Both the position numbers and the translations under genes were made by a program. From Blastochloris sp. (GTDB taxonomy: Bacteria > Verrucomicrobiota > Verrucomicrobiia > Methylacidiphilales > JAAUTS01), in assembly GCA_034440395.1 (NCBI GenBank), contig JAWXBW010000047.1, positions 5,567-69,566 of the forward strand: a stretch of DNA of 64,000 bases. The letters are read 5' to 3'. A model generated the notes under the pieces. It made no database searches, was not told the origin of the DNA, and saw nothing but the letters and a program-made list of their open reading frames with translations. Positions 1 to 64,000 of this stretch are shown here, piece by piece. Numbering within the stretch: the stretch's first letter is position 1; every line of letters starts with the position of its first letter.

Positions 1-1346
1 AGGGGAACGGCCTCTTTGATTTGTTTAGGACCCATCTGGGCATTGCACCAAATCTTTTTTCCCGCAAAGCGTTGGCGCTGGATCTCGCGGCCACGCTCGA
101 CCCGGAGGCGGATGTCGGTGGAACTTTCTCCCGTGCTGGTGCCGAGAAGTTGCTCGTTTTTTAAAGCAGCGACTTCAATGTGGATGTCGATGCGATCGAG
201 TAAAGGGCCCGAGATTTTACTGAGGTAACGTTGCGTAGCGGCAGCGGAGACGCGCCCGTTTTGCACATCGCTGGATTTACCGCTGGGCGAGGGATTCATC
301 GCCGCCACCAACATGAAGCGGGCAGGAAAGGTAAGGGTGCCAGCAGCTCGGCTGATGGTGACTTTTCCATCTTCAAGAGGTTGACGGAGGACTTCGAGGG
401 CAGAGCGTTTAAACTCAGGTAGTTCATCCAAAAAAAGGACGCCGTTGTGAGCTAGACTTACTTCACCAGGACTAGGATTGGCAGAGCCTCCGATAAGGCC
501 GATGTCGGAGATAGTGTGATGTGGGCTGCGGAAGGGTCGGGCGGTGACGAGCGCTTCACCGTGTTGCAGAAGTCCCACGACGCTATGAATCTTCGTGGTC
601 TCCAGTGCTTCGGGCAAGGTCATGCGGGGAAGGATGGAGGGGATGCGTTTGGCTAACATACTTTTACCGGAGCCAGGGGGGCCGATCATAATAATGTTAT
701 GGCCACCAGCGGCAGCTATTTCTAAAGCGCGCTTGACGCTTTCTTGGCCTTTAACATCGGCAAAGTCCATGTCTTCTGGGCCGTGATCATGGCGGAAGAG
801 GTCTTCTAGGACAACGTGGCAAGGCTGGATCTGGGTTTGGCCACTGAGGAAGTCGGCGGCGTGGCGTAAATTTTTGACTCCGTAAACTGGCAAGCCCTCA
901 ACAACAGCGGCTTCTGGTGCATTGGCTTCGGGGACGATAAGGCCTTTAAACTTAGCGCGGTGGGCGGCATGGGCGACGGGGAGTATTCCGCGGACAGGAC
1001 GCACGGTGCCGTTCAGGGCTAATTCTCCCAGAATGAGGTAGTCGTCAAAAGATTTTATGTTGAGCTGTTCGCTGGCATGGAGCATGCCTAGGGCGATGGG
1101 AAGATCAAAACTGGGTCCCGCTTTTTTTAAATCTGCGGGTGCGAGATTGACGGTGTTACGGCCATCTTGGAAAACGTAACCACTATTCATAATGGCACTC
1201 TTAACGCGGTCGCGAGATTCTTTTACTGCCGTATCAGGCAGGCCGACGATGACAAAGTGAGGCAGACCACGGCCTGCATCCACTTCCACTTCAACGCGGA
1301 ATGCTTGGACACCAACGACGCTGGCAGACTGAACTTTAGCGAGCAT
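1..1346 (-). CDS. YifB/ComM-family Mg-chelatase-like AAA+ ATPase (N-terminal ~448 codons; 3' end lies beyond the left window edge)
   Basis: Absent from the ORF track because there is no stop in the window. Hand translation of the minus strand from the ATG at 1346-1344 gives [48 protein letters not shown]... A Walker A motif ([12 protein letters not shown]) is encoded around 700-665. Plus-strand track ORFs 16..228, 231..422, 595..786 and 1167..1478 are antisense shadows. Confidence 0.85.
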
Positions 1347-1417
1347 GTAAAGTTGCTAGACGAAACTTGGGCGCAGGACAAGGCTTTAGGTTCTAAGTTA
1401 TTGATTAATCGAAAATA

Positions 1418-1831
1418 TTATACCCGCTCATCTGGCAGGGCGAAGGCGGACGTGATGAGTTCGCAGCGGGGAGCTTGATTTTCTTGTAGATAAACTTCGA
1501 CCACGTCGAAACGGGCAGGAATTTCAGCGGAATCTTCCAGCTCTTGCAGGTAAGCGTAGGCGGTGCGGATGATACGGCGTTGTTTGGATTTAGTAACAGC
1601 CTCTGCAGGTTTTTCCCAAGAGGCCTCACTACGGGCTTTGACTTCCACAAAGACCAGAGTGTTTGCATGCCGGCAGACGATGTCTATTTCGCCCCAGCGG
1701 GACACGTAGTTACGCACAAGTATTTTGTAACCTTGTTGACGAAGAAAATGGGCAGCAGCACTTTCACCAAGAAAGCCTGTTTTATGTTTAATGCCGATGG
1801 AGGATGACAGGGAATTGACGGATCGGTGCAA
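1418..1831 (-). CDS. YraN-family (UPF0102) putative endonuclease
   Basis: Track ORF 1418..1921. The core FLGESAAAHFLRQQGYKILVRNYVSRWGEIDIVCRHANTLVFVEVKARS is YraN-like. The ATG at 1921 would overlap rnhB by 134 nt. TTG at 1831 (44-nt overlap) or GTG at 1852/1861 are more plausible starts, so the start is uncertain. Confidence 0.75.
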   Translation of the reverse strand: MHRSVNSLSSSIGIKHKTGFLGESAAAHFLRQQGYKILVRNYVSRWGEIDIVCRHANTLVFVEVKARSEASWEKPAEAVTKSKQRRIIRTAYAYLQELEDSAEIPARFDVVEVYLQENQAPRCELITSAFALPDERV

Positions 1832-2444
1832 ACGTGTGGCGATGGATCGCACAGGCTCCACGAGCTTGGAGAGCAAGGAGGTGGGTGTGCGTGCCGTAGC
1901 CTTTGTGTTTAGTGAAGCCATAACAAGGGTAATCTAATTCTGCTTGTTCCATGATGCGGTCACGGGTCTCTTTGGCAAGAATGGATGCCGCTGCAATGGA
2001 GGGACTAAGGCCATCTCCCTTTATAATACAGCGGAGGCTTGCGGGGTCTAAGCCTTTAGGTTTTTGAGAGCCGTCCACAAGTATGAAATCTGGCGCATGA
2101 GCTAGCTGTTGAACCGCGCGGTTCATAGCGAGGAAGGTGGCTTGAAGGATGTTAACGTGGTCGATTTCTTGCGGAGAGGCTTGACCGATGCCGTAGATGA
2201 GTTGAGGTAGCTGGGTCAGTTCCTCAAAGAGTTGCTTGCGCAGGGAACGAGTCAATTTCTTGGAGTCATTTAAGTGTTCGGGCCATGTCGTGTGTTGCAG
2301 GAAAATAACCGCCGCCGCCACAACAGGGCCAGCCAGACAGCCGCGACCCGCTTCGTCGATGCCTGCAATAAGGCAGGCGGGTGAAGTGCGTGCAGCTTGC
2401 TCATAATGCCAACTCAGAGCGTTATTTTTACTAGGACGTTTCAT
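1788..2444 (-). CDS. rnhB: Ribonuclease HII
   Basis: 218 aa with IAGIDEAGRGCLAGPVVAAAV, NDSKKLT, DGLSPSIAAASILAKETRD and a C-terminal HRHTFAPI, all typical RNase HII motifs. Confidence 0.9.
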   Translation of the reverse strand: MKRPSKNNALSWHYEQAARTSPACLIAGIDEAGRGCLAGPVVAAAVIFLQHTTWPEHLNDSKKLTRSLRKQLFEELTQLPQLIYGIGQASPQEIDHVNILQATFLAMNRAVQQLAHAPDFILVDGSQKPKGLDPASLRCIIKGDGLSPSIAAASILAKETRDRIMEQAELDYPCYGFTKHKGYGTHTHLLALQARGACAIHRHTFAPIRQFPVILHRH

Positions 2445-2469
2445 TTTATGTTGAAACTGATTTTCTCAC

Positions 2470-2495
2470 AAAAAAGCCCACCGAAGTGGGCTTTT
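2470..2495 (-). terminator. Rho-independent terminator downstream of the cyclophilin pair
   Basis: Stem AGCCCAC (2475-2481), loop CGAA, stem GTGGGCT (2486-2492). The plus-strand A6 run (2470-2475) gives a T6 tail on the minus strand. Confidence 0.7.
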
Positions 2496-2516
2496 ATTAT
2501 TTAGCAGAAAAATAGA

Positions 2517-3092
2517 TTATTTTAATTTAGCTGAATCTATAATTGTAATTGAAAGCACTTCGACACGTTCCGTAGGCTTGCTCGGTTCACCGCTAGCAGA
2601 TGCGGTGGTGGGTGTGGCTCCGATTTTAAGTAAGACATCTTCACCTTTAACCAATTGACCAAAGCCCGTGTATTTCCCATCAAGAGACGGAGCGGGGTCT
2701 AAGCAAATAAAGAACTGGGAGCCCGCCGAATCAAATTCTGGACCTCGTGCCATGGAGATCACGCCACGCACATGAGGTTTCGAGTTAAACTCTGCTTTGA
2801 TTTTATATCCTGGGTCGCCTGTGCCAACGTTAGGGTTATCATTACCTTTACTCAAAGGATCGCCGCCTTGGATCATGAAATCTTTAATGATGCGGTGGAA
2901 GGCGGTGCCGTTATAAAAACCTTTTTTTGCTAGCTTTTTAAAGTTTTCGACGGTGCTAGGTGCCACATCAGACCAAAACCGGACGACCATTTCGCCTTGA
3001 TTGGTTTTAATGATGGCTACCTCGTCTGCTTGAACGAGGGATGTTAGTCCAATGGAAACTGCGAGGAGAATGACGAGGGATGTGATTTTCAT
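2517..3092 (-). CDS. ppiA: Cyclophilin-type peptidyl-prolyl cis-trans isomerase, secreted/periplasmic form
   Basis: 191 aa. N-terminal signal peptide MKITSLVILLAVSIGLTSLVQA, then the cyclophilin core FHRIIKDFMIQGGDP...SMARGPEFDSAGSQFFI. Confidence 0.9.
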   Translation of the reverse strand: MKITSLVILLAVSIGLTSLVQADEVAIIKTNQGEMVVRFWSDVAPSTVENFKKLAKKGFYNGTAFHRIIKDFMIQGGDPLSKGNDNPNVGTGDPGYKIKAEFNSKPHVRGVISMARGPEFDSAGSQFFICLDPAPSLDGKYTGFGQLVKGEDVLLKIGATPTTASASGEPSKPTERVEVLSITIIDSAKLK

Positions 3093-3102
3093 ATAATTAC
3101 TT

Positions 3103-3621
3103 TTAAGCTGTAACGATGGTGATGGATTCTACTTCTATGCGTTGGGTGGGTTTACTTTTTTCTCCACCACCGCCTTGGGTGGTGGGCGTGGTGCCGATCT
3201 TAACAAGGACGTCTTCACCTTTAATCAATTCGCCAAAGCCCGTGTATTGTCCGTCGAGGAATGGCGCTGCTTCAAGGCAAATGAAGAATTGGCAACCTGC
3301 GGAGTCAGGTAGCTGCGAGCGCGCCATGGAGATCACGCCACGCACGTGTGGCTTGGCATTAAACTCGGCCTTTATTTTATAGCCAGGATCGCCTGTGCCG
3401 ACGCAAGAGTTGTCGGCATCTTTACTTAAGGGATCGCCGCCTTGGATCATGAAACCTTTCACAATGCGATGAAAGGCGGTGCCATTGTAGAAACCGTTCT
3501 TGGCTAATTTTTTAAAATTTTCAACCGTGCCGGGGGCGACGTCGGACCAGAATTTAAGGGTCATTTCACCTTGATTTGTTTTGATAATGGCTACTTCTTG
3601 CGTGGTATCGGTGGTGGACAT
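3103..3621 (-). CDS. ppiB: Cyclophilin-type peptidyl-prolyl cis-trans isomerase, cytoplasmic form
   Basis: Paralog of 2517..3092 without a signal peptide (FHRIVKGFMIQGGDP...SMARSQLPDSAGCQFFI). The track ORF starts at TTG 3681. ATG at 3621 (MSTTDTTQEVAIIKTNQGEM) gives the usual ~172 aa. Confidence 0.85.
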   Translation of the reverse strand: MSTTDTTQEVAIIKTNQGEMTLKFWSDVAPGTVENFKKLAKNGFYNGTAFHRIVKGFMIQGGDPLSKDADNSCVGTGDPGYKIKAEFNAKPHVRGVISMARSQLPDSAGCQFFICLEAAPFLDGQYTGFGELIKGEDVLVKIGTTPTTQGGGGEKSKPTQRIEVESITIVTA

Positions 3622-3688
3622 AATGGGTGTTGTTGTTGAATAGTTACCATTTCTTGTTACCGCATGTGAGTTAAAAGTCAAAGAGGAA

Positions 3689-4219
3689 TCAACGGGGTGA
3701 GATGCGTTCAGGTTTCTTACGAGCTTTCGTTATGCGCTTTTTTAGTAAATATTGAATCGGCTCTAAATCAGGGTCGAGCTTAGCGATATTTTTATACTTA
3801 GGGTTAAGATTAAACGATTTTTTTATGAGGCCATAAGCTTCTGGCAACTCCCCTAACTGAGCGGCATAACAGCCTAGGTTATAATGGATAAGGGCATTTT
3901 TAGGGAATAGGCTCAGGGCTTCCTTTAAAAGGATGCGAGCTATGACTAGGGAGGAAGCGCGACGTTTGGCATAGGCCAAGGCGATCCACCAGTCTGCTTG
4001 TTTGGGATCTAGTGTGATGAGACGTTCTGCCACGAGTGAAGCTGGTTGCCATTGTTGGTGATGTTGTAAGATGGCCAGTTTTAAGCCGAGCACTTCGATG
4101 CAATCGTGATAGCTTGCCGCAACAGCAAGCAGCTCGGTAAGGGCTTCTTCCAGCATTCCTAGTTCGCTATAACCGACGGAAGCGATTAGATGTTGTTGGT
4201 CTTTCTTAGACAGAGACAT
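3689..4219 (-). CDS. TPR-repeat protein
   Basis: 176 aa of helical-repeat sequence with TPR-like units (ALIHYNLGCYAAQLGELPEAYGLIKKSFNLNPKY). Confidence 0.6.
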   Translation of the reverse strand: MSLSKKDQQHLIASVGYSELGMLEEALTELLAVAASYHDCIEVLGLKLAILQHHQQWQPASLVAERLITLDPKQADWWIALAYAKRRASSLVIARILLKEALSLFPKNALIHYNLGCYAAQLGELPEAYGLIKKSFNLNPKYKNIAKLDPDLEPIQYLLKKRITKARKKPERISPR

Positions 4220-4354
4220 AAGAGGCAGGATAAAAGACTACGTGGATTCTTTAGGAAGAGCAAGTGCGCACTCTCTTTTCATTTCCAGTTTTGGGTTTGT
4301 TATTAAGTAGCTAAAGTTACTTGCTTAGGTAGGCGTTGCACCTAACTTTAAATA

Positions 4355-4882
4355 ATGAAACCTTACGAGTGGACGAAACAGTTTAAAACAATCTACGACA
4401 AGTCTCTCAGCCTTTATCATAAGGGACAACGTGGCGCAGACACTTTTTTTAACAAAGAAGAAATCACTTTCCTTGAGTCACTTGGTTGCACGGCACAAGA
4501 ACTTTATGATTTTGCGGAAGATGCCGATTCCTATGGAGATCCTGATTACTCCACCGCTCTCTTGGTGGCTTCCGTGCGGCGAGATTATTTTCTCACCATC
4601 CAGAAAGGAATAAAATCTGCAACTGTCACCGCAGCCGACGAGCTGCCCGCTAAGACGGATAAGTTAGAAGGTATCGAATGGCTTCCGCGTATTATGGCTA
4701 AAGCTCGACTCAAATTACGTGGTGAGATGGCATCCGAAATCATGTATGGCTGCGGCGGCGATCGCCGGTTTCTCAGTGAGCACCAGATCCACCCCGCTGA
4801 CTTCTTGCGTCACGTCTGGGCGGCAGGAGAACACGATTCTAAAATCATTGATTATGTTAAAGATTCTCAATCTAAAAATTAA
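4355..4882 (+). CDS. Conserved hypothetical protein (C-terminal half resembles DUF5069, from memory only)
   Basis: 175-aa ORF. The segment WLPRIMAKARLKLRGEMASEIMYGCGGDRRFL...ADFLRHV matches my recollection of DUF5069. No function is assignable. Confidence 0.55.
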   Translation: MKPYEWTKQFKTIYDKSLSLYHKGQRGADTFFNKEEITFLESLGCTAQELYDFAEDADSYGDPDYSTALLVASVRRDYFLTIQKGIKSATVTAADELPAKTDKLEGIEWLPRIMAKARLKLRGEMASEIMYGCGGDRRFLSEHQIHPADFLRHVWAAGEHDSKIIDYVKDSQSKN

Positions 4883-4915
4883 CGACCCAGTTAGTCTAAG
4901 CTCTACCCATTTATT

Positions 4916-5644
4916 ATGCGTGCTGCTATTTTTAGTGACATCCACAGTAATTTATTTGCTTTTGAAGCTGTCTTAAAAGATATCAAAAAACGTCAGGTAG
5001 ATAAGCTTATTTGCTTGGGTGACATAGTCGGCTACGGAGCTCGCCCAGCTGAGTGTTTAAAAATGGTTCGCAAATCTGGTGCTGATGTCGTGATGGGGAA
5101 TCATGACTTTTATTCCGCAACAAAGGAGTCTCTGGACTGGTTTAATCCTGTTGCGGCAGCGGGTTTGCTTTTTTCCAGAAAAGCCCTAACAGCTGCCCAA
5201 AAAAAATGGCTCCTGCAGCTGCCTCTGTTTAAGAATTTTGATGGGTTTACGGTTGTTCATGCTAGTCTGGCCGATCCGAAAGAATGGGATTACGTGACCG
5301 ATGACCTGATGGCACACCTTCATTTCCTTTCGCAAGAACTACCTGTGTGTTTTATTGGGCACACGCACCAAGTTAAAACTTATCGATTAGAAGAGGGTCG
5401 GGTCTGTAAGCAAGCCTTGACTAAAAATCTTAAACTGAAGAAGGGCGTTAAGTATGTCATTAACGTGGGTTCGGTCGGGCAACCACGCGACAACAACCCA
5501 GACTCTGCCTACGCCATTTATGATACCGTCGAGGGCGTGGTGGAATTTCAACGGGTCAGTTACCCCGTTGATGAAGCGGCCGCAGAAATCATCCAAGCGG
5601 GCCTGCCCGAACATCTAGGTTTACGCTTACGTCTGGGTTGCTAA
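4916..5644 (+). CDS. Metallophosphoesterase (calcineurin-like, ApaH/PrpE/YfcE type)
   Basis: MRAAIFSDIHSN..., LICLGDIVGYG, GNHD and GHTH motifs appear in the canonical order. Confidence 0.85.
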   Translation: MRAAIFSDIHSNLFAFEAVLKDIKKRQVDKLICLGDIVGYGARPAECLKMVRKSGADVVMGNHDFYSATKESLDWFNPVAAAGLLFSRKALTAAQKKWLLQLPLFKNFDGFTVVHASLADPKEWDYVTDDLMAHLHFLSQELPVCFIGHTHQVKTYRLEEGRVCKQALTKNLKLKKGVKYVINVGSVGQPRDNNPDSAYAIYDTVEGVVEFQRVSYPVDEAAAEIIQAGLPEHLGLRLRLGC

Positions 5645-6071
5645 ATGCGGCGCATCTAAATTCGTGCAGAAACTGCCGCCCACGCTTTAATCTGTTGCCA
5701 TTCTAAAGAGTGAAGTATGAAGACCTACTATTTTGTCATCCTTTTTTTATTCCAGCGCCGTGGGCGGGCGATAGCCTTTTAAGCTTCAGGAGTGGGAAGT
5801 TTACTATTTCGATACCGTCTGGATATAAGATCGTCAGCGGGGATCACACTGCTCAATCACCCAGACGGAAGACAGACCACAGTCCCAGATCACAAGGGCA
5901 AAGATTTCTCCTAGTTTCTTGCGCGGTAAATAGGAAAAAATATTTGTTTAGCCACAGATGAATTCATTAAACATAAATAAAGCATAACAAGGGTGTGTGG
6001 CCTACAACGGGCACTGCGCGCACCTTTGATATCCACTGTTGCTATTTGTAGTTATTTTATAGATTTCTTTT

Positions 6072-6269
6072 ATAAGTGTTCATGATCTTGAGTCTGCTGT
6101 CACCCTACTCACCAAGGAAGAGCTCGCTGCTTTTTCCCACTGGTTTGAGCAATAAGTTGCTAACGCTTGGGACAGAGAGATTGAAGCCGATATTCTTGCT
6201 AGCCGTTTTGAGAATGCTGGTAAGCGTGCTAAAGATGATTACGAAGCTGGCCGCTGCACACCGCTTTGA
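6072..6269 (+). pseudogene. Addiction-module antitoxin, inactivated (start loss plus nonsense)
   Basis: Hand translation in the frame 6072 mod 3 gives (I)SVHDLESAVTLLTKEELAAFSHWFEQ*VANAWDREIEADILASRFENAGKRAKDDYEAGRCTPL*. The in-frame TAA is at 6153-6155. ATA at 6072-6074 sits where an ATG is expected, and a TAG lies 12 nt upstream. The ...AWDR.IEADI..G.....A..D...G.C..L tail is typical of the antitoxin paired with the ParE/RelE-like toxin that follows. Confidence 0.75.
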
Positions 6270-6516
6270 ATCTCCTTGCTTCCCCAGAGTTATGGTTTCA
6301 CTATCGACAGTTACCAGCAGCCATTCGTGACATTGCCGACAAAATTTTGAGCTATTGAAGTCTAAACCGAGACATCCATCTGTTCGCCTCAATAAGGTTG
6401 GTAAAGTTTGGTCTGCTCATATTGGGCTTCATTATTGCTCCCTCGGCGAAGATGATCCCGGTGGTATTCTCTGGTATTGGATTGACCCTCACTCTCCCTA
6501 CGACAAGCTTACTTAA
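6266..6516 (+). pseudogene. RelE/ParE-superfamily toxin, inactivated by a -1 frameshift
   Basis: Frame 1 gives ...ELWFHYRQLPAAIRDIADK. Frame 2 gives FELLKSKPRHPSVRLNKVGKVWSAHIGLHYCSLGEDDPGGILWYWIDPHSPYDKLT*. The two frames join at the A4 run 6341-6344, where DKNFELLK would need five A. Total length is 251 nt (3n-1). Confidence 0.75.
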
Positions 6517-6598
6517 CCTGTGTGAACAAGGTACCTAACCATGCAATACAACAATTGCTCGGGACTTGCTACTAATTTGAAATTATTCGGTATAAAGA

Positions 6599-6928
6599 AT
6601 GAAACGTATCCTATTCCTTTGCTCACAGAATAAGTTGCGAAGTCCCACTGCCGAAACGATTTTTGCAGATTTCCTAGGCATTGAGGTGGATTCAGCAGGA
6701 CTGAATAATGATGCCGTCACCCCCTTGTCACCTAAGCAACTTAAATGGGCAGACATCATACTCGTCATGGAGAAGGCTCATTTGAATCGGCTTAACCGAA
6801 AATTTAAAGAACACTTAAAAGGGAAAAGGGTCGCTGTATTAAACATACCAGATGAATTCGAGTATATGGATGAAGAATTGATTTCCATCCTTTACGCTAG
6901 ATGCGCTCCTTATATCCCATCAACGTAG
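6599..6928 (+). CDS. Low-molecular-weight phosphotyrosine-phosphatase-like protein (short form)
   Basis: 109 aa. MKRILFLCSQNKLRSPTAE carries the CX5R(S/T) P-loop. Confidence 0.75.
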   Translation: MKRILFLCSQNKLRSPTAETIFADFLGIEVDSAGLNNDAVTPLSPKQLKWADIILVMEKAHLNRLNRKFKEHLKGKRVAVLNIPDEFEYMDEELISILYARCAPYIPST

Positions 6929-7135
6929 CAAAAAAGCCTCTAATGAATCTCGGTAACGCTTAATGATTGTGGTGAAGCATAGCTAATAATTTTTAGCTAA
7001 TGAATTTTTGTTTGTTATCGTCTATTTATGAGCATAGTTGAAATTAAGTATACAAAGCATTTGTCATCCGCAGAAAAATTAGTCTTAGCTCAAGACTAAT
7101 AGGGGGCAACACACAACCATTAAATTGATAAGCAC

Positions 7136-7429
7136 ATGATTGAAACTAACATTCATCCCCCAGTTATTGTGAAATGGTCTTGTTTTGCTGCAGCAATGGT
7201 GACGCTTTTGGGGTGTCTTTTTTCAAGCGTTACCCTGATTAATAATTACAGGACAGGCGAAGCCGTGTATCGCTCCAGCTTGCAACTAATTATTAAAGAA
7301 ACTATTACGAGGGAGTCTCAGCCAGAGAAGTTTGCGGAAACTCAAAAAGTGCTTGCTTTTACATTTCTCTATGATGGAGTTTTATTTTTAGTTTTTTTTA
7401 CTTTTTTTAGAAAATTAGGAGATTGGTAA
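7136..7429 (+). CDS. Small hypothetical membrane protein
   Basis: 97 aa with two hydrophobic segments (WSCFAAAMVTLLGCLFSSVTLI and LAFTFLYDGVLFLVFFTFF). Its stop overlaps the next start (TAATG). Confidence 0.5.
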   Translation: MIETNIHPPVIVKWSCFAAAMVTLLGCLFSSVTLINNYRTGEAVYRSSLQLIIKETITRESQPEKFAETQKVLAFTFLYDGVLFLVFFTFFRKLGDW

Positions 7430-7884
7430 TGATCGACCGAGAACAACGTGAGCTACTAGCTCATCGTCTTCTCCTGCTTGCCACCGGAAAGATCACGAAT
7501 GTTCAGTTTGATGACTCCCTTAATCTCCGCTCCTCAGACCGTGCTACCCGAAGAACCTACTGGGATGGGGTATGGCCATTATACGATGACCTCAGAGAGT
7601 ATAAATTGATCGGAAAGTATCGCTAGACCTATGAAGTAAAACGGACTGTTGTAAGAGTGATTTTATTTCTTAAGTCGGAAAGAGAATTTGAATGGAAGGC
7701 GGTGCCTTTGTATTGGAAGCTGCCCGTAGCTGTTCTAGGCTTTGTTACTTTCGGCTTAGTTTCTCGGTATTTTTACGAACATAGTTGGGAAAAACAGGCC
7801 GATATTTCTATCTGACCCTACTACCGCAGAAGCGATTTTGAAGCTGATTTGGCAGATCCTCCTTATTTAAAAGGAATTAACTAA
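7429..7884 (+). pseudogene. Conserved hypothetical gene interrupted by two in-frame stop codons
   Basis: An AGGAG site (7417-7421) lies 7 nt upstream of ATG 7429. The frame is otherwise open for 152 codons: MIDREQRELLAHRLLLLATGKITNVQFDD...WPLYDDLREYKLIGKYR*TYEVKRTVVRVILFLKSEREFEWKAVPLYWKLPVAVLGFVTFGLVSRYFYEHSWEKQADISI*PYYRRSDFEADLADPPYLKGIN*. The stops are TAG 7624-7626 and TGA 7813-7815. Confidence 0.6.
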
Positions 7885-7971
7885 TCATGACTCAACTTCC
7901 CCTAGATCATTTTTTGATCTTGCAACGATTGTGCTTTCAAAGCTTTTGATCCTTTATCAGACTTAACTTGA

Positions 7972-8784
7972 ATGAATGCATTGATTCACACGTATGAAGA
8001 TCTTTTACGCCATGTCTGGGATCATGGGCTGGAGCGGAAAGATCGCACAGGAGTGGGGACTCGTTCACTCTTTGGGGCGCAGATTCGTTTCGATCTGCGG
8101 GAGCGCTTTCCGCTTGTCACAACAAAAAAGGTGCATCTTAAATCTGTCATTTATGAGCTGCTCTGGTTTCTAAAAGGCGATACGAATGTTGCTTACTTGA
8201 ATGAGCATGGAGTGAGCATTTGGAATGAGTGGGCGGATGCGGAAGGTAATCTCGGGCCCGTTTATGGAGCGCAATGGATTGGTTGGAAAAAGGCGGATGG
8301 CACGAAAGTAAACCAGATCCAACAACTCGTCGATACGATCAAGCGCGATCCTTGGAGCCGCCGCTTGATTGTGAATGCGTGGAACGTGGGCGAGTTAAAC
8401 GAAATGGCTCTAACCCCCTGCCATGCGTTGGTGCAATTTTACGCTAACCCAGAGACTAAAGAGTTGAGCTGCCAGCTCTATCAACGCAGTGCCGATGTGT
8501 TTCTCGGTGTTCCTTTTAATATCGCCTCGTATGCTTTATTAACGATGATGCTGGCTCAGGTAACAGGCTATAAGGCGGCGGAATTTATCCATACTTTCGG
8601 AGATGCTCATGTTTATTTGAATCATGAGGAGCAGGTGAAATTGCAGCTCAGTCGAGATTCCCGACCGCATCCCTTGATGCAGCTTAACCCGGCGGTTCAG
8701 GATATTTTTGCCTTCCAGTATGAGGATTTCACGTTGACGGATTACGAACCACATCCTGGAATCAAGGCTCCCATTGCTGTATGA
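7972..8784 (+). CDS. thyA: Thymidylate synthase (ThyA type)
   Basis: 270 aa with [34 protein letters not shown] and [22 protein letters not shown]. Confidence 0.95.
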
Positions 8785-9269
8785 GCCTACTTCCTCTTAA
8801 GCCTAAGCTCATCGCCTTAGCTGCCATGGCGGAGAATCGTGTAATCGGGCTTGAGGGTAAGTTACCTTGGCATCTGCCAGAGGATTTAAAATTCTTTAAA
8901 CGGACAACGAGTGGGCACGTCGTGTTGTTTGGGAAGACTACTTTTGAGGGCATAGGCCGAGCCTTACCTAATCGGGTCAATATGGTTTTGAGTAATACGT
9001 TTCCTGCGCAGGACGGCCTACACGTGGTGAGAAGTTTGAGCGATGTGATGAGTTCTGAGTATCCCCTGATTTATGTATGCGGCGGTGCTAAAATTTATGA
9101 GCAGTTTTTCTCCTTGTGTGATGAGGTTTTGCTGACTCGCATCAATGAGACTTATGCAGGCGATACCCTACTACCCGCCTTTGAGGATTTGTTCGAGTTA
9201 CGGGTGATCCTTGAAGAAACTGAACGCTATCGCATCGAGCGCTGGGTGCGGAAAAGTTTAGAGGCTTAG
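8781..9269 (+). CDS. folA: Dihydrofolate reductase
   Basis: 162 aa, with a 4-nt ATGA overlap with thyA. Motifs [33 protein letters not shown] and VCGGAKIYE. Confidence 0.9.
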
Positions 9270-9275
9270 ACACGA

Positions 9276-9307
9276 CAAAGGCCGAACCTGTGAGGATTCG
9301 GCCTTTG
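9276..9307. terminator. Hairpin between convergent folA and the porin gene (probable bidirectional terminator)
   Basis: CAAAGGCCGAA (9276-9286), a 10-nt loop, then TTCGGCCTTTG (9297-9307), forming a perfect 11-bp stem. Confidence 0.65.
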
Positions 9308-9327
9308 GTCTAAGTTAGATTTATTAT

Positions 9328-10542
9328 TTAGAAAGAATAAACAACTTGAGCAGCCACGCGGTTTGCGAAGTCATCCGTAAGCGTTCCTGTGGAATCAACG
9401 ACGACATTGCTTCCAGCATCAACCCGATACTCAACGCGGAAGAGCAATTCTTCGGTAAGTTGGAAACCAGCCGTGGCCGTCCAGCTGAAAACATCGTCAC
9501 TGAAACTCGGATCACGACCAGCTAGGCCGAGGAGTTGGTTGTCATCATTGTGAGCATATTCGGCACGGCCTGCTAGGCTGAATATTTCTGTAAATTGATA
9601 CTTAGCATAGAGAGCCACGGTATAGAAGTTTGAGGAGTTATCAACCGCTGGATCGACTGCAGGTGTGCTAAAGTCATTAGCCACCCAGTATGATGTGTTA
9701 AAGGCTAGCAAGAGCTTTTCTTTACAGCAATGCGGAGCCCAGGTTCCCCACCAGTTTAGACCCATGATAGGCTCATTTTCTGTTTGCCCTAAGCCAGCAT
9801 CACCCACAGGGGCAGCATGATAAGCTAGTTGTGTTTCGGCATTTCCGCTTTCGTTGGTCAACCCTAGGCCACCAGTAAAAGCGTAACCATCTGAAGTCGT
9901 ATCAAGTCCTACGTTAGTGGATTGGCCTGCTCCGTTGATGACTCCGCCCATTATGCTCAGACGATCATTTATTGGGTAAGTTCCTAAAATACCTGTCGAT
10001 GGTGCTGGATCTAGGGACGCGTTAAACCCTTGGGTGATATTCATATTTGCTGGACGTTCATCGGCTTCAAATCCCAAGATGGAACCAAACTTGCCGACTT
10101 GTAGATCTAAGCCGTTTCCCACGGGAACTCGGATTAAAACGTGGGCTTGTTGCAAGTAAATGCTGTCACTTGTTCCAGACTCTGCACCCGCCGTGTTAAG
10201 TGCATCAGCATCTTCACCTAGCATAATGTCCACTCGGAAACCCGCTTGGAATTCATTCTTATCACTGAGTGGTTTTTCTAGCACAACCTTAAAGGCATTG
10301 AGGTTAAAATCTCCGCTTCCACCTGTGTCCACTCCACCGTAACTGGACTGAGGGCCTGAGGAGCCGGTGAAGTTGTAGATATAACCTGCATCAACATAAC
10401 CGCTGAGATTAATTTTAGGGGTGTTTGTTTCTACGTAGATAGCGTCATCCACAACTTTATCGAGGTTTTTTGCGTCATTGCCTGCATAAGCATTCGCACT
10501 CACTAGTGCTAGGATCGTCAGGACTTTTAGGGTGTTGTTCAT
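9328..10542 (-). CDS. Outer-membrane beta-barrel porin
   Basis: Signal peptide MNNTLKVLTILALVSANAYA starts from ATG 10542, with AAGGA 9 nt upstream. The track ORF begins earlier, at 10596. The sequence is Gly/aromatic-rich with alternating beta-strand pattern and ends with the C-terminal ...AAQVVYSF (terminal Phe). Confidence 0.75.
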   Translation of the reverse strand: MNNTLKVLTILALVSANAYAGNDAKNLDKVVDDAIYVETNTPKINLSGYVDAGYIYNFTGSSGPQSSYGGVDTGGSGDFNLNAFKVVLEKPLSDKNEFQAGFRVDIMLGEDADALNTAGAESGTSDSIYLQQAHVLIRVPVGNGLDLQVGKFGSILGFEADERPANMNITQGFNASLDPAPSTGILGTYPINDRLSIMGGVINGAGQSTNVGLDTTSDGYAFTGGLGLTNESGNAETQLAYHAAPVGDAGLGQTENEPIMGLNWWGTWAPHCCKEKLLLAFNTSYWVANDFSTPAVDPAVDNSSNFYTVALYAKYQFTEIFSLAGRAEYAHNDDNQLLGLAGRDPSFSDDVFSWTATAGFQLTEELLFRVEYRVDAGSNVVVDSTGTLTDDFANRVAAQVVYSF

Positions 10543-10652
10543 TATAATATTCCTTGGTTGGTGAAATCTTTTAGTGAGATTGGCTCTTAACATCACTTTG
10601 TCAAATAAATTTTCTTGTTAGCTGTTTTCTTTTTCTGTTTACCTTAAGGCTG

Positions 10653-12176
10653 ATGTTTCTTTCTCTTTCCATCCGTAACTTTTACGCTCTATCTGCCTTG
10701 ACACTACTAACGTTCTCCTTGGATGGCTCTGAAGTTGCCACAAGCAAACCCCTCGCCCGTGAGTTCCGTGGGGCTTGGGTGGCCACAGTCTATAACTTAG
10801 ACTGGCCTTCTAAGCCAGGACTGCCTGTGGAAGAACAAAAACGCGAGCTACGCGTTCTCCTTGACCGAGCCAAAAACTTAGGGCTGAACGCCATCGTTTT
10901 TCAAGTGCGCCCTTCCTGCGATGCCCTTTACGCCTCCCCCTACGAGCCATGGTCTCCGTATCTTACTGGCAAAATGGGGGAAGCTCCTCAGCCCTTCTAT
11001 GATCCCCTTGAGTATGCCGTAACCCAAGCTCACGCCCGATGCCTAGAATTACATGCTTGGATCAATCCTTACCGTGCCCGCACAGGCAAGGACTTTGTAC
11101 CTTCCCGGGGGCACATCACAAAAACAAATCCCAGCTGGATAAGAACCTACACGAGTCAAGAATGGCTCGACCCTGGCCTGCCCGAGGTGCGTGAGCATGT
11201 ATTAAAAGTTGTGAGAGACATCGTACGCCGCTACGACATTGATGGGCTGCACATTGACGATTACTTTTATCCCTATCCGAAAGTAAAAAACGGAAAGCGT
11301 CTAGAATTTCCCGACGGCAAAACCTACCAAGCCTATCGCACAAGAGGCGGCCTTTTAGGAAAAAGCGATTGGCGACGGGATAATGTTAACCAGATGGTGC
11401 AGTCCATCCATCAAGTCGTTCGGGAAGAAAAACCGTGGGTAAAATTTGGAGTCAGCCCTTTCGGAATCTGGAAGCCTGGTGTGCCGAAAGGAACCATGGC
11501 TAATGTCGATGCCCGGGAAGATCTCCATGCAGATTCACGGCTTTGGCTACAAGAAGGTTGGCTAGACTATTGTGCGCCACAACTCTACTGGTCACGCGAT
11601 TCCCCTGAGCAGGCCTTTGATCCTTTGCTGACATGGTGGGCCTTGCAAAACACGAAGGGCCGTCACCTCTGGCCGGGCATAGCTACCGAGCGTGTGGGAG
11701 TGAAGCGTCGCCCAGAAGAGATGGTGGCTCAAGTCATGCTCATGCGGTTGCGCCTACAAAGTCAGGGTCATATTCACTGGAACTTTAAACCTCTTTTAAC
11801 TGATCAATTAGGGGTGGGCACCCTTTTAAAGAAAAAAGTTTATACTGAAATAGCCCTTGTTCCAGAATCACCTTGGATGGTTCCTACTCAACTAGGGCGC
11901 CCCACGTTTTTGCTTAAGAGTGAGACCAGTCAAAAGGAATGGTCCCTTTCATGGTCTCTACCACCGAACTCAGCTCCACCTGCTCTCTGGATTTTACGAA
12001 GAAAACGTAGCGGGACTTACGTAACAGAGCTGCTTCCAGCCAGGATGCGCTCTGTCAGCTTCGAAGATACTAGTCTGGCAGAAGTGAGTTTAACCGCAGT
12101 GGATCGCTACGGGCGTTTAAGCGCAGAGCAAAAAAGTCTCCGCCCTCCGCGTGCAGAAAAAGTGGCGCACCAGTAA
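10653..12176 (+). CDS. Glycosyl-hydrolase-like family 10 (GHL10/DUF187, YngK/YddW-like) protein
   Basis: 507 aa with a signal-like N-terminus. FRGAWVATVYNLDWPS...LNAIVFQVRP...HAWINPYR...DGLHIDDYFYP is characteristic of GHL10. Confidence 0.75.
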   Translation: MFLSLSIRNFYALSALTLLTFSLDGSEVATSKPLAREFRGAWVATVYNLDWPSKPGLPVEEQKRELRVLLDRAKNLGLNAIVFQVRPSCDALYASPYEPWSPYLTGKMGEAPQPFYDPLEYAVTQAHARCLELHAWINPYRARTGKDFVPSRGHITKTNPSWIRTYTSQEWLDPGLPEVREHVLKVVRDIVRRYDIDGLHIDDYFYPYPKVKNGKRLEFPDGKTYQAYRTRGGLLGKSDWRRDNVNQMVQSIHQVVREEKPWVKFGVSPFGIWKPGVPKGTMANVDAREDLHADSRLWLQEGWLDYCAPQLYWSRDSPEQAFDPLLTWWALQNTKGRHLWPGIATERVGVKRRPEEMVAQVMLMRLRLQSQGHIHWNFKPLLTDQLGVGTLLKKKVYTEIALVPESPWMVPTQLGRPTFLLKSETSQKEWSLSWSLPPNSAPPALWILRRKRSGTYVTELLPARMRSVSFEDTSLAEVSLTAVDRYGRLSAEQKSLRPPRAEKVAHQ

Positions 12177-12188
12177 AACGCATTTGGA

Positions 12189-13547
12189 CTAGCGAATAAG
12201 GGACGACACTAATGCCTTAGCTCGGGCTAAAGCCTGCTCGGGTGAATGAAGTTTTCCCTCTAACTGTTCATCCATCAAGAGTGTAAGAATATCTCCCAAG
12301 ATTTTCCCTGGCTTAACACCTAATTGTATCAAATCGTTCCCATTGATCAAAGGTGTAGGTTTTAAGTCTTCTTGAGAAATTTCTCCGCGCTTATTTAATA
12401 CAAATTCATAAATATCTAATAAACGGTGACTAGAACTGCAATCGATCCGGTGGAGTTCCACTTCCAGATCCATCGTAGGCCGTGCTAAGAAACGTTTCAA
12501 GGTGCTGACCCGCATGTTCGGCACATCTTTAAAGGCCATGTGATTTGCCACCAGCTCACAAACGTCATGAATCATGTCATTTGAAAAACGTAATCTCCGC
12601 ATGATCGTCTCCGTTTTACGCGCACCGATATGTTCGTGTTCGTTAAAACGGATACGCCCAGTGTGGTCAACTTTATACGTATCAGGCTTAGCAATGTCGT
12701 GGAAGAGGACACCTAAAGCCAGAACGGGATCAGGATTTTTTAAGTGACTAACCATGAGGCGAACATGTTTAAAGACGTCTCCCTCGGGGTGGAATTGCGG
12801 GGGTTGTTCCACACCCTTCATTCGTTCTACTTCAGGAATCCATACTTTAAATAAACCGCTTTGATCCAACAGGTCAAAGGCCTTCAGAGGATTGACCCCA
12901 CAGAGTGCTTTGACCAATTCATCTCGCACCCGTTCGGGGGCTAGGTTGACACTTAGAGGCACCAAAGTGCAGAGAGCTTTCCATGTCTCGATTTCGATTT
13001 CAAAATCCAATTGCGCCGCAAAACGGATGGCACGAAAGAGGCGGAGTTTATCCTCGGTAAAGCGCATGACGGGGTCGCCAATCCCACGAATCCATTGTTT
13101 TTTAAGATCTGCTTGGCCTCCGACGTAATCGATTACTTTCTCCGTTAGTGGATCGTAGAAAAGTCCATTAATAGTAAAGTCTCGTCGCTCAGCGTCCTTC
13201 TCTGGCGTGGTCGGCTGGATGGAGTCAGGACGGCGCCCGTCGGCATAAGAGCCATCACTTCTAAACATAGCAATCTCAAAGGTCTGATTTTGGTGCATGA
13301 TGCGGACGACGCCGAAAGCTTTGCCTTGAAGATCGGTGACTTTAGGGAAAAGTTTTTGGATTTGTTCGACATTGGCGTTGGTGGCTATGTCAATATCTGT
13401 TGCCGGACGTTGTAAGAGATGATCTCGCACGCAGCCTCCAGCGAAGTAGGCGATGTAACCCGCTTGAGTTAATTTTTTAACCACACTACGCGCCCCTTTA
13501 CCGCTAGGGCCATTGATGCCGTCGAGGGTTTGAGTCTGTGCTATCAT
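12189..13547 (-). CDS. cca: CCA-adding tRNA nucleotidyltransferase (PolyA-pol head plus HD domain)
   Basis: 452 aa with YFAGGCVRDHLLQRPATDIDIAT, RRDFTINGLFYD and an HD region (LFHDIAKPDT). Confidence 0.85.
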   Translation of the reverse strand: MIAQTQTLDGINGPSGKGARSVVKKLTQAGYIAYFAGGCVRDHLLQRPATDIDIATNANVEQIQKLFPKVTDLQGKAFGVVRIMHQNQTFEIAMFRSDGSYADGRRPDSIQPTTPEKDAERRDFTINGLFYDPLTEKVIDYVGGQADLKKQWIRGIGDPVMRFTEDKLRLFRAIRFAAQLDFEIEIETWKALCTLVPLSVNLAPERVRDELVKALCGVNPLKAFDLLDQSGLFKVWIPEVERMKGVEQPPQFHPEGDVFKHVRLMVSHLKNPDPVLALGVLFHDIAKPDTYKVDHTGRIRFNEHEHIGARKTETIMRRLRFSNDMIHDVCELVANHMAFKDVPNMRVSTLKRFLARPTMDLEVELHRIDCSSSHRLLDIYEFVLNKRGEISQEDLKPTPLINGNDLIQLGVKPGKILGDILTLLMDEQLEGKLHSPEQALARAKALVSSLIR

Positions 13548-14566
13548 GGGATCTTCTTATATTGATGCGAGTAGTTTAAATAAACTAAACCACCTAGTAG
13601 TGCTAAGATCATGCCTAGCCCAAGAAAGATCAGGGAAAAGGCTACGGCCGTTTCCTTACCCACGACGCTGCCATGGCGGGTGACTTGAAAAATACCAAAC
13701 ATTAAAATCAACATCCACTCTCTTACTCCATGACCGCTAATGCTGATCGGTAAGCTAATAGCACAAAGGGTGAGGGAAAAAATGATCGTGATGAGTGGGT
13801 AAGAAACTTCTAAGTGTAAGGAGCGAGCGATGCAGTAGCCTGAGCTTAATATAAAAAATACACTGATGCCAGCCATGGCAATGGCCTTCAAAGTCAGATG
13901 ACCAGCCTTGCCGTGCTCATGAAACCCCTCGTAAAGGGAAAGAATCACATCACGCTTAGGCACCTTGAGCCAGATGTTTTTCAACCCTTGTGGCAGACGG
14001 TGCAAAGGAAAAAAGAATAGGGTTAAAATACCGATAAAAACAACGCCGAGCAGGGCTGCTAGAATGAGGATGTATTCTCGAGCTTCTGGGTTGTCTGCGA
14101 TTTGCGTAAATTTAAAAGGGATCAGCAACATGGTAACCGTTAAGATGGCGATAAGTCCTAAGACTCGATCCGTCAAAATAGAAAGCGTCGCCCGTGCTTT
14201 GCGGTCTGGAGCTTGCTTTATGGTGTAGAAGATTTTAATAAGATCTCCGCCTGTTGAGCCTGGCAGAAAGGCGTTAAAAAAATTCCCAATCATGACAAGT
14301 GATCCAGCGCTAAGAAGTTTCAGGTGAATACCTTGAACTTTAAGTAGATACCACCACCGTAGTGTGGTGCAAGGAATGGCTAAAGTAATGCAGCTGAAGC
14401 CAAGGATGAGCCAGAGCGTGTCGGCCGCCTTCAGCTCAGCGGCTAGCACGCTTAGGTCATTGGTCCGCACCAGCCATATGAGAATAGCTAGCGTAACAGA
14501 GAGCCGCAGCCAGAAGCTCCAGGATTTTAATGTTGAAGGGATGCGGGACCGTTTTGTTTCCACCAT
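13544..14566 (-). CDS. UPF0104 / lysylphosphatidylglycerol-synthase-TM-like (flippase-like) membrane protein
   Basis: 340 aa, polytopic. GNFFNAFLPGSTGGDLIKIFY is the family signature. It has a 4-nt overlap with cca. Confidence 0.7.
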   Translation of the reverse strand: MVETKRSRIPSTLKSWSFWLRLSVTLAILIWLVRTNDLSVLAAELKAADTLWLILGFSCITLAIPCTTLRWWYLLKVQGIHLKLLSAGSLVMIGNFFNAFLPGSTGGDLIKIFYTIKQAPDRKARATLSILTDRVLGLIAILTVTMLLIPFKFTQIADNPEAREYILILAALLGVVFIGILTLFFFPLHRLPQGLKNIWLKVPKRDVILSLYEGFHEHGKAGHLTLKAIAMAGISVFFILSSGYCIARSLHLEVSYPLITIIFSLTLCAISLPISISGHGVREWMLILMFGIFQVTRHGSVVGKETAVAFSLIFLGLGMILALLGGLVYLNYSHQYKKIP

Positions 14567-15474
14567 AAAAGAGATTGTAAGACCTTATCTTTCGCCACCC
14601 TTGGAGATAGTTCAAGGACATAACAGGGATCTTGGGTAAGCGAGGCACATTTTTCTATCAAAGGCCAAAGTTGCTCAAAGGGTATGGAACCTGTCCCTGG
14701 GACTTGATGATCACGGTGCGGATGGACGAGATCATGAATATGGCAGCCTATTAGCCGAGGTGCTAAGGAGCTGAGATGTTGATAATGATCGATAAATCCC
14801 AGCGTGTGCTTACGGGCAGCATGACCGAAGTCATGCCAGTAGCCTGCGGTTTGGGGCAATGCCGCAAAGATCTGAGGCCAAGCCGAGTCGATCGGGATCT
14901 CTTCAATACTCTCGCGACACTCCAGCCCAAGCTTAATATTTTTAGCGGAGGCATGAGCAATGAGTTGATGCAAAACCTCTTCCACCCAGGGCCACTGGAT
15001 CTTAAGCCAACGCTCGTGATCAATGACGGCTTGAACCTTCAACTTTACATACGCACGGGACCCCAGTTTCCCTTGGGTATAAAGAGCTTCTATTTGATTA
15101 CTCACCTGCTTTTGCTCCGTGGTGCCTAAATGTAAGACCACCGCACGAGCTCCGAACATCGCAGCGTGATCAATCGTCTGAAGCGTATATTTAAGGGCAT
15201 GGGTGCGCTGGATGGATTTAGGATGGGAGAATTCATAACAATTCGGCGCAGCCCGAGTGAACCCCATAGGTAGAGGGCAGAAATTGTGCAGGGATTGAAT
15301 TCGGATGAGCTTTTCCTCATGCGCCTTCAAGATGCCTGGCCATAAGCTGTAACGTATGCCATGACCTAGTTCTACGGACTCAAACCCCATCTCCGCTAAT
15401 TCACTGAGCATGGCGTAGCCGTCTTCATGTCGAGAAGAGTTCCAGCAAGCGGAAATAGAAAGGGAAGGTTTCAC
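14527..15474 (-). CDS. Sugar-phosphate isomerase/epimerase (xylose-isomerase-like TIM barrel)
   Basis: 315 aa with GFESVELGH...AVVLHLG...LGLECRE...WHDFGHA, the pattern of AP-endonuclease-2/TIM-barrel family proteins. It overlaps the downstream gene by 40 nt. Confidence 0.7.
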   Translation of the reverse strand: MKPSLSISACWNSSRHEDGYAMLSELAEMGFESVELGHGIRYSLWPGILKAHEEKLIRIQSLHNFCPLPMGFTRAAPNCYEFSHPKSIQRTHALKYTLQTIDHAAMFGARAVVLHLGTTEQKQVSNQIEALYTQGKLGSRAYVKLKVQAVIDHERWLKIQWPWVEEVLHQLIAHASAKNIKLGLECRESIEEIPIDSAWPQIFAALPQTAGYWHDFGHAARKHTLGFIDHYQHLSSLAPRLIGCHIHDLVHPHRDHQVPGTGSIPFEQLWPLIEKCASLTQDPCYVLELSPRVAKDKVLQSLLWWKQNGPASLQH

Positions 15475-15530
15475 GTAGTTAACTCTAGAGAGCTAATTCT
15501 ACCCTTCGGAGCATGGGAGTGTCAAAAAAA

Positions 15531-15566
15531 CAAAAAACCCGATCCTGCATAAGTGCGGGATCGGGT
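15531..15566 (-). terminator. Rho-independent terminator of rpsU
   Basis: Stem ACCCGATCC (15537-15545) pairs with GGATCGGGT (15558-15566). The plus-strand A6 run 15532-15537 gives a T tail on the minus strand. It lies 22 nt past the rpsU stop. Confidence 0.75.
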
Positions 15567-15587
15567 TTTGTTAAATTCATCTCTTAA

Positions 15588-15776
15588 TTAGAGAGAAAAA
15601 TTACCCCAATAATTAATTTTGGGTTCTTTAGCCTTGCGGCGTTTACGTTCGCTCGGCTTCTCGTGGTTGCGGCGTTGGCGCGCATCACGAAGAGTGCCTT
15701 CGCGGTCTAATTTCTTTTTCAGGCGGCGCAATGCTTTGTCCACTGACTCACCTTTTTTTAGTTTTACTTCAGTCAT
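15588..15776 (-). CDS. rpsU: 30S ribosomal protein S21
   Basis: 62 aa, with ESVDKALRRLKKKLDREGTLRDARQRRNHEKPSERKRRK. A GAGGTGAAAAG ribosome-binding site lies upstream. Confidence 0.9.
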   Translation of the reverse strand: MTEVKLKKGESVDKALRRLKKKLDREGTLRDARQRRNHEKPSERKRRKAKEPKINYWGNFSL

Positions 15777-16005
15777 GTCTTTTCACCTCACGATCTAGTT
15801 GTTTAAAAGCTTCCTCTTTTGGGAGGGCTGATAACATAGTCCATGAGGATTAGCACTGTCAAACAACGATACGTAAAAAGTACTATTTTAAGCCCAATTA
15901 CTTTACCTAGGTGAAATAGTTGGCTTCTGATATTTCGCGAAAATATGATGCAAATATCTAATAATCATAGGCTTAAGCATAATCAAAGTTTGCAAGACTT
16001 AGGGC

Positions 16006-16635
16006 TTAGGAAAAACGGTCAGCGGCGATAAAAACCCGACCCGCCTCCAATTGCAACCCCGAAACGCTGAAATTGAGGGGTTCGAGCCCTAACTTTTCTT
16101 GACTCTCTATCTCAAGAAAAAGGGTATTACTGACCAAGGTCTCCCCATCATCTGCCACATCTTCACCTAACTTAGCCGCTAAATTTACGGCATCGCCAAA
16201 GAAATCGTGCTGCGGAATCAAGAGGATTTTTCCGTGCGCAATGCCGATCCCGACTTGCACATTATCAACATCAGGTAAGCCATTACAGAGATCGGCGAAG
16301 GTTTGATGAATTTCTAATGCGCAATAAACGGCATCGACCTTATTATTAAAAACGCAATAACCGTTATCTGCCTCAAACTTCACCAGCTCGCCTTTCCATG
16401 TCTCTAAAATGGGAGCAACGATTTTTTGCATATAGCGAATCTTACGAAGAAAAAAGAGTAGGCCATGCTTTTGCACCTTCGTGGTAAACCCAGCCATATC
16501 AAGAACCAAAACCGTTTTCTCTGCGCCGAAGCGAGACCACAGTCTGGCCTCAGCCTCTTCACGTTTAGACACGTCCGGATCATTACACGCATCAAGCAAT
16601 GCGTAGAATTCACTTAAGCTTTCGTCATAAGCCAT
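16006..16635 (-). CDS. Stand-alone class III adenylate/guanylate cyclase domain protein
   Basis: 209 aa with VLVLDMAGFT (first metal Asp), KFEADNGYCVF, VGIGIAHGKILL and FFGDAVNLAAKLGE. Confidence 0.7.
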   Translation of the reverse strand: MAYDESLSEFYALLDACNDPDVSKREEAEARLWSRFGAEKTVLVLDMAGFTTKVQKHGLLFFLRKIRYMQKIVAPILETWKGELVKFEADNGYCVFNNKVDAVYCALEIHQTFADLCNGLPDVDNVQVGIGIAHGKILLIPQHDFFGDAVNLAAKLGEDVADDGETLVSNTLFLEIESQEKLGLEPLNFSVSGLQLEAGRVFIAADRFS

Positions 16636-16700
16636 GGAGTATCCTAGTCTCTAAAAAGAAGAAGGCACAGGAAATAATAGGGAAACTGAGGGCATCCACT

Positions 16701-17744
16701 TCAATAACAATCATTCCGCGGGTTGCCTGCGTTGATTAGATATTTGTCCGGTGTCTCCACTTCAAAGAGCGCATCTGTATTTAAAAAACGGTCACAAGTT
16801 AAGAAAAAGTCCCTCTCATTTTCGCAACGGCGAATGTCGTGCAGGAACTGATCCTGAGGATCAATCTTTTGGGCGATAAAATTCATAAACTTTTTCATCT
16901 TAGCTACACGAATACGATCAGGCAGGTGGTGAGGCATGGTATTCCGGTAAAGCATCTCAATGTAAGCTCGGAGATCAAGCAACGTAGGGCGGGTTTGTAC
17001 CGATCCCGAGTCATAAAGTTCACGGATTTGATTAAAAATCCATGGATTACGAATCGCACCGCGTCCGATCATGAGACCAGCCGCTTGCGTTTCCGTAGCA
17101 ATGTCACGTGCCATTTGCGCACTGAGGATGTTTCCATTGGCAAATACAGGGCAAGCCATGCGCCGTGCCGCTTCAGCGATTAATTCGTAATGGACGGCGG
17201 CGCGGTACATTTCCTTTACGGTGCGGCCATGAACGGTAAGAGCATCAATGCCCTGCGTGCTATAAATATCAAGTAAGGCCGTAAATTCTGAGATGGTATC
17301 AAAACCGACGCGAGTCTTAACCGTAAATGGAATACTCAAGGCGGAACGCAGGGCGCTCAAAACCGCCACGACATGCTCGGGCTGCCGCAACATGCCTCCT
17401 CCAGAAGCTTTACGGCAAACTATCGGAGCTGGGCAGCCTAAGTTTAGGTCAATGGCTAGGAGCTTTTCTTTCTGTAATTTTTCCACAGTGCGTAGCAATG
17501 AAGGAATATCCTGACCGATGAGTTGAGCGATTACTGGCTTTTGAGCTGGATTCGTGCGGATGGCCTCTAGGATGTGAGCATCCAGAGAAGAGCTGGCATG
17601 AACACGAAAATACTCCGTGAAATAAATATCAGGCCCGCCGTAATGATGCATGATGCGCCAAAAAGGCAAATCCGTCACGTCCTGCATGGGGGCGAGCAAG
17701 AGAACGGGCCGGTTCGCTGGAAATATGGCGGAGAAAGTGGACAA
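16701..17744 (-). CDS. tRNA-dihydrouridine synthase
   Basis: 347 aa with LAPMQDVTDLPFW, IDLNLGCPAPIV, VKTRVG, LTVHGRT and ANGNI. Confidence 0.9.
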   Translation of the reverse strand: MSTFSAIFPANRPVLLLAPMQDVTDLPFWRIMHHYGGPDIYFTEYFRVHASSSLDAHILEAIRTNPAQKPVIAQLIGQDIPSLLRTVEKLQKEKLLAIDLNLGCPAPIVCRKASGGGMLRQPEHVVAVLSALRSALSIPFTVKTRVGFDTISEFTALLDIYSTQGIDALTVHGRTVKEMYRAAVHYELIAEAARRMACPVFANGNILSAQMARDIATETQAAGLMIGRGAIRNPWIFNQIRELYDSGSVQTRPTLLDLRAYIEMLYRNTMPHHLPDRIRVAKMKKFMNFIAQKIDPQDQFLHDIRRCENERDFFLTCDRFLNTDALFEVETPDKYLINAGNPRNDCY

Positions 17745-17797
17745 TAATTTTAAGTTTGAGGTTAATTTTTTCGCTGAAGGTAAAAGCTTTCACCATG

Positions 17798-18367
17798 TTA
17801 CCGTAATTCAGACCACCATTGGGTCACTATCTCCATAGGAAGTCCGATGATGTTGGTCTTAGATCCCTCGATGCGCTCCACTATTTCGTAGCCATGTTCT
17901 TGGAAGGCGTAGGCACCTGCTTTATCCAGGACGTGGACTTTTGCTAAATAGGCACTGATGGCTTGATCATCTAAAGAGCGAAAGGTGACATGGGTGCGGG
18001 CGACGTGCTCGTGCATGATTTTTTCTTTAATGTTTAACCAGACAGCTGCAGTGATAACTTCATGAGTTTTACCGCTAAGCCAGCGTAGCATCTCTCTTGC
18101 TTCTGCCATATCAATAGGTTTGCCCAAAGTGCGCCCATCACAAAAAACTATAGTGTCTGCCACTAAAATAATGCCTTGGGCATGGCGCAACGCAACAGCC
18201 TCTGCTTTAAGTTGTGCATTAGCCAATGCCAGTTCGATGGGGCTTAGGTCAGGCCGGGAGGCGGCATCAAATTCATCGACCAGCGGTGCATCCACACGGA
18301 AGTGAATACCGACTTCCTCAAGTAAGTCCTGACGCCGCGGTGAGCTAGAGGCTAGAATGAGTTCCAC
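17798..18367 (-). CDS. maf: Maf-like nucleoside-triphosphate pyrophosphatase
   Basis: 189 aa with LILASSSPRRQDLL, VADTIV, GKP and DKAGAYAFQE. Confidence 0.9.
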   Translation of the reverse strand: MELILASSSPRRQDLLEEVGIHFRVDAPLVDEFDAASRPDLSPIELALANAQLKAEAVALRHAQGIILVADTIVFCDGRTLGKPIDMAEAREMLRWLSGKTHEVITAAVWLNIKEKIMHEHVARTHVTFRSLDDQAISAYLAKVHVLDKAGAYAFQEHGYEIVERIEGSKTNIIGLPMEIVTQWWSELR

Positions 18368-18382
18368 ACACGTCGTTCCACG

Positions 18383-20677
18383 TTAAGGCTGGGCGGTTTG
18401 CTTTTCCCGAACAGCCACGGCCGACTTCGGTGAGTTTTTATCCGTAATAACAATGAGGTCGCGCAAAATTCTTAAGGCTTCACGCAAATGAAGATCAGCC
18501 GCAAACATTTCCGCCGGAGTTAGCTCTTCGATTGGCTTACCATCTTCATCTTCATTATCTTGAAAGCGGGTCTTAGAGCTCTTAGGTGCCGCCGTGGTGC
18601 CTTCAAGATTATCAAAAGTAATGTTCAAAATGCTGGGGCTATCTTTGGATAAGGCTTTTATTGCCAACTTGCGCTCGTCTATGCGTTTTTTATCAGCACT
18701 TTTTTCTTCTTTTCGATCTATTTCGTTTAAGGAAACACGTTTATCCTCCAAACGTTTTTTAAGCCGCTCAATGTCGTCAAACATAAATTTAAAGTCAGGA
18801 TCTTTTTCAATCCTCGATTTAGAATTAAGCGCTAGCTCAGATATGGCACCGCCGACTCTGGGCTCCACCAAGCTAAAAGAAGCAGACGGAATTTCATCCC
18901 AAGGTAAGGCGTGAGGAAGTTTTTCTTCACCTAATTCTAAATAGTCATTAATAGAAGGAAGAATCACATCTGGAACCACACCACGGTTTTGAGTAGAGTG
19001 TCCGTTGGGTAAATAGAATTTTTGAATGGTTAATTTGATGGCGCCTGCATCTGGCTTTTTACCGAAGCTGGGTAAGATAAAATTATTAATCTCCGTCACA
19101 GTCTGAACCGTCCCCTTTCCATGAGTGCTCTTATCTCCAACAATGATGGCGCGTCCGTAATTCTGGAGTGCACCAGCCGCAATCTCAGAAGCGGAGGCAC
19201 TTAGCTTGTTGGTCATGACAATCAGGGGGCCGTCGTAAAAAGCTCCGCTTACTTGATCCTCAAGCCTCTGAATGCGTCCCTGAGGGTCTTTAACCTGAAC
19301 AACGGGTCCTTGGTCGATGAAAAGACCAACTAAACGCACGGCCTCGCCTAGCAGCCCGCCGCCGTTATTTCTCAAATCAAGCACGAGACCGTCAATCTTC
19401 TTTTCTTTTAATTTTTCAATAAGAATACGCACATCATCTGTCGTTCCAGAACTTTCTTGAGAATCCTTGCTTAGGGTCATTTTTTTATCATTAATCGGAC
19501 CGTAAAAGGAAGGGAGATCAATCACGCCTAAACGAATCGTTTCTCCATTAGGCCCCTTTTGTTCGATGAGTTTAGCCTTAGCTTTTTGGCTCGTGAGCTT
19601 GATCTCATCGCGCACCAGTTTAATTTCATTGCGAAGGGAAGAATCGGCAGTGGCGGGTATGATGTTGAGTCGCACGGTGGAGCCTTTTTCTCCGCGAATC
19701 AGACGCACGGCGTTGCGCAACTTCATATCAACAATGTCGATGTATTCCTTGCTTCCTTGAGCTACGGCTACGATACGGTCATTCACCTTCAGTCGTTTAT
19801 CTAAATCGGCTGGCCCGCCGGGGATAATTTCTTTAATCGTACAATAACCATCCTCGGTGGAGAGCACAGCACCTATTCCGAAAAGGGAGTTATTCATGTT
19901 AATAGCAAAATCTTCTAATGCGCTAGGCCCCAAATATTGACTGTGGGGGTCGTAGAGCATGGAGAGAGATGAGAGATAGGTCTGGATGATTTCCTCCTGA
20001 TCTGTTTCTCCAAAAGTTTTACGTAACTGGCTGTAACGTTTCTTCAAGCGATCCATAGGATTGGCTTCCTTCTTTTCGGCCAAGCGATGAACTAAAAAAT
20101 CATACTTTATTTTTTGTTCCCAAAGTAAGTCCGCCTCCTTGTCGTTTGCGGGCCAAGGGGATTTGCCCCGATCTGGTGCATAGAAATCTTTTTGAGTAAA
20201 ATCAAAGGGTTCTTCCATTCTCTGGGCTACTTTGTCCAAACGTGTATTTAGTCGTTTCTTGAAAACGGCAAAAATATCAAAGGCCGCATCCAGATTACCT
20301 TCCGAAATTTTTTTCCCCAGCGTGCCGCCATACTTGCTTTCAAAGAGATCTAAATCTGATTGTAGAAAAAAGAGATGATTATAGTCCAAGCTCTTCATAT
20401 ATGCATCAATCCATTCCTTGGATGTTTCTGCATCAATGGGGTGCTTGGCGAAATGTTGTTCCTGAAGAAATCTGGCAATAAGCTCAGCCGCTTTCTGATA
20501 GACTTGTAGTGACTCGGCACGGGGTGCCTTCTGCTCAGTAGTAGGTTGAACCTGAGTTTCTTTGAGTTCAACTTTAGGCTCTATTTTTTCTTTAGCAGAG
20601 CAGCCCGTGACGAGTGCTATAATAGAAAAAATAACAAGAAGTAAACTTAACGATTTTTTATGGTCATATAATAACAT
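18383..20677 (-). CDS. S41-family carboxy-terminal processing (tail-specific) protease
   Basis: 764 aa. Lipoprotein-like signal (LLLVIFSIIALVTGC), a PDZ region, LDLRNNGGGLL, and the catalytic SASASEI...HGKGTVQ. Confidence 0.85.
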   Translation of the reverse strand: MLLYDHKKSLSLLLVIFSIIALVTGCSAKEKIEPKVELKETQVQPTTEQKAPRAESLQVYQKAAELIARFLQEQHFAKHPIDAETSKEWIDAYMKSLDYNHLFFLQSDLDLFESKYGGTLGKKISEGNLDAAFDIFAVFKKRLNTRLDKVAQRMEEPFDFTQKDFYAPDRGKSPWPANDKEADLLWEQKIKYDFLVHRLAEKKEANPMDRLKKRYSQLRKTFGETDQEEIIQTYLSSLSMLYDPHSQYLGPSALEDFAINMNNSLFGIGAVLSTEDGYCTIKEIIPGGPADLDKRLKVNDRIVAVAQGSKEYIDIVDMKLRNAVRLIRGEKGSTVRLNIIPATADSSLRNEIKLVRDEIKLTSQKAKAKLIEQKGPNGETIRLGVIDLPSFYGPINDKKMTLSKDSQESSGTTDDVRILIEKLKEKKIDGLVLDLRNNGGGLLGEAVRLVGLFIDQGPVVQVKDPQGRIQRLEDQVSGAFYDGPLIVMTNKLSASASEIAAGALQNYGRAIIVGDKSTHGKGTVQTVTEINNFILPSFGKKPDAGAIKLTIQKFYLPNGHSTQNRGVVPDVILPSINDYLELGEEKLPHALPWDEIPSASFSLVEPRVGGAISELALNSKSRIEKDPDFKFMFDDIERLKKRLEDKRVSLNEIDRKEEKSADKKRIDERKLAIKALSKDSPSILNITFDNLEGTTAAPKSSKTRFQDNEDEDGKPIEELTPAEMFAADLHLREALRILRDLIVITDKNSPKSAVAVREKQTAQP

Positions 20678-20891
20678 AATCTAAGCATCAGCGTAGGGCA
20701 TCTAACCCGTTTGTCACGTTACAGATGAGAAAGGCCGCAAGGAAACGCTTCTTAGGAGAGCAAAAACTGCCTATTATTCTAGACTTTTGGAGGCTCCATC
20801 CACCTATTTATCTTACGATTGCAGAAACATTATTTACTGCTAATCTCCCTTCATGTGTGGTTTGTCATCAACGTTGTTCTGGAACAGGCCT

Positions 20892-22265
20892 ATGCCCGGC
20901 TTCTTTGCGCTGGTGGCTATTTTGGTTTATAGCAGCTTGAGCCTGCCCTGCTCTGCCCAGACTGCCCCCACAGAACCCCTTAATGAAAAACTAAGCCCCA
21001 GCCAGCGTTTATCCCCCCAGGCCTTTCACGGGGAGGCTCTTAGTCTAAGCATGTGCTATGAATTAGCCCTTCTACGCATGGAGACTTTAGGGCTCAGCGA
21101 ACAAGACGTGCGCATCGCCCAAGCCCGCTACCGTGAGGCTATCGGCGCAGTTCTTCCTAGTGTCAAAGTAATCGGAGAACAATACATCTTTAAAGATCGT
21201 GGTAACGACTTTGGCTCCCCCGTTTCAGGGGGCGGCTTTAGTAGTGAAAATTTGCAACCCCGCCAAGCCCGCGTGAACCTTAAAGTCCCCCTCTTCTCGG
21301 GTCTGCGCGATATCGAGATAGCTAGGGCAGCTCGTGCTGAAATTGACGGAAATAGGCTAACCGCTGCCCGCCTGCGCCAAAACCTCTACCTTAACGTAGC
21401 CGAATCCTATTACCAAACCCTAAACTATGAGGCCGATCTGCGCCTCCTTGCTTCTATTGAAAAAACTCTCCTGGAACGTAACGATGTCCTAGAAAAACGC
21501 GTTAAACTCGGTAAGTCCCGCGACAGTGAACAATTCCAAGCCCGCACCACACTAGCCCAAGCCCGTGTTAGCGTGGAAAAAACTAAAGGCCTCCTCGCCG
21601 CCACTCGCGAAATGCTCGCCTTCCTCATCGGAGTTCCTGCCACTCAGTGGAATCTGCAGCCAGACCTGACCGCCACGCCCAGTGGCTTAGAGTTAGGCTC
21701 TTACCTCTCCCTCACCGCCAATCGCCCAGACGTGTTGGCTGCCGTCCAGTCCCAACGCTCTGCCCGAGCCCAACTCTCCGCCGCCAAAGGCGAACATTTT
21801 CCTAAAGTGTCCTTTGAAGGAAACTACACCTTTTACGATTCTGACAGCCAACGTGATGGGGATTGGTCGGGCTTCCTTACCTTAGAAATTCCTCTCTTTG
21901 ATGGTGGCTCGATCGAAGCGCGGGTAGATCAAAACAAAGCGCTCTTCACTAAGAAGAAGCTCGACCTCTCCCAGCTTGAGCGCGAGGCCGAACGCGACGT
22001 GCGCACGACTTTTAACCAATTTAACGCTTCCCTCGCTGAGCTGGCCAGCCTCCGTGAGGCGGTTAAAACAGCAGAGCTTAATTTCCAAGCACAACAGTCT
22101 GATTACGATCTCCGCGTCGTCAATAACCTCGACGTGTTGGACGCACTGCAAACCCTCCATGATTTGCGCCGTAACGAAAGTGCTGCCCGGACCGACGTGC
22201 GCCTTAATTTAATCAAACTTTACATAGCCGCTGGTGCCACGGGAACTCAGCTAACTAAGAAATAA
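20892..22265 (+). CDS. TolC-family outer-membrane efflux protein
   Basis: Signal peptide MPGFFALVAILVYSSLSLPCSAQ from ATG 20892 (the track ORF starts at 20853). Two OEP repeats are present (VNLKVPLFSGLRD..., LTLEIPLFDGGSIEARV). Confidence 0.85.
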   Translation: MPGFFALVAILVYSSLSLPCSAQTAPTEPLNEKLSPSQRLSPQAFHGEALSLSMCYELALLRMETLGLSEQDVRIAQARYREAIGAVLPSVKVIGEQYIFKDRGNDFGSPVSGGGFSSENLQPRQARVNLKVPLFSGLRDIEIARAARAEIDGNRLTAARLRQNLYLNVAESYYQTLNYEADLRLLASIEKTLLERNDVLEKRVKLGKSRDSEQFQARTTLAQARVSVEKTKGLLAATREMLAFLIGVPATQWNLQPDLTATPSGLELGSYLSLTANRPDVLAAVQSQRSARAQLSAAKGEHFPKVSFEGNYTFYDSDSQRDGDWSGFLTLEIPLFDGGSIEARVDQNKALFTKKKLDLSQLEREAERDVRTTFNQFNASLAELASLREAVKTAELNFQAQQSDYDLRVVNNLDVLDALQTLHDLRRNESAARTDVRLNLIKLYIAAGATGTQLTKK

Positions 22266-22301
22266 GGTTGAAGCACTTCACCTTAATTAACCTTCGATTT
22301 A

Positions 22302-25300
22302 TTGACTATGAGTTTAACTGAAATATCTGTCCGCCGTCCCGTCTTTGCTTGGATGCTCATGTCCGCCCTGATTATTTTTGGGGCGATTTGTTTTGGTCGG
22401 CTCGGGGTCAGCCTCTTGCCTGACGTAGAAGTTCCTAACGTCTTGGTGCAGATATCTTGGCCAGGTGCCGCACCAGAAGTAATGGAGACGGAAATCGTAG
22501 ACCAGATGGAACAAGCACTGGTCAATGTCTCAGGTATTAAAAACCTCAACTCAACCATTTTTCAAGGCAGCGCGCAAATTAGCCTTGAGTTTTACCCCGG
22601 TCGTAACGCCGACGCCGCCCTTCTCGAAGTTCAGACCAATATCAACCGCGTCCGACTCCCTCTTCAAGTGGAGCAACCACTCATCCTCAAGGTTAACCCA
22701 ACCGATCAAGAAATCATGTGGCTAGGTATCAGCAGTAATGAGCGCAGTATGTTAGAGCTGACAGTCTATGCCGAACGCTATTTGCGAGATAAATTTCAAG
22801 TCCTGCCTGGGGTTGGGCAACTCATCCTCAGTGGTTTTGCTGAGCGCAACTTACGTGTCTGGGTCGATCACGATAAATTGTCGCAATATGACCTCACCAT
22901 CCTCGACGTGCAGAATGCGCTCCGCACCCAGCACGTCGAACAGGCCGCTGGAATTTTAGAAAATAAGCAGCAAGAAATTAACGTCCGCCTCATGGGTGAA
23001 GGCATGACGACGGCGGAAGTCGGGGAAATTCTCATCAAACAACGCGGTGGCCTACCCATTTATAATTCCGTCATCCGCCTGAGCGACGTAGCTCTAATAG
23101 AAGACGGCCTCAATGATGTGCGCTCCATCACCAAGATAGCTGGAGTGCGTGGTGGCGGGATCGGGTTCCGCAAACAGCGCGGAGCTAACTCCATTGAGGT
23201 GGCAAACGCGATCAAAAAAACGATCGAAGAGATTCGGCCAACTTTACCCAAAGATATTAAGATTGAAATGAACTACGACGAGTCGAAGTTCACGTCTGAG
23301 GCGGTGGAGGAGACGGAATTTACCCTGATCATTTCTGCTATTCTTACCGCCCTTGTTTGCTGGCTTTTCCTCGGCTCCCTTTCCAGCACTTTTAACGTCA
23401 CCATGTCTATCCCAACTTCTGTTCTGGGAACTTTTATTATTCTCTACTTTTTTGGTTTTACCCTAAACATGTTTTCTTTATTAGCACTATCACTAGCTAT
23501 CGGCGTAGTGGTAGACGACGCCATCATGGTGCTGGAAAACATCGTCCGGCACATGGAGATGGGGAAAGATCGTGTACAAGCCGCTATAGATGGCACGAAG
23601 GAGATTACGGGCCCAGCCATTGCTTCCACTCTGGCTGTTATCGCCGTTTTCCTCCCTGTTGCCTTCGTCCAAGGAACCGTTGGCCAGTTTCTCTTTCAAT
23701 TCGGCATAACGATTTCCGCCGCCGTGGCACTCTCCCTCGTCGAGGCCCTCACCCTTACGCCCATGCGTTGCTCCATCTTCCTCTCCGTTAAGCGCGGTAA
23801 TTTTATCACCAAGGGCGTGGATTCTTTCATGGAAAGGCTGACGCTCTCTTATCGACAAGCTCTACCTTTCTGCCTGCACCACCGGCTCCTTATCTTCGGG
23901 GCATTCATCGTTATCTTTTTAGTAACGCTTTTCGTTGCGACGAAAGTTCCTGGTGAATTCTCCCCAGCTCAAGACCAAGGCACGCTCCTCGTGCGCTTTG
24001 AAACACCCGTCGGCTCATCCCTCCCCTACACAGAAGAGCGTTTAGCGGAAGCGGAAAAAATCATTTCGGCACGTCCAGAAACGCGCACCTATTTCTTAGC
24101 CGCTGGCAGTTTCTTTGATGGGAATGTTAACAATGGAATCATGTTCGTTGATTTGAAGCCTAAGTCGGAACGTAAACTCACCCAGCAGGAGATGATGTTA
24201 GAATTAAGACCTGAACTTGAAAAAATCCCGAATTTAAAATCCTTTCTTATCGATCTTTCTAAAGGTGGTCCCGACGGCGGTCTAGGCTTCCCCATCACCT
24301 TTACTCTGCAAGGACCTAACTTGAATGTGCTTAAAACTGAGTCGAGCCGCTTGATTGATTGGATGAAAAAAGAGAATTTAGCCGTGGACTTAAACACGGA
24401 CTTTAAGGAGGGCCAACCCGAACTACGTGTCACCATAGATCGAGCAGCCGCCTCAGCACGCGGCGTAACGGTGCAAGCTGTTTCCGAAACCATCGCAGCA
24501 GCCGTCGGCGGCGTGCGCGAGGGTAAGTTCACCAACGATGACCGTCGCTATGATGTGCGCATACGTTTGCAAGCAGACGAGCGCACCCAAGTCGAAGATT
24601 TAGATAAACTCACCGTGCGTAATATCTATGGAGAAATTGTTCCAATCAAAGAAGTAATCAAAACAGAACTAGTTTCCAGCCTGCAAACCATTTCCCGTCG
24701 CAACCGAGAGCGTTCCATCACTCTTACGGGAAACCCAGCTCCTGGCATCGCTGAAAATATTTCACTGGCTCGGATTAAGGAATATGCAGCCCAGACCTTG
24801 CCCTCAGGCTATCGTTTGATTCCTTCTCAATCCGCTGAGACCAATGCACAGTTCGGTAAGGATATGGGTCTAGCATTAGCTTTAGGGCTTCTAGTCGCTT
24901 ATATGATTTTAGCGGCACAATTTAACAGTTTTGCGCAACCTTTAATTATTCTCTTAGCCATACCCTTTGCCTTAAGCGGAGCCGCCTTAGGACTTTTTGC
25001 CTTTGGCCAAACATGGAATCTTTTCAGCATCATCGGTCTTCTTTTATTGTTCGGAATCGTAAAGAAAAATTCCATTTTGCTTGTGGAATTCACCGATAAA
25101 GTGCGAGAACATGAAAAGCTAGCGCCAGACGATGCCTTGCTAAAAGCCTGTCCTATTCGCCTGCGTCCTGTGCTCATGACTTCTTTTGCCACCATAGCAG
25201 CCGCTATTCCCCCAGCCCTCGCCTTTGGGCCTGGAGCGGAGAGCCGTGTGCCGATGGCTTTAACCATCCTTTGCGGCTCTCTAGTTTCCATGTTAGCCAC

Positions 25301-25406
25301 TTTGTTTATTGTCCCCTGCGCTTACAGTTTAGTGGAAAGTATCCGGACGTGGCTTAGGAGTAAATTTTTTAACGTGCCGGCGTCGCCCTCCCCTTCATCA
25401 TCTTAA
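22302..25406 (+). CDS. RND-family (AcrB/AcrD/AcrF-type) inner-membrane efflux transporter
   Basis: 1034 aa with an N-terminal ISVRRPVFAWMLMSALIIFG, LSLAIGVVVDDAIMVLENI, and a 12-TM architecture with two large periplasmic loops. Confidence 0.9.
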   Translation: MTMSLTEISVRRPVFAWMLMSALIIFGAICFGRLGVSLLPDVEVPNVLVQISWPGAAPEVMETEIVDQMEQALVNVSGIKNLNSTIFQGSAQISLEFYPGRNADAALLEVQTNINRVRLPLQVEQPLILKVNPTDQEIMWLGISSNERSMLELTVYAERYLRDKFQVLPGVGQLILSGFAERNLRVWVDHDKLSQYDLTILDVQNALRTQHVEQAAGILENKQQEINVRLMGEGMTTAEVGEILIKQRGGLPIYNSVIRLSDVALIEDGLNDVRSITKIAGVRGGGIGFRKQRGANSIEVANAIKKTIEEIRPTLPKDIKIEMNYDESKFTSEAVEETEFTLIISAILTALVCWLFLGSLSSTFNVTMSIPTSVLGTFIILYFFGFTLNMFSLLALSLAIGVVVDDAIMVLENIVRHMEMGKDRVQAAIDGTKEITGPAIASTLAVIAVFLPVAFVQGTVGQFLFQFGITISAAVALSLVEALTLTPMRCSIFLSVKRGNFITKGVDSFMERLTLSYRQALPFCLHHRLLIFGAFIVIFLVTLFVATKVPGEFSPAQDQGTLLVRFETPVGSSLPYTEERLAEAEKIISARPETRTYFLAAGSFFDGNVNNGIMFVDLKPKSERKLTQQEMMLELRPELEKIPNLKSFLIDLSKGGPDGGLGFPITFTLQGPNLNVLKTESSRLIDWMKKENLAVDLNTDFKEGQPELRVTIDRAAASARGVTVQAVSETIAAAVGGVREGKFTNDDRRYDVRIRLQADERTQVEDLDKLTVRNIYGEIVPIKEVIKTELVSSLQTISRRNRERSITLTGNPAPGIAENISLARIKEYAAQTLPSGYRLIPSQSAETNAQFGKDMGLALALGLLVAYMILAAQFNSFAQPLIILLAIPFALSGAALGLFAFGQTWNLFSIIGLLLLFGIVKKNSILLVEFTDKVREHEKLAPDDALLKACPIRLRPVLMTSFATIAAAIPPALAFGPGAESRVPMALTILCGSLVSMLATLFIVPCAYSLVESIRTWLRSKFFNVPASPSPSSS

Positions 25407-25527
25407 AACCGTAAACGCTGAGCGAGCCCTCCGCATTCCTTTATTGCCTTTTACATCCATCTGTACAAAGTAATGAAGGAGTTCGTTAAAAACCCTATTA
25501 TACCTAACCCCAACCTAGGAAAAACTT

Positions 25528-25629
25528 ATGTCAAAAGCCCAAGATTCTCGTAAAGAAACCAAAAAGAAACCCGCCAAAACCAAATCGGAAAAGAAAGCTG
25601 CTAAGATCGAGAAGCAGAAAAATCGCTAA
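25528..25629 (+). CDS. Possible small lysine-rich protein (33 aa)
   Basis: Below the track length cut-off. An AGGAAAAA site lies 6-8 nt upstream of ATG 25528. Translation: MSKAQDSRKETKKKPAKTKSEKKAAKIEKQKNR*. Support is ORF plus RBS only. Confidence 0.35.
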   Translation: MSKAQDSRKETKKKPAKTKSEKKAAKIEKQKNR

Positions 25630-25745
25630 GCCTTCTAACTTAACTTTCGCATGCGCTGTGCAGTAAATTAGGACGGCACACCTTTCTCCGCACCTAGCCT
25701 AAAATCTGGCTAGTTATTTAAAAGCTCTTCGCTATATTGTTCTCC

Positions 25746-26093
25746 ATGTTACGCCATTTACTGAAGTCTAAGCTGCACCGTGCCTTCATCACGGACGCCA
25801 ATGTCGAATACGAAGGGAGCATCACGATCCCTGAAGATCTCATGGGCTTGACCAATCTTTGGGAGGGCGAAAAAGTCCTCGTTACCTCCATCACGAGTGG
25901 TGCACGATTAGAAACGTATGTGCAAAAGGGCGTGGCTGGTTCTGGTAAAATTATTGTGAATGGCGGGGCTGCTCATCTCATTAAACAAGGGGAGCGTGTG
26001 AGTATCATGGCCTTTGCCAGCTCCGATATTCCGATCGAACCCCGGCGGATTCTTTGCAATGATCAGAATGAAGTTATCTCGACCTATCGTTAA
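25746..26093 (+). CDS. panD: Aspartate 1-decarboxylase (pyruvoyl-dependent)
   Basis: MLRHLLKSKLHRAFITDANVEYEGSITI carries the Gly-Ser self-cleavage site, followed by VNGGAAHL. ATG 25746 is preferred over the track's TTG 25737. Confidence 0.9.
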   Translation: MLRHLLKSKLHRAFITDANVEYEGSITIPEDLMGLTNLWEGEKVLVTSITSGARLETYVQKGVAGSGKIIVNGGAAHLIKQGERVSIMAFASSDIPIEPRRILCNDQNEVISTYR

Positions 26094-26109
26094 CCAAAGC
26101 AAAGCGTAG

Positions 26110-26859
26110 TTAAAGAAAATCTGCGATCCGCACGCCAGGATCGTGCCCGACGAGGACATAGGCATTCATTTCGTCATACCATGTTGCGATTGGTAACCCA
26201 CCGATACGGGTGATTTCCTTCACTTGCCGCTCAGGCAAATTCCCGAGTATTTGCCTATTTAAAATGAATAAGTGGGCTACTTGATTTTGCTGATCTTTAA
26301 AACAAACCATGGCTAAGCGGTGACCTCTCCAGTCGATGACACGACATCCAAAGGCCTTACTCTGACCGATGCCACCACTCACGTTAATGCGTGAAGCTAA
26401 TTTCTGAGCAATCACCCAGTCTATGACCTGGCCTTGCTCTTGAGATGTGTAATCTAGATTCATGCCCTGATCGATAAAGCTCCCGGCTAATTGTGCTACG
26501 TCATCACGATATTCGGCTAGAGTAGGCTTAAGAAGGGATGTTGGCCGCATGAAAATCCCTAAACCTAAAACAACGAAAAGAACCGCTGCTAAAGCCCAGC
26601 CGTAAGGATGATTCCACCAAGGTTTGCTCAAGCATTCTTGCCGAGAGGTAAGGATGGTAGTTTTTAAATCTTTAGGCACACAACAGCAAGAAAGTTTGTC
26701 ACAGATTAGACGGTCAAAAGTCTGTTGCTCTGCCAACCACTGCGCTAGCTCGGGATCACATTTAGCCTGCTCCAACGCTTCTTTCATACGTGGATCTTGC
26801 GCCTCCTGACCATCGGGTCGATAGGCACTTAAGAGTAGTTTAGCTTCTGAATTATCCAC
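26110..26859 (-). CDS. Membrane-anchored anti-sigma factor (putative)
   Basis: 249 aa, with an 8-nt overlap with the upstream ECF sigma gene. It has a single TM segment (WALAAVLFVVLGLGIFM) between a cytoplasmic N-domain and an extracytoplasmic C-domain. The call rests on context and topology. Confidence 0.6.
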   Translation of the reverse strand: MDNSEAKLLLSAYRPDGQEAQDPRMKEALEQAKCDPELAQWLAEQQTFDRLICDKLSCCCVPKDLKTTILTSRQECLSKPWWNHPYGWALAAVLFVVLGLGIFMRPTSLLKPTLAEYRDDVAQLAGSFIDQGMNLDYTSQEQGQVIDWVIAQKLASRINVSGGIGQSKAFGCRVIDWRGHRLAMVCFKDQQNQVAHLFILNRQILGNLPERQVKEITRIGGLPIATWYDEMNAYVLVGHDPGVRIADFL

Positions 26860-27412
26860 GGGATTCTCCTTGACGTTGGCCTTCTTGATAGGGGCTTAGA
26901 TGTATAATTTTAGCAGAAGTTTCTTGTGTAGCTTGGTGTAGTTTTTTCTTCAATTCTTGTTTACCTCTCGAAAGTCGCGACATGACCGTGCCTATGGGTA
27001 TGTCTAAGATTTCAGCTATTTCCTGATAGGAATGTTGTTGTAAGTAAAAAAGCGTAAGGGGTGCGCGGTAAAGGTCATCTACTTTTTGTAAAGCCAGCAT
27101 GACAGAGTCCCCGTCTAATTTAGTGGCTATCTCCGAAATGACCACGGGCAGCTCGTGTTCGACTTCACTCACTTCGATTTCAGGGAACTTAAGAAGGCGA
27201 CGGCGCGAGCCGAGGAATTCGCGGTGCAAGGTCGTAAAGAGCCAAGTCTTAACTTTTGTGCGGTCAAGAAGCTGATGTCCCTTCGTAGCCCAGCGGTAGA
27301 AAGTCTGCTGTGTTAGATCAGCTGCGTCGGCCTCCCGTTGGCTAAGGCTGTAACCGAAGCGGTAGAGCGGCTCGTAATACTGCTCAACCAATTGTTCAAA
27401 TGAAAAATCCAT
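26852..27412 (-). CDS. ECF-type RNA polymerase sigma-70 factor
   Basis: 186 aa. Region 2 is LYRFGYSLSQREADAADLTQQTFYRW. Region 4 is LQQHSYQEIAEILDIPIGTVMSRLSRGKQEL. Confidence 0.85.
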   Translation of the reverse strand: MDFSFEQLVEQYYEPLYRFGYSLSQREADAADLTQQTFYRWATKGHQLLDRTKVKTWLFTTLHREFLGSRRRLLKFPEIEVSEVEHELPVVISEIATKLDGDSVMLALQKVDDLYRAPLTLFYLQQHSYQEIAEILDIPIGTVMSRLSRGKQELKKKLHQATQETSAKIIHLSPYQEGQRQGESRG

Positions 27413-27508
27413 CTCGTGTAAGACTAGCTAGACCCCAGCTTTATTCCAACTTTTTCAAATAAATGATTACAAGAAAATCGAGGCATAAGTTATGCTTACT
27501 TTAAATCT

Positions 27509-29179
27509 GTGAATCAAGACTCCGTTATCCAAGCCATTCAAGAGATATTACAAGCCATCCAAGGAAATAAGCCGTTGGACGAAATCATGCAGCTTATCCT
27601 AAAATGGGCCTGCACCATTACTGGTAGCGTGCATGGCTCGTTTTTAACTATCAACCACTCCGCTAAATATCTAGAAATTACCTCTGTTCATGGACCCGAC
27701 TGGACACCCGAAATTCAGGCGCGTAAACTGCAACTAGGCGAAGGCATAACAGGTAGAGTAGCAGTATCCGGTGAGCCTTATCTTTGTCACGATACTACGA
27801 AAGATCCTAACTACATTTCGTGGTTTGACTACGTGCGCTGCGAAATGGCCGTTCCCATACGTATCCAAAATGAACTCTGGGGAATTATTAACTTGGACGG
27901 GAATAAGCCCCACGAATACACTCAGGTCAGCTTAACTCAAATTACCCTTTTCGCACAATTAGCCGCCTCGGCGGTGGATCTCCACCTTAAATGGAATCTA
28001 GAACGTCGTGTGCAACAAGAACTCCTTGAGTCTGAGAAATTAAGCTCCCTTGGAAAACTCATCGCCGGCTTAGCTCACGAACTTAATAATCCCCTGACTG
28101 CCATCTTAGGAGGTGTCTCCGTCCTAGCCTACGACATCCAAGATCCTGATCAAAAAGAGATGTTAGAAGGCATCGCCAACGAAGCCCAACGTGCGGCCGA
28201 CCTGATCAAAGATCTCTTAGCCTTTGCCCGACGACAGCCCAATAAAACGGAAATACGCCCCATTGACTCCATCATTCAAGAGACCTGCGGCATCATGCGC
28301 CATCAGCTTAAATTTAAAAACATCCGCCTCACCCTTGGTCTGCTGGACAAATCCCCTCTCGTTAATGTCAACCCATCGCAAATAAGCCAAGTCTTACTTA
28401 ACTTAATTAATAACGCCGAGCAGGCTATCGAAATGGAAGGCCGGAGTGACGGTAAAATCAACATTGAAGTAGAAGAAACCGAGACTTCAGTTTTCGTTAA
28501 CATTATTGATAACGGAATCGGCATGTTAGATGCCACCCGCAACTCCATCTACGACCCCTTTTTCACCACGAAAGAAGTAGGTAAAGGCACTGGCTTAGGA
28601 CTCTCCATTTCCCAAGGTATTATCCATACCCACGGTGGCACCATCACCTGTAGCAGTGGCCTTCATGCCGGCACCACTTTTACCATTAAACTTCCGCGAT
28701 CTTACGATACCCCCACCCTTTCCAAATCACTAACCCCATCTCACAAAACACTCTCAACCCAACATGTGCCAGCCTTGCAGCATCTCCGTATCCTCGTGGT
28801 GGATGATGAGGAATTAATCCGCATCGGTCTAAGCAGATATTTAAAGAGCCTAAATCACGACGTTCATCAAGCTGGAGATGCCCAATACGCCCTCGCCCTA
28901 GCGCATGCTACGAAGTTTGACTTGATCATTTCAGACATACGCATGCCACGTATGACTGGAATAGAACTTTACTACAGCCTGATTGAGATCGATCCACAGT
29001 ACCGTAAACGCTTTATCTTTATCACAGGAGACCTTGTCGCCAGCGAGCTCCTCGCTCAAGTGAGGGCAACGCAGTGTCCTCTAGTAGAAAAACCTTTTAA
29101 CTTTCAATCCATTTTCGAACTACTTCCCCAGCCTAGAGCAAGTGGCCGCTCTACCACTTCCTTGAATATGCTTGTTTAA
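27509..29179 (+). CDS. Hybrid sensor histidine kinase (GAF - HisKA - HATPase_c - receiver)
   Basis: GTG start. GAF-like N-domain; H-box LAHELNNPLTAILG; N/G boxes NLINNAEQA, DNGIGM and GTGLGLSIS; C-terminal receiver ILVVDDEELIR...LIISDIRMPRMTG. Confidence 0.85.
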   Translation: MNQDSVIQAIQEILQAIQGNKPLDEIMQLILKWACTITGSVHGSFLTINHSAKYLEITSVHGPDWTPEIQARKLQLGEGITGRVAVSGEPYLCHDTTKDPNYISWFDYVRCEMAVPIRIQNELWGIINLDGNKPHEYTQVSLTQITLFAQLAASAVDLHLKWNLERRVQQELLESEKLSSLGKLIAGLAHELNNPLTAILGGVSVLAYDIQDPDQKEMLEGIANEAQRAADLIKDLLAFARRQPNKTEIRPIDSIIQETCGIMRHQLKFKNIRLTLGLLDKSPLVNVNPSQISQVLLNLINNAEQAIEMEGRSDGKINIEVEETETSVFVNIIDNGIGMLDATRNSIYDPFFTTKEVGKGTGLGLSISQGIIHTHGGTITCSSGLHAGTTFTIKLPRSYDTPTLSKSLTPSHKTLSTQHVPALQHLRILVVDDEELIRIGLSRYLKSLNHDVHQAGDAQYALALAHATKFDLIISDIRMPRMTGIELYYSLIEIDPQYRKRFIFITGDLVASELLAQVRATQCPLVEKPFNFQSIFELLPQPRASGRSTTSLNMLV

Positions 29180-29231
29180 ATAACTAAAAAGCATCCTTGT
29201 TTTGCCTCTCCCACCGTGCTAATTTTTACCC

Positions 29232-29657
29232 ATGCACATGATATCTACAGAAACTACTCAAGACCTCATTACTCAAAAAACGCGTGAACTTTGCGAAGCT
29301 CTTCTCCTAGACACGCGCTTCAGCGATAGTCGTCGCCAGATCGAAGGCTTTTTAGCCGATCAAGTTGCGCAAGAACAATACCGCGACGTCAGCGACCGTG
29401 GCCGCCTCTTACGTGATAAGCAAATGCAAAATGTTCCTCTCAATGATACAGAAGTGGATGAGTTTGAAAAAATTCGCTTTGAGCTTCTAGAAAATCCTGT
29501 GGCCCAGAATTTCATTGAGCTCCAAGCCCAGATGAATGAAGTGCAGGATGGTATCAATAAAATGATTAGCAAAACCTTTGAATTAGGTCGGGTTCCAGAA
29601 GATGCTGACCTAAATTGTGGCGACCAATCTTGCGGCACAGGCTGCGGCTGCCAATAA
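29232..29657 (+). CDS. YlbF/YmcA-family (UPF0342-like) regulator with a Cys-rich C-terminal tail
   Basis: 141 aa, helical and YlbF-like (TRELCEALLLDTRFSDSRRQIEGFLAD...NPVAQNFIELQAQMNEVQDGINKMI). It ends in NCGDQSCGTGCGCQ. Confidence 0.6.
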   Translation: MHMISTETTQDLITQKTRELCEALLLDTRFSDSRRQIEGFLADQVAQEQYRDVSDRGRLLRDKQMQNVPLNDTEVDEFEKIRFELLENPVAQNFIELQAQMNEVQDGINKMISKTFELGRVPEDADLNCGDQSCGTGCGCQ

Positions 29658-29794
29658 CAAATTTCCATAACGCAGAAGTTTTTGTAGTGGCCGTTGGCGT
29701 TGGTTCCACCTAGAGCACTGGTTCATCTAAGACCTAGCAGCAACCCCTTACTGCATAATAACGATTAGAAATTAATGACTACCTAGAATAGACG

Positions 29795-30264
29795 ATGAAA
29801 CTTCTAAGCTTAGACATTGTTATCCAGACACTTAATCAAGCTCAGGTTCGTTATCTCATTGTCGGGGGACTAGCGGTTAATGCACATGGCTATGTGCGCA
29901 CGACGATGGATGTAGATTTAGTTAACAATTAACGAAAGATAATTTGCACTCCGCCTTTCAAGCCTTGCTCTCGATAGGCTATAAAGTGGAGCAATTTTCG
30001 GATCCACTGCTCCGTGAACAATGGCGGCGTGAAAAAGGCATGTTGGTGCTTAAGTTTTGGAGCGAGCTACATCGTGAAACTCCTTTGGATGTTTTTGTTT
30101 ATGATCCCTTTCCCTTTGATGAGGAATACGACCCAGCTATTATTTCAGGTCATCCGCCAGCGCGTTTTGTTGCACTTATAGCATTACTTAAGATGAAGCA
30201 TGAAGCGGAGTGCACTAAAGATAAATTAAATATTGAAAACCTTACTTTTATTCAGGATGCGTAA
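29795..30264 (+). pseudogene. Nucleotidyltransferase-fold protein gene (copy 1), frameshifted
   Basis: Frame A gives MKLLSLDIVIQTLNQAQVRYLIVGGLAVNAHGYVRTTMDVDLVNN* with its stop at 29930. Frame B gives (QLTKDN)LHSAFQALLSIGYKVEQ...LIALLKMKHEAECTKDKLNIENL... (track ORF 29944..30264). The frames join around 29921-29926. Total length is 470 nt (3n-1). It carries a GG...HG...DxD minimal-NTase-like N-terminus. Confidence 0.65.
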
Positions 30265-30269
30265 CTAAG

Positions 30270-30521
30270 ATGAATTCTGAAGAACAACCTCATCTTGAAA
30301 TCCCCGTGGCATCCACAGATATCCAATGGGACGAATGCACGTCCCAAGGTGCCGATCGTGCCTATATTCGGGAAGCTTTGCGCTGGACTATACGGCAATG
30401 CTTGGAATGTCTGAACGACATGTGTGATCTAGCCCGATCCATGATTGCGGAGCGCCAGAAAAAAGGTCTAGCCTACATTGATCCTTACACGGGAGAATGC
30501 GTGAAAGCCCGTAAGATTTAA
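30270..30521 (+). CDS. Hypothetical protein (83 aa)
   Basis: Intact ORF 5 nt after NTase copy 1, with no recognisable motif (…ALRWTIRQCLECLNDMCDLARSMIAERQKKG…). It may be the partner of the NTase gene. Confidence 0.4.
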   Translation: MNSEEQPHLEIPVASTDIQWDECTSQGADRAYIREALRWTIRQCLECLNDMCDLARSMIAERQKKGLAYIDPYTGECVKARKI

Positions 30522-30566
30522 AGCGGAGCCTAGTTCCACCTGAAAAGACGGCGGCGACAGAAATAT

Positions 30567-31046
30567 TTATTCTAAGCCTAACCCACGTTCTAAGCGACCT
30601 AGCATAAGCGCATCAAGCCTATCTTTTTCACGAAAAGAATCTTTTTTTAGCTCCCTTAAAATGCTGCCATTTAAGTAGGGAACGATACCCGTCACACCTT
30701 CCACGCTTTTTTCTAAACTACTTGACAAAAGATCCGAGTAAGTTCGGCCCGTCATACGATTAAATATATCTAGCGGGCAGTCTCGTTCCAACATCCGCAC
30801 GGCACCTTCTTCGGGAGGGAAATCGACTGATGTCAGGGTGCCACCGTAGCCATCCCCAAATCCAGCCAAAGCCTCCGCCAATTTTTTTATGTTATCAGAT
30901 GAATCGTCGACAAGAATATTAAGAACCTCTGTTGTGCGGACCTAGCCGTGAAAACCAACGGCCACACTTTACACCACGAGGTAGTTAACGTGGCTGAGGT
31001 TGAGCCGCTCCAAAAGTTTTACGAAGTCGGGTAAGTCTGGGTTCAT
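30567..31046 (-). pseudogene. Nucleotidyltransferase-fold protein gene (copy 2), two in-frame stops
   Basis: Hand translation from ATG 31046-31044 covers exactly 160 codons: MNPDLPDFVKLLERLNLSHVNYLVV*SVAVGFHG*VRTTEVLNILVDDSSDNIKKLAEALAGFGDGY...LRELKKDSFREKDRLDALMLGRLERGLGLE*. The stops are TAA at 30969-30971 and TAG at 30942-30944. The track reports only the 3' part (30567..30881). Confidence 0.65.
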
Positions 31047-31199
31047 GAGCAAAAGCATCTAAGCCGTAAAGAGCTATCGCATCACGGCGTAGGCGCATAA
31101 TGCGCTGGAGCGGATCGCCAGTTGCTACTTTTTCGCCAATAGTTTTACGAATCACAGAACCGAGCCTACCTCCCACTTCTGCGGAGAACAATTATAAGC

Positions 31200-32279
31200 T
31201 CACCTTTGGAAAATTTCTGAAAAAATGCCGCCACCTAAAAGACGTTCCCCTTCATACAGCGCACAGATTTGGCCGGGAGCTAAGGCGCGCTGAGGTTCGT
31301 TAAAAATAACCTCGGCCATGTTGTCCCCTTTAGGCTGAAATTCCATCTGGTGACGCGGAGCACGGTAACGTGGCTTAGCCTCAATCACTGTTATCTCTGT
31401 TAGTCCTTGGCCGCACCATGAAAGGGAATGTAACGAAGCCCGCCGCGCATAAAGACCTGGCGTTTCCATCTGATCAAAAGCAATCACCAGCTCGTTCGTT
31501 TTAATTCGTTTCTCTACCACGACGAAAGCCTCCCCCTCCGTATTAGAGGGCACACGGATACCTTTGCGTTGCCCTAAGGTGTAAAGATGGAGGCCTCGAT
31601 GTTCACCCAGTTTTTTACCCACTAGGTTCACGATAGATCCAGGCCTATCTGGAATGAAATTTTTCAAGAAATCCGACATCTTGACTTCACCAATAAAGCA
31701 TATGCCTTGGCTGTCTTTCTTCGCCGCGGTGTTCAAGCCCAGCTCAAGCGCGATCTGCCGCACTTCTGCCTTTTGTAGTTCGCCCACAGGGAAAATGGCG
31801 TGCTGAATCTGGGACTGACGCAAGAGGGCGAGGAAGTAAGATTGATCTTTGTTTTTATCAAGACCTTCTAAAATGGAGGCCTCGCCATTTGCATTGAGGC
31901 GTCGGGCATAGTGACCCGTCGCAACAGCATCGAACCCATTTTTTAAAGCATAATCCAAGAATACTCCAAACTTCATCTCCCGATTGCACATGACGTCAGG
32001 ATTAGGCGTAATGCCCGCCTCATAGCCTTCCAATAAGTATTTCACCACACGCTCGCGATAATCATTCATCAGGTTAACAATACGAAACTCAATCCCTAGC
32101 TGAGAAGCCACGGCTCGGGCATCTTCAATATCCTGCTGCCACGGGCAGTGACCGACGATATTTTCCTCGTTGATCCAATTCTTCATGTAGGCACCAGTGA
32201 CACGGTGCCCTTGGCGCAAGAGCAAGGCCGCCGCTACACTGCTATCCACTCCGCCTGACATGCCTACGAGGACGTTCAT
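31200..32279 (-). CDS. mnmA: tRNA 2-thiouridine(34) synthase
   Basis: [20 protein letters not shown] (PP-loop) from ATG 32279. The track ORF extends to 32339, into ftsY. Also ATGHYAR and QSYFL. Confidence 0.9.
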
Positions 32280-32289
32280 AAAAAGCAAA

Positions 32290-33126
32290 TTAGAAGAATT
32301 GTTCCACGTAACTCTTGGGATCAAAAGGCCGCAGATCATCCAGACCTTCTCCCGTGCCGATGAAGTAAGGATTAATCCCAGTTGCAGCTTTTATGGCGGC
32401 CACGGCACCGCCTTTGGAGGAGCTGTCCAGCTTGGTGATAATCAGTCCTGTTAACCCAATAGCCTTGTGAAAAACTTCGGCTTGTTGGATGGCGTTCGTT
32501 CCATTGGTGCCGTCTAACACAAGGATAACTTCGTGTGGTGCGCCGCTTATTTTTTTATCTACAATACGTTTAATTTTTTCCAACTCGCGCATGAGATTTT
32601 CTTTATTATGAAGCCTTCCTGCTGTGTCTATAATCGCCAAACGGGACTGATCCTTTAATGCATTTGTTAATCCTTCAAAAGCAGCAGCAGAGGGATCGCC
32701 GCCTTTTTTGCCAGGCGTGAAGGCTGCCCCGGAGCGTTCCGCCCACACACGGAGTTGATCTATGGCGGCGGCACGAAAGGTGTCTGCTGCGATGAGGTGC
32801 ACCGCTCCTTCTTTCCCGTAGAGCTTAGCCAACTTGCCGATGCTAGTGGTTTTACCAACCCCGTTGATACCGATCACAATCCAGACATTAAGTTCCTCTG
32901 GGGTGAGCTGGGGCAAATGGATGGGCTTAGGCCAGAGTTTTAATATTTCTGCCGACGTCGCTTCTTGGATGGTCTCTGCGGAAACGACTTCTTTTTTTAA
33001 AGTAGTTAATAATATTTTTGTGAATTCTAAGCTTAAATCCGATTGGATAAGGGTGGATTCTAGGTCATCCCAATCGACGGAACCACCCTTGACGGTAGCG
33101 ACCCATTTCTTAAAAAATGAAAGCAT
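32290..33126 (-). CDS. ftsY: Signal-recognition-particle receptor FtsY (short NG-only form)
   Basis: 278 aa with [35 protein letters not shown] and [10 protein letters not shown]. Confidence 0.9.
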
Positions 33127-33147
33127 ACTAGTTTAGAACTCTGGTGA

Positions 33148-33633
33148 TTAAAGAGGATTGTGTTTAGGTTGGAGTTTAGGCTTCGTGAGCCGAATTCCCT
33201 CTGGCCTGATCCCCTCACGGGCAGGACGATCTAGATCCTTGCGCACGCGGTCGAGAATTCCATTCACGAATTTTCCCGCTTCATGGGAGCTAAGGAATTT
33301 TGCTACCTCAATAGCTTCGTTGATAGCTACGACTGGTGGAACCTCGGGACAGTAATTCATTTCATAAACCGCTAGGCGGAGAATATTTTTATCCACGGGA
33401 GCCATGCGTTCCATCTCCCAGTTATCAGAATACTTTTTAAGCGTCTCATCAATTTTTAAGGCGTTCTTAATTACGCCATGAATGAGGGGGAGGGCAAAGT
33501 CCCGGACTTTAGGCTCAGGAGCAGACATTTCCATAAAAAGGGCAAGCCCAGCAGTTAACTCCTGCTTAGGAGCGACTTCATGTTGATAGAGATATTGAAC
33601 GGCCAGCACTCGGCCATCACGACGTTTACCCAT
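33148..33633 (-). CDS. nusB: Transcription antitermination factor NusB
   Basis: 161 aa with GRVLAVQYLYQ, DKNILRLAVYEM and VAINEAIEVAKFL. Confidence 0.9.
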   Translation of the reverse strand: MGKRRDGRVLAVQYLYQHEVAPKQELTAGLALFMEMSAPEPKVRDFALPLIHGVIKNALKIDETLKKYSDNWEMERMAPVDKNILRLAVYEMNYCPEVPPVVAINEAIEVAKFLSSHEAGKFVNGILDRVRKDLDRPAREGIRPEGIRLTKPKLQPKHNPL

Positions 33634-33636
33634 AAT

Positions 33637-34083
33637 TTAATTTTCTGATTGTAGTAATTGTAAAACAGCTTCGGCAGCTTCACTCCCGCGATTGAGTTTG
33701 GTTCCAAAGCATCGTTCACGAGCTTGTTTTTCGTTAGTGACCATTAAAATTTGGTGTAGCACGGGCTTATTATATTTAAGCATGAGATCCATCAGGGCCT
33801 GCGTTACGGTAGAACCGATGAGATCGGCATGTGCGGTCTTCCCTTGCCAGATGACGCCGAAGGTAATGACAGCTGCGATGTCTTTTTGTTGAAGTAAGCG
33901 TTGGGTGGATAGAGGAATTTCAAAAGCTCCTGGCACACGAAGGACGGTGACCAGAGTGTTGGGGAGATTGTGTAGGCAGGCACTTAACAGGCCATCTACG
34001 TATTGTTGATTAAAGAGACTGGCCACGATGCCGATTTTAACGGTTGGATTTTTAACACGGGATAGGAGTGAATTTTTTTTCAC
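33637..34083 (-). CDS. ribH: 6,7-dimethyl-8-ribityllumazine synthase
   Basis: 148 aa with IGIVASLFNQQYVDGLL, VPGAFEIP and GKTAHADLI. Confidence 0.85.
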   Translation of the reverse strand: MKKNSLLSRVKNPTVKIGIVASLFNQQYVDGLLSACLHNLPNTLVTVLRVPGAFEIPLSTQRLLQQKDIAAVITFGVIWQGKTAHADLIGSTVTQALMDLMLKYNKPVLHQILMVTNEKQARERCFGTKLNRGSEAAEAVLQLLQSEN

Positions 34084-35315
34084 AAGAGGTGTCCCATTTT
34101 AATTTTTTTAACGTCGAGGTATTTTTTATTGTGCTTGTTTGATTGCACTTTAATAGGGACTTGTCCTGCTAGCTCCAGCCCATAACCAGAAAGTCCTATG
34201 ACCTTTTTAGGGTTGTTGGTCATAATACGCATCTTCTTTACACCTAAATCGCAGAGGATTTGGGCGCCTAATCCGTATTCGCGTAGGTCGGGACCAAAAC
34301 CTAATTTTACATTGGCTTCCACGGTGTCATAACCTTCTTGCTGTAATTTATAGGCATGAATCTTAGCCGCCAGGCCTATACCCCGCCCTTCTTGCCGCAT
34401 GTAAACAAGAACCCCTTTGCCCTCACGCTCAATCATGCTTAAGGCGTCATGCAATTGGTTCCCACAGTCACAGCGCTTGGAACCGAAGACATCTCCTGTT
34501 AGGCATTCACTGTGGACGCGAACCAAGGTAGGAGTTTTTTTTGAAATTTTTCCTTTCACTAAAGCTAAGTGGTGGTTGCCATCTACCGCAGAGCGGTAGA
34601 GATAGAGATCGAACATCCCATAATCCGTGGGTAGCTTGATGACTTGTTCGCGGATGATCAGGCGTTCATTGCGACGGCGGTATTCAATCAGATCAAGAAT
34701 GGTTGCTATTTTAATTTTATGTTTCTGGGCGAAAATACGTAGTTCGGGCAGACGTGCCATATTGCCGTCTTCCTTGAGAATTTCACAAATAACAGCCGAT
34801 TCGTCGAGTCCAGCTAAACGGGCGAGATCAATGGCAGCCTCCGTGTGGCCTGCGCGTTGGAGAACTCCCCCATTTTTAGCTTGGAGGGGAAAAACGTGAC
34901 CAGGCTGAACAAGAAGTTGTGGTTTAGCTTTTGGTGAGGCGAGAAGCTTAATGGTGGCGGCGCGATCTGCTGCGCTGATGCCAGTGGTGATGCCGTGGGC
35001 AGCATCGACTGAAACGGTGAAGTCGGTCTTAAAGCTTTCACGATTTTCCAGCACCATGCGTTGTAGGCCTAGCTGAGTGGCGCGGGCATGGGTGATGGGA
35101 GCGCAAATGAGACCTCGACCGTGCGTGGCCATGAAGTTAATGGAGGCAGGCGTTACTTTTTCCGCCGCCATAATAAGATCGCCCTCATTTTCGCGATCAG
35201 TGTCGTCGGTCAGGATGACCATTTTACCTTGTCGAATATCCGCAATAACATTCTCGATAGAATCAAAAGGTTGATTTGTGGGAAAGCTGGCTGGTTTGTC
35301 CTTAGGCATTTTCAT
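34080..35315 (-). CDS. ribBA: Bifunctional 3,4-dihydroxy-2-butanone-4-phosphate synthase / GTP cyclohydrolase II
   Basis: 411 aa with [16 protein letters not shown] and [14 protein letters not shown], then [21 protein letters not shown] and [11 protein letters not shown]. Confidence 0.9.
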
Positions 35316-35461
35316 TTCAAAGATCTAGGAGAGAAACTAAACCCGAAAATGGTATGAATCCATAAGATTTTAGAACTTTGTGTGGAAGCATGCTTGTTCC
35401 GTCATGGGGTGGTAACTTTTTTGAATAATCGTTGATCCGCCAGCCCCTAGCGCAGGCAACG

Positions 35462-36127
35462 TCAACTCACGAGAAGGAAGAGATATTCTAGGCTCTCTTT
35501 TCCTAAAAAAAAGAACAGTAAAGTCAGCAGCAGAACTGTAACACCTAGGATGTCTCCTAAGAGTAAAAAGAGTCCGTCATTTTCCATCAAGCCTAGCCCA
35601 ATAAGTAGGATTGGAATAGCGTATATAAAGTTGGTGCCGGGGATGGGTAAGGGGAGCATAATGGCGATGCAGGTAATGAGAGCTCCGTGAATTTTATGAG
35701 ACCAAGGGTGGATACATAGGCCACAATAACGGGGCTTAAGACCTTTTTCTATTTTAAGACAAATAAAAGAGGCACGATGAATCATGTCGATAATTTTTTC
35801 TCGAGGCACCTCATAGTTTTGAACACGCTTAGGTATCCATAATTTCTGCCCTAATGCCATGCGGAGACCAGAGAATATGAGAACAAAGCCCATGGGGACA
35901 GCGATTACGGGGAGGATAGCCGGGATGCTGAACATGGCGATAACAGCAGGATAGCCGCGGCCTGCCAAATATTCTAACATACGTCGAATGGTAATGGGGT
36001 GCTGGTTACTTTCTTCTCCCATTCGCTGCAGAATGGCGGAAAGGGATAGCCCGCAATCCGGGGCAAGACAGGACTCAGTGTTCTTGCTAGCACTAAGAGA
36101 AATATCCGCATGAGGATCAATAAGCAT
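35462..36127 (-). CDS. ExoD-family exopolysaccharide-synthesis membrane protein
   Basis: 221 aa with TIRRMLEYLAGRGYPAVIAMFSIPAILPV... followed by multiple TM segments, as in ExoD. Confidence 0.65.
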   Translation of the reverse strand: MLIDPHADISLSASKNTESCLAPDCGLSLSAILQRMGEESNQHPITIRRMLEYLAGRGYPAVIAMFSIPAILPVIAVPMGFVLIFSGLRMALGQKLWIPKRVQNYEVPREKIIDMIHRASFICLKIEKGLKPRYCGLCIHPWSHKIHGALITCIAIMLPLPIPGTNFIYAIPILLIGLGLMENDGLFLLLGDILGVTVLLLTLLFFFLGKESLEYLFLLVS

Positions 36128-36177
36128 ATATTCTTCAACTAATCTCGCTTGGACTAGACTTTAAAGATGTCCTTAGT

Positions 36178-38979
36178 TTAACCCGTGGTGCGTAAACCGC
36201 CAGCTATTGCGTTGATTGAGAGTAATAAGTCTGGCAACAATTCGTTGGCTGCACCTTGGTCTTCTTTGCTCCGCAACATCCGCCACTCGCGAAGGAGGCT
36301 GATTTGTTGGTAATGAAGGGTGCGCAGTGCTTCTTCCCTGAGTTGAAGCGTGGCAAACATTTTAGGACGTCTTTTAGCTAAGGTGCCTCCGCCGAAGAGC
36401 CGATCCATCATGCGATGGGTGCGAAGAAATTCACTTTTAATCATAGTGAAAAATCGACGGCGCAGTTTAGGATCTTCCACTAAACCCGCATAAGCCTTCA
36501 TGATTTCTAAGTCCGCACTGGCCAGGTTTGTTTCCACATTGGTCAAAACATAACGCAAGAAAGGCCACGTCTTCACGGCCTCTTGTAACCCCTTGAAGGA
36601 GATATCACCTTGTTTGGTGATTTGTTCTAAGGCGGAGCCAACTCCGAACCAGCCTGGAACATAAAAGCGGGATTGATTCCAACTAAACACCCAAGGAATG
36701 GCGCGGAGATCTTCTAGGGATCGAACCCCTGTACGGCGCGAGGGGCGGGAGCCGATGCGGCTTTGCTCTAAAGCATCAATAGGAGTGGCTTGGCCATAGA
36801 AGGTGATGAAATCTTCTTTCTGGATAAATTTACGATAAAATTCTGAGCTGGAACGGCAGAGCTCTTCCGCCAAGGGTTCAAATTTGGAATAATCTTTCGA
36901 GCGGTGACGATCTTCAAGGGTCACACCTGTTACGCCGGCTAAGAGAAGTTCTAAGTTATAAACAGCTGTAATTTGGTTGGCGTATTTTTGGGAAATAGTT
37001 TCTCCTTGCTCGGTGACACGCAGGTCAGCGTCGAGAGAGCCATGGGGTAGAGCCCCGAGGAAACGGTGGGTGGGGCCGGCACCGCGGCTGATGGTGCCGC
37101 CACGCCCATGGAAAAAACGGATTTTAACGTCATTATCTTTGCCGACTTTTTGCAGAGTTTTTTGGGTTTTTTGTAACCCCCATTGACTGGCTAGAATCCC
37201 AGCGTCTTTATTACTATCACTATAACCGATCATGACTTGCTGAATAGAAGGAGCGTTGAGGGAATGACTTTCATCTGTCTCTTCTTTGATGACTTTATTC
37301 TGGTAACGAAGACTAGCACGGGTGACGGGATGCTGAAGGAATGCGCGCAAGATATGTTCTGAGTTTTCTAAATCGCTCAGAGTTTCAAAAAGCGGCACAA
37401 CAGGCAGTAGGCAGTAGAGCCCTTTCGTGGTGTATTTTGCGAGACCCGCTTCACGTGCTAGAATATAAACGACGAGAAGGTCTGAGACCCGCTTTGTCAT
37501 GCTAACAATGAGAGAGCCTAAGCCCGTGCTGCCGAAGTTTTGGATGTGTTTTTCTAAAGAGCGGTAACAGCTTAAAACAGCCTCTGCCTGAGGACCGACA
37601 TCAGAATCACCATGAAGGAAAGGGCGCGGTGAGCGGAGTTCCTTCATGAGAAATGACAGTCGCTCGGCCTCCGGCCAAGTGGCGAAGTCGCTGCCGTCAA
37701 GGCCAGCGGCGATCATGAGTTGGCTCATGGCTTTATCATGGAACTGGCTGTTTTGGCGAATGTCTAATTTAGCGAGGTGGAAACCAAAGGTTTTCACCTT
37801 ACGGATGATGGGATCAATGTCCGAGACGGCTAAGCGAATCGCTCCGATTTTGACCAAGGACTCCCTTAAAAGCCGTAGATCAGAAAGGAGCTCGCAAGGG
37901 AAGCGGTAGCAACCAGGCCATTCACTAGTTTCTAGTTTAGAATTATTTCTAAGATTCAGCGGCAGCTTAGCTACAATAACGTTGGCGAGTTGGCGCCAAG
38001 GCTCTAGTGGATTACGCTTAAGGCAAGCTTCCCCACGCTCACCCATGTGATCAATCGAGGCCAGAATCTGGACTTTAAGATTCTCAGGGATATGATGGAG
38101 ATCCGCTGATAAACTAAGAGTCCTCGGTAAAACGCTTAAACGACGATTGAGAATTTGGAGAGCTTGACTGCGTAATTCAAGTAAGGTTTCTACCGTAACT
38201 ACATCCGTAACAAGGGGATGCCCATCGCGGTCTCCACCGACCCAAATGCCGAAGGAGAGTTTTGGGAAGTTATCAGGATCTTGCATCCATTTAGGGTCAA
38301 GTCCCGCTTTATGCCAAGCCTGTTTGAGTCGTAAATCTAATCGCGACAAAACATTCGGGAAAACCTCACGTAGGTGATAGGTAATGGTCTGTCGTTCTTT
38401 AGCGACTTTAGGTTTTTCGAAAATAACTTCACCAGTGCGCCATAGTCTCTCCAGAGCCACTTTAATTTCTTCACGTATGCTCTCTAACTCCGCTGGAGTC
38501 CACATACTGTTTTCACGCGATACGAGGAGAAGATAGATGGCACGATGTTGTTCCAACACGGTAGCACGCTTAGCCTCAGTCGGGTGAGCGGTCAGGACGG
38601 GCTCAACCCGAACGTGGCGTAGGACTTCTACGATATCCCGCTCTTTCATTCCATTTTTTTTCAGACGTTTTAGATAATAAGTCCAGAGCCCAGGCTCATC
38701 TTGCTTACGGGGAAGGCTAGCGCGGGCACGACGCATTTGTGCCGCGGCGTTTTCTTCCACCATGTTGAGAAGTTGGAAGATGACGCCATAGGCTTGCATG
38801 AGACGATTAGAGAAGCGGCTGGAAACAGGCTTCGTCTTCGTGCTGTTTAAAAAGGGGAGCGCTTCTGCCACATCTTTTTCTCCCAAATCAATCAAAACCT
38901 CACGGAAGCAGCCGACCATAAGTTCGAGGTCACGGTCTATTTTAGCAAAGCCTGTTTTGGTGAAGTTTGGTTGAGCCAT
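36178..38979 (-). CDS. ppc: Phosphoenolpyruvate carboxylase
   Basis: 933 aa with VLTAHPTEAKR, GYSDSNKDAG, FHGRGGTISRGAGP and C-terminal AGGLRTTG. Confidence 0.95.
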   Translation of the reverse strand: MAQPNFTKTGFAKIDRDLELMVGCFREVLIDLGEKDVAEALPFLNSTKTKPVSSRFSNRLMQAYGVIFQLLNMVEENAAAQMRRARASLPRKQDEPGLWTYYLKRLKKNGMKERDIVEVLRHVRVEPVLTAHPTEAKRATVLEQHRAIYLLLVSRENSMWTPAELESIREEIKVALERLWRTGEVIFEKPKVAKERQTITYHLREVFPNVLSRLDLRLKQAWHKAGLDPKWMQDPDNFPKLSFGIWVGGDRDGHPLVTDVVTVETLLELRSQALQILNRRLSVLPRTLSLSADLHHIPENLKVQILASIDHMGERGEACLKRNPLEPWRQLANVIVAKLPLNLRNNSKLETSEWPGCYRFPCELLSDLRLLRESLVKIGAIRLAVSDIDPIIRKVKTFGFHLAKLDIRQNSQFHDKAMSQLMIAAGLDGSDFATWPEAERLSFLMKELRSPRPFLHGDSDVGPQAEAVLSCYRSLEKHIQNFGSTGLGSLIVSMTKRVSDLLVVYILAREAGLAKYTTKGLYCLLPVVPLFETLSDLENSEHILRAFLQHPVTRASLRYQNKVIKEETDESHSLNAPSIQQVMIGYSDSNKDAGILASQWGLQKTQKTLQKVGKDNDVKIRFFHGRGGTISRGAGPTHRFLGALPHGSLDADLRVTEQGETISQKYANQITAVYNLELLLAGVTGVTLEDRHRSKDYSKFEPLAEELCRSSSEFYRKFIQKEDFITFYGQATPIDALEQSRIGSRPSRRTGVRSLEDLRAIPWVFSWNQSRFYVPGWFGVGSALEQITKQGDISFKGLQEAVKTWPFLRYVLTNVETNLASADLEIMKAYAGLVEDPKLRRRFFTMIKSEFLRTHRMMDRLFGGGTLAKRRPKMFATLQLREEALRTLHYQQISLLREWRMLRSKEDQGAANELLPDLLLSINAIAGGLRTTG

Positions 38980-39075
38980 AATGTATTTTTTCTAAGAAAC
39001 TGAAATTGAGTAAACTAAGTAGCCATTCCTATGCCAGAAGCCAATGACAAAGAAGCATCTCGTGGATTTTTTGAC

Positions 39076-39597
39076 CTAATCCTCTTCAAAGCTTATATCC
39101 ACTTGTAAATCAGCAGCTAGTGCCTCCAGCTTCTTTCGCAGATCATGAACGTGGCAGCTTGCGGGAAGCCGTATCTTAGTTTTAGCTTGAAAAATCAAAC
39201 CCCCCGCCATCGGCGCACTGAGCACTTCACTTTGCAATTCCTCAACATTGACTTGGTGCTCGTTTAATATTTCCGTAATTTGACGAATAATACCAGGTTG
39301 ATCATTTCCGATAATTTCTAGTCGAGCCGATAAGCCTGTCGGAGACTCAAAATCGTTAACATCAGCAAAGACCGTAATGGTTAAACCTTCCTCTTGCAAA
39401 AGACCTAATTTCTCCACCAAGTTAGGATGAGCCTCCTCCGAAACGCTTACATGAACAATGCCCGCAAACTGCCCACCTAGTCGACACATGCGGCTTTCTA
39501 ACCAGTTACCACCACATTGCGCCACAGTTGCCGCTACGGCTTGGATGAGACCAGGGCGATCTATTCCGATGACGGTCAGAACTAAAGACGTGCTCAT
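39076..39597 (-). CDS. Tandem ACT-domain protein (GcvR-like)
   Basis: 173 aa with two ACT-like repeats (LTVIGIDRPGLIQAVAATVA... and LEIIGNDQPGIIRQITEILNEH...). Confidence 0.65.
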   Translation of the reverse strand: MSTSLVLTVIGIDRPGLIQAVAATVAQCGGNWLESRMCRLGGQFAGIVHVSVSEEAHPNLVEKLGLLQEEGLTITVFADVNDFESPTGLSARLEIIGNDQPGIIRQITEILNEHQVNVEELQSEVLSAPMAGGLIFQAKTKIRLPASCHVHDLRKKLEALAADLQVDISFEED

Positions 39598-39623
39598 AAA
39601 ATAGGTGAAAGCTTTAAGAGCTT

Positions 39624-40457
39624 TTAGGGTGTAGATGGTTCCATGATGGATTTTAATTGATAACCTTCTGGTATATCAAAAAAAGTGCTATCCGTTTTAG
39701 TTTCAAAAATCTTTTTCATCTCCCAGTGGGAAGTAATTTTACCTTTTGTATCATAACTAAGGTCTTTGATCGGGATGCCAGAGAGCCCTGATAGGCCATC
39801 ATCACTAGCCGTAAGCATGCGGGAGATGTCTAGCCTGTTGTCAGGCAGGGAGAGTTTAGAAAAAAAGGAAGAGAGGTTTTTTAACATGCCTACATATTGG
39901 CTAATGTTAAGCAGATCAGCCGGTGGAACCGTCCATACTTCTCCGACTTTTATGCCATTTTCTTTTTCCTCAAATTTAGCTGCTGTCCAAGGCCCGATTT
40001 TTTCTTCTTTGCCTACGTTAACATAAGTCGTTTTTGGTAAGGCGGGTTTTACCTCTTCGCTGCCAGGCAGACTCACGCCCTCAGGCAAATTTTCTTTCAG
40101 TAACCCTTCCAATAATATGCGCTGCGCAGGGGGAAGGTTTTCCATTTGAGATTTCACTTCCTTCATGGCATCGCTTAGTTGTGAGCTTAATTGGGTGATG
40201 TCAGCCTCTGTCATTTGGCGATAGGATTTGGTGGAGGAATCGATGATCCAAAGTAGTTTTTTGTCTGCACGGTAAATAAATAAGCCCTCAGGTGAGTCCA
40301 CACGTAGCCCCTTGGCATCCATGGTCAGGGTGCTAAGCACGGGAGCGTCTTGGCCTTGTTGATTCATACTTTCAATAACAAGCGAAGCCCTCAGTCCAGG
40401 GGTGAGAAAACTCAAAAGAAAGAGCCAAACAAAGGTGCGCATAAAATTCATGCTCAA
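39624..40457 (-). CDS. Secreted hypothetical protein
   Basis: 277 aa with signal peptide MRTFVWLFLLSFLTPGLRA. I cannot name a domain with confidence. Confidence 0.5.
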   Translation of the reverse strand: MSMNFMRTFVWLFLLSFLTPGLRASLVIESMNQQGQDAPVLSTLTMDAKGLRVDSPEGLFIYRADKKLLWIIDSSTKSYRQMTEADITQLSSQLSDAMKEVKSQMENLPPAQRILLEGLLKENLPEGVSLPGSEEVKPALPKTTYVNVGKEEKIGPWTAAKFEEKENGIKVGEVWTVPPADLLNISQYVGMLKNLSSFFSKLSLPDNRLDISRMLTASDDGLSGLSGIPIKDLSYDTKGKITSHWEMKKIFETKTDSTFFDIPEGYQLKSIMEPSTP

Positions 40458-40691
40458 ATTCTATTCTAAATTTTAAACTTTGAACAGCCTGAGAAATGGT
40501 GTGTCGACATACCCGCACTCTCCACCGTTGTGGGCGCAACAGCCTGCCCTTGCACCCTAGTCGAGGGATAACATAGCAATAAGGTGGAGCCTCAGTCTTA
40601 AGAAGAAGGTAAAACTTCAACGCACTATCTTTAAACAATGTTCCCGCCCTTACTATTGCATTTTTGGGGCTGAGCGTTAAGCTATAAGATC

Positions 40692-41765
40692 ATGGGATTA
40701 ATCAATCAAATGCAGGACTCAGTTGTTCAGCCTGGCGACGGCATAGTCATGAGCAGCCGTGTTCGCTTAGCTAGAAACTTGCACAATAAACCTTTCCCAG
40801 GTTGGTTAAAGAAATCCCAACGTGAGGAACTCCTGCAAATCATCCAACCAGCCTTGCGTAACTTGCCCGAAATGAAGTCTTCCGCCATCCATCAAACGAT
40901 GGATGCCTTCAACCCTCTGGAAAAACAAATGCTGGTAGAGCAACATCTCATCAGCCGCGAACATGCCGCTAAAAACTCGGGCAGCGGTCTGGTGGTTAAT
41001 CAGGAACGCACTCTTAGCGTCATGATTAACGAAGAGGATCACTTGCGACTCCAATCTATCTATCCAGGCTTCCAGCTGGAAGCGGCTTGGGAAGTGATTG
41101 ATAAAATCGACACGGAGTTGGAAGAGGAGCTAGAATTTGCCTATTCCGCTACGCTAGGCTATCTAACGGCATGCCCAACGAATGTGGGCACAGGTATGCG
41201 CGCCTCTGCGATGTTACACTTACCTGGCTTGGTCTTGAGCGAACAGATCAATCAAGTCATAAAATCCGTCAACCAAATCGGGCTGGCCGTGCGTGGCCTC
41301 TATGGCGAAGGCACAGAAGCTCTCGGTAATTTATTCCAAATTTCTAACCAGATGACTCTGGGTGAAAGTGAGCGACAAATTCTTGATCGCCTGACGAAAG
41401 TAGTGAACCACTTAATCGAGCACGAGTTAAATGCCCGCCAAAAGTTACTCCAAGAAAAAGGTCGTATGGTGGCCGATCAACTAGGTCGTGCTTACGGTGT
41501 GATGCAGAACTCTTATTCCATCACGTCTAAAGAAGCACTCAATCTTCTTTCGCTCCTTATTTTAGGAGTGGACTTAGGAATTCTACCGAATAGTTTAAGG
41601 GAAAAGATTGATGAGTTATTTGTCCTTACCCAACCCGCTCATTTGCAACAAGCTGCTGCGCGCAAACTCAACGCCGATGAACGCGACGCTTTCCGTTCCG
41701 ATCTTTTACGTGATAAACTCAAATCTATCCCAGCTCCTAACATAAAAAAATTAAAACTTTTCTAA
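40692..41765 (+). CDS. mcsB: Protein arginine kinase McsB (ATP:guanido phosphotransferase)
   Basis: 357 aa with SSRVRLARNL, MINEEDHLRLQS and CPTNVGTGMRAS. Confidence 0.9.
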   Translation: MGLINQMQDSVVQPGDGIVMSSRVRLARNLHNKPFPGWLKKSQREELLQIIQPALRNLPEMKSSAIHQTMDAFNPLEKQMLVEQHLISREHAAKNSGSGLVVNQERTLSVMINEEDHLRLQSIYPGFQLEAAWEVIDKIDTELEEELEFAYSATLGYLTACPTNVGTGMRASAMLHLPGLVLSEQINQVIKSVNQIGLAVRGLYGEGTEALGNLFQISNQMTLGESERQILDRLTKVVNHLIEHELNARQKLLQEKGRMVADQLGRAYGVMQNSYSITSKEALNLLSLLILGVDLGILPNSLREKIDELFVLTQPAHLQQAAARKLNADERDAFRSDLLRDKLKSIPAPNIKKLKLF

Positions 41766-41795
41766 CCATTTGCACACACCAACAACCATTACATT

Positions 41796-44312
41796 ATGAA
41801 TAATTTTACTCCACGCGCTCAACAAGTTTTGGCTCTCGCCCGCAAGGAAGCCGATCGTTTTAACCATAATTACGTCGGAACAGAGCATCTCCTCCTCGGC
41901 CTGATCAAGCTCGGTCAAGGCGTTGCCGTGAACGTCTTACAAAAAATGGGTCTTGACCTTGAAACAGTCCGTATGGAAGTGGAAAAACAAGTCGGCTCTG
42001 GCCCCGACACTAAAATTTCTGGCAACATTCCTTACACACCTCGAGTAAAAAAAGTTCTAGCCCTTGCTGGTAAAGAAGCCAAAGCTCTCCACCACTCCTA
42101 CGTCGGCACGGAGCATATCTTGCTCGGACTCTTGCGTGAAGGTGATGGTGTGGCCGCACGTGTGCTAAAAACTCTGGACGTTGATCTCGAACGGGCTCGT
42201 AACGAAGTCTTAAAAGAGCTTGATCCTAATTTCGAAGGTTCTGAGCAAGAGGAAGATTTCTCTGGAGGCTCGCAGGAAGCAGCATCTCCTGCTGGCGGTT
42301 CCGCTGCGAGTAAAAAAGATGGAAAGACTCCAGCTCTAAAAGCCTTTGGGCGTGACTTAACGGAAATGGCCGCCAAGGGTGACCTCGATCCCGTCATTGG
42401 TCGTAAAAACGAGATCGAACGCGTGGTTCAGATTCTCTGCCGTCGCAGCAAGAATAATCCCGTCCTCATCGGCGAAGCTGGCGTGGGTAAGACCGCCATC
42501 GTAGAAGGCCTAGCTCAAGAGATCGTGGCGGGTAATGTGCCCGAACTCTTACGGGACAAAAAGGTGATCACCCTAGATTTGGCCCTGATGGTCGCAGGCA
42601 CTAAATACCGCGGACAATTTGAGGAGCGCATTAAAGCGGTCATGGAAGAAATACGTAAATCCAAAAATATTCTGCTCTTCATTGATGAGATGCATACCAT
42701 TGTGGGCGCAGGCTCAGCAGAAGGCGCTATGGATGCCTCAAACATTATCAAGCCCGCCCTCTCCCGCGGCGAGCTTCAGTGTATCGGTGCGACCACGCTG
42801 AACGAGTATCGGAAATATATCGAAAAAGATTCTGCCTTAGAACGCCGTTTCCAGAGCGTGAAGGTGGAGGCTCCTAGTGTTGAAGAAACTATTCTTATCT
42901 TAAAAGGTCTCCGCCCTAAATATGAACAGCATCACAAAGCTCGCATCACAGACGAAGCTCTGGTCGAAGCCACTAAGTTAAGCGACCGCTATCTCACGGG
43001 CAGATTTCTACCAGATAAAGCCATCGACATCATGGACGAGGCTGGTTCCCGCTCTCGCATCAAGGCCACCATGACACCCCCTGAATTAAAGACGATGGAG
43101 GCGGATATTGAAGTCATACGTCAGAGCAAAGAAACGGCGATTAAGGAACAGGACTTTGAAAAAGCTGCCTCGCTGCGCGACAACGAAAAAGCGGCTAAAC
43201 TGAAGCTTGAAACTAGTTTGAGTGATTGGCGCAAACATCGCGATGAACAAATTGTCGAAGTCGGTGCGGATGACATCATGTATGTCATTTCTAAATGGAC
43301 GGGTATTCCCCTTACCCGCTTGGAAGAAAAAGAAACAGAGCGCCTCATCACTATCGGAGATCAATTAAAAGATAAAGTGATCGGCCAAGAAGAAGGTGTG
43401 CAAGCCCTTGCCAAGGCTCTACGCCGTTCCCGTGCTGATTTAAAGGATCCGAAACGACCCATCGGCTCCTTTATTTTCCTCGGCCCCACCGGCGTTGGTA
43501 AAAGTCATTTAGCTAAGGCTCTCGCTCAACAAGTCTTCGGAGAGGCTGATGCCCTCATCCAGCTCGACATGAGCGAATACATGGAAAAGTTTAACGTCTC
43601 GCGCCTTGTCGGATCGCCTCCTGGCTATGTCGGGCACGAAGAAGGTGGCCAGCTCACGGAAAAAGTGCGGCGACGCCCTTACTGCGTCGTGCTGTTTGAC
43701 GAGATCGAGAAGGCACACCCTGATGTCTGGAACATCCTCCTGCAAATTCTGGAAGATGGACAGATCACGGACAGCCTTGGCCGTAAGATCGATTTCAGAA
43801 ATACCATCATCATCATGACCTCCAACGTGGGCGCAGAATTGATCAAGAAACAAAACGTGGTGGGATTCTCTGCCACCGACACGGATCAAACGAGTTACGA
43901 TGTGGTGAAAGAAAAACTCTTGGCGGAAGCGAAAAAAGTCTTCAAGCCCGAGTTCTTAAATCGTTTAACAGATATCATCGTGTTCCATCAACTTACACGC
44001 GAACACCTGAGTAAGATTGTCCATCTCGAAGTGGCTAAGGTTGAAGACCGTCTCAAATCGAGATCTATTTCCTTCAAGATCAGCCCTGAAGCCTTAGAAT
44101 ACCTGATCGATAAAGGTTACGATCCAGCCTATGGAGCGCGGCCTCTGCGGCGTGCAATTGAGAAGTACGTGGAAGATCCCATCGCTGAGGAGCTCATCCG
44201 CGGCACGATCAAGAGCAACTCCGTGGTTACGATTACGTTGAAGGATAAAGAATTAGTCTTCACCTCCGACTCTATTATTGAAATAGAGACCCTAAAAACT
44301 GGCAGTCTTTAA
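41796..44312 (+). CDS. clpC: ATP-dependent Clp protease ATP-binding subunit ClpC
   Basis: 838 aa with a double Clp_N repeat, GEAGVGKTAIVEGLA, a UVR-like linker (KEQDFEKAASLRDNE), GPTGVGKSHLAKALA and SEYMEK. Confidence 0.95.
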   Translation: MNNFTPRAQQVLALARKEADRFNHNYVGTEHLLLGLIKLGQGVAVNVLQKMGLDLETVRMEVEKQVGSGPDTKISGNIPYTPRVKKVLALAGKEAKALHHSYVGTEHILLGLLREGDGVAARVLKTLDVDLERARNEVLKELDPNFEGSEQEEDFSGGSQEAASPAGGSAASKKDGKTPALKAFGRDLTEMAAKGDLDPVIGRKNEIERVVQILCRRSKNNPVLIGEAGVGKTAIVEGLAQEIVAGNVPELLRDKKVITLDLALMVAGTKYRGQFEERIKAVMEEIRKSKNILLFIDEMHTIVGAGSAEGAMDASNIIKPALSRGELQCIGATTLNEYRKYIEKDSALERRFQSVKVEAPSVEETILILKGLRPKYEQHHKARITDEALVEATKLSDRYLTGRFLPDKAIDIMDEAGSRSRIKATMTPPELKTMEADIEVIRQSKETAIKEQDFEKAASLRDNEKAAKLKLETSLSDWRKHRDEQIVEVGADDIMYVISKWTGIPLTRLEEKETERLITIGDQLKDKVIGQEEGVQALAKALRRSRADLKDPKRPIGSFIFLGPTGVGKSHLAKALAQQVFGEADALIQLDMSEYMEKFNVSRLVGSPPGYVGHEEGGQLTEKVRRRPYCVVLFDEIEKAHPDVWNILLQILEDGQITDSLGRKIDFRNTIIIMTSNVGAELIKKQNVVGFSATDTDQTSYDVVKEKLLAEAKKVFKPEFLNRLTDIIVFHQLTREHLSKIVHLEVAKVEDRLKSRSISFKISPEALEYLIDKGYDPAYGARPLRRAIEKYVEDPIAEELIRGTIKSNSVVTITLKDKELVFTSDSIIEIETLKTGSL

Positions 44313-44321
44313 CCCATGCTA

Positions 44322-44358
44322 AAAGCCTTGTTGTTTGTAAGAACAGCAGGGCTTTTTT
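44322..44358 (+). terminator. Rho-independent terminator of clpC
   Basis: AAAGCCTTGTTG (44322-44333) pairs with CAGCAGGGCTTT (44344-44355), giving 12 bp including 2 G-U pairs. The T run extends to 44358. Confidence 0.65.
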
Positions 44359-44371
44359 GTGATCTCTATTA

Positions 44372-45091
44372 ATGAATGATCCTACGGTCTTAGAACATGG
44401 TAGAGCCGTCCGTAGCATGTTCGGAAGGATAGCTCAGCCTTACGACTTCTTAAACCGCTTCTTTAGCGGCGGAATCGACCTCTACTGGCGCTGGTGCTTA
44501 GTCCGTCAAGCTATTAACAGCCTGCAGGAGACCTCTGCCCCCTGTGGTATGGTTCTAGATTTAGCCACGGGCAGTGGTGATGTAGCGCGCATGTTAGAGA
44601 AACGGTCTATCAAGGTCTTGGCTAGTGATTTTTGTTTACCCATGTTAACTCAAGCGCAAGCTAAAGGTGTAAACACACTCGTAGCAGGTGATGCCTTAGC
44701 GCTGCCTTTTGTTAGTCATACCTTTGCCGCTGCCACCGTGGCCTTTGGCCTAAGGAATTTCGGGGATCGCCTTGCGGCCATGCGGGAAATACTACGCACC
44801 TTGAAACCTGGAGCTTCGTTGCATATTCTGGAGTTTACACGACCGCAAGATTGGTGCTGTGGTTTTTATTTTTTTTACCTAAAATACATTATGCCACGCC
44901 TAGCCTCTGTCCTGTGCCGCGACGGAGAAGCTTATTCTTATTTAGCTAGAACGGTGGAGGCATTTCCGCGAGCCGAGGAGATAGGTCTGCAACTAGAAAA
45001 AGCAGGTTATGCAAACGTGACCTGGAAATGCTTAACCTTAGGCATGGTCGCCCTACATTCTGGAACCAAGCCCCAAGCCTATTTAAAATAG
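44372..45091 (+). CDS. ubiE: Demethylmenaquinone/ubiquinone C-methyltransferase (UbiE/MenG)
   Basis: 239 aa with VRSMFGRIAQPYDFLNRFFSGGIDLYWR, VLDLATGSGD and FGLRNF. Confidence 0.85.
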   Translation: MNDPTVLEHGRAVRSMFGRIAQPYDFLNRFFSGGIDLYWRWCLVRQAINSLQETSAPCGMVLDLATGSGDVARMLEKRSIKVLASDFCLPMLTQAQAKGVNTLVAGDALALPFVSHTFAAATVAFGLRNFGDRLAAMREILRTLKPGASLHILEFTRPQDWCCGFYFFYLKYIMPRLASVLCRDGEAYSYLARTVEAFPRAEEIGLQLEKAGYANVTWKCLTLGMVALHSGTKPQAYLK

Positions 45092-45235
45092 CTTTTGGCT
45101 GATGTTCGTGCTTAAGCGATCCCCTGCAGTTCGTGACTAACAACAGAGAAGTCGCAGCTATGCTGATGCAGCCTCTGCCACGTTAACACAAAAATGCGCT
45201 GCTGTAAGGGATTAGGTTAAACGAGTTCGTTCGCA

Positions 45236-45533
45236 TTATGTTCTTTCCGTGCCATAAGTCAGCCGTCGCGCATGATGACGAAGAACCAAAATGCGAATTA
45301 TATCATTATGGACACGGAAGAGAAAATTATAGGGGAATCGGTTGAAATTCACTCTCCTGAAACTACTTTTTCTTACACTATGTCTTTCTGGATCGTCAGC
45401 TGCGGCCTGAACAAAAAACAGAGTTCGGAATAAAACTCTTTTGAAAGATGACTGCCCGCAACATTCTCGTAATAACTCATGATTGCATCAACCTCCGAGT
45501 AGACTTTGTGGTGGAATACAATCCGAAGCTCAT
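45236..45533 (-). pseudogene. RelE/ParE-superfamily toxin, two frameshifts
   Basis: Hand translation gives MSF | RIVFHHKVYSEVDAIMSYYENVAGSHLSKEFYSEL.. | ..VQAAADDPERHSVRKSSFRRVNFNRFPYNFLFRVHNDIIRILVLRHHARRLTYGTERT*. The first frame change is at about 45525, where TTCGG sits where TTCCGG is needed. The second is in the A6/T6 run at 45413-45418. Length is 298 nt (300-2). Confidence 0.7.
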
Positions 45534-45746
45534 TTGCGCTGGGCAATCAACTGGTCGAACTGCTCAAGATTGATTCCGACGATTGGATCTAAATCCATCT
45601 CGTCATAACGCCTTTGGGCTTCAATAATCCCATCATCAGAATCTAAAGATAGAGCAGGCAACGTATCCAAAATACGGGACGCAAGTAGCCCTCTGCTTCT
45701 CTAGCAGCTGCAAGATAAAACCTTCAACTTGTGTTAGCGTCATCAT
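45530..45746 (-). pseudogene. Addiction-module antitoxin (TIGR02574-like), frameshifted
   Basis: MMTLTQVEGFILQLLEKQRAT| then, in another frame, |LASRILDTLPALSLDSDDGIIEAQRRYDEMDLDPIVGINLEQFDQLIAQRK*. The frame change lies between 45680 and 45700. Length is 217 nt. Its stop overlaps the toxin ATG (ATGA). Confidence 0.65.
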
Positions 45747-45749
45747 TTT

Positions 45750-45938
45750 TTATTCTACATGCGCATATCCATGCTCGTAAACTAATTTTCCGAACATGTC
45801 GACGACCGGTGTTACCTCATTAAAGCAACCGTAAACTGCACGTGAACACCCGAATGTTTCGTGACCAAGATGCTCGGCCTTAATTTTGCGACCATGATCG
45901 ACATAGCGCTCGCCCAGGGATACGAGGATTTTTAAGTG
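45750..45938 (-). other. Start-less open frame, probable 3' fragment of an unidentified gene
   Basis: HLKILVSLGERYVDHGRKIKAEHLGHETFGCSRAVYGCFNEVTPVVDMFGKLVYEHGYAHVE*. It has no start codon after the upstream TGA (45939-45941) and ends 3 nt before the antitoxin ATG. I cannot assign a family. Confidence 0.25.
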
Positions 45939-46045
45939 TCAACGTACAATATGGTAAACCGATCAAGGGTGCAGGAGAGTTAAGAATTTAACAAAATGAC
46001 GTGAACAAATTTTTTTAAATCAGAACCACAGAATCTGAATTGATG

Positions 46046-46885
46046 CTACATGCCACCTTGCTGACCTTGAGACAATTTAGCCCGCTCTTTTTTTCCTTCG
46101 GCGACTGTTCCACCAAAAAAGTTCAGGCCGCCCTCACTGGTTGCTATTAATTGTGGTCGAGCACCTTCAATCAATCTATCTTCTTGTTTAGTTAAGGTGC
46201 CCTCTGCGGAGACGACACTGTAACGGTAGGTCTGTCCTGAGAGGGTATGCACCACATGGAGGGAACCAGTGGCGTCCATCTTAGCCACGGGCTTCGTGAA
46301 ATCGGTGAAGCGTCCAAGCTTTTGCGTGGTGTAGATGGTGTTGGTGCTAGGCTCTTCTATGCGAGCGTAAAGAGTGGTTTCATTACGACTTAAAAATTTA
46401 ATCAGAGTCGCCACGCGCTTAATTCCGCTTTCCATCCGCGTCTCCGACCAAATACTTTCGCCCTTACCAATGGAGATAACGAGAGCATCTGTGACGAAAG
46501 GTTTAAGACCGGGAACAGAAAGAACTGCTTTTATTTTATATTGTCCTGTATCCCGTAAGGCATAAACGGGAGTAAGGTCAACCAACACGGAAGTTTTGGC
46601 GCCGGGCTCTATGGTTACGGGACTTATGCTAATCGCTTTTTCGGAACGAACCTTCGTGCCATCAGCGCGATAAATTAGAAAGCTGATCCAGTCGGAACTA
46701 TTGTCAGCATTATTTTTTAAAGAAATTTGTTGATCGCCCACGTTTTCAATATCGACTCTAACGGGAAAAGATTCGTAAAGAAGATAGGTCTCGCGTTCCA
46801 TCGACATTTTGAGATTAACTTGCGCTTGGCTTTCTGCAGCAACGAGAAAAAGGAGGGCGCTGACTAAGGCGAGATAGTTCTTCAT
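46046..46885 (-). CDS. Secreted hypothetical protein
   Basis: 279 aa with signal peptide MKNYLALVSALLFLVAAESQA. The body looks beta-rich and the tail is Gly/Gln-rich. No family recognised. Confidence 0.5.
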   Translation of the reverse strand: MKNYLALVSALLFLVAAESQAQVNLKMSMERETYLLYESFPVRVDIENVGDQQISLKNNADNSSDWISFLIYRADGTKVRSEKAISISPVTIEPGAKTSVLVDLTPVYALRDTGQYKIKAVLSVPGLKPFVTDALVISIGKGESIWSETRMESGIKRVATLIKFLSRNETTLYARIEEPSTNTIYTTQKLGRFTDFTKPVAKMDATGSLHVVHTLSGQTYRYSVVSAEGTLTKQEDRLIEGARPQLIATSEGGLNFFGGTVAEGKKERAKLSQGQQGGM

Positions 46886-47216
46886 GGCGACAGCTTAGTT
46901 GGTATTACAACTTAAGGCAAGACGCAGATAAGCCACTACGATAACCCCTTTTACCACCTTATTAATGGCGCTTAAAAAAATTATTCACAATTTTCGCTCT
47001 CATTAACTCTTGCGGCCGGCTGAGGGCTTTTTTAACCCACTTTTTTTAGAAAATTAGACATTAACTGCTTTAAGACATTCATATAAAGGCATTTATCTAA
47101 GATGACAAACTTGGGGCAACTATCAAGATGTAGCGGTGTTCTTGTGACAAACACGCTACAGGCAGTGTAAATACTTTCATTTTCCCTTAAAAAAACTTTG
47201 ACTCAGCCAGAAATTT

Positions 47217-47264
47217 TCACTATTCCATGTATAGTTCTTTATTCAGTTACACCATTTGTGGTGT
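47217..47264 (+). promoter_or_regulatory. Candidate tandem NrdR boxes upstream of nrdB
   Basis: Box 2 at 47249-47264 is ACACCATTTGTGGTGT, with perfect 6-bp inverted arms and 12/16 matches to the published NrdR consensus acaCwAtATaTwGtgt. Box 1 at 47217-47232 is TCACTATTCCATGTAT (10/16). The centre-to-centre distance is 32 bp, the usual phasing. Confidence 0.4.
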
Positions 47265-47329
47265 AGCCCAGCTAACAAAAAAGCTTTCCTACCCCTAGGC
47301 AAGCTTTTAAAGGCCTCAAATTTTTTTAA

Positions 47330-47361
47330 GTAAAAAGAAGTAAAAAATTGTAAAAGTAAAA
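47330..47361 (+). repeat. Phased GTAAAA repeats in the nrdB leader
   Basis: GTAAAA starts at 47330, 47340, 47350 and 47356. The first three are exactly 10 bp apart. The repeats lie directly upstream of the GGGAGA ribosome-binding site of nrdB. Confidence 0.5.
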
Positions 47362-47383
47362 CGAAGATAGGGAGATACAGATT

Positions 47384-48526
47384 ATGATAGCACCAGCAAC
47401 TGACGAACTTTTAGATCAAATCAATGAACGCGAAGAGGGTAACTTTGTTTACATCTCTTTCCGCAACAAATCTTTCAAGCTCGACCGTAACAAAGCACGT
47501 GCACGTAAAGACGGTAAACGGGTCATCAACGGCGTGCGCACGCCCGAGCTGAATATCATGCCCCTGAAATATCACGAGGCTTATCGTATCTACAAACAGA
47601 TGAAGGCAAACCATTGGGAGCCTGACGTGATCGACATGACAAAAGATTGCACCACATGGAACTCTGATTCCCTGAGCCCGAAGGAGCGTTGGATCATCGA
47701 AATGGGTGTGGGTTATTTTTCCGCCGCTGAAGGCATTGTGGGAGACAGTGTGCTGCACGCCATCGAAAATAACCTGACTGCCGCTGAATTAAAACACGCC
47801 TCTCTGCGCTGGATCGCTGAAGAATCCATCCACATGGACTCCCTCCTCCACATCATCGGCAGCCTCAACATCGATCAAGATGAAGTCACTGCTAAGTTCA
47901 GCGATATCCCCTCTATCGCACGCAAGAATGAGTTTATCACCCGTCATATGCCCGAACTTAAAATGGGCTTAGACCTCACCATAACGGAGAATAAACAAAA
48001 GTTTGCCAAAGCTCTCTTTGGCATTTCTCAAGTTTTAGAAGGCACTCAGTTCTACGCCCTCTTCGCCATGATCCTCTCTCTGCACCGCCAAAATAAAATG
48101 ACCGGCGTTGGCCAGATGTTCCAATATACCCTGCGTGATGAATCCAACCACATCGCCCTAGGCCGCTACATCTTTGAACAACTCGTGGCAGAAAATCCTG
48201 ACATCTGGACGACAGAGTTCAAAGAGCACCTACGCGACTTCATGCGCGAAGGCGTTGCTTTAGAAAAAGAATTCGTCTGCGATTGCTTACCAGAAGACGC
48301 CGTCGGCATGACCCAACAAGAATTCCTCGACTATGTGGACTATAATGCCGACCGCCGCCTCATCAGCGTAGGCCTAGAGCCCCTTTCCACCATTACATCT
48401 AATCCCTTTCTCTGGCTAGATGAAGTGATCTTCCTCAAGAAAGAGAAAAACTTCTTCGAGACACGCGTGACCGAATACCAAACAGGCGGCAGCATGCGCA
48501 ACAGCAACGAGGATGATTTAATTTAG
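47384..48526 (+). CDS. nrdB: Ribonucleotide reductase small subunit, class Ic-like (R2c-type)
   Basis: 380 aa with metal ligands FSAAE116GIV, AE146E147SIH150, VLEGTQFY and RDESNHI. The E116-to-E147 spacing is 31 residues, as in E. coli D84/E115. The position of E. coli Y122 is Leu154 (CTC 47843-47845). Confidence 0.85.
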   Translation: MIAPATDELLDQINEREEGNFVYISFRNKSFKLDRNKARARKDGKRVINGVRTPELNIMPLKYHEAYRIYKQMKANHWEPDVIDMTKDCTTWNSDSLSPKERWIIEMGVGYFSAAEGIVGDSVLHAIENNLTAAELKHASLRWIAEESIHMDSLLHIIGSLNIDQDEVTAKFSDIPSIARKNEFITRHMPELKMGLDLTITENKQKFAKALFGISQVLEGTQFYALFAMILSLHRQNKMTGVGQMFQYTLRDESNHIALGRYIFEQLVAENPDIWTTEFKEHLRDFMREGVALEKEFVCDCLPEDAVGMTQQEFLDYVDYNADRRLISVGLEPLSTITSNPFLWLDEVIFLKKEKNFFETRVTEYQTGGSMRNSNEDDLI

Positions 48527-48579
48527 TCAGCCCTCCATTCCTAGCGTCTGAACACCTAACCAAAAAGGATCCCCTCACC

Positions 48580-51429
48580 ATGACCACTGCTCTTTCTTCC
48601 CTTGAAGTCATCAACATTGACGAAGTCAACTCTGGCTTTCCCCAAGTTATTCGTCGAGATCTCTCCCATGCCGAATCTGGTAAACCGCGCGTCGTGCCTT
48701 GGATGGGCTATAAAATCGAGCTCGCTGTCCAAGCCGCTTGCGTAGAATACAAGGTTGACCCTGCTATCGGTTCCCAAGTCCGGGCCGAGATCGAGTTCCG
48801 CATGAAGAAAGATCGACCCCTCTTCATCCACATCGAACAACTCCAAGACCTGGTCGAAGAAACCCTCATGGACATCAACCAGCCCCGCGTCGCCCTAGCC
48901 TACGGTAAATACCGTGCTAAACGCGCCGCTCTGCGTGAACTGGAAGTTGCCCAATCCATCAACGACAAGCCTGACCAACTTGAACTCGCCACCCGCGAAC
49001 AGCTCTCCGACATCCGCGCCCGCATATCCTACGCTAAGATCAATCTCAAACTCACTCTGACCGAGAACGAAATCATCGCCCGCCTCTTGCGTAGCACCTC
49101 CATGTCCCTTTCCGCATCGGAACAACGCGAGGCCATTATCCTCAACGCCAAAAACCTCCTCGACACCGATGCTGATTCTCGCTTCCTCGCTGGCCGCATC
49201 CTCCTCACCTACATCTACGAGGAAACGCTCAACTGGAAAATCTCCGACGGCATCGACGCTCTCAAAGAGGCCCATCGTGCAGCCTTCATCGCCTACATCC
49301 CGAAAGGCATCGCCGTTAATCGCTTAGATAAACGCCTAGCCGACTTTGACCTAAAAGAACTTTCCGAAGCCATCGACCCCTTTGCCGATTTACAGTTCGA
49401 CTTCCTCGGCGTCCAAACCCTCTACGACCGCTACCTCATTCACCACAAAGAAGACCAAGTTAAGAGCGGCAAGAAACGCCTTGAAGCTCCCCAGATCTTC
49501 TGGATGCGCGTCGCTATGGGTTTAGCTATTCTAGAAAAAGATAAAAACAAACGCGCCGTAGAATTCTATAACGTCTATAAAACCAAGCGCGCCTGCTCCT
49601 CCACCCCCACCCTCTTTAACGCAGGCACCCTCCACTCCCAACTCTCCAGTTGTTACCTGCTCTATTGTGGCGACAGCATTGAAGAAATAACCGAAACCTG
49701 GCGCCGCTTTTCCCTTCTCTCTAAATGGGCAGGTGGCCTCGGCTGCTCTTGGTCCGCCGTTCGTGGCTCTGGGGCTCACATCCACGGCACCAACGGCGAA
49801 TCCTCCGGCGTCATCCCCTTCCTCAAAGTCTCTAACGACATCGCCATCGCCGTGAACCAAGGCGGCAAACGCCCAGGAGCACTTTGCAGCTACCTAGAAC
49901 TCTGGCACATGGACATCGAGGACTTCCTCGACCTCCGTAAAGAAACCGGTGATGAACGTCGCCGCACCCACAATATGAACACGGCCAACTGGATTCCAGA
50001 CTTGTTCATGAAACGACTCAATGACATCTCCGAAGGTAAACTTCCTAAAGATGCCACTTGGACACTCTTCCGCACCAACGACGTGCGCGACCTCCCAGAA
50101 ACTTACGGTAAAAACTTCGAGACCCGCTACCTCGCCTACGAAGCCCTCTTCCAAGAAGGCAAAATCTACGGCCGTCAAGTTCGCGTCCTCGCCCTCTGGA
50201 AAAAGATGATCGAGATGATCTTTGAAACCGGTCACGCTTGGATGACTTGGAAAGATCCCGCCAACATCCGCTCACCACAAGACCACGCCGGCGTTATCCA
50301 TAACTCCAACCTCTGCACCGAGATTGAACTGAACACCAGCAGTGATGAAGTCGCCGTCTGCAACCTCGCTTCCATTAACCTCATCGAACACCTCAAAGAC
50401 GACGGCAGCCTCGACCATGATAAACTACGGGACTCCGTCAGCATCGTCATGCGTATGCTGGATAACGTGATCGACATCAACTACTACCCAGTCGAAGCCG
50501 CCGCCAACTCCAACTACCGCCACCGACCCGTAGGCTTAGGCGTCATGGGGTTACAAGACGTGCTCTATAAAAAGCGCATCCCCTTTGACTCCCTTGAGGC
50601 CGTTGATTTAAACGACGAGATTATGGAAGCGATCGCTTTTCATGCCTACTCCGCCTCCAGCGATTTGGCAGCAGAGCGTGGAGCTTACTCCAGCTTCAAA
50701 GGTTCTAAGTGGGATCGTGGCATGATGCCCATTGATACTCTCAACCTCCTAGAATCTGAACGCGGCACCCCTGTCTTAGTCGATCGTAAAACCCGCTTAG
50801 ATTGGAATGGCCTGCGCGAAAAAATACAACGTCAAGGCATGAGAAATTCTAACTGCCTAGCCATCGCCCCCACCGCCACCATCTCCAACATCATGGGCTC
50901 CACCCCTTGTATCGAACCCACCTACAAGCACATCCACACCAAATCTAACCTCTCTGGAGACTTTGTCCGCACCAACGATTTCTTAGTCAAAGAACTCATG
51001 GCCTTAGGCTTATGGGATGAAGAAATGCTGGCCGACATGAAATACTTCGACGGCTCCATCCAACCCATTGAACGTATTCCCGACGACATCAAAAACATCT
51101 TTAAAACCGCTTTTGAAATCGAGCCTACTTGGATTCTTCAATGCGCCGCCGTTCGTCAAAAATGGATAGACCAATCCCAGTCCGTTAACCTCTTCCTAGC
51201 CGAGAACAACGCCCGCGCCGCCTCCTTCATGTATCGCGAAGCCTGGGAACGCGGCTTAAAAACTACCTACTACCTACGCACCATCAATAAGAGCGGAATT
51301 GACAGTGCCAACCGCGAGCGGAAGAAAGTCGATCCTACGGGAATCAAACGCGAAGCCACTGAAGCAGAAATCAACGCTTGCTCCATCGAAGCCATGCGCA
51401 GCGGCGGCACCTGCGAGAGCTGTCAGTAA
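48580..51429 (+). CDS. nrdA: Ribonucleotide-diphosphate reductase large subunit (class I)
   Basis: 949 aa with an ATP-cone-like N-terminus (VIRRD...IEQLQDLVEETLM), PTLFNAGT, NLCTEI and a C-terminal redox pair CESCQ. Confidence 0.95.
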   Translation: MTTALSSLEVINIDEVNSGFPQVIRRDLSHAESGKPRVVPWMGYKIELAVQAACVEYKVDPAIGSQVRAEIEFRMKKDRPLFIHIEQLQDLVEETLMDINQPRVALAYGKYRAKRAALRELEVAQSINDKPDQLELATREQLSDIRARISYAKINLKLTLTENEIIARLLRSTSMSLSASEQREAIILNAKNLLDTDADSRFLAGRILLTYIYEETLNWKISDGIDALKEAHRAAFIAYIPKGIAVNRLDKRLADFDLKELSEAIDPFADLQFDFLGVQTLYDRYLIHHKEDQVKSGKKRLEAPQIFWMRVAMGLAILEKDKNKRAVEFYNVYKTKRACSSTPTLFNAGTLHSQLSSCYLLYCGDSIEEITETWRRFSLLSKWAGGLGCSWSAVRGSGAHIHGTNGESSGVIPFLKVSNDIAIAVNQGGKRPGALCSYLELWHMDIEDFLDLRKETGDERRRTHNMNTANWIPDLFMKRLNDISEGKLPKDATWTLFRTNDVRDLPETYGKNFETRYLAYEALFQEGKIYGRQVRVLALWKKMIEMIFETGHAWMTWKDPANIRSPQDHAGVIHNSNLCTEIELNTSSDEVAVCNLASINLIEHLKDDGSLDHDKLRDSVSIVMRMLDNVIDINYYPVEAAANSNYRHRPVGLGVMGLQDVLYKKRIPFDSLEAVDLNDEIMEAIAFHAYSASSDLAAERGAYSSFKGSKWDRGMMPIDTLNLLESERGTPVLVDRKTRLDWNGLREKIQRQGMRNSNCLAIAPTATISNIMGSTPCIEPTYKHIHTKSNLSGDFVRTNDFLVKELMALGLWDEEMLADMKYFDGSIQPIERIPDDIKNIFKTAFEIEPTWILQCAAVRQKWIDQSQSVNLFLAENNARAASFMYREAWERGLKTTYYLRTINKSGIDSANRERKKVDPTGIKREATEAEINACSIEAMRSGGTCESCQ

Positions 51430-51468
51430 GTCGTAGCGCACCACTGCATTTACCGGCTAATAAAACTT

Positions 51469-51503
51469 AACCCCGTCCCGCCTCAGGCTGGGCGGGGTTT
51501 TTT
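51469..51503 (+). terminator. Rho-independent terminator of nrdA
   Basis: AACCCCGTCC (51469-51478) pairs with GGGCGGGGTT (51490-51499). The T run covers 51498-51503. Confidence 0.75.
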
Positions 51504-51685
51504 GTTGGTGAAGGTGAAGCCTTTACCATTCTGTAAAAATTAAGCTAACCCTTCAGGCAAATCTTTTTTGTTAAAAAATCCCAACATTTTTTGAGAAACG
51601 AAATAAAGCACTGCTCTCTTACGACCTAGGTAACGGGTATCGTATTCTGTTTCGTCTCCTCTTCAACCCTGCGGGGTAATTTTCC

Positions 51686-53146
51686 TCATGTTCCGCAAAA
51701 CGTCTGGTAAGGCGGGGCTCCCGACGCAGCGGGCTCCGAGAAGACAGCTGCTGCTGTATTTTCAGCAAAGGGATTTTTGAGCACCGCAAGTAATCGATGC
51801 AATACTGAAAAATCGTCGTTCTTCACCGCCGCCGAAAGCGCCTCCTCCACACGATGATTGCGCGGAATAAAAGCAGGATTGCTCGCATGCATGAGACGAA
51901 GCACCTCGGCACTAGACTGCGGCTGCGAGCGCAAGCGAGCCTGCCATTTCTGATGCCACGCAGCGTCTATTCCCCCACTGCCCTCAGGGTCAAGCGAACG
52001 GAACGTATTCGTGTAATCCAAACCAGCGTCTTTCATCAACCGCAGTAGGCTTTCAAAAAGTTCATTATCGCCAGATTCCACATTAAACAAACCCAACTTA
52101 GCACTCATTCCTGCAAGCCAGTTCCTCTGGAACAAATCAGGAAACGCTAGTAACGCCCCCTGCGCCATTTCCAACGACTTAGTCTTGTCGGCATCCAAAA
52201 CCGGCAACAACGATTCCGCCAAACGCGCCAGATTCCAGTGCGCAATCGACGGCTGATTTCCATAGGCATAGCGCCCGTGATGGTCGATTGAACTGAAAAC
52301 TGTCGCTGGATCGTAAGTGTCCATAAAAGCGCAGGGCCCATAGTCGATGGTCTCGCCGGAAAGTGCCATGTTATCCGTGTTCATCACCCCGTGTACAAAT
52401 CCCACCAGCATCCACTGCGCCAGTAGCGAAGCCTGCCTCTCGATCACTCCCTCAAGCAATGCGAGCGGCGGAGAAATCGCCTCAGCCCGTTCCGGAAAAT
52501 GACGCCGAAGCGTGTAGTCAGTCAGTTTTTCCAAAGCGGAAATCTCGCCGCGCCGCGCCCCGTATTCAAACGTGCCAACCCGAATGTGGCTCGCTGCGAT
52601 GCGCGTCAGAACCGCCCCGCGTAACGGCGTTTCGCGGTGCACCCACTCCCCCGTTGTCACTACAGCCAGGCTCCGCGTAGTCGGAATCCCTAACCCCACC
52701 ATCGCTTCGCTCATTAGATACTCGCGTAACATCGGCCCCAGTCCCGCCCGCCCGTCGCCACGCCGAGAGAAGGGCGTTTGCCCGGCTCCTTTAAGCTGAA
52801 CGTCCAGCCGCATACCTGCGGGCGTAAGATGCTCTCCCAATAAAATCGCCCGTCCGTCCCCGAGCATTGTCGGATGGCCATACTGATGCCCTGCATAGGC
52901 CTGCGCTATGGGCTCCGCACCCAGTGGAATCATGTTGCCCGAAAAGATCCCCGCGCCATCCGGCCCGCTTAACACATCCCCATTAAGCCCCATCTCCCGC
53001 GCCAGCTCGGTATTGAAAATCACCACCGCTGGATCGCTCACCGGCACTGGTGCCGAACGCATGAAAAAAATCTCTGGTAAACGGATGTAGGAATTATCAA
53101 AGTGCCACCCAGTGCTGACAGATTCGTGTTGAGATATTTTAGGCAT
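51686..53146 (-). CDS. selO: SelO/YdiU-family protein adenylyltransferase (AMPylase)
   Basis: AGHQYGHPTMLGDGRAILLGE, VQLKGAGQTPFSRRGDGRAGLGPMLREYLMSEAMVGLGIPTTRSL, HIRVGTFEY and VHGVMNTDNM. ATG 53146 (MPKISQHE...GWHFDNSYIRLPEIF) is preferred over the track start at 53263. Confidence 0.9.
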   Translation of the reverse strand: MPKISQHESVSTGWHFDNSYIRLPEIFFMRSAPVPVSDPAVVIFNTELAREMGLNGDVLSGPDGAGIFSGNMIPLGAEPIAQAYAGHQYGHPTMLGDGRAILLGEHLTPAGMRLDVQLKGAGQTPFSRRGDGRAGLGPMLREYLMSEAMVGLGIPTTRSLAVVTTGEWVHRETPLRGAVLTRIAASHIRVGTFEYGARRGEISALEKLTDYTLRRHFPERAEAISPPLALLEGVIERQASLLAQWMLVGFVHGVMNTDNMALSGETIDYGPCAFMDTYDPATVFSSIDHHGRYAYGNQPSIAHWNLARLAESLLPVLDADKTKSLEMAQGALLAFPDLFQRNWLAGMSAKLGLFNVESGDNELFESLLRLMKDAGLDYTNTFRSLDPEGSGGIDAAWHQKWQARLRSQPQSSAEVLRLMHASNPAFIPRNHRVEEALSAAVKNDDFSVLHRLLAVLKNPFAENTAAAVFSEPAASGAPPYQTFCGT

Positions 53147-53259
53147 GATATGTATAAATGCTCCCCCATTATGCCTGCCCTGTCCAGCCCTGCTCGACTT
53201 GACTCCCCCTTGCACATTGCCCCACCAAGAGTGACGCCAGTAGAAGGGCGAGAAAAGAT

Positions 53260-54675
53260 TCAAATAAGGGCTCGTTGCTTTTCAGCTAACATTCGGCGAG
53301 CAAGTTCCCCGACAATTGCGCTATAGGTCGGATAAGAGAGACGGGTGCTCGCTAAAATACTCAGCGTCACGCCTGCCGACATGGCGATTGCCAACCCTTG
53401 GATCAACTCCAACGCATTTTCACCAATGGCATGAGCACCAAGTAGAATGCCGGTTGGTCGGTCTGCAATCAGTTTTACAAACCCATGCTTGCGCCCGTCG
53501 ATGATTGCGCGATCTAAATTTGCGTAATCCGCAGAGGCCGAAATAAAGTCAAGTTTTCGCACTTGCGCCTCCCGCTCTGTCAGGCCCACTCCCGCATGAT
53601 CTGGATCCGTGAAACCTCCACTCGGCAACAACTCAGGTTGATGTTCCGACTTCGCTCCGAGCACGGCGTTTTCGGCAGCCACCATGGCTTCGAAGTGCGC
53701 CCCCTGCACCAACATGTCACGCCCATGCACATCGCCAGCGGCAAAGATGTGTTCTAGATTTGTCTGCATGAACCGATTCACCTTGAGAAATCCTCGTTCT
53801 GTATGGAGGCCGACCGCCTCAATCCCGATATCTTCAAGCGCAGCGGGCCAGCCCAGACAGAGTAGCACAGTCTCGACTTCGATTTCACTGTGCGCTCCAG
53901 CGTGCCTATAATGCAAGCGACGCATGCCAGTGCTCGTCATTTCTATCCGCTCCACCACTTCGATTTCAGTCACGACCACCACGCCGAGTGCCTCGAAACG
54001 TTCGCGTAAGACAGCGCTAACCATGGAGTCGGCGCTGGGCACGATGGCTGGTGCGAGGTCTAGGAGGGTAACGTGTGAGCCAAAGGCATTCATGATTGAA
54101 CACACCTGCACCCCAGTGTAGCCGCTTCCGATTATTGCGATTGATTTTGGCATCTGCTTTAGAGAAAAGAGTTCTTCTGGAACAATGCCCAATTCTGCGC
54201 CATCGAAAGTTGGTCGCCTCGCCCTGCCGCCTACGCAGAGAATGATTTTTTCGGCCTTGAGCTCACGCTTGGAATCGGCCAGTTGCAAGACTTTCGGATC
54301 CAAGAACTTCGCAGAGCCCTCTAAAAAAATCTCTCCTCCACCAGCGCGGAGTCGCTGCGCTGTCTGCTTGTTAGCGTGAACCTCTTCCACAACCTCGTGC
54401 ACGCGCGCTAGTGTTCGTGACCAAACAACTTTCGGATCAGATACCTCGACTCCGTAAAGTTCGGCCGAGCGAATATCCCGCAGCAGCCGTGCTGCCACGG
54501 CGAGCACACGAGTAGGCACGCAGCCAGTATTCGTACAGGTGCCGCCCATTCGGACCCGATCAATCAGCCCAACCCGTGCTCCTAGTTCCGTCGCACGCAG
54601 GGCAGCGCGTGCTCCCGCAGGCCCTGCCCCCACCACTAGGACATCAAAACTTCTTTTTTCCAAAATAGTAATCAT
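53260..54675 (-). CDS. Class I pyridine-nucleotide-disulfide oxidoreductase (dihydrolipoamide dehydrogenase / mercuric reductase-like)
   Basis: 471 aa with VVGAGPAGARAA, the redox-active GGTCTNTGCVPTR, a second Rossmann fold IIGSGYTG, and FAAGDV. The C-terminal motif is SYPTYSA instead of the usual HPT..E. Confidence 0.8.
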   Translation of the reverse strand: MITILEKRSFDVLVVGAGPAGARAALRATELGARVGLIDRVRMGGTCTNTGCVPTRVLAVAARLLRDIRSAELYGVEVSDPKVVWSRTLARVHEVVEEVHANKQTAQRLRAGGGEIFLEGSAKFLDPKVLQLADSKRELKAEKIILCVGGRARRPTFDGAELGIVPEELFSLKQMPKSIAIIGSGYTGVQVCSIMNAFGSHVTLLDLAPAIVPSADSMVSAVLRERFEALGVVVVTEIEVVERIEMTSTGMRRLHYRHAGAHSEIEVETVLLCLGWPAALEDIGIEAVGLHTERGFLKVNRFMQTNLEHIFAAGDVHGRDMLVQGAHFEAMVAAENAVLGAKSEHQPELLPSGGFTDPDHAGVGLTEREAQVRKLDFISASADYANLDRAIIDGRKHGFVKLIADRPTGILLGAHAIGENALELIQGLAIAMSAGVTLSILASTRLSYPTYSAIVGELARRMLAEKQRALI

Positions 54676-54928
54676 TTATTAAAAGTGAGCAGTGTATAGT
54701 TCAGTAAAATATTCAATCCACCAGAGAACACTACGCTCAAACAAAAAATCTGCTGCAAAAGAAACAGAGTGGACTAATGCAGGAGCACCGAGATGTACGC
54801 GGGTAAGGGAATTATTTTCCTGCCACTAAGGGGAAATAACATTGATATCGAAAATGCTTTTCTCTCGTTCTCATTGATTTGCTCAAAATATTTCCAGCGA
54901 AAAGGACGAATCTGCGCTACTTTATTGG

Positions 54929-55945
54929 ATGCCTTCCCTCACTCAGTCCTTTCTCGGTTCATTAGCGGGGGATGCCCTAGCCATGCCTGGACATTGGTAT
55001 TATGATCTCGCAGCCTTGCATCGCGATTATGGCGTAATCAATCACTTTATCGCACCTCGCAATCCGCATCCCGACAGTATTCTCTGGCGTTCGACCTACA
55101 CCGCGCCTACCCCAGAGGCAGACATTCTTCACGATCAAGCTCGCTATTGGGGTGTGCGTGGAATTCACTACCATCAGTTTCTAGCCGCTGGCGAGAACAC
55201 TTTAAACCTCCGCTTAGCGGAGGAGTTGTATCGCATGATTCGCTCCGACGGCAGCTATGACGCTGACCGATGGCTCGAACGTTACGTGCAATGTTTAAGG
55301 ACACCGGGTTGGCATCGCGACACGTATGTAGAAGAAGTGCACCGCGGTTTTTTTATGAATCGTTCCAAGGGTAAAAAATTACGTTCCTGCGCTATTGTCG
55401 ATGAACACATTGGAGGTCTGGCCTCCGTTCCCGCCCTAGTAGCTGCCACGGAAGGAATGGCGTTAGGAGAACTACGTAAAACCGTTCAGCTCCATGTCGC
55501 CTTATCCCACCAACATCGCGGAGTTCTCCATGCGGCTGATGTATTGACATGTGTGCTCCATGCCATTGCTCAAGGAACAGAAGTTGAAGCCGCTCTGGTG
55601 GCAAATGCCAATGATTTCTTCTCCCTGCGACAAGCACAGGAATGGGTTGCGCTAACGGATGAGGAGGTCGTGGGAAAACGGCTCAGCCCGGCTTGTTACA
55701 TTGAAGATGCTTTTCGAGCGTCGTTATATTTAGCATGGAAGTATCGCCGTGATTTTTCTGGCGGATTGATTGCAAACGTCATGGTTGGTGGAGACAATTG
55801 CCACCGCGGCGTAGTGGTCGGTGCCGTGCTTGCGGCGGCCAACGGATGCCCCCGTGAGTGGAGTGATGGGTTACTAGCCTTAGCTGTCCATGAGACTCGC
55901 CAGCTTGACCCAGTCAGTTATTGGAATCCGATAAACGACCCATGA
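54929..55945 (+). CDS. ADP-ribosylglycohydrolase-family protein
   Basis: 338 aa with an N-terminal FLGSLAGDALAMPGHWYY and a C-terminal MVGGDNCHRGVVVGAVLAAANG, the two metal-site regions of the ARH fold. Confidence 0.8.
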   Translation: MPSLTQSFLGSLAGDALAMPGHWYYDLAALHRDYGVINHFIAPRNPHPDSILWRSTYTAPTPEADILHDQARYWGVRGIHYHQFLAAGENTLNLRLAEELYRMIRSDGSYDADRWLERYVQCLRTPGWHRDTYVEEVHRGFFMNRSKGKKLRSCAIVDEHIGGLASVPALVAATEGMALGELRKTVQLHVALSHQHRGVLHAADVLTCVLHAIAQGTEVEAALVANANDFFSLRQAQEWVALTDEEVVGKRLSPACYIEDAFRASLYLAWKYRRDFSGGLIANVMVGGDNCHRGVVVGAVLAAANGCPREWSDGLLALAVHETRQLDPVSYWNPINDP

Positions 55946-56194
55946 GGCAAGGCTTTGCGCAAGTTGATAACAAGGTGCCTTAGGTTCTTTAAACCTTACG
56001 TTTCGGTAAAAGCGTTCCGTATTGCGTCTTGAATCTTACTGAGTTCACGGAGCCCTTTCACCATTTCAAAGAAGCACTGCCCGCCGCTCTTGAGTTCCCA
56101 CAGTTTGCCGAGGCGTTCTTTAGGACTTTGCCGTTTGTCAGCTTCACCACGACGTCGAGGTAGAATTTTTCGTTGCTGATTAAAATTTAAAAAC

Positions 56195-56398
56195 TCAGTT
56201 CTTCTTCTCGAAGTCTGGCGGTTCCTCGCGCAGAGTCATGGTGCCGCTCTCCTCTTTGCCCTTAGCCATCCGCATTCGGAACGCTGCGGCCTTCTTTTCC
56301 GTATAATCCCTGCGTTCCTCACGGGTCATGTCCTTGGTAGCCTCATAAATCCTAGCCTGAATATCGTGCTTCATTTTCACGCAATCGATCCGGGGCAT
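56195..56398 (-). CDS. Hypothetical small charged protein (67 aa)
   Basis: Intact ORF 22 nt downstream of the PIN pseudogene: MPRIDCVKMKHDIQARIYEATKDMTREERRDYTEKKAAAFRMRMAKGKEE... No family recognised. Confidence 0.35.
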   Translation of the reverse strand: MPRIDCVKMKHDIQARIYEATKDMTREERRDYTEKKAAAFRMRMAKGKEESGTMTLREEPPDFEKKN

Positions 56399-56420
56399 TC
56401 CATCAAACTGTTTCCAAAAG

Positions 56421-56894
56421 TTAGTCGTCTTCGAGATTCACCTCCTTGGGCCTTACAATCTGTATCATTGCGTAGCCTTCTGCCAGATTTACCGCATTGA
56501 ATCCACGAATACGATCCATCCGCACGATATATTTGAAATTCCACGATACGATGGCATCCGCCCTCGCCACCGTGGCTGCGGCCACATGCAGACAATCTTC
56601 CCTCTAACGCACAGCGACCACTCCCGCTGAAATGTAGGCGTTGGCCAAGTCATGGACTTCATCATCCACACGCACCGTTTCGCGCCCGCTGACAGGGACA
56701 GAATCCAGAATCCTTCCTACGGGCTCTGGAGCACCTTCCAATTCTTCTTCCACCACTTTACTGGTCAACAGCACGGCCAACCCATTGGAAAAAAATTCGA
56801 TGACCTTCAGTCAGTCCGCATCCCAGCATTCCGCGCTGTCGAAACAGCCGCCGAAGACGGAGGTATCCAAGCATAAGCGCCATTTGCGTTTCAT
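56421..56894 (-). pseudogene. PIN-domain (VapC-like) gene with two in-frame stops
   Basis: Hand translation from ATG 56894-56892 covers exactly 158 codons: MKRKWRLCLDTSVFGGCFDSAECWDAD*LKVIEFFSNGLAVLLTSKVVEEELEGAPEPV...AGVVAVR*REDCLHVAAATVARADAIVSWNFKYIVRMDRIRGFNAVNLAEGYAMIQIVRPKEV...*. The stops are TGA at 56811-56813 and TAG at 56604-56606. Track ORFs 56377..56595, 56489..56671, 56641..56907 and 56652..56876 are fragments or shadows of it. Confidence 0.7.
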
Positions 56895-57171
56895 TGCGTC
56901 GGTTTAATACTTTGTTCATACTGCGTAAAGGGTTTGTTTGAAGGTAATGCGAATTTTTGTATTACTAAAATTAAGGCGTAGTAGTGGTAATAAAGCAAAT
57001 TTAAATGACTGGATATTTAGAAAGTATTATCGAGAATCTCACTTATCTTTTACCTGAATGTTCACGCTTTGATCTGCCGCCATAAATTGTTAGACACAAG
57101 ATTAAGATACTTCTTTTCTCAAGGTTGTTTAGTAGATACGCTTTAAATCGAAAATTGTTACCTCAACACTC

Positions 57172-57438
57172 ATGACACTTATGATTAAATTATCCTTACT
57201 TCTTTTAACTAGCTTCCTCTTCATCGGCTGCGGTGAAACGAATTATAGTTTATACTCGACGAACCAAGGCGAGAAGACGCAAGCTCTCTACAAGATCAAT
57301 AACGACACGGGCGAGACATGGATTCTTCAGGGCGATTTAACGGAAGTCACCGCAACCAATGCCGCCGCCCAATATTTCCAAGGCTGGAAACTTGTGAAGT
57401 CGCACGCAGAGGCTAAAGCCGAAGCGTTGAAGCGTTAA
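57172..57438 (+). CDS. Small lipoprotein, hypothetical
   Basis: 88 aa with signal plus lipobox MTLMIKLSLLLLTSFLFIGC. Confidence 0.55.
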   Translation: MTLMIKLSLLLLTSFLFIGCGETNYSLYSTNQGEKTQALYKINNDTGETWILQGDLTEVTATNAAAQYFQGWKLVKSHAEAKAEALKR

Positions 57439-57485
57439 GGGCAAAGAGCTTTCTCCGCAGATTACACAGGTTTTTAACAAAGGTT

Positions 57486-57509
57486 GCAGATTCCTAAAAA
57501 AGAATCTGC
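57486..57509 (+). terminator. Possible terminator hairpin after the lipoprotein gene
   Basis: GCAGATTC (57486-57493) pairs with GAATCTGC (57502-57509), an 8-bp stem. The downstream T tract is weak. Confidence 0.3.
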
Positions 57510-57619
57510 GTAAATCTTTAAAATCTACGGACAATTCTTTTCTTGGTCTTCTAGGTTTTGAGTTTCAAGTATCCTCTGCCGAAGGTATACGATATTGACC
57601 AACGTTCTTTATTATCTCA

Positions 57620-58222
57620 TTGTCTCAGGCCATGGGTAAGGAAAGTGTTGAACAAATCATTGGTAAATCCATCCGCACCTGCCGGACTCAGCAAAGTATC
57701 ACGATCGAACAGTTGTCTCAGATGGTGGCTCTAACTAAGGGTCAGATTTCTAAAATAGAAAATGGTCTAGTATCTTCTCCCGTGGGAACGTTAACACGGA
57801 TAGCCCAAGCGTTAGGAACGGAGCCAAGCACCTTTTTCAAAACCAGTCAGGACCGTAAGTCCGCCCAGTTAGTGCGGAGTCATGAGCGTAAGCCCGTGGT
57901 AGGGCGCGCCTCTAAGATGGGACATTATTATCATTCTTTAGCTTTTGATTTACCTTTTCAAAAGTCTTTTGAACCTTATTTGATGATCATCGAGGAACAG
58001 AAACTTGATCCCAAAAAGAACTCGTTCCAACACTCCGGTCATGAAATGATTTTTATGCTCAAAGGACAAATGAGCTATCGTCATGATGGATCAATCTATG
58101 ATTTAGAAGTGGGGGACACGCTTTACTTCGACGCTAATAAAGAGCACGGACCTGAGAAAATTAAAAAATCACCCGTGCATTTTCTCAGCATTATCAGTAA
58201 TCATACCCCACCCATTTCTTGA
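57620..58222 (+). CDS. XRE-family HTH plus cupin-domain transcriptional regulator (PuuR-like architecture)
   Basis: HTH_3 region IEQLSQMVALTKGQISKIENG. C-terminal cupin region GHEMIFMLKGQMSY...GDTLYFDANKEHGP. The track start is TTG 57620, with an alternative ATG at 57632. Confidence 0.8.
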   Translation: MSQAMGKESVEQIIGKSIRTCRTQQSITIEQLSQMVALTKGQISKIENGLVSSPVGTLTRIAQALGTEPSTFFKTSQDRKSAQLVRSHERKPVVGRASKMGHYYHSLAFDLPFQKSFEPYLMIIEEQKLDPKKNSFQHSGHEMIFMLKGQMSYRHDGSIYDLEVGDTLYFDANKEHGPEKIKKSPVHFLSIISNHTPPIS

Positions 58223-59550
58223 AGCATGGCTTTAACAAAACGAGCACCACCTTCAAACTGAGTTAGGGGAAAAGTCTCATTGGGCGCATGAGCCTGACAA
58301 TCAGGTAGTCCCAGACCTGCTAGGATGACCGGCACTTGAAGTTGTTTTTGTAAAAGTGCGGCGACAGGAATGCTTAAACCTTCTCGCGTCCAAGCGGGTG
58401 CGCGGCCAAAGGCTTGAGTTAAGGCACGACTCACAAGGTTCATCGAAGGATGATCAGGAGCCGTGAAAAAGGGGTCGCCGCCATGGTCATAAATGCAGCG
58501 GCCTGTGACGTGCTCACACATTAATTCTTGCTTAAACCAAGTCTGCACAAGCTGGGCAATGCGTTGAGGGTCTTGTCCTGGCACCAGCCGGAAACTGACT
58601 TTTGCTGAGGCGCAGGCGGGGATGATGGTTTTGCTTCCGCTGCCTTGGTAACCGCTCGAGATTCCGTTAATTTCCGCCGTGGGACGAGACCATACTTTTT
58701 CTAAGACGGAGTAGTTTCTCTCACCCGCAGAGGGCTTTATACCAGTGGCTTGCTCAAACCAAGTTTCATTCCAAGGGAGGTCTTGCCAGCTCTTAAGCTC
58801 AGCGGGACTTACCTCGATCAGTCCATCGTAAAAATGCGGGATGGTAATTTCTCCTGCGTCATTATGCAGACGAGTTAGGATTCTCGCTAAGGCCAGTGCG
58901 GGATTCGGCGTCGGGCCTCCGAACATGCCCGAATGTAAATCGCAACGTGGTCCGTTAATTTCAAAGTCAAAACAATCGATCCCGCGTAGACCTGTGGTAA
59001 TGGCCGGCCAGCCAGTCTCGATCATGCTGGTATCACAAATCAGAACCGCATCACAACGCAAGGCCTCTTTATTTTTCTCCACCCATGCTGCGAGGTGCGG
59101 GCTACCTACCTCCTCTTCTCCTTCCAGCATGACGGTGACCTTCACGGGCAAAGCTCTTGCAGCGAGCATTTCACGTAAGCCGAGGAGCAGGGAAAAAGTT
59201 TGGCCTTTATTATCTGTCGCACCACGAGCGACTATTTTTCCGTCACGCAGTTCTGGACTAAACGGAGGTGACTGCCAGAGATCAAGAGGCTCGGCTGGTT
59301 GCACGTCATAGTGTCCGTAAATGAGAAGTGTGCTGGCAGTGTTAACCTGGGCGGGAAACTCTGCTAGGATTATGGGCGGTCCACCTGTTTCTTCTAAGCT
59401 GACGCTAGCTCCCCAACTCTGCATCAGTTCTAGTAACCAAATTGCGCAGGAGCGCATGTCAGCAGCATGTTCGGGGCGAGCGCTAACGGTGGGAAAGCGG
59501 AGGTAATGGAAAAAGGTATCGAGCCCTTCTTGCGCGGACCAAGACTTCAT
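58201..59550 (-). CDS. M20-family metallopeptidase/amidohydrolase (ArgE/DapE/ACY1/CPG2 type)
   Basis: 449 aa with LLIYGHYDVQP, ARGATDNKGQ and LEGEEEVGS. It has a 4-nt overlap with the upstream oxidase gene. Confidence 0.8.
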   Translation of the reverse strand: MKSWSAQEGLDTFFHYLRFPTVSARPEHAADMRSCAIWLLELMQSWGASVSLEETGGPPIILAEFPAQVNTASTLLIYGHYDVQPAEPLDLWQSPPFSPELRDGKIVARGATDNKGQTFSLLLGLREMLAARALPVKVTVMLEGEEEVGSPHLAAWVEKNKEALRCDAVLICDTSMIETGWPAITTGLRGIDCFDFEINGPRCDLHSGMFGGPTPNPALALARILTRLHNDAGEITIPHFYDGLIEVSPAELKSWQDLPWNETWFEQATGIKPSAGERNYSVLEKVWSRPTAEINGISSGYQGSGSKTIIPACASAKVSFRLVPGQDPQRIAQLVQTWFKQELMCEHVTGRCIYDHGGDPFFTAPDHPSMNLVSRALTQAFGRAPAWTREGLSIPVAALLQKQLQVPVILAGLGLPDCQAHAPNETFPLTQFEGGARFVKAMLQEMGGV

Positions 59551-60692
59551 GCAGTTTGAAAACGGCTTAATCTAAAAGGATGTAGATCCACTTTAGGTTT
59601 TTTTTGTTGAATCAGATCACACGCTATCTCACCCACGGCACTAGCATATTTATAACCATGACCGCTAAAACCGCCTAGGACCCAGCAGCCGGGCTCACCA
59701 GGTAGATGATCAAGAATGGGGGAGCGGTCGGGAGTGTTTTCAAAAAAACATGTTTCCATGGAAAGCACACTGCCGTTGGCGTCAGGAAAACATTGGGCGA
59801 GGAACTCTCTCATTTCCGTTTCATCTATTTTATCGGGATGCCGTCTCTCTAGGTCAGGATCAATAGCGGCGGATGGAACTTCCCGTAAACGTCCAAGTTT
59901 GAAGCCAGGCATACCATGGATGGGGAAGCCGTAGAAATGTCCCGTCTGTTCGGAGTCTATAATCCAAACAGGAAGTTGACCTTTAGAAAGTTGCGCTGCA
60001 TTTCTTTGGGGAGCAAACCAGCCCAGCACACAACGCTCAGCGGTAACGGGAATTTTTTCTTGGCCAAATAATTTCCCCAACCACGCGCCTGCCGTGACCA
60101 CCAGCTGTTCTGCGTCATAGTGCCCACGATCCGTTTCAATACGATAGATGCTGCCACGTTTTTCCCAGCCTAAGGTTTTTTCCTGACCATGTATTTCCGC
60201 TCCTGCAGCTAGGGCTAAATTGACATGCGTGCAGATGGCGAGCTCGGGCAGAACAAAGCCAGAACCGTGTTGATAGACTGCCATCATGGTGTCAGTGGGA
60301 TGGATAGCGGGAAAACGTCGCCTCACTTCATGCGCATCGAGAATTTCATGGGAAATGTCGCAGGTGCGGCAGGCATCACGCGAACCCCAGAAGATGCGGC
60401 TGTGGGGCTCGGCCACGTCGATGCTGCCCACGGCATGGAAAAGCTTTTCCCCAGATTGCTGTTCTGCATCGCGCCATAACTCAACCGCACGCATGACCAT
60501 GGGCACGTAGGTCTCGCTCTCGTGCAAACCTAAACGCAAGATACGCGTCGCACCGTGGGAGCTTCCTTTAGTATTAGGAATGGAAAACTGTTCTAGCCCT
60601 AACACGTTCAGACCGGCTTGAGCCAAACGATAGCAAGCGGCACTGCCCATCCCGCCGACGCCGATGACGGCTACATCAAATACTTTACTCAT
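59547..60692 (-). CDS. Monomeric sarcosine oxidase / N-methyltryptophan oxidase-like FAD enzyme (MSOX/SolA family)
   Basis: 381 aa with FDVAVIGVGGMGSAACYRLA, SSHGATRILR and GGFSGHGYKYASAVGE (the MSOX-family C-terminal motif). Confidence 0.8.
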   Translation of the reverse strand: MSKVFDVAVIGVGGMGSAACYRLAQAGLNVLGLEQFSIPNTKGSSHGATRILRLGLHESETYVPMVMRAVELWRDAEQQSGEKLFHAVGSIDVAEPHSRIFWGSRDACRTCDISHEILDAHEVRRRFPAIHPTDTMMAVYQHGSGFVLPELAICTHVNLALAAGAEIHGQEKTLGWEKRGSIYRIETDRGHYDAEQLVVTAGAWLGKLFGQEKIPVTAERCVLGWFAPQRNAAQLSKGQLPVWIIDSEQTGHFYGFPIHGMPGFKLGRLREVPSAAIDPDLERRHPDKIDETEMREFLAQCFPDANGSVLSMETCFFENTPDRSPILDHLPGEPGCWVLGGFSGHGYKYASAVGEIACDLIQQKKPKVDLHPFRLSRFQTA

Positions 60693-60711
60693 TTCACTCG
60701 TGCTGGGGTTG

Positions 60712-62076
60712 TTAGAAGAACGTTAGATAGTGCTCTGTTTCCCACTTAGAAACGAAGCGATGGTAGTCATTCCATTCCTGCCATTTAAGTTTAAGGAATT
60801 CATTTTGGATCGGCCCCATGGCATCGAGCACCACGTTATCCTGCTCTAGTTCCGTCAGGGCTTCCCGCATGGATTGTGGCAGTGTGCTCAGTCCCTTCCG
60901 ATAAATATCCTGCTTTGTCATGAGGTAGAGGTTGCCTAAATTAGGCTCGGGACAGATTAATTTCTTTTCAATCCCGTCCATGCCAGCCGCAAGGTAAGCG
61001 GCTAGGGCTAGGTAGGGATTTACGGCAGCGGAGATGGTGCGATCCTCAATGTGTCCGGGCCCGCAGATACGCAGCATCTGGGTCCGATTATTGTCGCCAT
61101 AACTGATGAAGGCTGGTGTCCACGTAAAGCCGGAGCGTGAGCTTTGTAGCCCAGGACCGATGAGTAATCGTTTGTAACAGTTAATCGTAGGCGAGGTCAC
61201 CGCACAAAGAGCGGGCGCATGTTTAATGATGCCAGCCAGAAAATGGTAGGCCAACGTAGATTGACCAAAGCCTTTAGCATCTTCCATGTCGGTGAAAAGA
61301 TTAGATCCAGAATTTTTGTCCGCTAAATGATAATGGATGTGCGCTCCGCTTCCTGTGCGATTTGAAAAGGGCTTAGCCATATGGGTAGCAATGGCACCAT
61401 ACTTCGTCGCTACTTGGCTGGTCATCATTTTAAAAAACGTCATGCGATCAGCTGTCGTCATAGCATCGGAGTAATCAAAATTAATTTCATACTGACCATT
61501 CCCATCTTCATGATCGGCTTGATAAACTCCCCAACCGAGTTGGTTACAATACTCTGTAATGTCCTGCAAATAACCCATGGCTGGAGCGATGCCTTTATAG
61601 TCATAACAGGGCTTAGCTAGGTTATCTATTTTAGCAGGATCCCAGGGATGAATTTCACCGTGCTCATCTTTGGTGACCAGAAAATGTTCCGGCTCAATCC
61701 CGACATTAAAAATAGCACCTAGGCGTTCTTCCGCTAGATTAAGGATACGACGCAGATTCGTGCGCGCGCAGTATGGATGCGGTTTATCATCCACAAATAT
61801 ATTCGTAGCGAAGCGAGCCACTCCTGGGCTCCAGCCTAATGGGGAATAGGTGTCTAGATCAATCCGAGCCATCATGTCATGGGAGTTAGGGCCCTGCCCT
61901 AGACCCCAGACCGCCGCTCCCGCAAAACCTGCTCCTTCCGTAAATAAGTTATCTACAAAGGAGACCGGACACATCTTAACTTTAGCAGAGCCGTGGATGT
62001 CCACGAACTGAGCCAGCACGTAACGAATGTTGTCTTGGGTTAATTGCTGTTTGATCTCCGCTAGCGTTTTAATCAT
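60712..62076 (-). CDS. Glutamine-synthetase-like gamma-glutamyl-amine ligase (GmaS/PuuA-like)
   Basis: GS fold with IRYVLAQFVDIHGSAKVK, HEDGNGQYEINF, GSGAHIHYHL and NPYLALAAYLAAG. ATG 62076 (MIKTLAEIKQ) is preferred over the track's GTG 62121. Confidence 0.8.
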   Translation of the reverse strand: MIKTLAEIKQQLTQDNIRYVLAQFVDIHGSAKVKMCPVSFVDNLFTEGAGFAGAAVWGLGQGPNSHDMMARIDLDTYSPLGWSPGVARFATNIFVDDKPHPYCARTNLRRILNLAEERLGAIFNVGIEPEHFLVTKDEHGEIHPWDPAKIDNLAKPCYDYKGIAPAMGYLQDITEYCNQLGWGVYQADHEDGNGQYEINFDYSDAMTTADRMTFFKMMTSQVATKYGAIATHMAKPFSNRTGSGAHIHYHLADKNSGSNLFTDMEDAKGFGQSTLAYHFLAGIIKHAPALCAVTSPTINCYKRLLIGPGLQSSRSGFTWTPAFISYGDNNRTQMLRICGPGHIEDRTISAAVNPYLALAAYLAAGMDGIEKKLICPEPNLGNLYLMTKQDIYRKGLSTLPQSMREALTELEQDNVVLDAMGPIQNEFLKLKWQEWNDYHRFVSKWETEHYLTFF

Positions 62077-62190
62077 AAAAAAGAATCCTGTTTGAAAGTT
62101 ACGAAAAGTTCTCATCTTCACGAGAAGGAGTCAATTTAAAATGAAAATAAAGTTGCATTTAAGGAAACTCGGCTTTAATTAGTTGTTATT

Positions 62191-63105
62191 ATGTGTGGAA
62201 TCGCCGCTTTCTTTTCTAAGAACTCTACCTACGAAAGTAGGCTAGGAGAATTATTCGTTCCTATGCTGGACTGCTTAACGGGTCGTGGCCCTGACAGTGC
62301 AGGTTTTGCGGTCTATCGTGATCCCGCCCCCGCAGGCAGCACCAAGATCGTGGCACAACATCCTTCGCTGCATTATGATTGGAAAAGTTATTTTGATAAA
62401 GTCGGTAGGGTCAATAGCGTAAAAATTCTTTCCACCCACGCATTGGCCTACGTCAGCGGAGAGTCTGAGATTCTACGTGCGGCGGCAGAAGCAGCTGATC
62501 CTGCCGTCACGGTAATGAGTGTCGGTTCAACGATAGAAATCTACAAAGAAATGGGGCTGCCCTGCAAAGTGATGGCTCAATTCAATCTCAGCACGGCACA
62601 AGGCAGTCACGCCATCGGCCATACTCGTATGGCGACGGAGAGCGCCGTAACAACCGCAGGCTCACATCCCTTTTCTACGGGTATGGATCTCTGCCTCGTC
62701 CATAATGGTTCCCTCAGTAATCATAACAGATTACGTCGTAATCTGGAGCGTCAAGGCATTCGCTTCCGCACGGATAATGATTCTGAAGTGGCGGCAGGCT
62801 ATTTAGCGTGGCGTTTGCGACAAGGCGATTCACTCGAATCTTCCTTGAAGGGTGCTCTCCGTGATCTGGATGGATTCTTTACCTTTGCTATAGGCACAAA
62901 AGACGGTTTCGCCGTGCTTCGCGACCCCATTGCTTGTAAGCCTGCCATCCTCGCCGAGACCGATGACTACGTAGCGATGGCCTCCGAATACCGTTCTCTG
63001 GCTCATTTGCCAAACATAGATAAAGCCCGTATTTGGGAACCTGAACCTGCCCGCATCTACACTTGGAACAAAGCGGACTCCTCCCTAAATTTGAAAGCTG
63101 CTTAA
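62191..63105 (+). CDS. Class II glutamine amidotransferase (N-methylglutamate synthase subunit A / GlxB-like)
   Basis: MCGIAAFFSK has the N-terminal nucleophile Cys2, followed by HTRMATES and HNGSLSNH. Confidence 0.8.
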   Translation: MCGIAAFFSKNSTYESRLGELFVPMLDCLTGRGPDSAGFAVYRDPAPAGSTKIVAQHPSLHYDWKSYFDKVGRVNSVKILSTHALAYVSGESEILRAAAEAADPAVTVMSVGSTIEIYKEMGLPCKVMAQFNLSTAQGSHAIGHTRMATESAVTTAGSHPFSTGMDLCLVHNGSLSNHNRLRRNLERQGIRFRTDNDSEVAAGYLAWRLRQGDSLESSLKGALRDLDGFFTFAIGTKDGFAVLRDPIACKPAILAETDDYVAMASEYRSLAHLPNIDKARIWEPEPARIYTWNKADSSLNLKAA

Positions 63106-63785
63106 TGAATTTTGATCTAAGCCAAGTTAAACTACGTGAGGTTAATCAGGCCTTACACGACCTGCCCGAAGCCGGGGTGACGGAAACGATTCACCTGCAT
63201 AACCCGCGCGGAGCCCATGCCGTGGCGTGCGGATTACGTGTAGCCGCTAAAATAGAGGCACACGGCCCTGTGGGCTATTACTGCGCTGGAATGAATCAAA
63301 AAGCTGAAATCACGGTGCACGGCAATGCTGGCACGGGAGTGGCGGAGAACATGATGTCTGGTCTCGTGCGTGTGAAGGGGAATGCGAGTCAATCGGCCGG
63401 TGCCACAGCTCATGGCGGCCTACTCATCATTGAGGGTGACGCCTCGGCGCGCTGCGGCATTTCGCTCAAGGGTGCCGACATCGTCGTGCAGGGTTCGGTC
63501 GGACACATGAGTGCTTTCATGGCGCAGGCGGGGCGCATGGTAATTTATGGTGATGCGGGCGAGGCTCTCGGAGACTCCATCTACGAGGCACGGCTCTACG
63601 TGCGGGGTAGCGTGGCCAGCCTAGGTGCAGACTGCATAGAAAAAGAAATGCGGGATGAACACAAGGCCGAGTTGACCGAGTTGTTAAGCAAGGCTGATTT
63701 ACCAGTGCAGATTGATGGGTTTCGTCGTTACGGCAGCGCTCGCAGTCTTTATAGTTTTAAAGTGACTAACGCTTCTAGTTATTAA
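63105..63785 (+). CDS. GXGXG-motif protein (glutamate-synthase C-terminal-domain-like; MgsB/GlxC-like)
   Basis: Start ATG 63105 overlaps the previous stop (TAATG). Repeated beta-helix units are present: VHGNAGTGVAENM, VKGNASQSAGATAHGG, IEGDASARCG, VQGSVGHMSAF and IYGDAGEALGD. Confidence 0.8.
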   Translation: MNFDLSQVKLREVNQALHDLPEAGVTETIHLHNPRGAHAVACGLRVAAKIEAHGPVGYYCAGMNQKAEITVHGNAGTGVAENMMSGLVRVKGNASQSAGATAHGGLLIIEGDASARCGISLKGADIVVQGSVGHMSAFMAQAGRMVIYGDAGEALGDSIYEARLYVRGSVASLGADCIEKEMRDEHKAELTELLSKADLPVQIDGFRRYGSARSLYSFKVTNASSY

Positions 63786-63790
63786 ATGTT

Positions 63791-64000
63791 ATGAATAATC
63801 AGTCCCCTTCTCTTCGTGAATCCGCTACCTACAATCGTCATATCATCCATGAGATCCAGCGTGCGGCGGAAACAGGCATCTATGATATTCGTGGCTGGGG
63901 TGCCAAGCGTGCGCTACCTAATTTTGATGATCTCGTTTTTCTCGGTGCCAGTATGTCACGTTACCCGCTGGAGGGCTACCGCGAGAAATGTGCGACAGAT
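63791..64000 (+). CDS. FMN-binding glutamate-synthase-family protein (MgsC/GlxD-like), 5' part only
   Basis: Not in the track because it runs off the right edge. Hand translation from ATG 63791 gives MNNQSPSLRESATYNRHIIHEIQRAAETGIYDIRGWGAKRALPNFDDLVFLGASMSRYPLEGYREKCATD... Confidence 0.75.
   Translation, partial: MNNQSPSLRESATYNRHIIHEIQRAAETGIYDIRGWGAKRALPNFDDLVFLGASMSRYPLEGYREKCATD

Follow-up and report, generated by a model that had tools for sequence, protein, structure and literature searches.

A predicted class Ic ribonucleotide reductase small subunit with leucine at the radical site, encoded ahead of nrdA in a Verrucomicrobiota-type locus

The small subunit of the Chlamydia trachomatis ribonucleotide reductase (RNR), Ct R2c, operates with a Mn(IV)/Fe(III) cofactor, whose chemistry was established by Jiang et al. 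2007 and in subsequent studies (for summaries, see PMC8463856 and PMC7239806). It has no Tyr at the radical site, Phe127 occupying the position of Tyr122 in the Escherichia coli protein, and a 2021 review discusses class Ic through C. trachomatis only (PMC8463856). On the basis of RNRdb, subclass Ic has been defined by “Phe, Leu, or Val” at the Tyr site, a definition attributed to Lundin et al. 2009, and the NrdBzc row of the corresponding table lists the ligands E,E,H,E,E,H together with second-sphere E and D (PMC6370689, including Table 4). Leu/Ile/Val substitutions in R2c are likewise mentioned in the passage of PMC3824934 that cites Högbom 2010. The range Phe/Leu/Val(/Ile) for class Ic is thus already in the literature (PMC6370689, PMC3824934, PMC9531940); the words Phe, Leu and class Ic do not occur in the text of the RNRdb paper (PMC2795772).

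Here, we analyse a NrdB of 380 aa encoded at 47384..48526 (+ strand) of the window, by which we mean the whole 64-kb stretch of DNA under study (64,000 nucleotides). The protein agrees exactly with the published NrdBzc definition, including the E,E,H,E,E,H pattern and the second-sphere residues E and D, and displays no difference from it in any sequence criterion. Because Leu is listed in this definition, the Leu variant is catalogued rather than new, and this NrdB is an unremarkable example of a variant already documented within a known subclass, one of very many in Verrucomicrobiota. We found no published biochemistry or structure of a Leu-type R2c, and the Tyr-less R2 structures recovered by our PDB search comprise only Phe-type Ct R2c entries (plus the engineered F127Y variant) and 6Y2N.

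Metal ligands, radical site and fold of NrdB

The nrdB start codon is preceded by GGGAG 8 nt upstream, and the protein is identical to a NrdB already deposited at NCBI (MDZ4788825.1). Its single Pfam domain is PF00268 (Ribonuc_red_sm; residues 56-337, E 3e-67). Among PDB sequences, the best HMMER matches are the Ct R2c entries 4D8F, 1SYY, and 2ANI (E ~1e-75), with 40% identity over 342 aligned positions. They are followed by the Phe-type R2 6Y2N (E 1e-66), which we take to be Saccharopolyspora erythraea R2c. The HMMER alignment with Ct R2c is gap-free from residue 33 to ~190 and sets “EESIHMDSLLHI” of NrdB against “EEAVHTHTFLYI” of Ct R2c, thereby placing L154 on F127. In 2ANI, the engineered F127Y variant of Ct R2c, a Tyr occupies this same column.

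The complete dimetal ligand set can be read from a MAFFT L-INS-i alignment of NrdB with E. coli K-12 NrdB, Ct R2c, and 12 diverse relatives. The first ligand is E116 (codon GAA, 47729..47731, +; motif FSAAEGIV), a Glu replacing Asp, which aligns with Ct E89 and E. coli D84 and is placed identically by HMMER. Ligands 2 and 3 are E147 (Ct E120, E. coli E115) and H150 (Ct H123, E. coli H118), located in the motif EESIH together with the second-sphere residue E146 (47819..47833, +). Ligand 4 is E219 (48038..48040, +; Ct E193, E. coli E204), while ligands 5 and 6 are E253 (Ct E227, E. coli E238) and H256 (Ct H230, E. coli H241), encoded at 48137..48151 (+) with the second-sphere D252. The radical site is taken by L154 (codon CTC, 47843..47845, +), which falls on Ct F127 and E. 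coli Y122 in both alignments. Thus, the two codons named in an earlier note, made from the sequence before any alignment, are exact and correctly assigned, as is its Glu-to-Glu spacing of 31 residues between E116 and E147; the register check it called for, against E. coli NrdB and Ct R2c, returns Leu and not Tyr, Glu and not Asp.

The residues of the electron-transfer route are equally conserved. W78 (47615..47617, +) corresponds to the electron relay Trp (Ct W51, E. coli W48) and Y365 (48476..48478, +) to the C-terminal radical-transfer Tyr (Ct Y338, E. coli Y356) in the MAFFT alignment, and both are invariant among the 56 sequences aligned for structure prediction. Further, Y248 (48125..48127, +) aligns with Ct Y222 by HMMER (QYTLRDE versus QYILRDE) and is invariant in the clade. 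Ct Y222 is implicated in the activation electron relay of Ct R2c.

An AlphaFold2 (AF2) model built from the 56-sequence diverse alignment reaches a pLDDT of 87.2 and a pTM of 0.86; it replaces an earlier model from 21 close homologues (at least 77% identity), which was unusable at a pLDDT of 56. In a Foldseek search of the PDB with this model, C. trachomatis NrdB structures fill the first 13 places at TM 0.89-0.93, covering the Mn/Fe, Mn(II)Fe(II), and apo states as well as the F127Y variant. Superposition on 4M1I, 4D8F, and 1SYY gives a TM of 0.90 (on target) and an rmsd of 1.8 Å. 6Y2N comes after the Ct entries (TM 0.95 on target), and class Ia proteins appear only later. Like NrdB, 6Y2N is Tyr-less and has a Glu first ligand, but it carries Phe at the radical site.

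Every sequence-level feature of class Ic that could be tested is present in NrdB: the RNR small-chain (ferritin-like) fold (PF00268; TM 0.90 to Ct R2c), a Glu first ligand within the full set E,E,H,E,E,H, a residue of the redox-inert group Phe/Leu/Val at the E. coli Tyr122 position, a Glu preceding ligand 2 and an Asp preceding ligand 5, the equivalents of Trp48 and C-terminal Tyr356, and an NrdA with intact catalytic residues encoded 53 bp downstream. Together with the best matches to Ct R2c, these features support the assignment of NrdB, by its sequence, as a class Ic beta subunit (R2c, or NrdBzc in RNRdb) and uphold the earlier reading of a class Ic-like protein that does without a tyrosyl radical. 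The hallmarks of the other subclasses are missing. NrdB has neither the Asp first ligand nor the radical-site Tyr of class Ia/Ib (E116, L154), and it does not combine Glu with Tyr and a second-sphere Cys/Ser as class Id (NrdBi) does (L154, E146). The carboxylates at ligand positions 2, 4, and 5, which are lost in class Ie (NrdFe; Q/V, S/P, and K, respectively), are all present.

A further difference from Ct R2c lies at the N-terminus, where residues 14-34 (47423..47485, +) are predicted by AF2 to form a three-stranded beta meander absent from the chlamydial protein. Its strands comprise residues 14-18, 21-26, and 29-34, the block is modelled at a pLDDT of ~90, and a helix follows. Since residue 33 of NrdB aligns with residue 6 of Ct R2c, the extension amounts to ~27 residues; the 55 residues previously given hold only when counted from the start of the Pfam domain and not relative to Ct R2c. 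6Y2N also has no such extension. Residues 15-34, with the motif EREEGNxVVYxFRNKTFRL, are conserved among clade members that are at least 77% identical, and the extension is missing in P0125, a Leu-type representative that is ~50% identical. The extension has no Pfam family match. We also considered an ATP-cone, for which the segment is too short, as the Pfam ATP-cone spans ~88 positions.

Distribution of the Glu/Leu form

E116 and L154 occur together in all of the 120 nearest 90%-identity clusters (77-100% identical to NrdB), which shows that the two residues are not a sequencing accident. At larger distance, we tallied the combination of first ligand and radical-site residue in the 150 best-matching representatives of 50%-identity clusters. 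Glu with Leu was found in 26 of these representatives and constitutes the largest Tyr-less group among them, followed by Glu with Phe (15), Val (5), and Ile (2). Asp with Tyr is present in 36 representatives, and a further 6 combine Glu with Tyr. The combination of Glu and Leu is moreover invariant in the 16 genome loci compared, which belong to Verrucomicrobiota and Fimbriimonadaceae.

Among species-representative genomes, carriers of Glu and Leu are Verrucomicrobiales, Chthoniobacterales, Pelagicoccus, and metagenome-assembled genomes (MAGs) labelled Akkermansia, as well as one MAG labelled Chlamydiae and one Fimbriimonadaceae MAG. Glu with Phe is carried by Patescibacteria, Krumholzibacteriia, and Bacteriovoracaceae in the same set of genomes, and the Asp/Tyr relatives, at ~38% identity, are mostly from Proteobacteria. 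A rough neighbour-joining (NJ) tree, computed without support values, groups the Leu proteins as a monophyletic clade, of which Ct R2c is not the sister lineage, and renders the Tyr-less NrdBz proteins polyphyletic. Within this clade, which is mainly verrucomicrobial, Leu is fixed.

Two further kinds of protein were noted among the representatives. P0158, P0168, P0186, P0194, and P0221 are NrdBz-like and combine a retained Tyr with a Glu first ligand, a pattern intermediate between the Ia-type and Ic-type residue sets. P0121 (755 aa), a member of the representative library from outside the window, contains two tandem NrdB domains in one polypeptide. Its first domain has the full W/E/E/H/L/E/E/H/Y set, whereas the second is degenerate, with most metal ligands gone. 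By sequence, P0121 resembles a Leu-type beta subunit joined covalently to a beta-prime partner, although an assembly or gene-calling artefact is possible.

The deposited protein MDZ4788825.1 is filed under a MAG named Blastochloris sp., an alphaproteobacterial name. In species-representative genomes, all relatives at 77-88% identity bear labels of the PVC superphylum, nearly all of them Verrucomicrobiota and one a MAG labelled Chlamydiae, and the Blastochloris label of the bin is therefore doubtful.

By its gene content, this genome of a free-living member of Verrucomicrobiota, in its lifestyle unlike C. trachomatis, would make deoxynucleotides aerobically with a Tyr-radical-free reductase of the class Ic type. 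A reconstruction credits the chlamydial ancestor with a class Ic RNR (PMC9816063), and the presence of such an enzyme in Verrucomicrobiota fits the link of this phylum to Chlamydiae within the PVC superphylum. The locus reveals no new kind of enzyme and its practical value is limited. The Leu clade nevertheless provides a large natural set of R2c variants, apparently uncharacterised experimentally, which could be used to probe how Mn/Fe selectivity and the lifetime of the cofactor in its oxidised state depend on the radical-site residue and the pocket around it.

Predicted cofactor and competing readings

In sequence and model, E116, E147, H150, E219, E253, and H256 make up a complete four-Glu/two-His dimetal site, and L154 puts an aliphatic, non-oxidisable side chain where class Ia and Ib enzymes hold the tyrosyl radical. 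Modelled on Ct R2c, the oxidising equivalent would be stored on the metal cluster, most probably as Mn(IV)/Fe(III), in which Mn would occupy site 1, the site adjoining L154, and we infer by the same analogy a heterobimetallic Mn/Fe cofactor for NrdB. To assemble the cluster, Mn(II)/Fe(II) may react with O2, pass through a Mn(IV)/Fe(IV) state, and end as Mn(IV)/Fe(III), the extra electron being supplied via W78 and Y248. During turnover, the cluster would be reversibly reduced via W78, the C-terminal Y365, and then Y898/Y897 of NrdA, thereby generating a thiyl radical at NrdA C579 that would start nucleotide reduction. In this scheme Leu, like Phe, would serve only as a redox-inert hydrophobic filler. 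As the homology is at the level of 40% identity and the Leu clade is not the sister of Ct R2c, this transfer of the cofactor spans ~60% sequence divergence.

The alternative that survives best retains a class I RNR free of a Tyr radical but gives it an oxidant unlike that of Ct R2c, be it the Mn2(IV/III) cluster known from class Id or diiron in a high-valent state. Class Id proteins also combine a Glu first ligand with a metal-centred oxidant in place of a tyrosyl radical (PMC6370689 Table 4; PMC7239806), metal centres are difficult to assign a priori from sequence or structure, the ligand set included (PMC4118035), and the Leu clade has second-shell substitutions of its own besides its separate position from Ct R2c in the NJ tree. 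On the other hand, NrdB shares with NrdBzc a second-sphere Glu ahead of ligand 2, where NrdBi has Cys/Ser; class Id enzymes also keep the Tyr. Moreover, the nearest neighbours of NrdB in both sequence and fold are Mn/Fe enzymes rather than class Id structures, and the class Id entries 6CWO and 6CWP, the latter a Mn2(IV/III) protein, match only with E ~1e-11 to 1e-9 compared to 1e-75 for Ct R2c. We consequently regard a different oxidant as unlikely and prefer the Mn/Fe cofactor of Ct R2c.

The substitutions of the Leu clade are nevertheless distinctive. About 20 positions differ between the clade and its Phe-, Val-, or Ile-type relatives, some of them near the site: G117 (Ser in the others), S153 (Thr), Q222 (Phe/Leu/Trp), and L226 (Gly), with T249 as a further substitution close to the metals. 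Relative to Ct R2c, not only is Phe127 exchanged for Leu, but the pocket residues Ile223 and Phe196 are replaced by T249 and Q222. It is conceivable, though we consider it quite improbable, that the Leu clade, with L154, T249, Q222, G117, L226, and the beta meander as its own features, departs from the Phe-type enzyme of C. trachomatis in how it assembles or tunes a metal-centred oxidant; it might, for instance, select other metals or hold a homodinuclear cluster of Mn or Fe. If so, “class Ic by sequence” would be heterogeneous in its cofactor chemistry.

A non-catalytic role, either as an R2lox-type oxidase or as an inactive beta-prime partner, is far less credible. R2lox proteins share with NrdB the four Glu and two His ligands and the lack of a radical Tyr, their cofactor is Mn/Fe, and NrdB does match the Sulfolobus acidocaldarius R2lox structure 7QBK weakly (E 2e-9). 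The Ct R2c match, however, is better by 66 orders of magnitude. R2lox proteins are not RNRs and have no C-terminal Tyr (PMC3824934), whereas Y365 and the tail NFFETRVTEYQ are conserved in NrdB; likewise, the position of Ct F197 is Ala in R2lox (PMC4118035) but F223 in NrdB. R2lox genes are not linked to nrdA, while here nrdA follows 53 bp downstream in the same orientation, and it likewise follows nrdB in those Leu-clade loci that yielded both genes. With all six metal ligands intact as well, we reject both as effectively refuted, and the earlier statement that the gene encodes an RNR subunit and not an R2lox-type oxidase stands on Y365, F223, and the adjacent nrdA. Finally, that Leu stems from a register or sequence error and Tyr really sits at the radical site is next to impossible and was rejected, since three independent alignments (HMMER, MAFFT, tblastn) agree on Leu, the F127Y mutant 2ANI marks the column, and 120/120 close clusters have Leu.

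The nrdB-nrdA locus and neighbouring DNA

As the earlier note had observed, a full-length nrdA lies directly downstream of nrdB, from which it is separated by 53 bp (48580..51429, +). It encodes a large (alpha) subunit of 949 aa, in which Pfam recognises an N-terminal ATP-cone, Ribonuc_red_lgN, and the RNR barrel (E 2e-184). The closest solved structure is 5IM3, a ribonucleoside-diphosphate reductase of 963 aa (E 1e-261) that we assume to be the Pseudomonas aeruginosa enzyme. NrdA residues C358, N577, C579, E581, and C594 align with E. coli C225, N437, C439, E441, and C462, and Y897-Y898 with E. coli Y730-Y731, while the C-terminus (...GGTCESCQ) keeps the Cys pair (CESC). With its catalytic Cys, Asn, and Glu residues, its two adjacent Tyr, and both C-terminal Cys all kept, the adjacent NrdA is, as judged from its sequence, catalytically complete. 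An ATP-cone is common to NrdA and its C. trachomatis counterpart. Only one cone is detected in NrdA, whereas Ct R1 has three.

A terminator-like GC hairpin followed by a T-run is located 3' of nrdA (51475..51498, +; consensus scan only). We consider it highly probable that nrdB and nrdA form a two-gene operon for an oxygen-dependent class I RNR of subclass Ic. Among the 20 largest ORFs of the 64-kb window (each at least 300 aa), none encodes a second RNR.

The order of the two genes, described as unusual in the earlier note, is indeed a real difference. Leu-clade loci in which both genes were found have nrdB before nrdA, in contrast to the Phe-type and Asp/Tyr relatives, in which nrdA comes first where both are present, as it also does in C. 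trachomatis. The order nrdB-nrdA is therefore a trait of the clade, which would have inverted the arrangement. In some Leu-clade relatives, an ORF of ~189 aa is found between nrdB and nrdA (7098-7667 in locus L079, 7187-7753 in L010); by eye, its translation looks like a dCTP deaminase. In L010, this ORF is followed by ORFs resembling a periplasmic binding protein and an ABC-transporter permease.

Upstream of nrdB, a 16-bp palindrome, ACACCATTTGTGGTGT, resembles an NrdR box and lies 136 bp 5' of the start codon (47249..47264). Only 3 sites in the 64-kb window, ACACCATTTGTGGTGT among them, agree at 12 or more of 16 positions with the consensus ACACWATATATWGTGT, which reportedly goes back to Rodionov and Gelfand in 2005. 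By a looser consensus score, boxes of the form CCAC..GTGG or ACAC..GTGT precede nrdB in 9 of the 12 loci of the Leu clade; paired boxes, 31 bp apart, are present in two loci (L013, 5785-5831; L079, 5540-5586), a spacing typical of NrdR operators. A strict NrdR-box regular expression finds the box only in the window. A motif search of the window detected no nrdR gene, and a sigma-70 scan upstream of nrdB gave no convincing promoter. An Rfam scan of the whole window returned no match, and hence no riboswitch ahead of nrdB.

Further upstream in the window (40692-44312), an ATP:guanido phosphotransferase gene directly precedes a gene for an AAA+ chaperone of 838 aa. On reading the translations, the former appears McsB-like and the latter ClpC-like. 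The two genes presumably represent the pairing of protein-arginine kinase with ClpC that is better known from Firmicutes.

Follow-up and report, generated by a model that had tools for sequence, protein, structure and literature searches.

A candidate variant N-methylglutamate cluster in Verrucomicrobia with a single-subunit flavin oxidase directly after gmaS

Can a single-subunit flavin oxidase take the place of the heterotetrameric MgdABCD dehydrogenase in a gene cluster of the N-methylglutamate (NMG) type? The canonical NMG cluster is composed of gmaS, mgsABC and mgdABCD (PMC3160333, PMC7948447). The question is raised by the end of the window (the whole 64,000-nt stretch of DNA that was analysed), where the initial annotation had described seven genes in a divergent layout. 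This layout and its coordinates were borne out, as all seven ORFs are present, each with a strong profile match (Table 1). We corrected the start of the GXGXG gene (mgsB) to an ATG at 63105 from a TTG at 63063, giving a gene call of 226 aa.

Table 1. Features of the locus, in window coordinates
Feature	Position	Strand	Evidence
XRE-type HTH + cupin transcriptional regulator	57632..58222	+	HTH_3 37 bits, Cupin_2 44 bits
M20 metallo-hydrolase, CNDP2/Dug1/Sso-CP2 dipeptidase/acylase type	58201..59550	-	Peptidase_M20 96 bits, M20_dimer 63 bits
Single-subunit MSOX/MTOX-family flavin amine oxidase ('type 1'), proposed N-methylglutamate oxidase	59547..60692	-	DAO 163 bits
GmaS, gamma-glutamylmethylamide synthetase	60712..62076	-	Gln-synt_C 285 bits, TIGR03105 525 bits
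Divergent intergenic region, gmaS-oxidase-M20 vs mgsABC	62077..62190	.	read from sequence
MgsA, class II (Ntn) glutamine-amidotransferase-like subunit of N-methylglutamate synthase	62191..63105	+	GATase_6 72 bits, GATase_7 64 bits
MgsB, GXGXG-motif subunit	63105..63785	+	PF01493 37.6 bits vs cutoff 32.5
MgsC, FMN glutamate-synthase-domain subunit	63791..64000, cut by window end	+	PF01645 Glu_synthase

For the regulator, the start was likewise revised: the ATG at 57632 (196 aa) is the most likely one, and a TTG at 57620 is an alternative. The likely start of gmaS is the ATG at 62076 (454 aa), with the reading frame open to 62121. The regulator and M20 genes are convergent and share 22 nt. The oxidase gene ends and the M20 gene begins within a single ATGA, an overlap that makes translational coupling of these two genes, as first suggested, plausible. 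The divergent intergenic region presumably contains both promoters and the operator; searches of it for a promoter consensus, repeats or Rfam families gave nothing significant, so its regulatory role is one that we only infer.

The initial annotation had warned that mgd-like genes could lie just beyond the window. A contig of 90.8 kb (ERZ505514 NODE_489, here L001) aligns to the window along 11,810 nt without a mismatch; hence, it is the same contig and a valid extension. On it, MgsC is 441 aa long (11601-12926), has the PF01645 Glu_synthase domain, and is identical to the window over the shared segment. Instead of mgdABCD, the contig beyond mgsC carries tyrS, yhbY, a TonB receptor and an R-M system. 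We found no mgdABCD or sox genes in the 64-kb window and no mgdABCD in the 15 kb downstream of it (about 75 kb of contig covered in all) or within 10 kb of any of 42 single-oxidase loci. The same searches detected mgdABCD in 25 other loci and were verified on one of them (L114).

Judged from its sequence, the GS-like gene is GmaS, not glutamine synthetase or PuuA. It scores above the TIGR03105 cutoff of 469.6 bits, its best solved relative is 9qur, a 'glutamate--methylamine ligase' (433 bits), and it matches RhGmaS at 288 bits versus at most 235 bits for true GS. We took the residues that distinguish GmaS and serve its catalysis from published work (PMC7948447), and found the complete signature set in the ligase: Asp50' is replaced by Ala, the Glu flap has Trp in place of its Glu, and Lys30', Tyr147, Gln175, Asp177, Glu179, Glu186, Asn188, Arg312 and Arg317 are kept. 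An NJ tree places the ligase within the GmaS radiation, with the Verrucomicrobial clade sister to the clade that holds 9qur and canonical GmaS. Profiles, residues and tree all group it with GmaS and not with true GS. Its signature and amine-pocket residues are identical to those of GmaS adjoining mgdABCD. The substrate, which the initial annotation had left unassigned, is narrowed in part by this identity.

We assign the divergent trio as MgsABC. The gene order is AT-GXGXG-FMN, and the predicted MgsA begins with Met-Cys (MCGIAAF). Identity to the first trio gene of canonical clusters is 42-72% for MgsA; across cluster types it is 55-72% for MgsB, and 76-96% for MgsC with canonical clusters included. 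JGI names the MgsC homologues 'methylamine---glutamate N-methyltransferase subunit C'. As first read, the locus is of the NMG type (GmaS plus MgsABC) with a non-canonical third part.

That third part contains an oxidase whose profile and residue matches identify it as a member of the MSOX/MTOX family. It scores 417 bits against NF008425 (cutoff 257) and 253 bits, below the cutoff of 479, against soxA_mon (TIGR01377); among solved relatives, MSOX scores about 200 bits and E. coli MTOX 188 bits. The MSOX catalytic set (Cys315, Lys265, His45/46, Arg49/50, Arg52/53 and Lys348) is kept, the position of MSOX His269 is occupied by Arg, and Glu271, Glu318, Arg323, His252 and Ile244 are specific to the clade. 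Since identity to characterised or solved MSOX is about 34-36%, the MTOX score is similar, and there is no His269 equivalent, the substrate of the oxidase is not readable from homology. Type-1 oxidases are monophyletic and their clade is Verrucomicrobia-specific. All 23 non-redundant members lie directly downstream of gmaS, and the sister group (44% identity) has no cluster genes nearby.

Single-subunit oxidases have been recruited repeatedly and independently to NMG clusters. Other Verrucomicrobia, including the cultured Phragmitibacter flavus, carry a different MSOX-family oxidase (type 2) in the same slot; the two types are 32% identical, both within the MSOX/MTOX family, and Verrucomicrobial GmaS is about 75% identical whichever of them comes next. 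Among other bacteria, two additional DAO lineages, likewise single-subunit, are encoded after mgsC. These four separate DAO-family lineages, all in NMG clusters lacking mgdABCD, strengthen the original proposal that a monomeric MSOX-type oxidase could replace MgdABCD. The 47 classifiable metagenomic clusters divide into 25 with mgdABCD and 22 with a single oxidase, and the two never occur together among 67 classified loci. Five evaluable NMG-type loci have neither nearby, so the gene for the third step can lie in another part of the genome. The single-oxidase layout is widespread in metagenomes, and we found no description in the literature of an NMG cluster with a single oxidase and a metallo-hydrolase in the place of the dehydrogenase.

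The M20 protein (PRK09104 438 bits, cutoff 327) has the two-domain M20 architecture and metal-ligand motifs, and its best solved relatives are 4mmo, 4g1p and 4ruh (206-187 bits). Its gene occurs in 18 of the 20 type-1 loci that could be evaluated, against none of the 25 canonical mgdABCD loci; among the 47 metagenomic clusters, M20 hydrolases are confined to those with a single oxidase, and searches starting from M20 return the same cluster. The oxidase and M20 are thus co-conserved with the synthase trio in relatives; a lack of such co-conservation would have counted against the first reading. Five relatives have a small GNAT gene between the oxidase and M20 genes, and M20 is missing from four single-oxidase loci with sequence past the oxidase. 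We take M20 to be a frequent but dispensable accessory, most likely an N-acyl-amino-acid or dipeptide amidohydrolase. We know of no step for such a hydrolase in textbook NMG chemistry, and given its specific enrichment in single-oxidase variants, part of the chemistry may differ from our proposal. Regulator homologues occur in 16 of 23 type-1 loci and, as HTH_3+Cupin_2 proteins with 30-39% identity, in 16 of the 25 canonical mgdABCD clusters, which makes the regulator an ordinary component of NMG clusters.

We consider it probable that the locus is a variant NMG pathway module for the use of methylamine nitrogen, in which a monomeric oxidase regenerates glutamate. The host, a Verrucomicrobium related to Akkermansiaceae, would draw its nitrogen from methylamine, and perhaps also from other primary amines of very small size. 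GmaS would ligate the amine to the gamma-carboxyl of glutamate at the expense of ATP, and MgsABC would convert the gamma-glutamyl amide and glutamate to N-methylglutamate and ammonia. The oxidase, predicted to be covalently flavinylated, would then oxidise the N-methyl group with O2 to give glutamate, formaldehyde and H2O2, taking the place of the tetrahydrofolate (THF)-linked MgdABCD. The XRE-cupin protein would act as the usual cluster regulator, and the M20 hydrolase, whose translation is plausibly coupled to that of the oxidase, as an accessory. The substrate, electron acceptor and products of the oxidase are those that we infer, as is the amine specificity. Neighbouring genes fit methylated-amine use: Amt transporter genes lie near three of the clusters (L016, L018 and L089) and near canonical loci, P. 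flavus (L087) has dmmA-family and DUF3445 genes, and canonical loci have dmm-like ones.

The oxidase and M20 might instead serve outside NMG turnover, on another N-methyl amino acid, a dipeptide or an N-acyl amino acid, having no more in common with gmaS than operon and regulon, with NMG demethylated by MgdABCD or another enzyme encoded elsewhere. MSOX-family enzymes accept many secondary amines, CNDP/Dug1-type M20 enzymes are dipeptidases, and the five loci with no nearby third-step gene are compatible with such a division. We nevertheless think it unlikely, because every type-1 oxidase adjoins gmaS, a different MSOX-family gene has been swapped into the same slot with identity in the rest of the cluster kept at about 75%, NMG clusters of other bacteria have taken in two more DAO lineages, and mgdABCD and a single oxidase co-occur in 0 of the 67 loci. 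Alternatively, the chemistry could be the same with a different small primary amine, such as ethanolamine or ethylamine, proceeding through a gamma-glutamyl amide to an N-alkylglutamate from which the oxidase frees the matching aldehyde. One cluster (L091) is joined to an ethanolamine permease (TIGR00908 414 bits, cutoff 381), an EutT-like gene and eutBC, its regulator lying at the far end; EutB adjoins a second (L016), and an APC permease lies inside a third (L017). GmaS enzymes take several small amines, and RhGmaS accepts ethylamine, propylamine and hydroxylamine (PMC7948447). However, the amine-pocket residues are those of the canonical, mgdABCD-linked enzyme, and the eut genes form a complete independent ethanolamine route, so that their adjacency may reflect a shared nitrogen-scavenging island. 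Amt and dmm genes are moreover commoner neighbours than eut genes and are common to canonical clusters. A switch of amine is, on balance, quite unlikely.

The initial annotation had also seen a mixture with the putrescine (Puu) pathway, in which an amine is gamma-glutamylated, the intermediate is oxidised, and M20 removes the glutamyl group in PuuD's stead. The gene types are superficially similar (GS-like ligase, FAD oxidase, hydrolase and HTH-cupin regulator), and M20 is enriched in clusters where it has no assigned step. Yet the ligase reaches 194 bits against a cutoff of 650 as gamma-glutamylputrescine synthetase (PuuA), the regulator 45 against 211 as PuuR, and the presence of regulator homologues in canonical clusters does not support a hybrid. 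The cluster has no aldehyde dehydrogenase, the oxidase belongs to the MSOX type, which acts on secondary amines, M20 is absent from the four loci mentioned above, and MgsABC, for which a Puu-type route has no use, is always there and very strongly conserved. We found no evidence for a PuuD-like role of M20 and no support for the mixed reading, and regard a Puu-like route as very improbable. Hardly credible is an alternative GS/GOGAT-like route of ammonium assimilation (GlnT plus GlxBCD) beside unrelated neighbours. It could draw on the NCBI family name 'type III glutamate--ammonia ligase' and the glutamate-synthase domains of the trio, but the ligase has neither the ammonium-binding Asp50' nor the glutamate of the Glu flap, and all of its diagnostic sites agree with GmaS.

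The preferred reading, a variant NMG module, sets the locus among several known systems. Canonical NMG clusters are carried by Methyloversatilis universalis, Methylobacterium extorquens, Methylocella silvestris and marine Roseobacters. They share with this locus a GmaS with identical signature and amine pocket, MgsABC in the same order with an FMN subunit about 80% identical, an XRE-HTH+cupin regulator, and occasional Amt and dmm neighbours. In contrast, the contig here has no mgdABCD and has an MSOX-family oxidase directly after gmaS, plus M20; gmaS and mgsABC diverge and do not run in the same direction, and the C1 product would be free formaldehyde with H2O2 instead of methylene-THF. The oxidase has the family, the length and the covalent-FAD Cys315 equivalent of MSOX (1EL5/1ZOV) and E. 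coli SolA/MTOX (2UZZ); unlike these characterised enzymes and its nearest sister clade, type 1 is obligately linked to gmaS/mgsABC. MgdABCD and SoxBDAG would be functional equivalents in the oxidative demethylation of an N-methyl amino acid, and their beta subunit has the same DAO fold (about 21% identity), but here one 381-aa protein stands against four subunits, without the GcvT-like THF-binding alpha, the delta or the gamma subunit. E. coli Puu (PuuA, PuuB, PuuC, PuuD and PuuR) resembles the locus in its ligase, DAO-family oxidase, hydrolase and HTH-cupin gene types, whereas here PuuC-type aldehyde dehydrogenase and C26 hydrolase are lacking, MgsABC is present, and the regulator family is common to canonical NMG clusters. 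Finally, M20 shares its two-domain architecture and metal-ligand motifs with CNDP2, Dug1p and Sulfolobus Sso-CP2, but, unlike them, it is coupled specifically with an oxidase within an operon for amine catabolism.

We found all seven ORFs that the initial annotation had described, and each gene gave a strong profile match (see table). The oxidase stop codon overlaps the M20 start codon in an ATGA. The amidotransferase sequence led us to a longer version of the same contig (L001; ERZ505514 NODE_489, 90.8 kb), which is identical to the window across 11,810 nt and carries the complete FMN subunit. The next gene, tyrS, is encoded on the other strand; after it come yhbY, a gene for a TonB-dependent receptor and an HpaII-type restriction-modification pair. 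The canonical N-methylglutamate (NMG) locus comprises gmaS, mgsABC and the genes of a four-subunit dehydrogenase, mgdABCD (soxBDAG-like), and the initial annotation had allowed that mgdABCD might lie just past the window end; we found none there, and tyrS follows instead. These genes were absent from the 64-kb window and from 15 kb downstream on the extended contig. The search of the window took in large and DAO-sized ORFs, and its candidates were rejected as ribonucleotide reductase, ClpC, PEP carboxylase, AcrB, Tsp, RibBA, MnmA and McsB.

Features of the cluster, its surroundings and the compared loci (L numbers). Coordinates are those of the sequence named in each row.
Feature	Sequence	Position	Strand	Remarks
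HTH+cupin regulator	window	57632-58222	+	converges on M20 gene
M20 hydrolase	window	58201-59550	-	PF01546 + PF07687
DAO-family oxidase	window	59547-60692	-	PF01266
GS-like ligase	window	60712-62076	-	TIGR03105; ORF open to 62121
Class II amidotransferase (predicted MgsA)	window	62191-63105	+	begins MCGIAAF
GXGXG protein (predicted MgsB)	window	63105-63785	+	
FMN glutamate-synthase-domain protein (predicted MgsC)	window	from 63791	+	first 70 codons in window
Predicted MgsC, full length	L001	11601-12926		441 aa
Cytosine methyltransferase and HpaII-type restriction enzyme	L001	17980-20320		downstream of window
McsB-type protein-arginine kinase gene and clpC	window	40692-44312		kinase gene immediately 5' of clpC
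Low-GC segment	window	55946-57600		
Type-2 oxidase	L087	5419-6570		after gmaS
Type-2 oxidase	L090	5801-6928		after gmaS
Carbamoylase-type M20	L113	11400-13154		
Carbamoylase-type M20	L115, L105, L120, L128			
Small GNAT acetyltransferase	L174	7465-7884		between oxidase and M20
Small GNAT acetyltransferase	L173	7628-7996		between oxidase and M20
Small GNAT acetyltransferase	L015, L018, L096			between oxidase and M20
BBE/FAD_binding_4-type oxidase	L089	4181-5728	opposite	inserted between M20 and oxidase
Amt-family transporter	L089	12239-13654		
dmmA-family gene, DUF3445 gene, Fer2 reductase, copper amine oxidase	L087	14647-20103		5-9 kb from cluster
Ethanolamine permease, EutT-like gene, eutBC	L091	11399-15686		fused to cluster

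The low-GC segment (GC 0.42-0.45 versus about 0.51 around it) is flanked by an ADP-ribosylglycohydrolase gene on one side and the regulator on the other; its ORFs are all very small (53-88 aa in the gene calls), and none has a Pfam match. Intergenic regions scanned for Rfam families, sigma-70 promoters, terminators and inverted repeats gave none above chance. We note that proteins identical to the MgsC and M20 proteins of the window carry the NCBI label of a 'Blastochloris sp.' MAG (P0121, P0241) and that L015 is labelled as a bin of Betaproteobacteria. Since Akkermansiaceae JTS-AC442 is the closest genome (amino-acid identity 82-95%) and the remaining relatives all belong to Verrucomicrobiota, both labels probably result from mis-binning.

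Judged by its sequence, the GS-like ligase is a predicted gamma-glutamylmethylamide synthetase (GmaS). It scored 525 bits against TIGR03105 ('type III glutamate--ammonia ligase'; curated cutoff, 469.6) and below the cutoffs of the true-GS and PuuA models (GlnA, 293 bits, cutoff 429; GGputSyn, 194 bits, cutoff 650). Its closest solved structure is 9qur, 'glutamate--methylamine ligase' (433 bits); the Rhodovulum enzyme, RhGmaS, scored 288 bits, and no true GS exceeded 235 bits. RhGmaS differs from GS in having Ala for Asp50' and a Glu flap without glutamate, where Trp300 stands instead; its catalytic residues are Arg312, Asp177 and Glu186, and its pocket is formed by Lys30', Tyr147, Gln175, Asp177, Glu179, Glu186 and Asn188 (PMC7948447). 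In our alignment, the window ligase has lost the ammonium-binding Asp50' (F-A versus F-D in GS), and its Glu-flap loop, IGPGLQSSRSGFTWTP, contains zero Glu and a Trp that aligns with RhGmaS Trp300. The catalytic and pocket residues are likewise all kept in the window ligase, and the full set of GmaS features is shared by 23 of 23 aligned Verrucomicrobial homologues and by GmaS proteins encoded beside mgdABCD. In a GS-rooted neighbor-joining (NJ) tree, the ligases from Verrucomicrobia form one clade, sister to a clade containing 9qur and 13 mgdABCD-linked GmaS proteins. The ligase thus groups with GmaS and not with glutamine synthetases, the outcome on which the initial annotation had made its proposal depend.

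The divergent trio is, by the same kind of evidence, a putative N-methylglutamate synthase, MgsABC: gene order and domain content agree with this, as does the N-terminal nucleophile Cys of the amidotransferase. The order of class II amidotransferase, GXGXG protein and FMN glutamate-synthase-domain protein beside gmaS is the same in all related loci. Identity to the proteins of mgdABCD-bearing loci is 76-82% for the FMN subunit, 59-67% for the GXGXG protein and 46-61% for the amidotransferase, and several FMN-subunit homologues are named 'methylamine---glutamate N-methyltransferase subunit C' by JGI. Whatever the cluster type or apparent phylum, MgsC is 76-96% identical, with GmaS falling to 35-49% and MgsA to 42-72%; constraint on this one subunit is unusually strong.

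The window oxidase scored 163 bits against PF01266 and 417 bits against NF008425 (cutoff 257), and its scores against solved structures were about 200 bits for monomeric sarcosine oxidase (MSOX) and 188 bits for E. coli N-methyltryptophan oxidase (MTOX). In MSOX, we take Cys315 to be the covalent-FAD cysteine, Arg52 and Lys348 to bind the carboxylate, and Lys265 to be a further mark of the family. The window enzyme keeps Cys315, Lys265, His46, Arg50, Arg53 and Lys348. The active-site His269 of MSOX is Arg in the window oxidase and in 16 of 22 clade members, and is kept in MSOX, 7exs and 57 of 70 sister-group sequences; Glu271, Glu318, Arg323, His252 and Ile244 are also specific to the clade. 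Because His269 is lost and the score against the sarcosine-oxidase subfamily TIGR01377 is 253 bits (cutoff, 479.65), we regard the enzyme as a member of the MSOX/MTOX family but not as a bona fide sarcosine oxidase. Its sister clade (41-47% identity) is mostly from Chloroflexota, with haloarchaea and Methylobacterium; the neighborhoods there contain PAC2, class IV aminotransferase, SMP-30 and peptide-type ABC transporter genes, and zero NMG or M20 genes, and gave no hint of the ancestral substrate.

A scan with aligned oxidase homologues, covering one genome per species, yielded 12 loci with an oxidase at least 55% identical (type 1, the clade of the window oxidase). All are from Verrucomicrobiota MAGs (Akkermansiaceae, Chthoniobacterales, Terrimicrobiaceae, Verrucomicrobiaceae and 'Spartobacteria'), except for one contig from a Betaproteobacteria-labelled bin. 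In all 12, gmaS is directly upstream of the oxidase, with mgs genes on the other side; 11 have the whole mgs set, and the L015 contig stops inside mgsA. M20 is present in 10. By contrast, 68 oxidase homologues of at most 47% identity had none of the other six cluster genes within 10 kb and stand in unrelated surroundings. Look-ups anchored on the FMN subunit and M20, plus a metagenome scan, added ten further type-1 loci. All 23 non-redundant type-1 oxidases adjoin gmaS, and of the 20 loci with enough sequence to tell, 18 have M20, so the pairing of oxidase and M20 with the synthase trio, proposed from the single locus, holds among relatives. ORF clustering around the 12 genome loci recovered the seven cluster genes and no further conserved genes. 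The flanks, unrelated housekeeping genes, vary between genomes, and therefore the cluster behaves like a module of its own.

The slot after gmaS can hold another oxidase. In cultured Phragmitibacter flavus (L087; GCA_005780165.1) and in L090 it is occupied by an MSOX/MTOX-family enzyme (type 2; NF008425, 394 bits) only 32-34% identical to the window oxidase, and neither locus has M20. The GmaS encoded before it is about 73% identical to that of the window, and type-1 and type-2 GmaS proteins share about 75% identity; we therefore reason that the oxidase was displaced and the rest of the cluster inherited, apparently a non-orthologous displacement inside a single phylum. We then classified 80 metagenomic loci, anchored on the FMN subunit, with queries drawn from L114, whose canonical make-up had been verified (soxB-, soxD-, soxA- and soxG-like genes). 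Twenty-five carried mgdABCD, five a type-1 oxidase, five a type-3 oxidase (MSOX-like; NF008425, about 228 bits) and 12 a type-4 oxidase (another DAO-family gene); 33 were too short or undetermined, five of them with flanks of at least 3 kb yet with neither mgdABCD nor a single oxidase. Among the 47 classifiable clusters, 22 therefore have a single-subunit DAO-family oxidase in place of mgdABCD and 25 have mgdABCD, and the single-oxidase variant appears to be common in metagenomes. Type-3 and type-4 oxidases sit after mgsC, usually before the regulator, giving the order gmaS, mgsABC, oxidase, regulator (L113, L120, L128, L130, L145 and others in the scan, L093-L172); these lineages are probably non-Verrucomicrobial. 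In an NJ tree each of types 1-4 is monophyletic; the sister of type 1 is the unlinked MTOX-like group and none of the other three types. In a search for a convergent second-carboxylate-binding residue, types 1-3 all lacked a His269 equivalent, each by a different change. No mgdABCD lay within 10 kb of any of 42 single-oxidase loci, in the same search that found the 25 canonical loci, and none of the 67 classified loci had both.

The M20 hydrolase scored 438 bits against PRK09104 (cutoff 327), and the metal-ligand and catalytic motifs HYD, TDNKG, GEEE, CDTS and AHAPNE were seen by inspection of an alignment with 4mmo; its closest solved relatives are Sso-CP2, Dug1p and CNDP2. A different, carbamoylase/allantoate-amidohydrolase-type M20 (NF006770, 629 bits) adjoins an oxidase of type 3 or type 4 at three loci and follows mgsC at two short ones; in two loci HutD comes after it. 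Counting either subfamily, M20 occurs in 21 of 42 single-oxidase loci versus 0 of 25 canonical loci (P = 5e-6, uncorrected for shared ancestry). It is dispensable, as L010, L017 and the type-2 loci do without it. A GNAT gene separates oxidase and M20 in five relatives, within a single subclade of the Verrucomicrobial clusters; such a pairing of acetylase and deacylase is a hint of N-acyl chemistry. L089 instead has a BBE/FAD_binding_4-type oxidase gene in this position.

The evidence best supports a variant of the NMG pathway with a monomeric oxidase replacing MgdABCD. GmaS and MgsABC would act as in the usual pathway, and we infer that the MSOX-family oxidase would convert N-methylglutamate to glutamate in place of MgdABCD. 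This retains one part of the initial annotation, an NMG-type cluster with an oxidase standing in for MgdABCD. The other part, a hybrid with the Puu route for putrescine in which M20 stands in for PuuD, we do not find supported. A Puu-like route would have a GS-like ligase, a flavin oxidase, a hydrolase and an HTH-cupin regulator to its credit, but it is poorly supported: the PuuA and PuuR models gave 194 and 45 bits (cutoffs 650 and 211), and the cluster and its conserved neighbors contain no aldehyde dehydrogenase (PuuC) or C26 hydrolase (PuuD). Moreover, HTH_3+Cupin_2 regulators 30-39% identical to that of the window occur in 16 of 25 canonical clusters, so we count the regulator among the usual members of NMG clusters and not as a Puu element. 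GS/GOGAT-type assimilation, which the TIGR03105 family name and the glutamate-synthase domains might recall, is likewise poorly supported, given the loss of Asp50' and of the Glu-flap glutamate in the ligase.

Two main rivals have more weight. One is that the same cluster serves a different small-amine substrate. In its favor, EutB adjoins L016, and L091 has a longer set of ethanolamine genes. Amt-family transporters adjoin the type-1 clusters L016, L018 and L089 and five canonical clusters. The P. flavus cluster lies near a dmmA-family gene (NF041259, 87.5 bits, cutoff 60), and dmm homologues (DmmA- or DUF3445-type) are also found near canonical and type-4 clusters. These neighbors have small-amine nitrogen-scavenging functions and suggest amine-nitrogen scavenging islands. 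Against a different substrate, the GmaS signature residues of the window ligase match those of GmaS encoded beside mgdABCD. The other main rival, that the oxidase/M20 pair is unrelated to NMG and mgd is encoded elsewhere, can point to the five loci with neither mgdABCD nor a single oxidase nearby and has to account for the 23 type-1 oxidases that adjoin gmaS.

To our knowledge, standard NMG chemistry presents no amide for an M20-type enzyme, and because the M20 enrichment thus calls for an explanation, we hypothesized that single-oxidase variants carry out a four-electron oxidation of N-methylglutamate to N-formyl-L-glutamate (or another N-acyl-glutamate), which M20 would cleave to glutamate and formate. 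We consider this unlikely. It would be a THF-independent demethylation without formaldehyde. It would explain why two unrelated M20 subfamilies (CNDP/acylase-like in Verrucomicrobia, carbamoylase-like in type 3/4 clusters) accompany single oxidases and never mgdABCD, and with this the M20 counts. HutD belongs to the histidine route, which passes via N-formylglutamate, and its presence after the carbamoylase-like M20 would be explained as well.

Returning to the monomeric-oxidase variant, our search of the open-access literature turned up neither an N-methylglutamate oxidase nor an NMG cluster with a single oxidase. Methylamine use is usually inferred from gmaS, mgsABC and mgdABCD together, and genomes with gmaS and without mgd look 'incomplete'; single-oxidase clusters change the reading of such genomes. 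If the oxidases demethylate N-methylglutamate, scavenging of methylated-amine nitrogen would reach Verrucomicrobiota and other phyla missed by pathway-based annotation, and the C1 unit would exit as free formaldehyde (or formate) with H2O2 and not enter the folate pool, which would point to scavenging of nitrogen and not to growth as a methylotroph. For biosensors or biocatalysis, too, an N-methylglutamate oxidase that is soluble and monomeric would be convenient. The hypothesis is directly testable in P. flavus, which is cultured and has a sister cluster beside dimethylamine-monooxygenase-like genes. Compared with the canonical eight-gene NMG pathway (gmaS, mgsABC and mgdABCD), the window cluster is without dehydrogenase genes on its contig, and its Verrucomicrobial clade is one of at least four lineages in which single oxidases stand in the place of mgdABCD.
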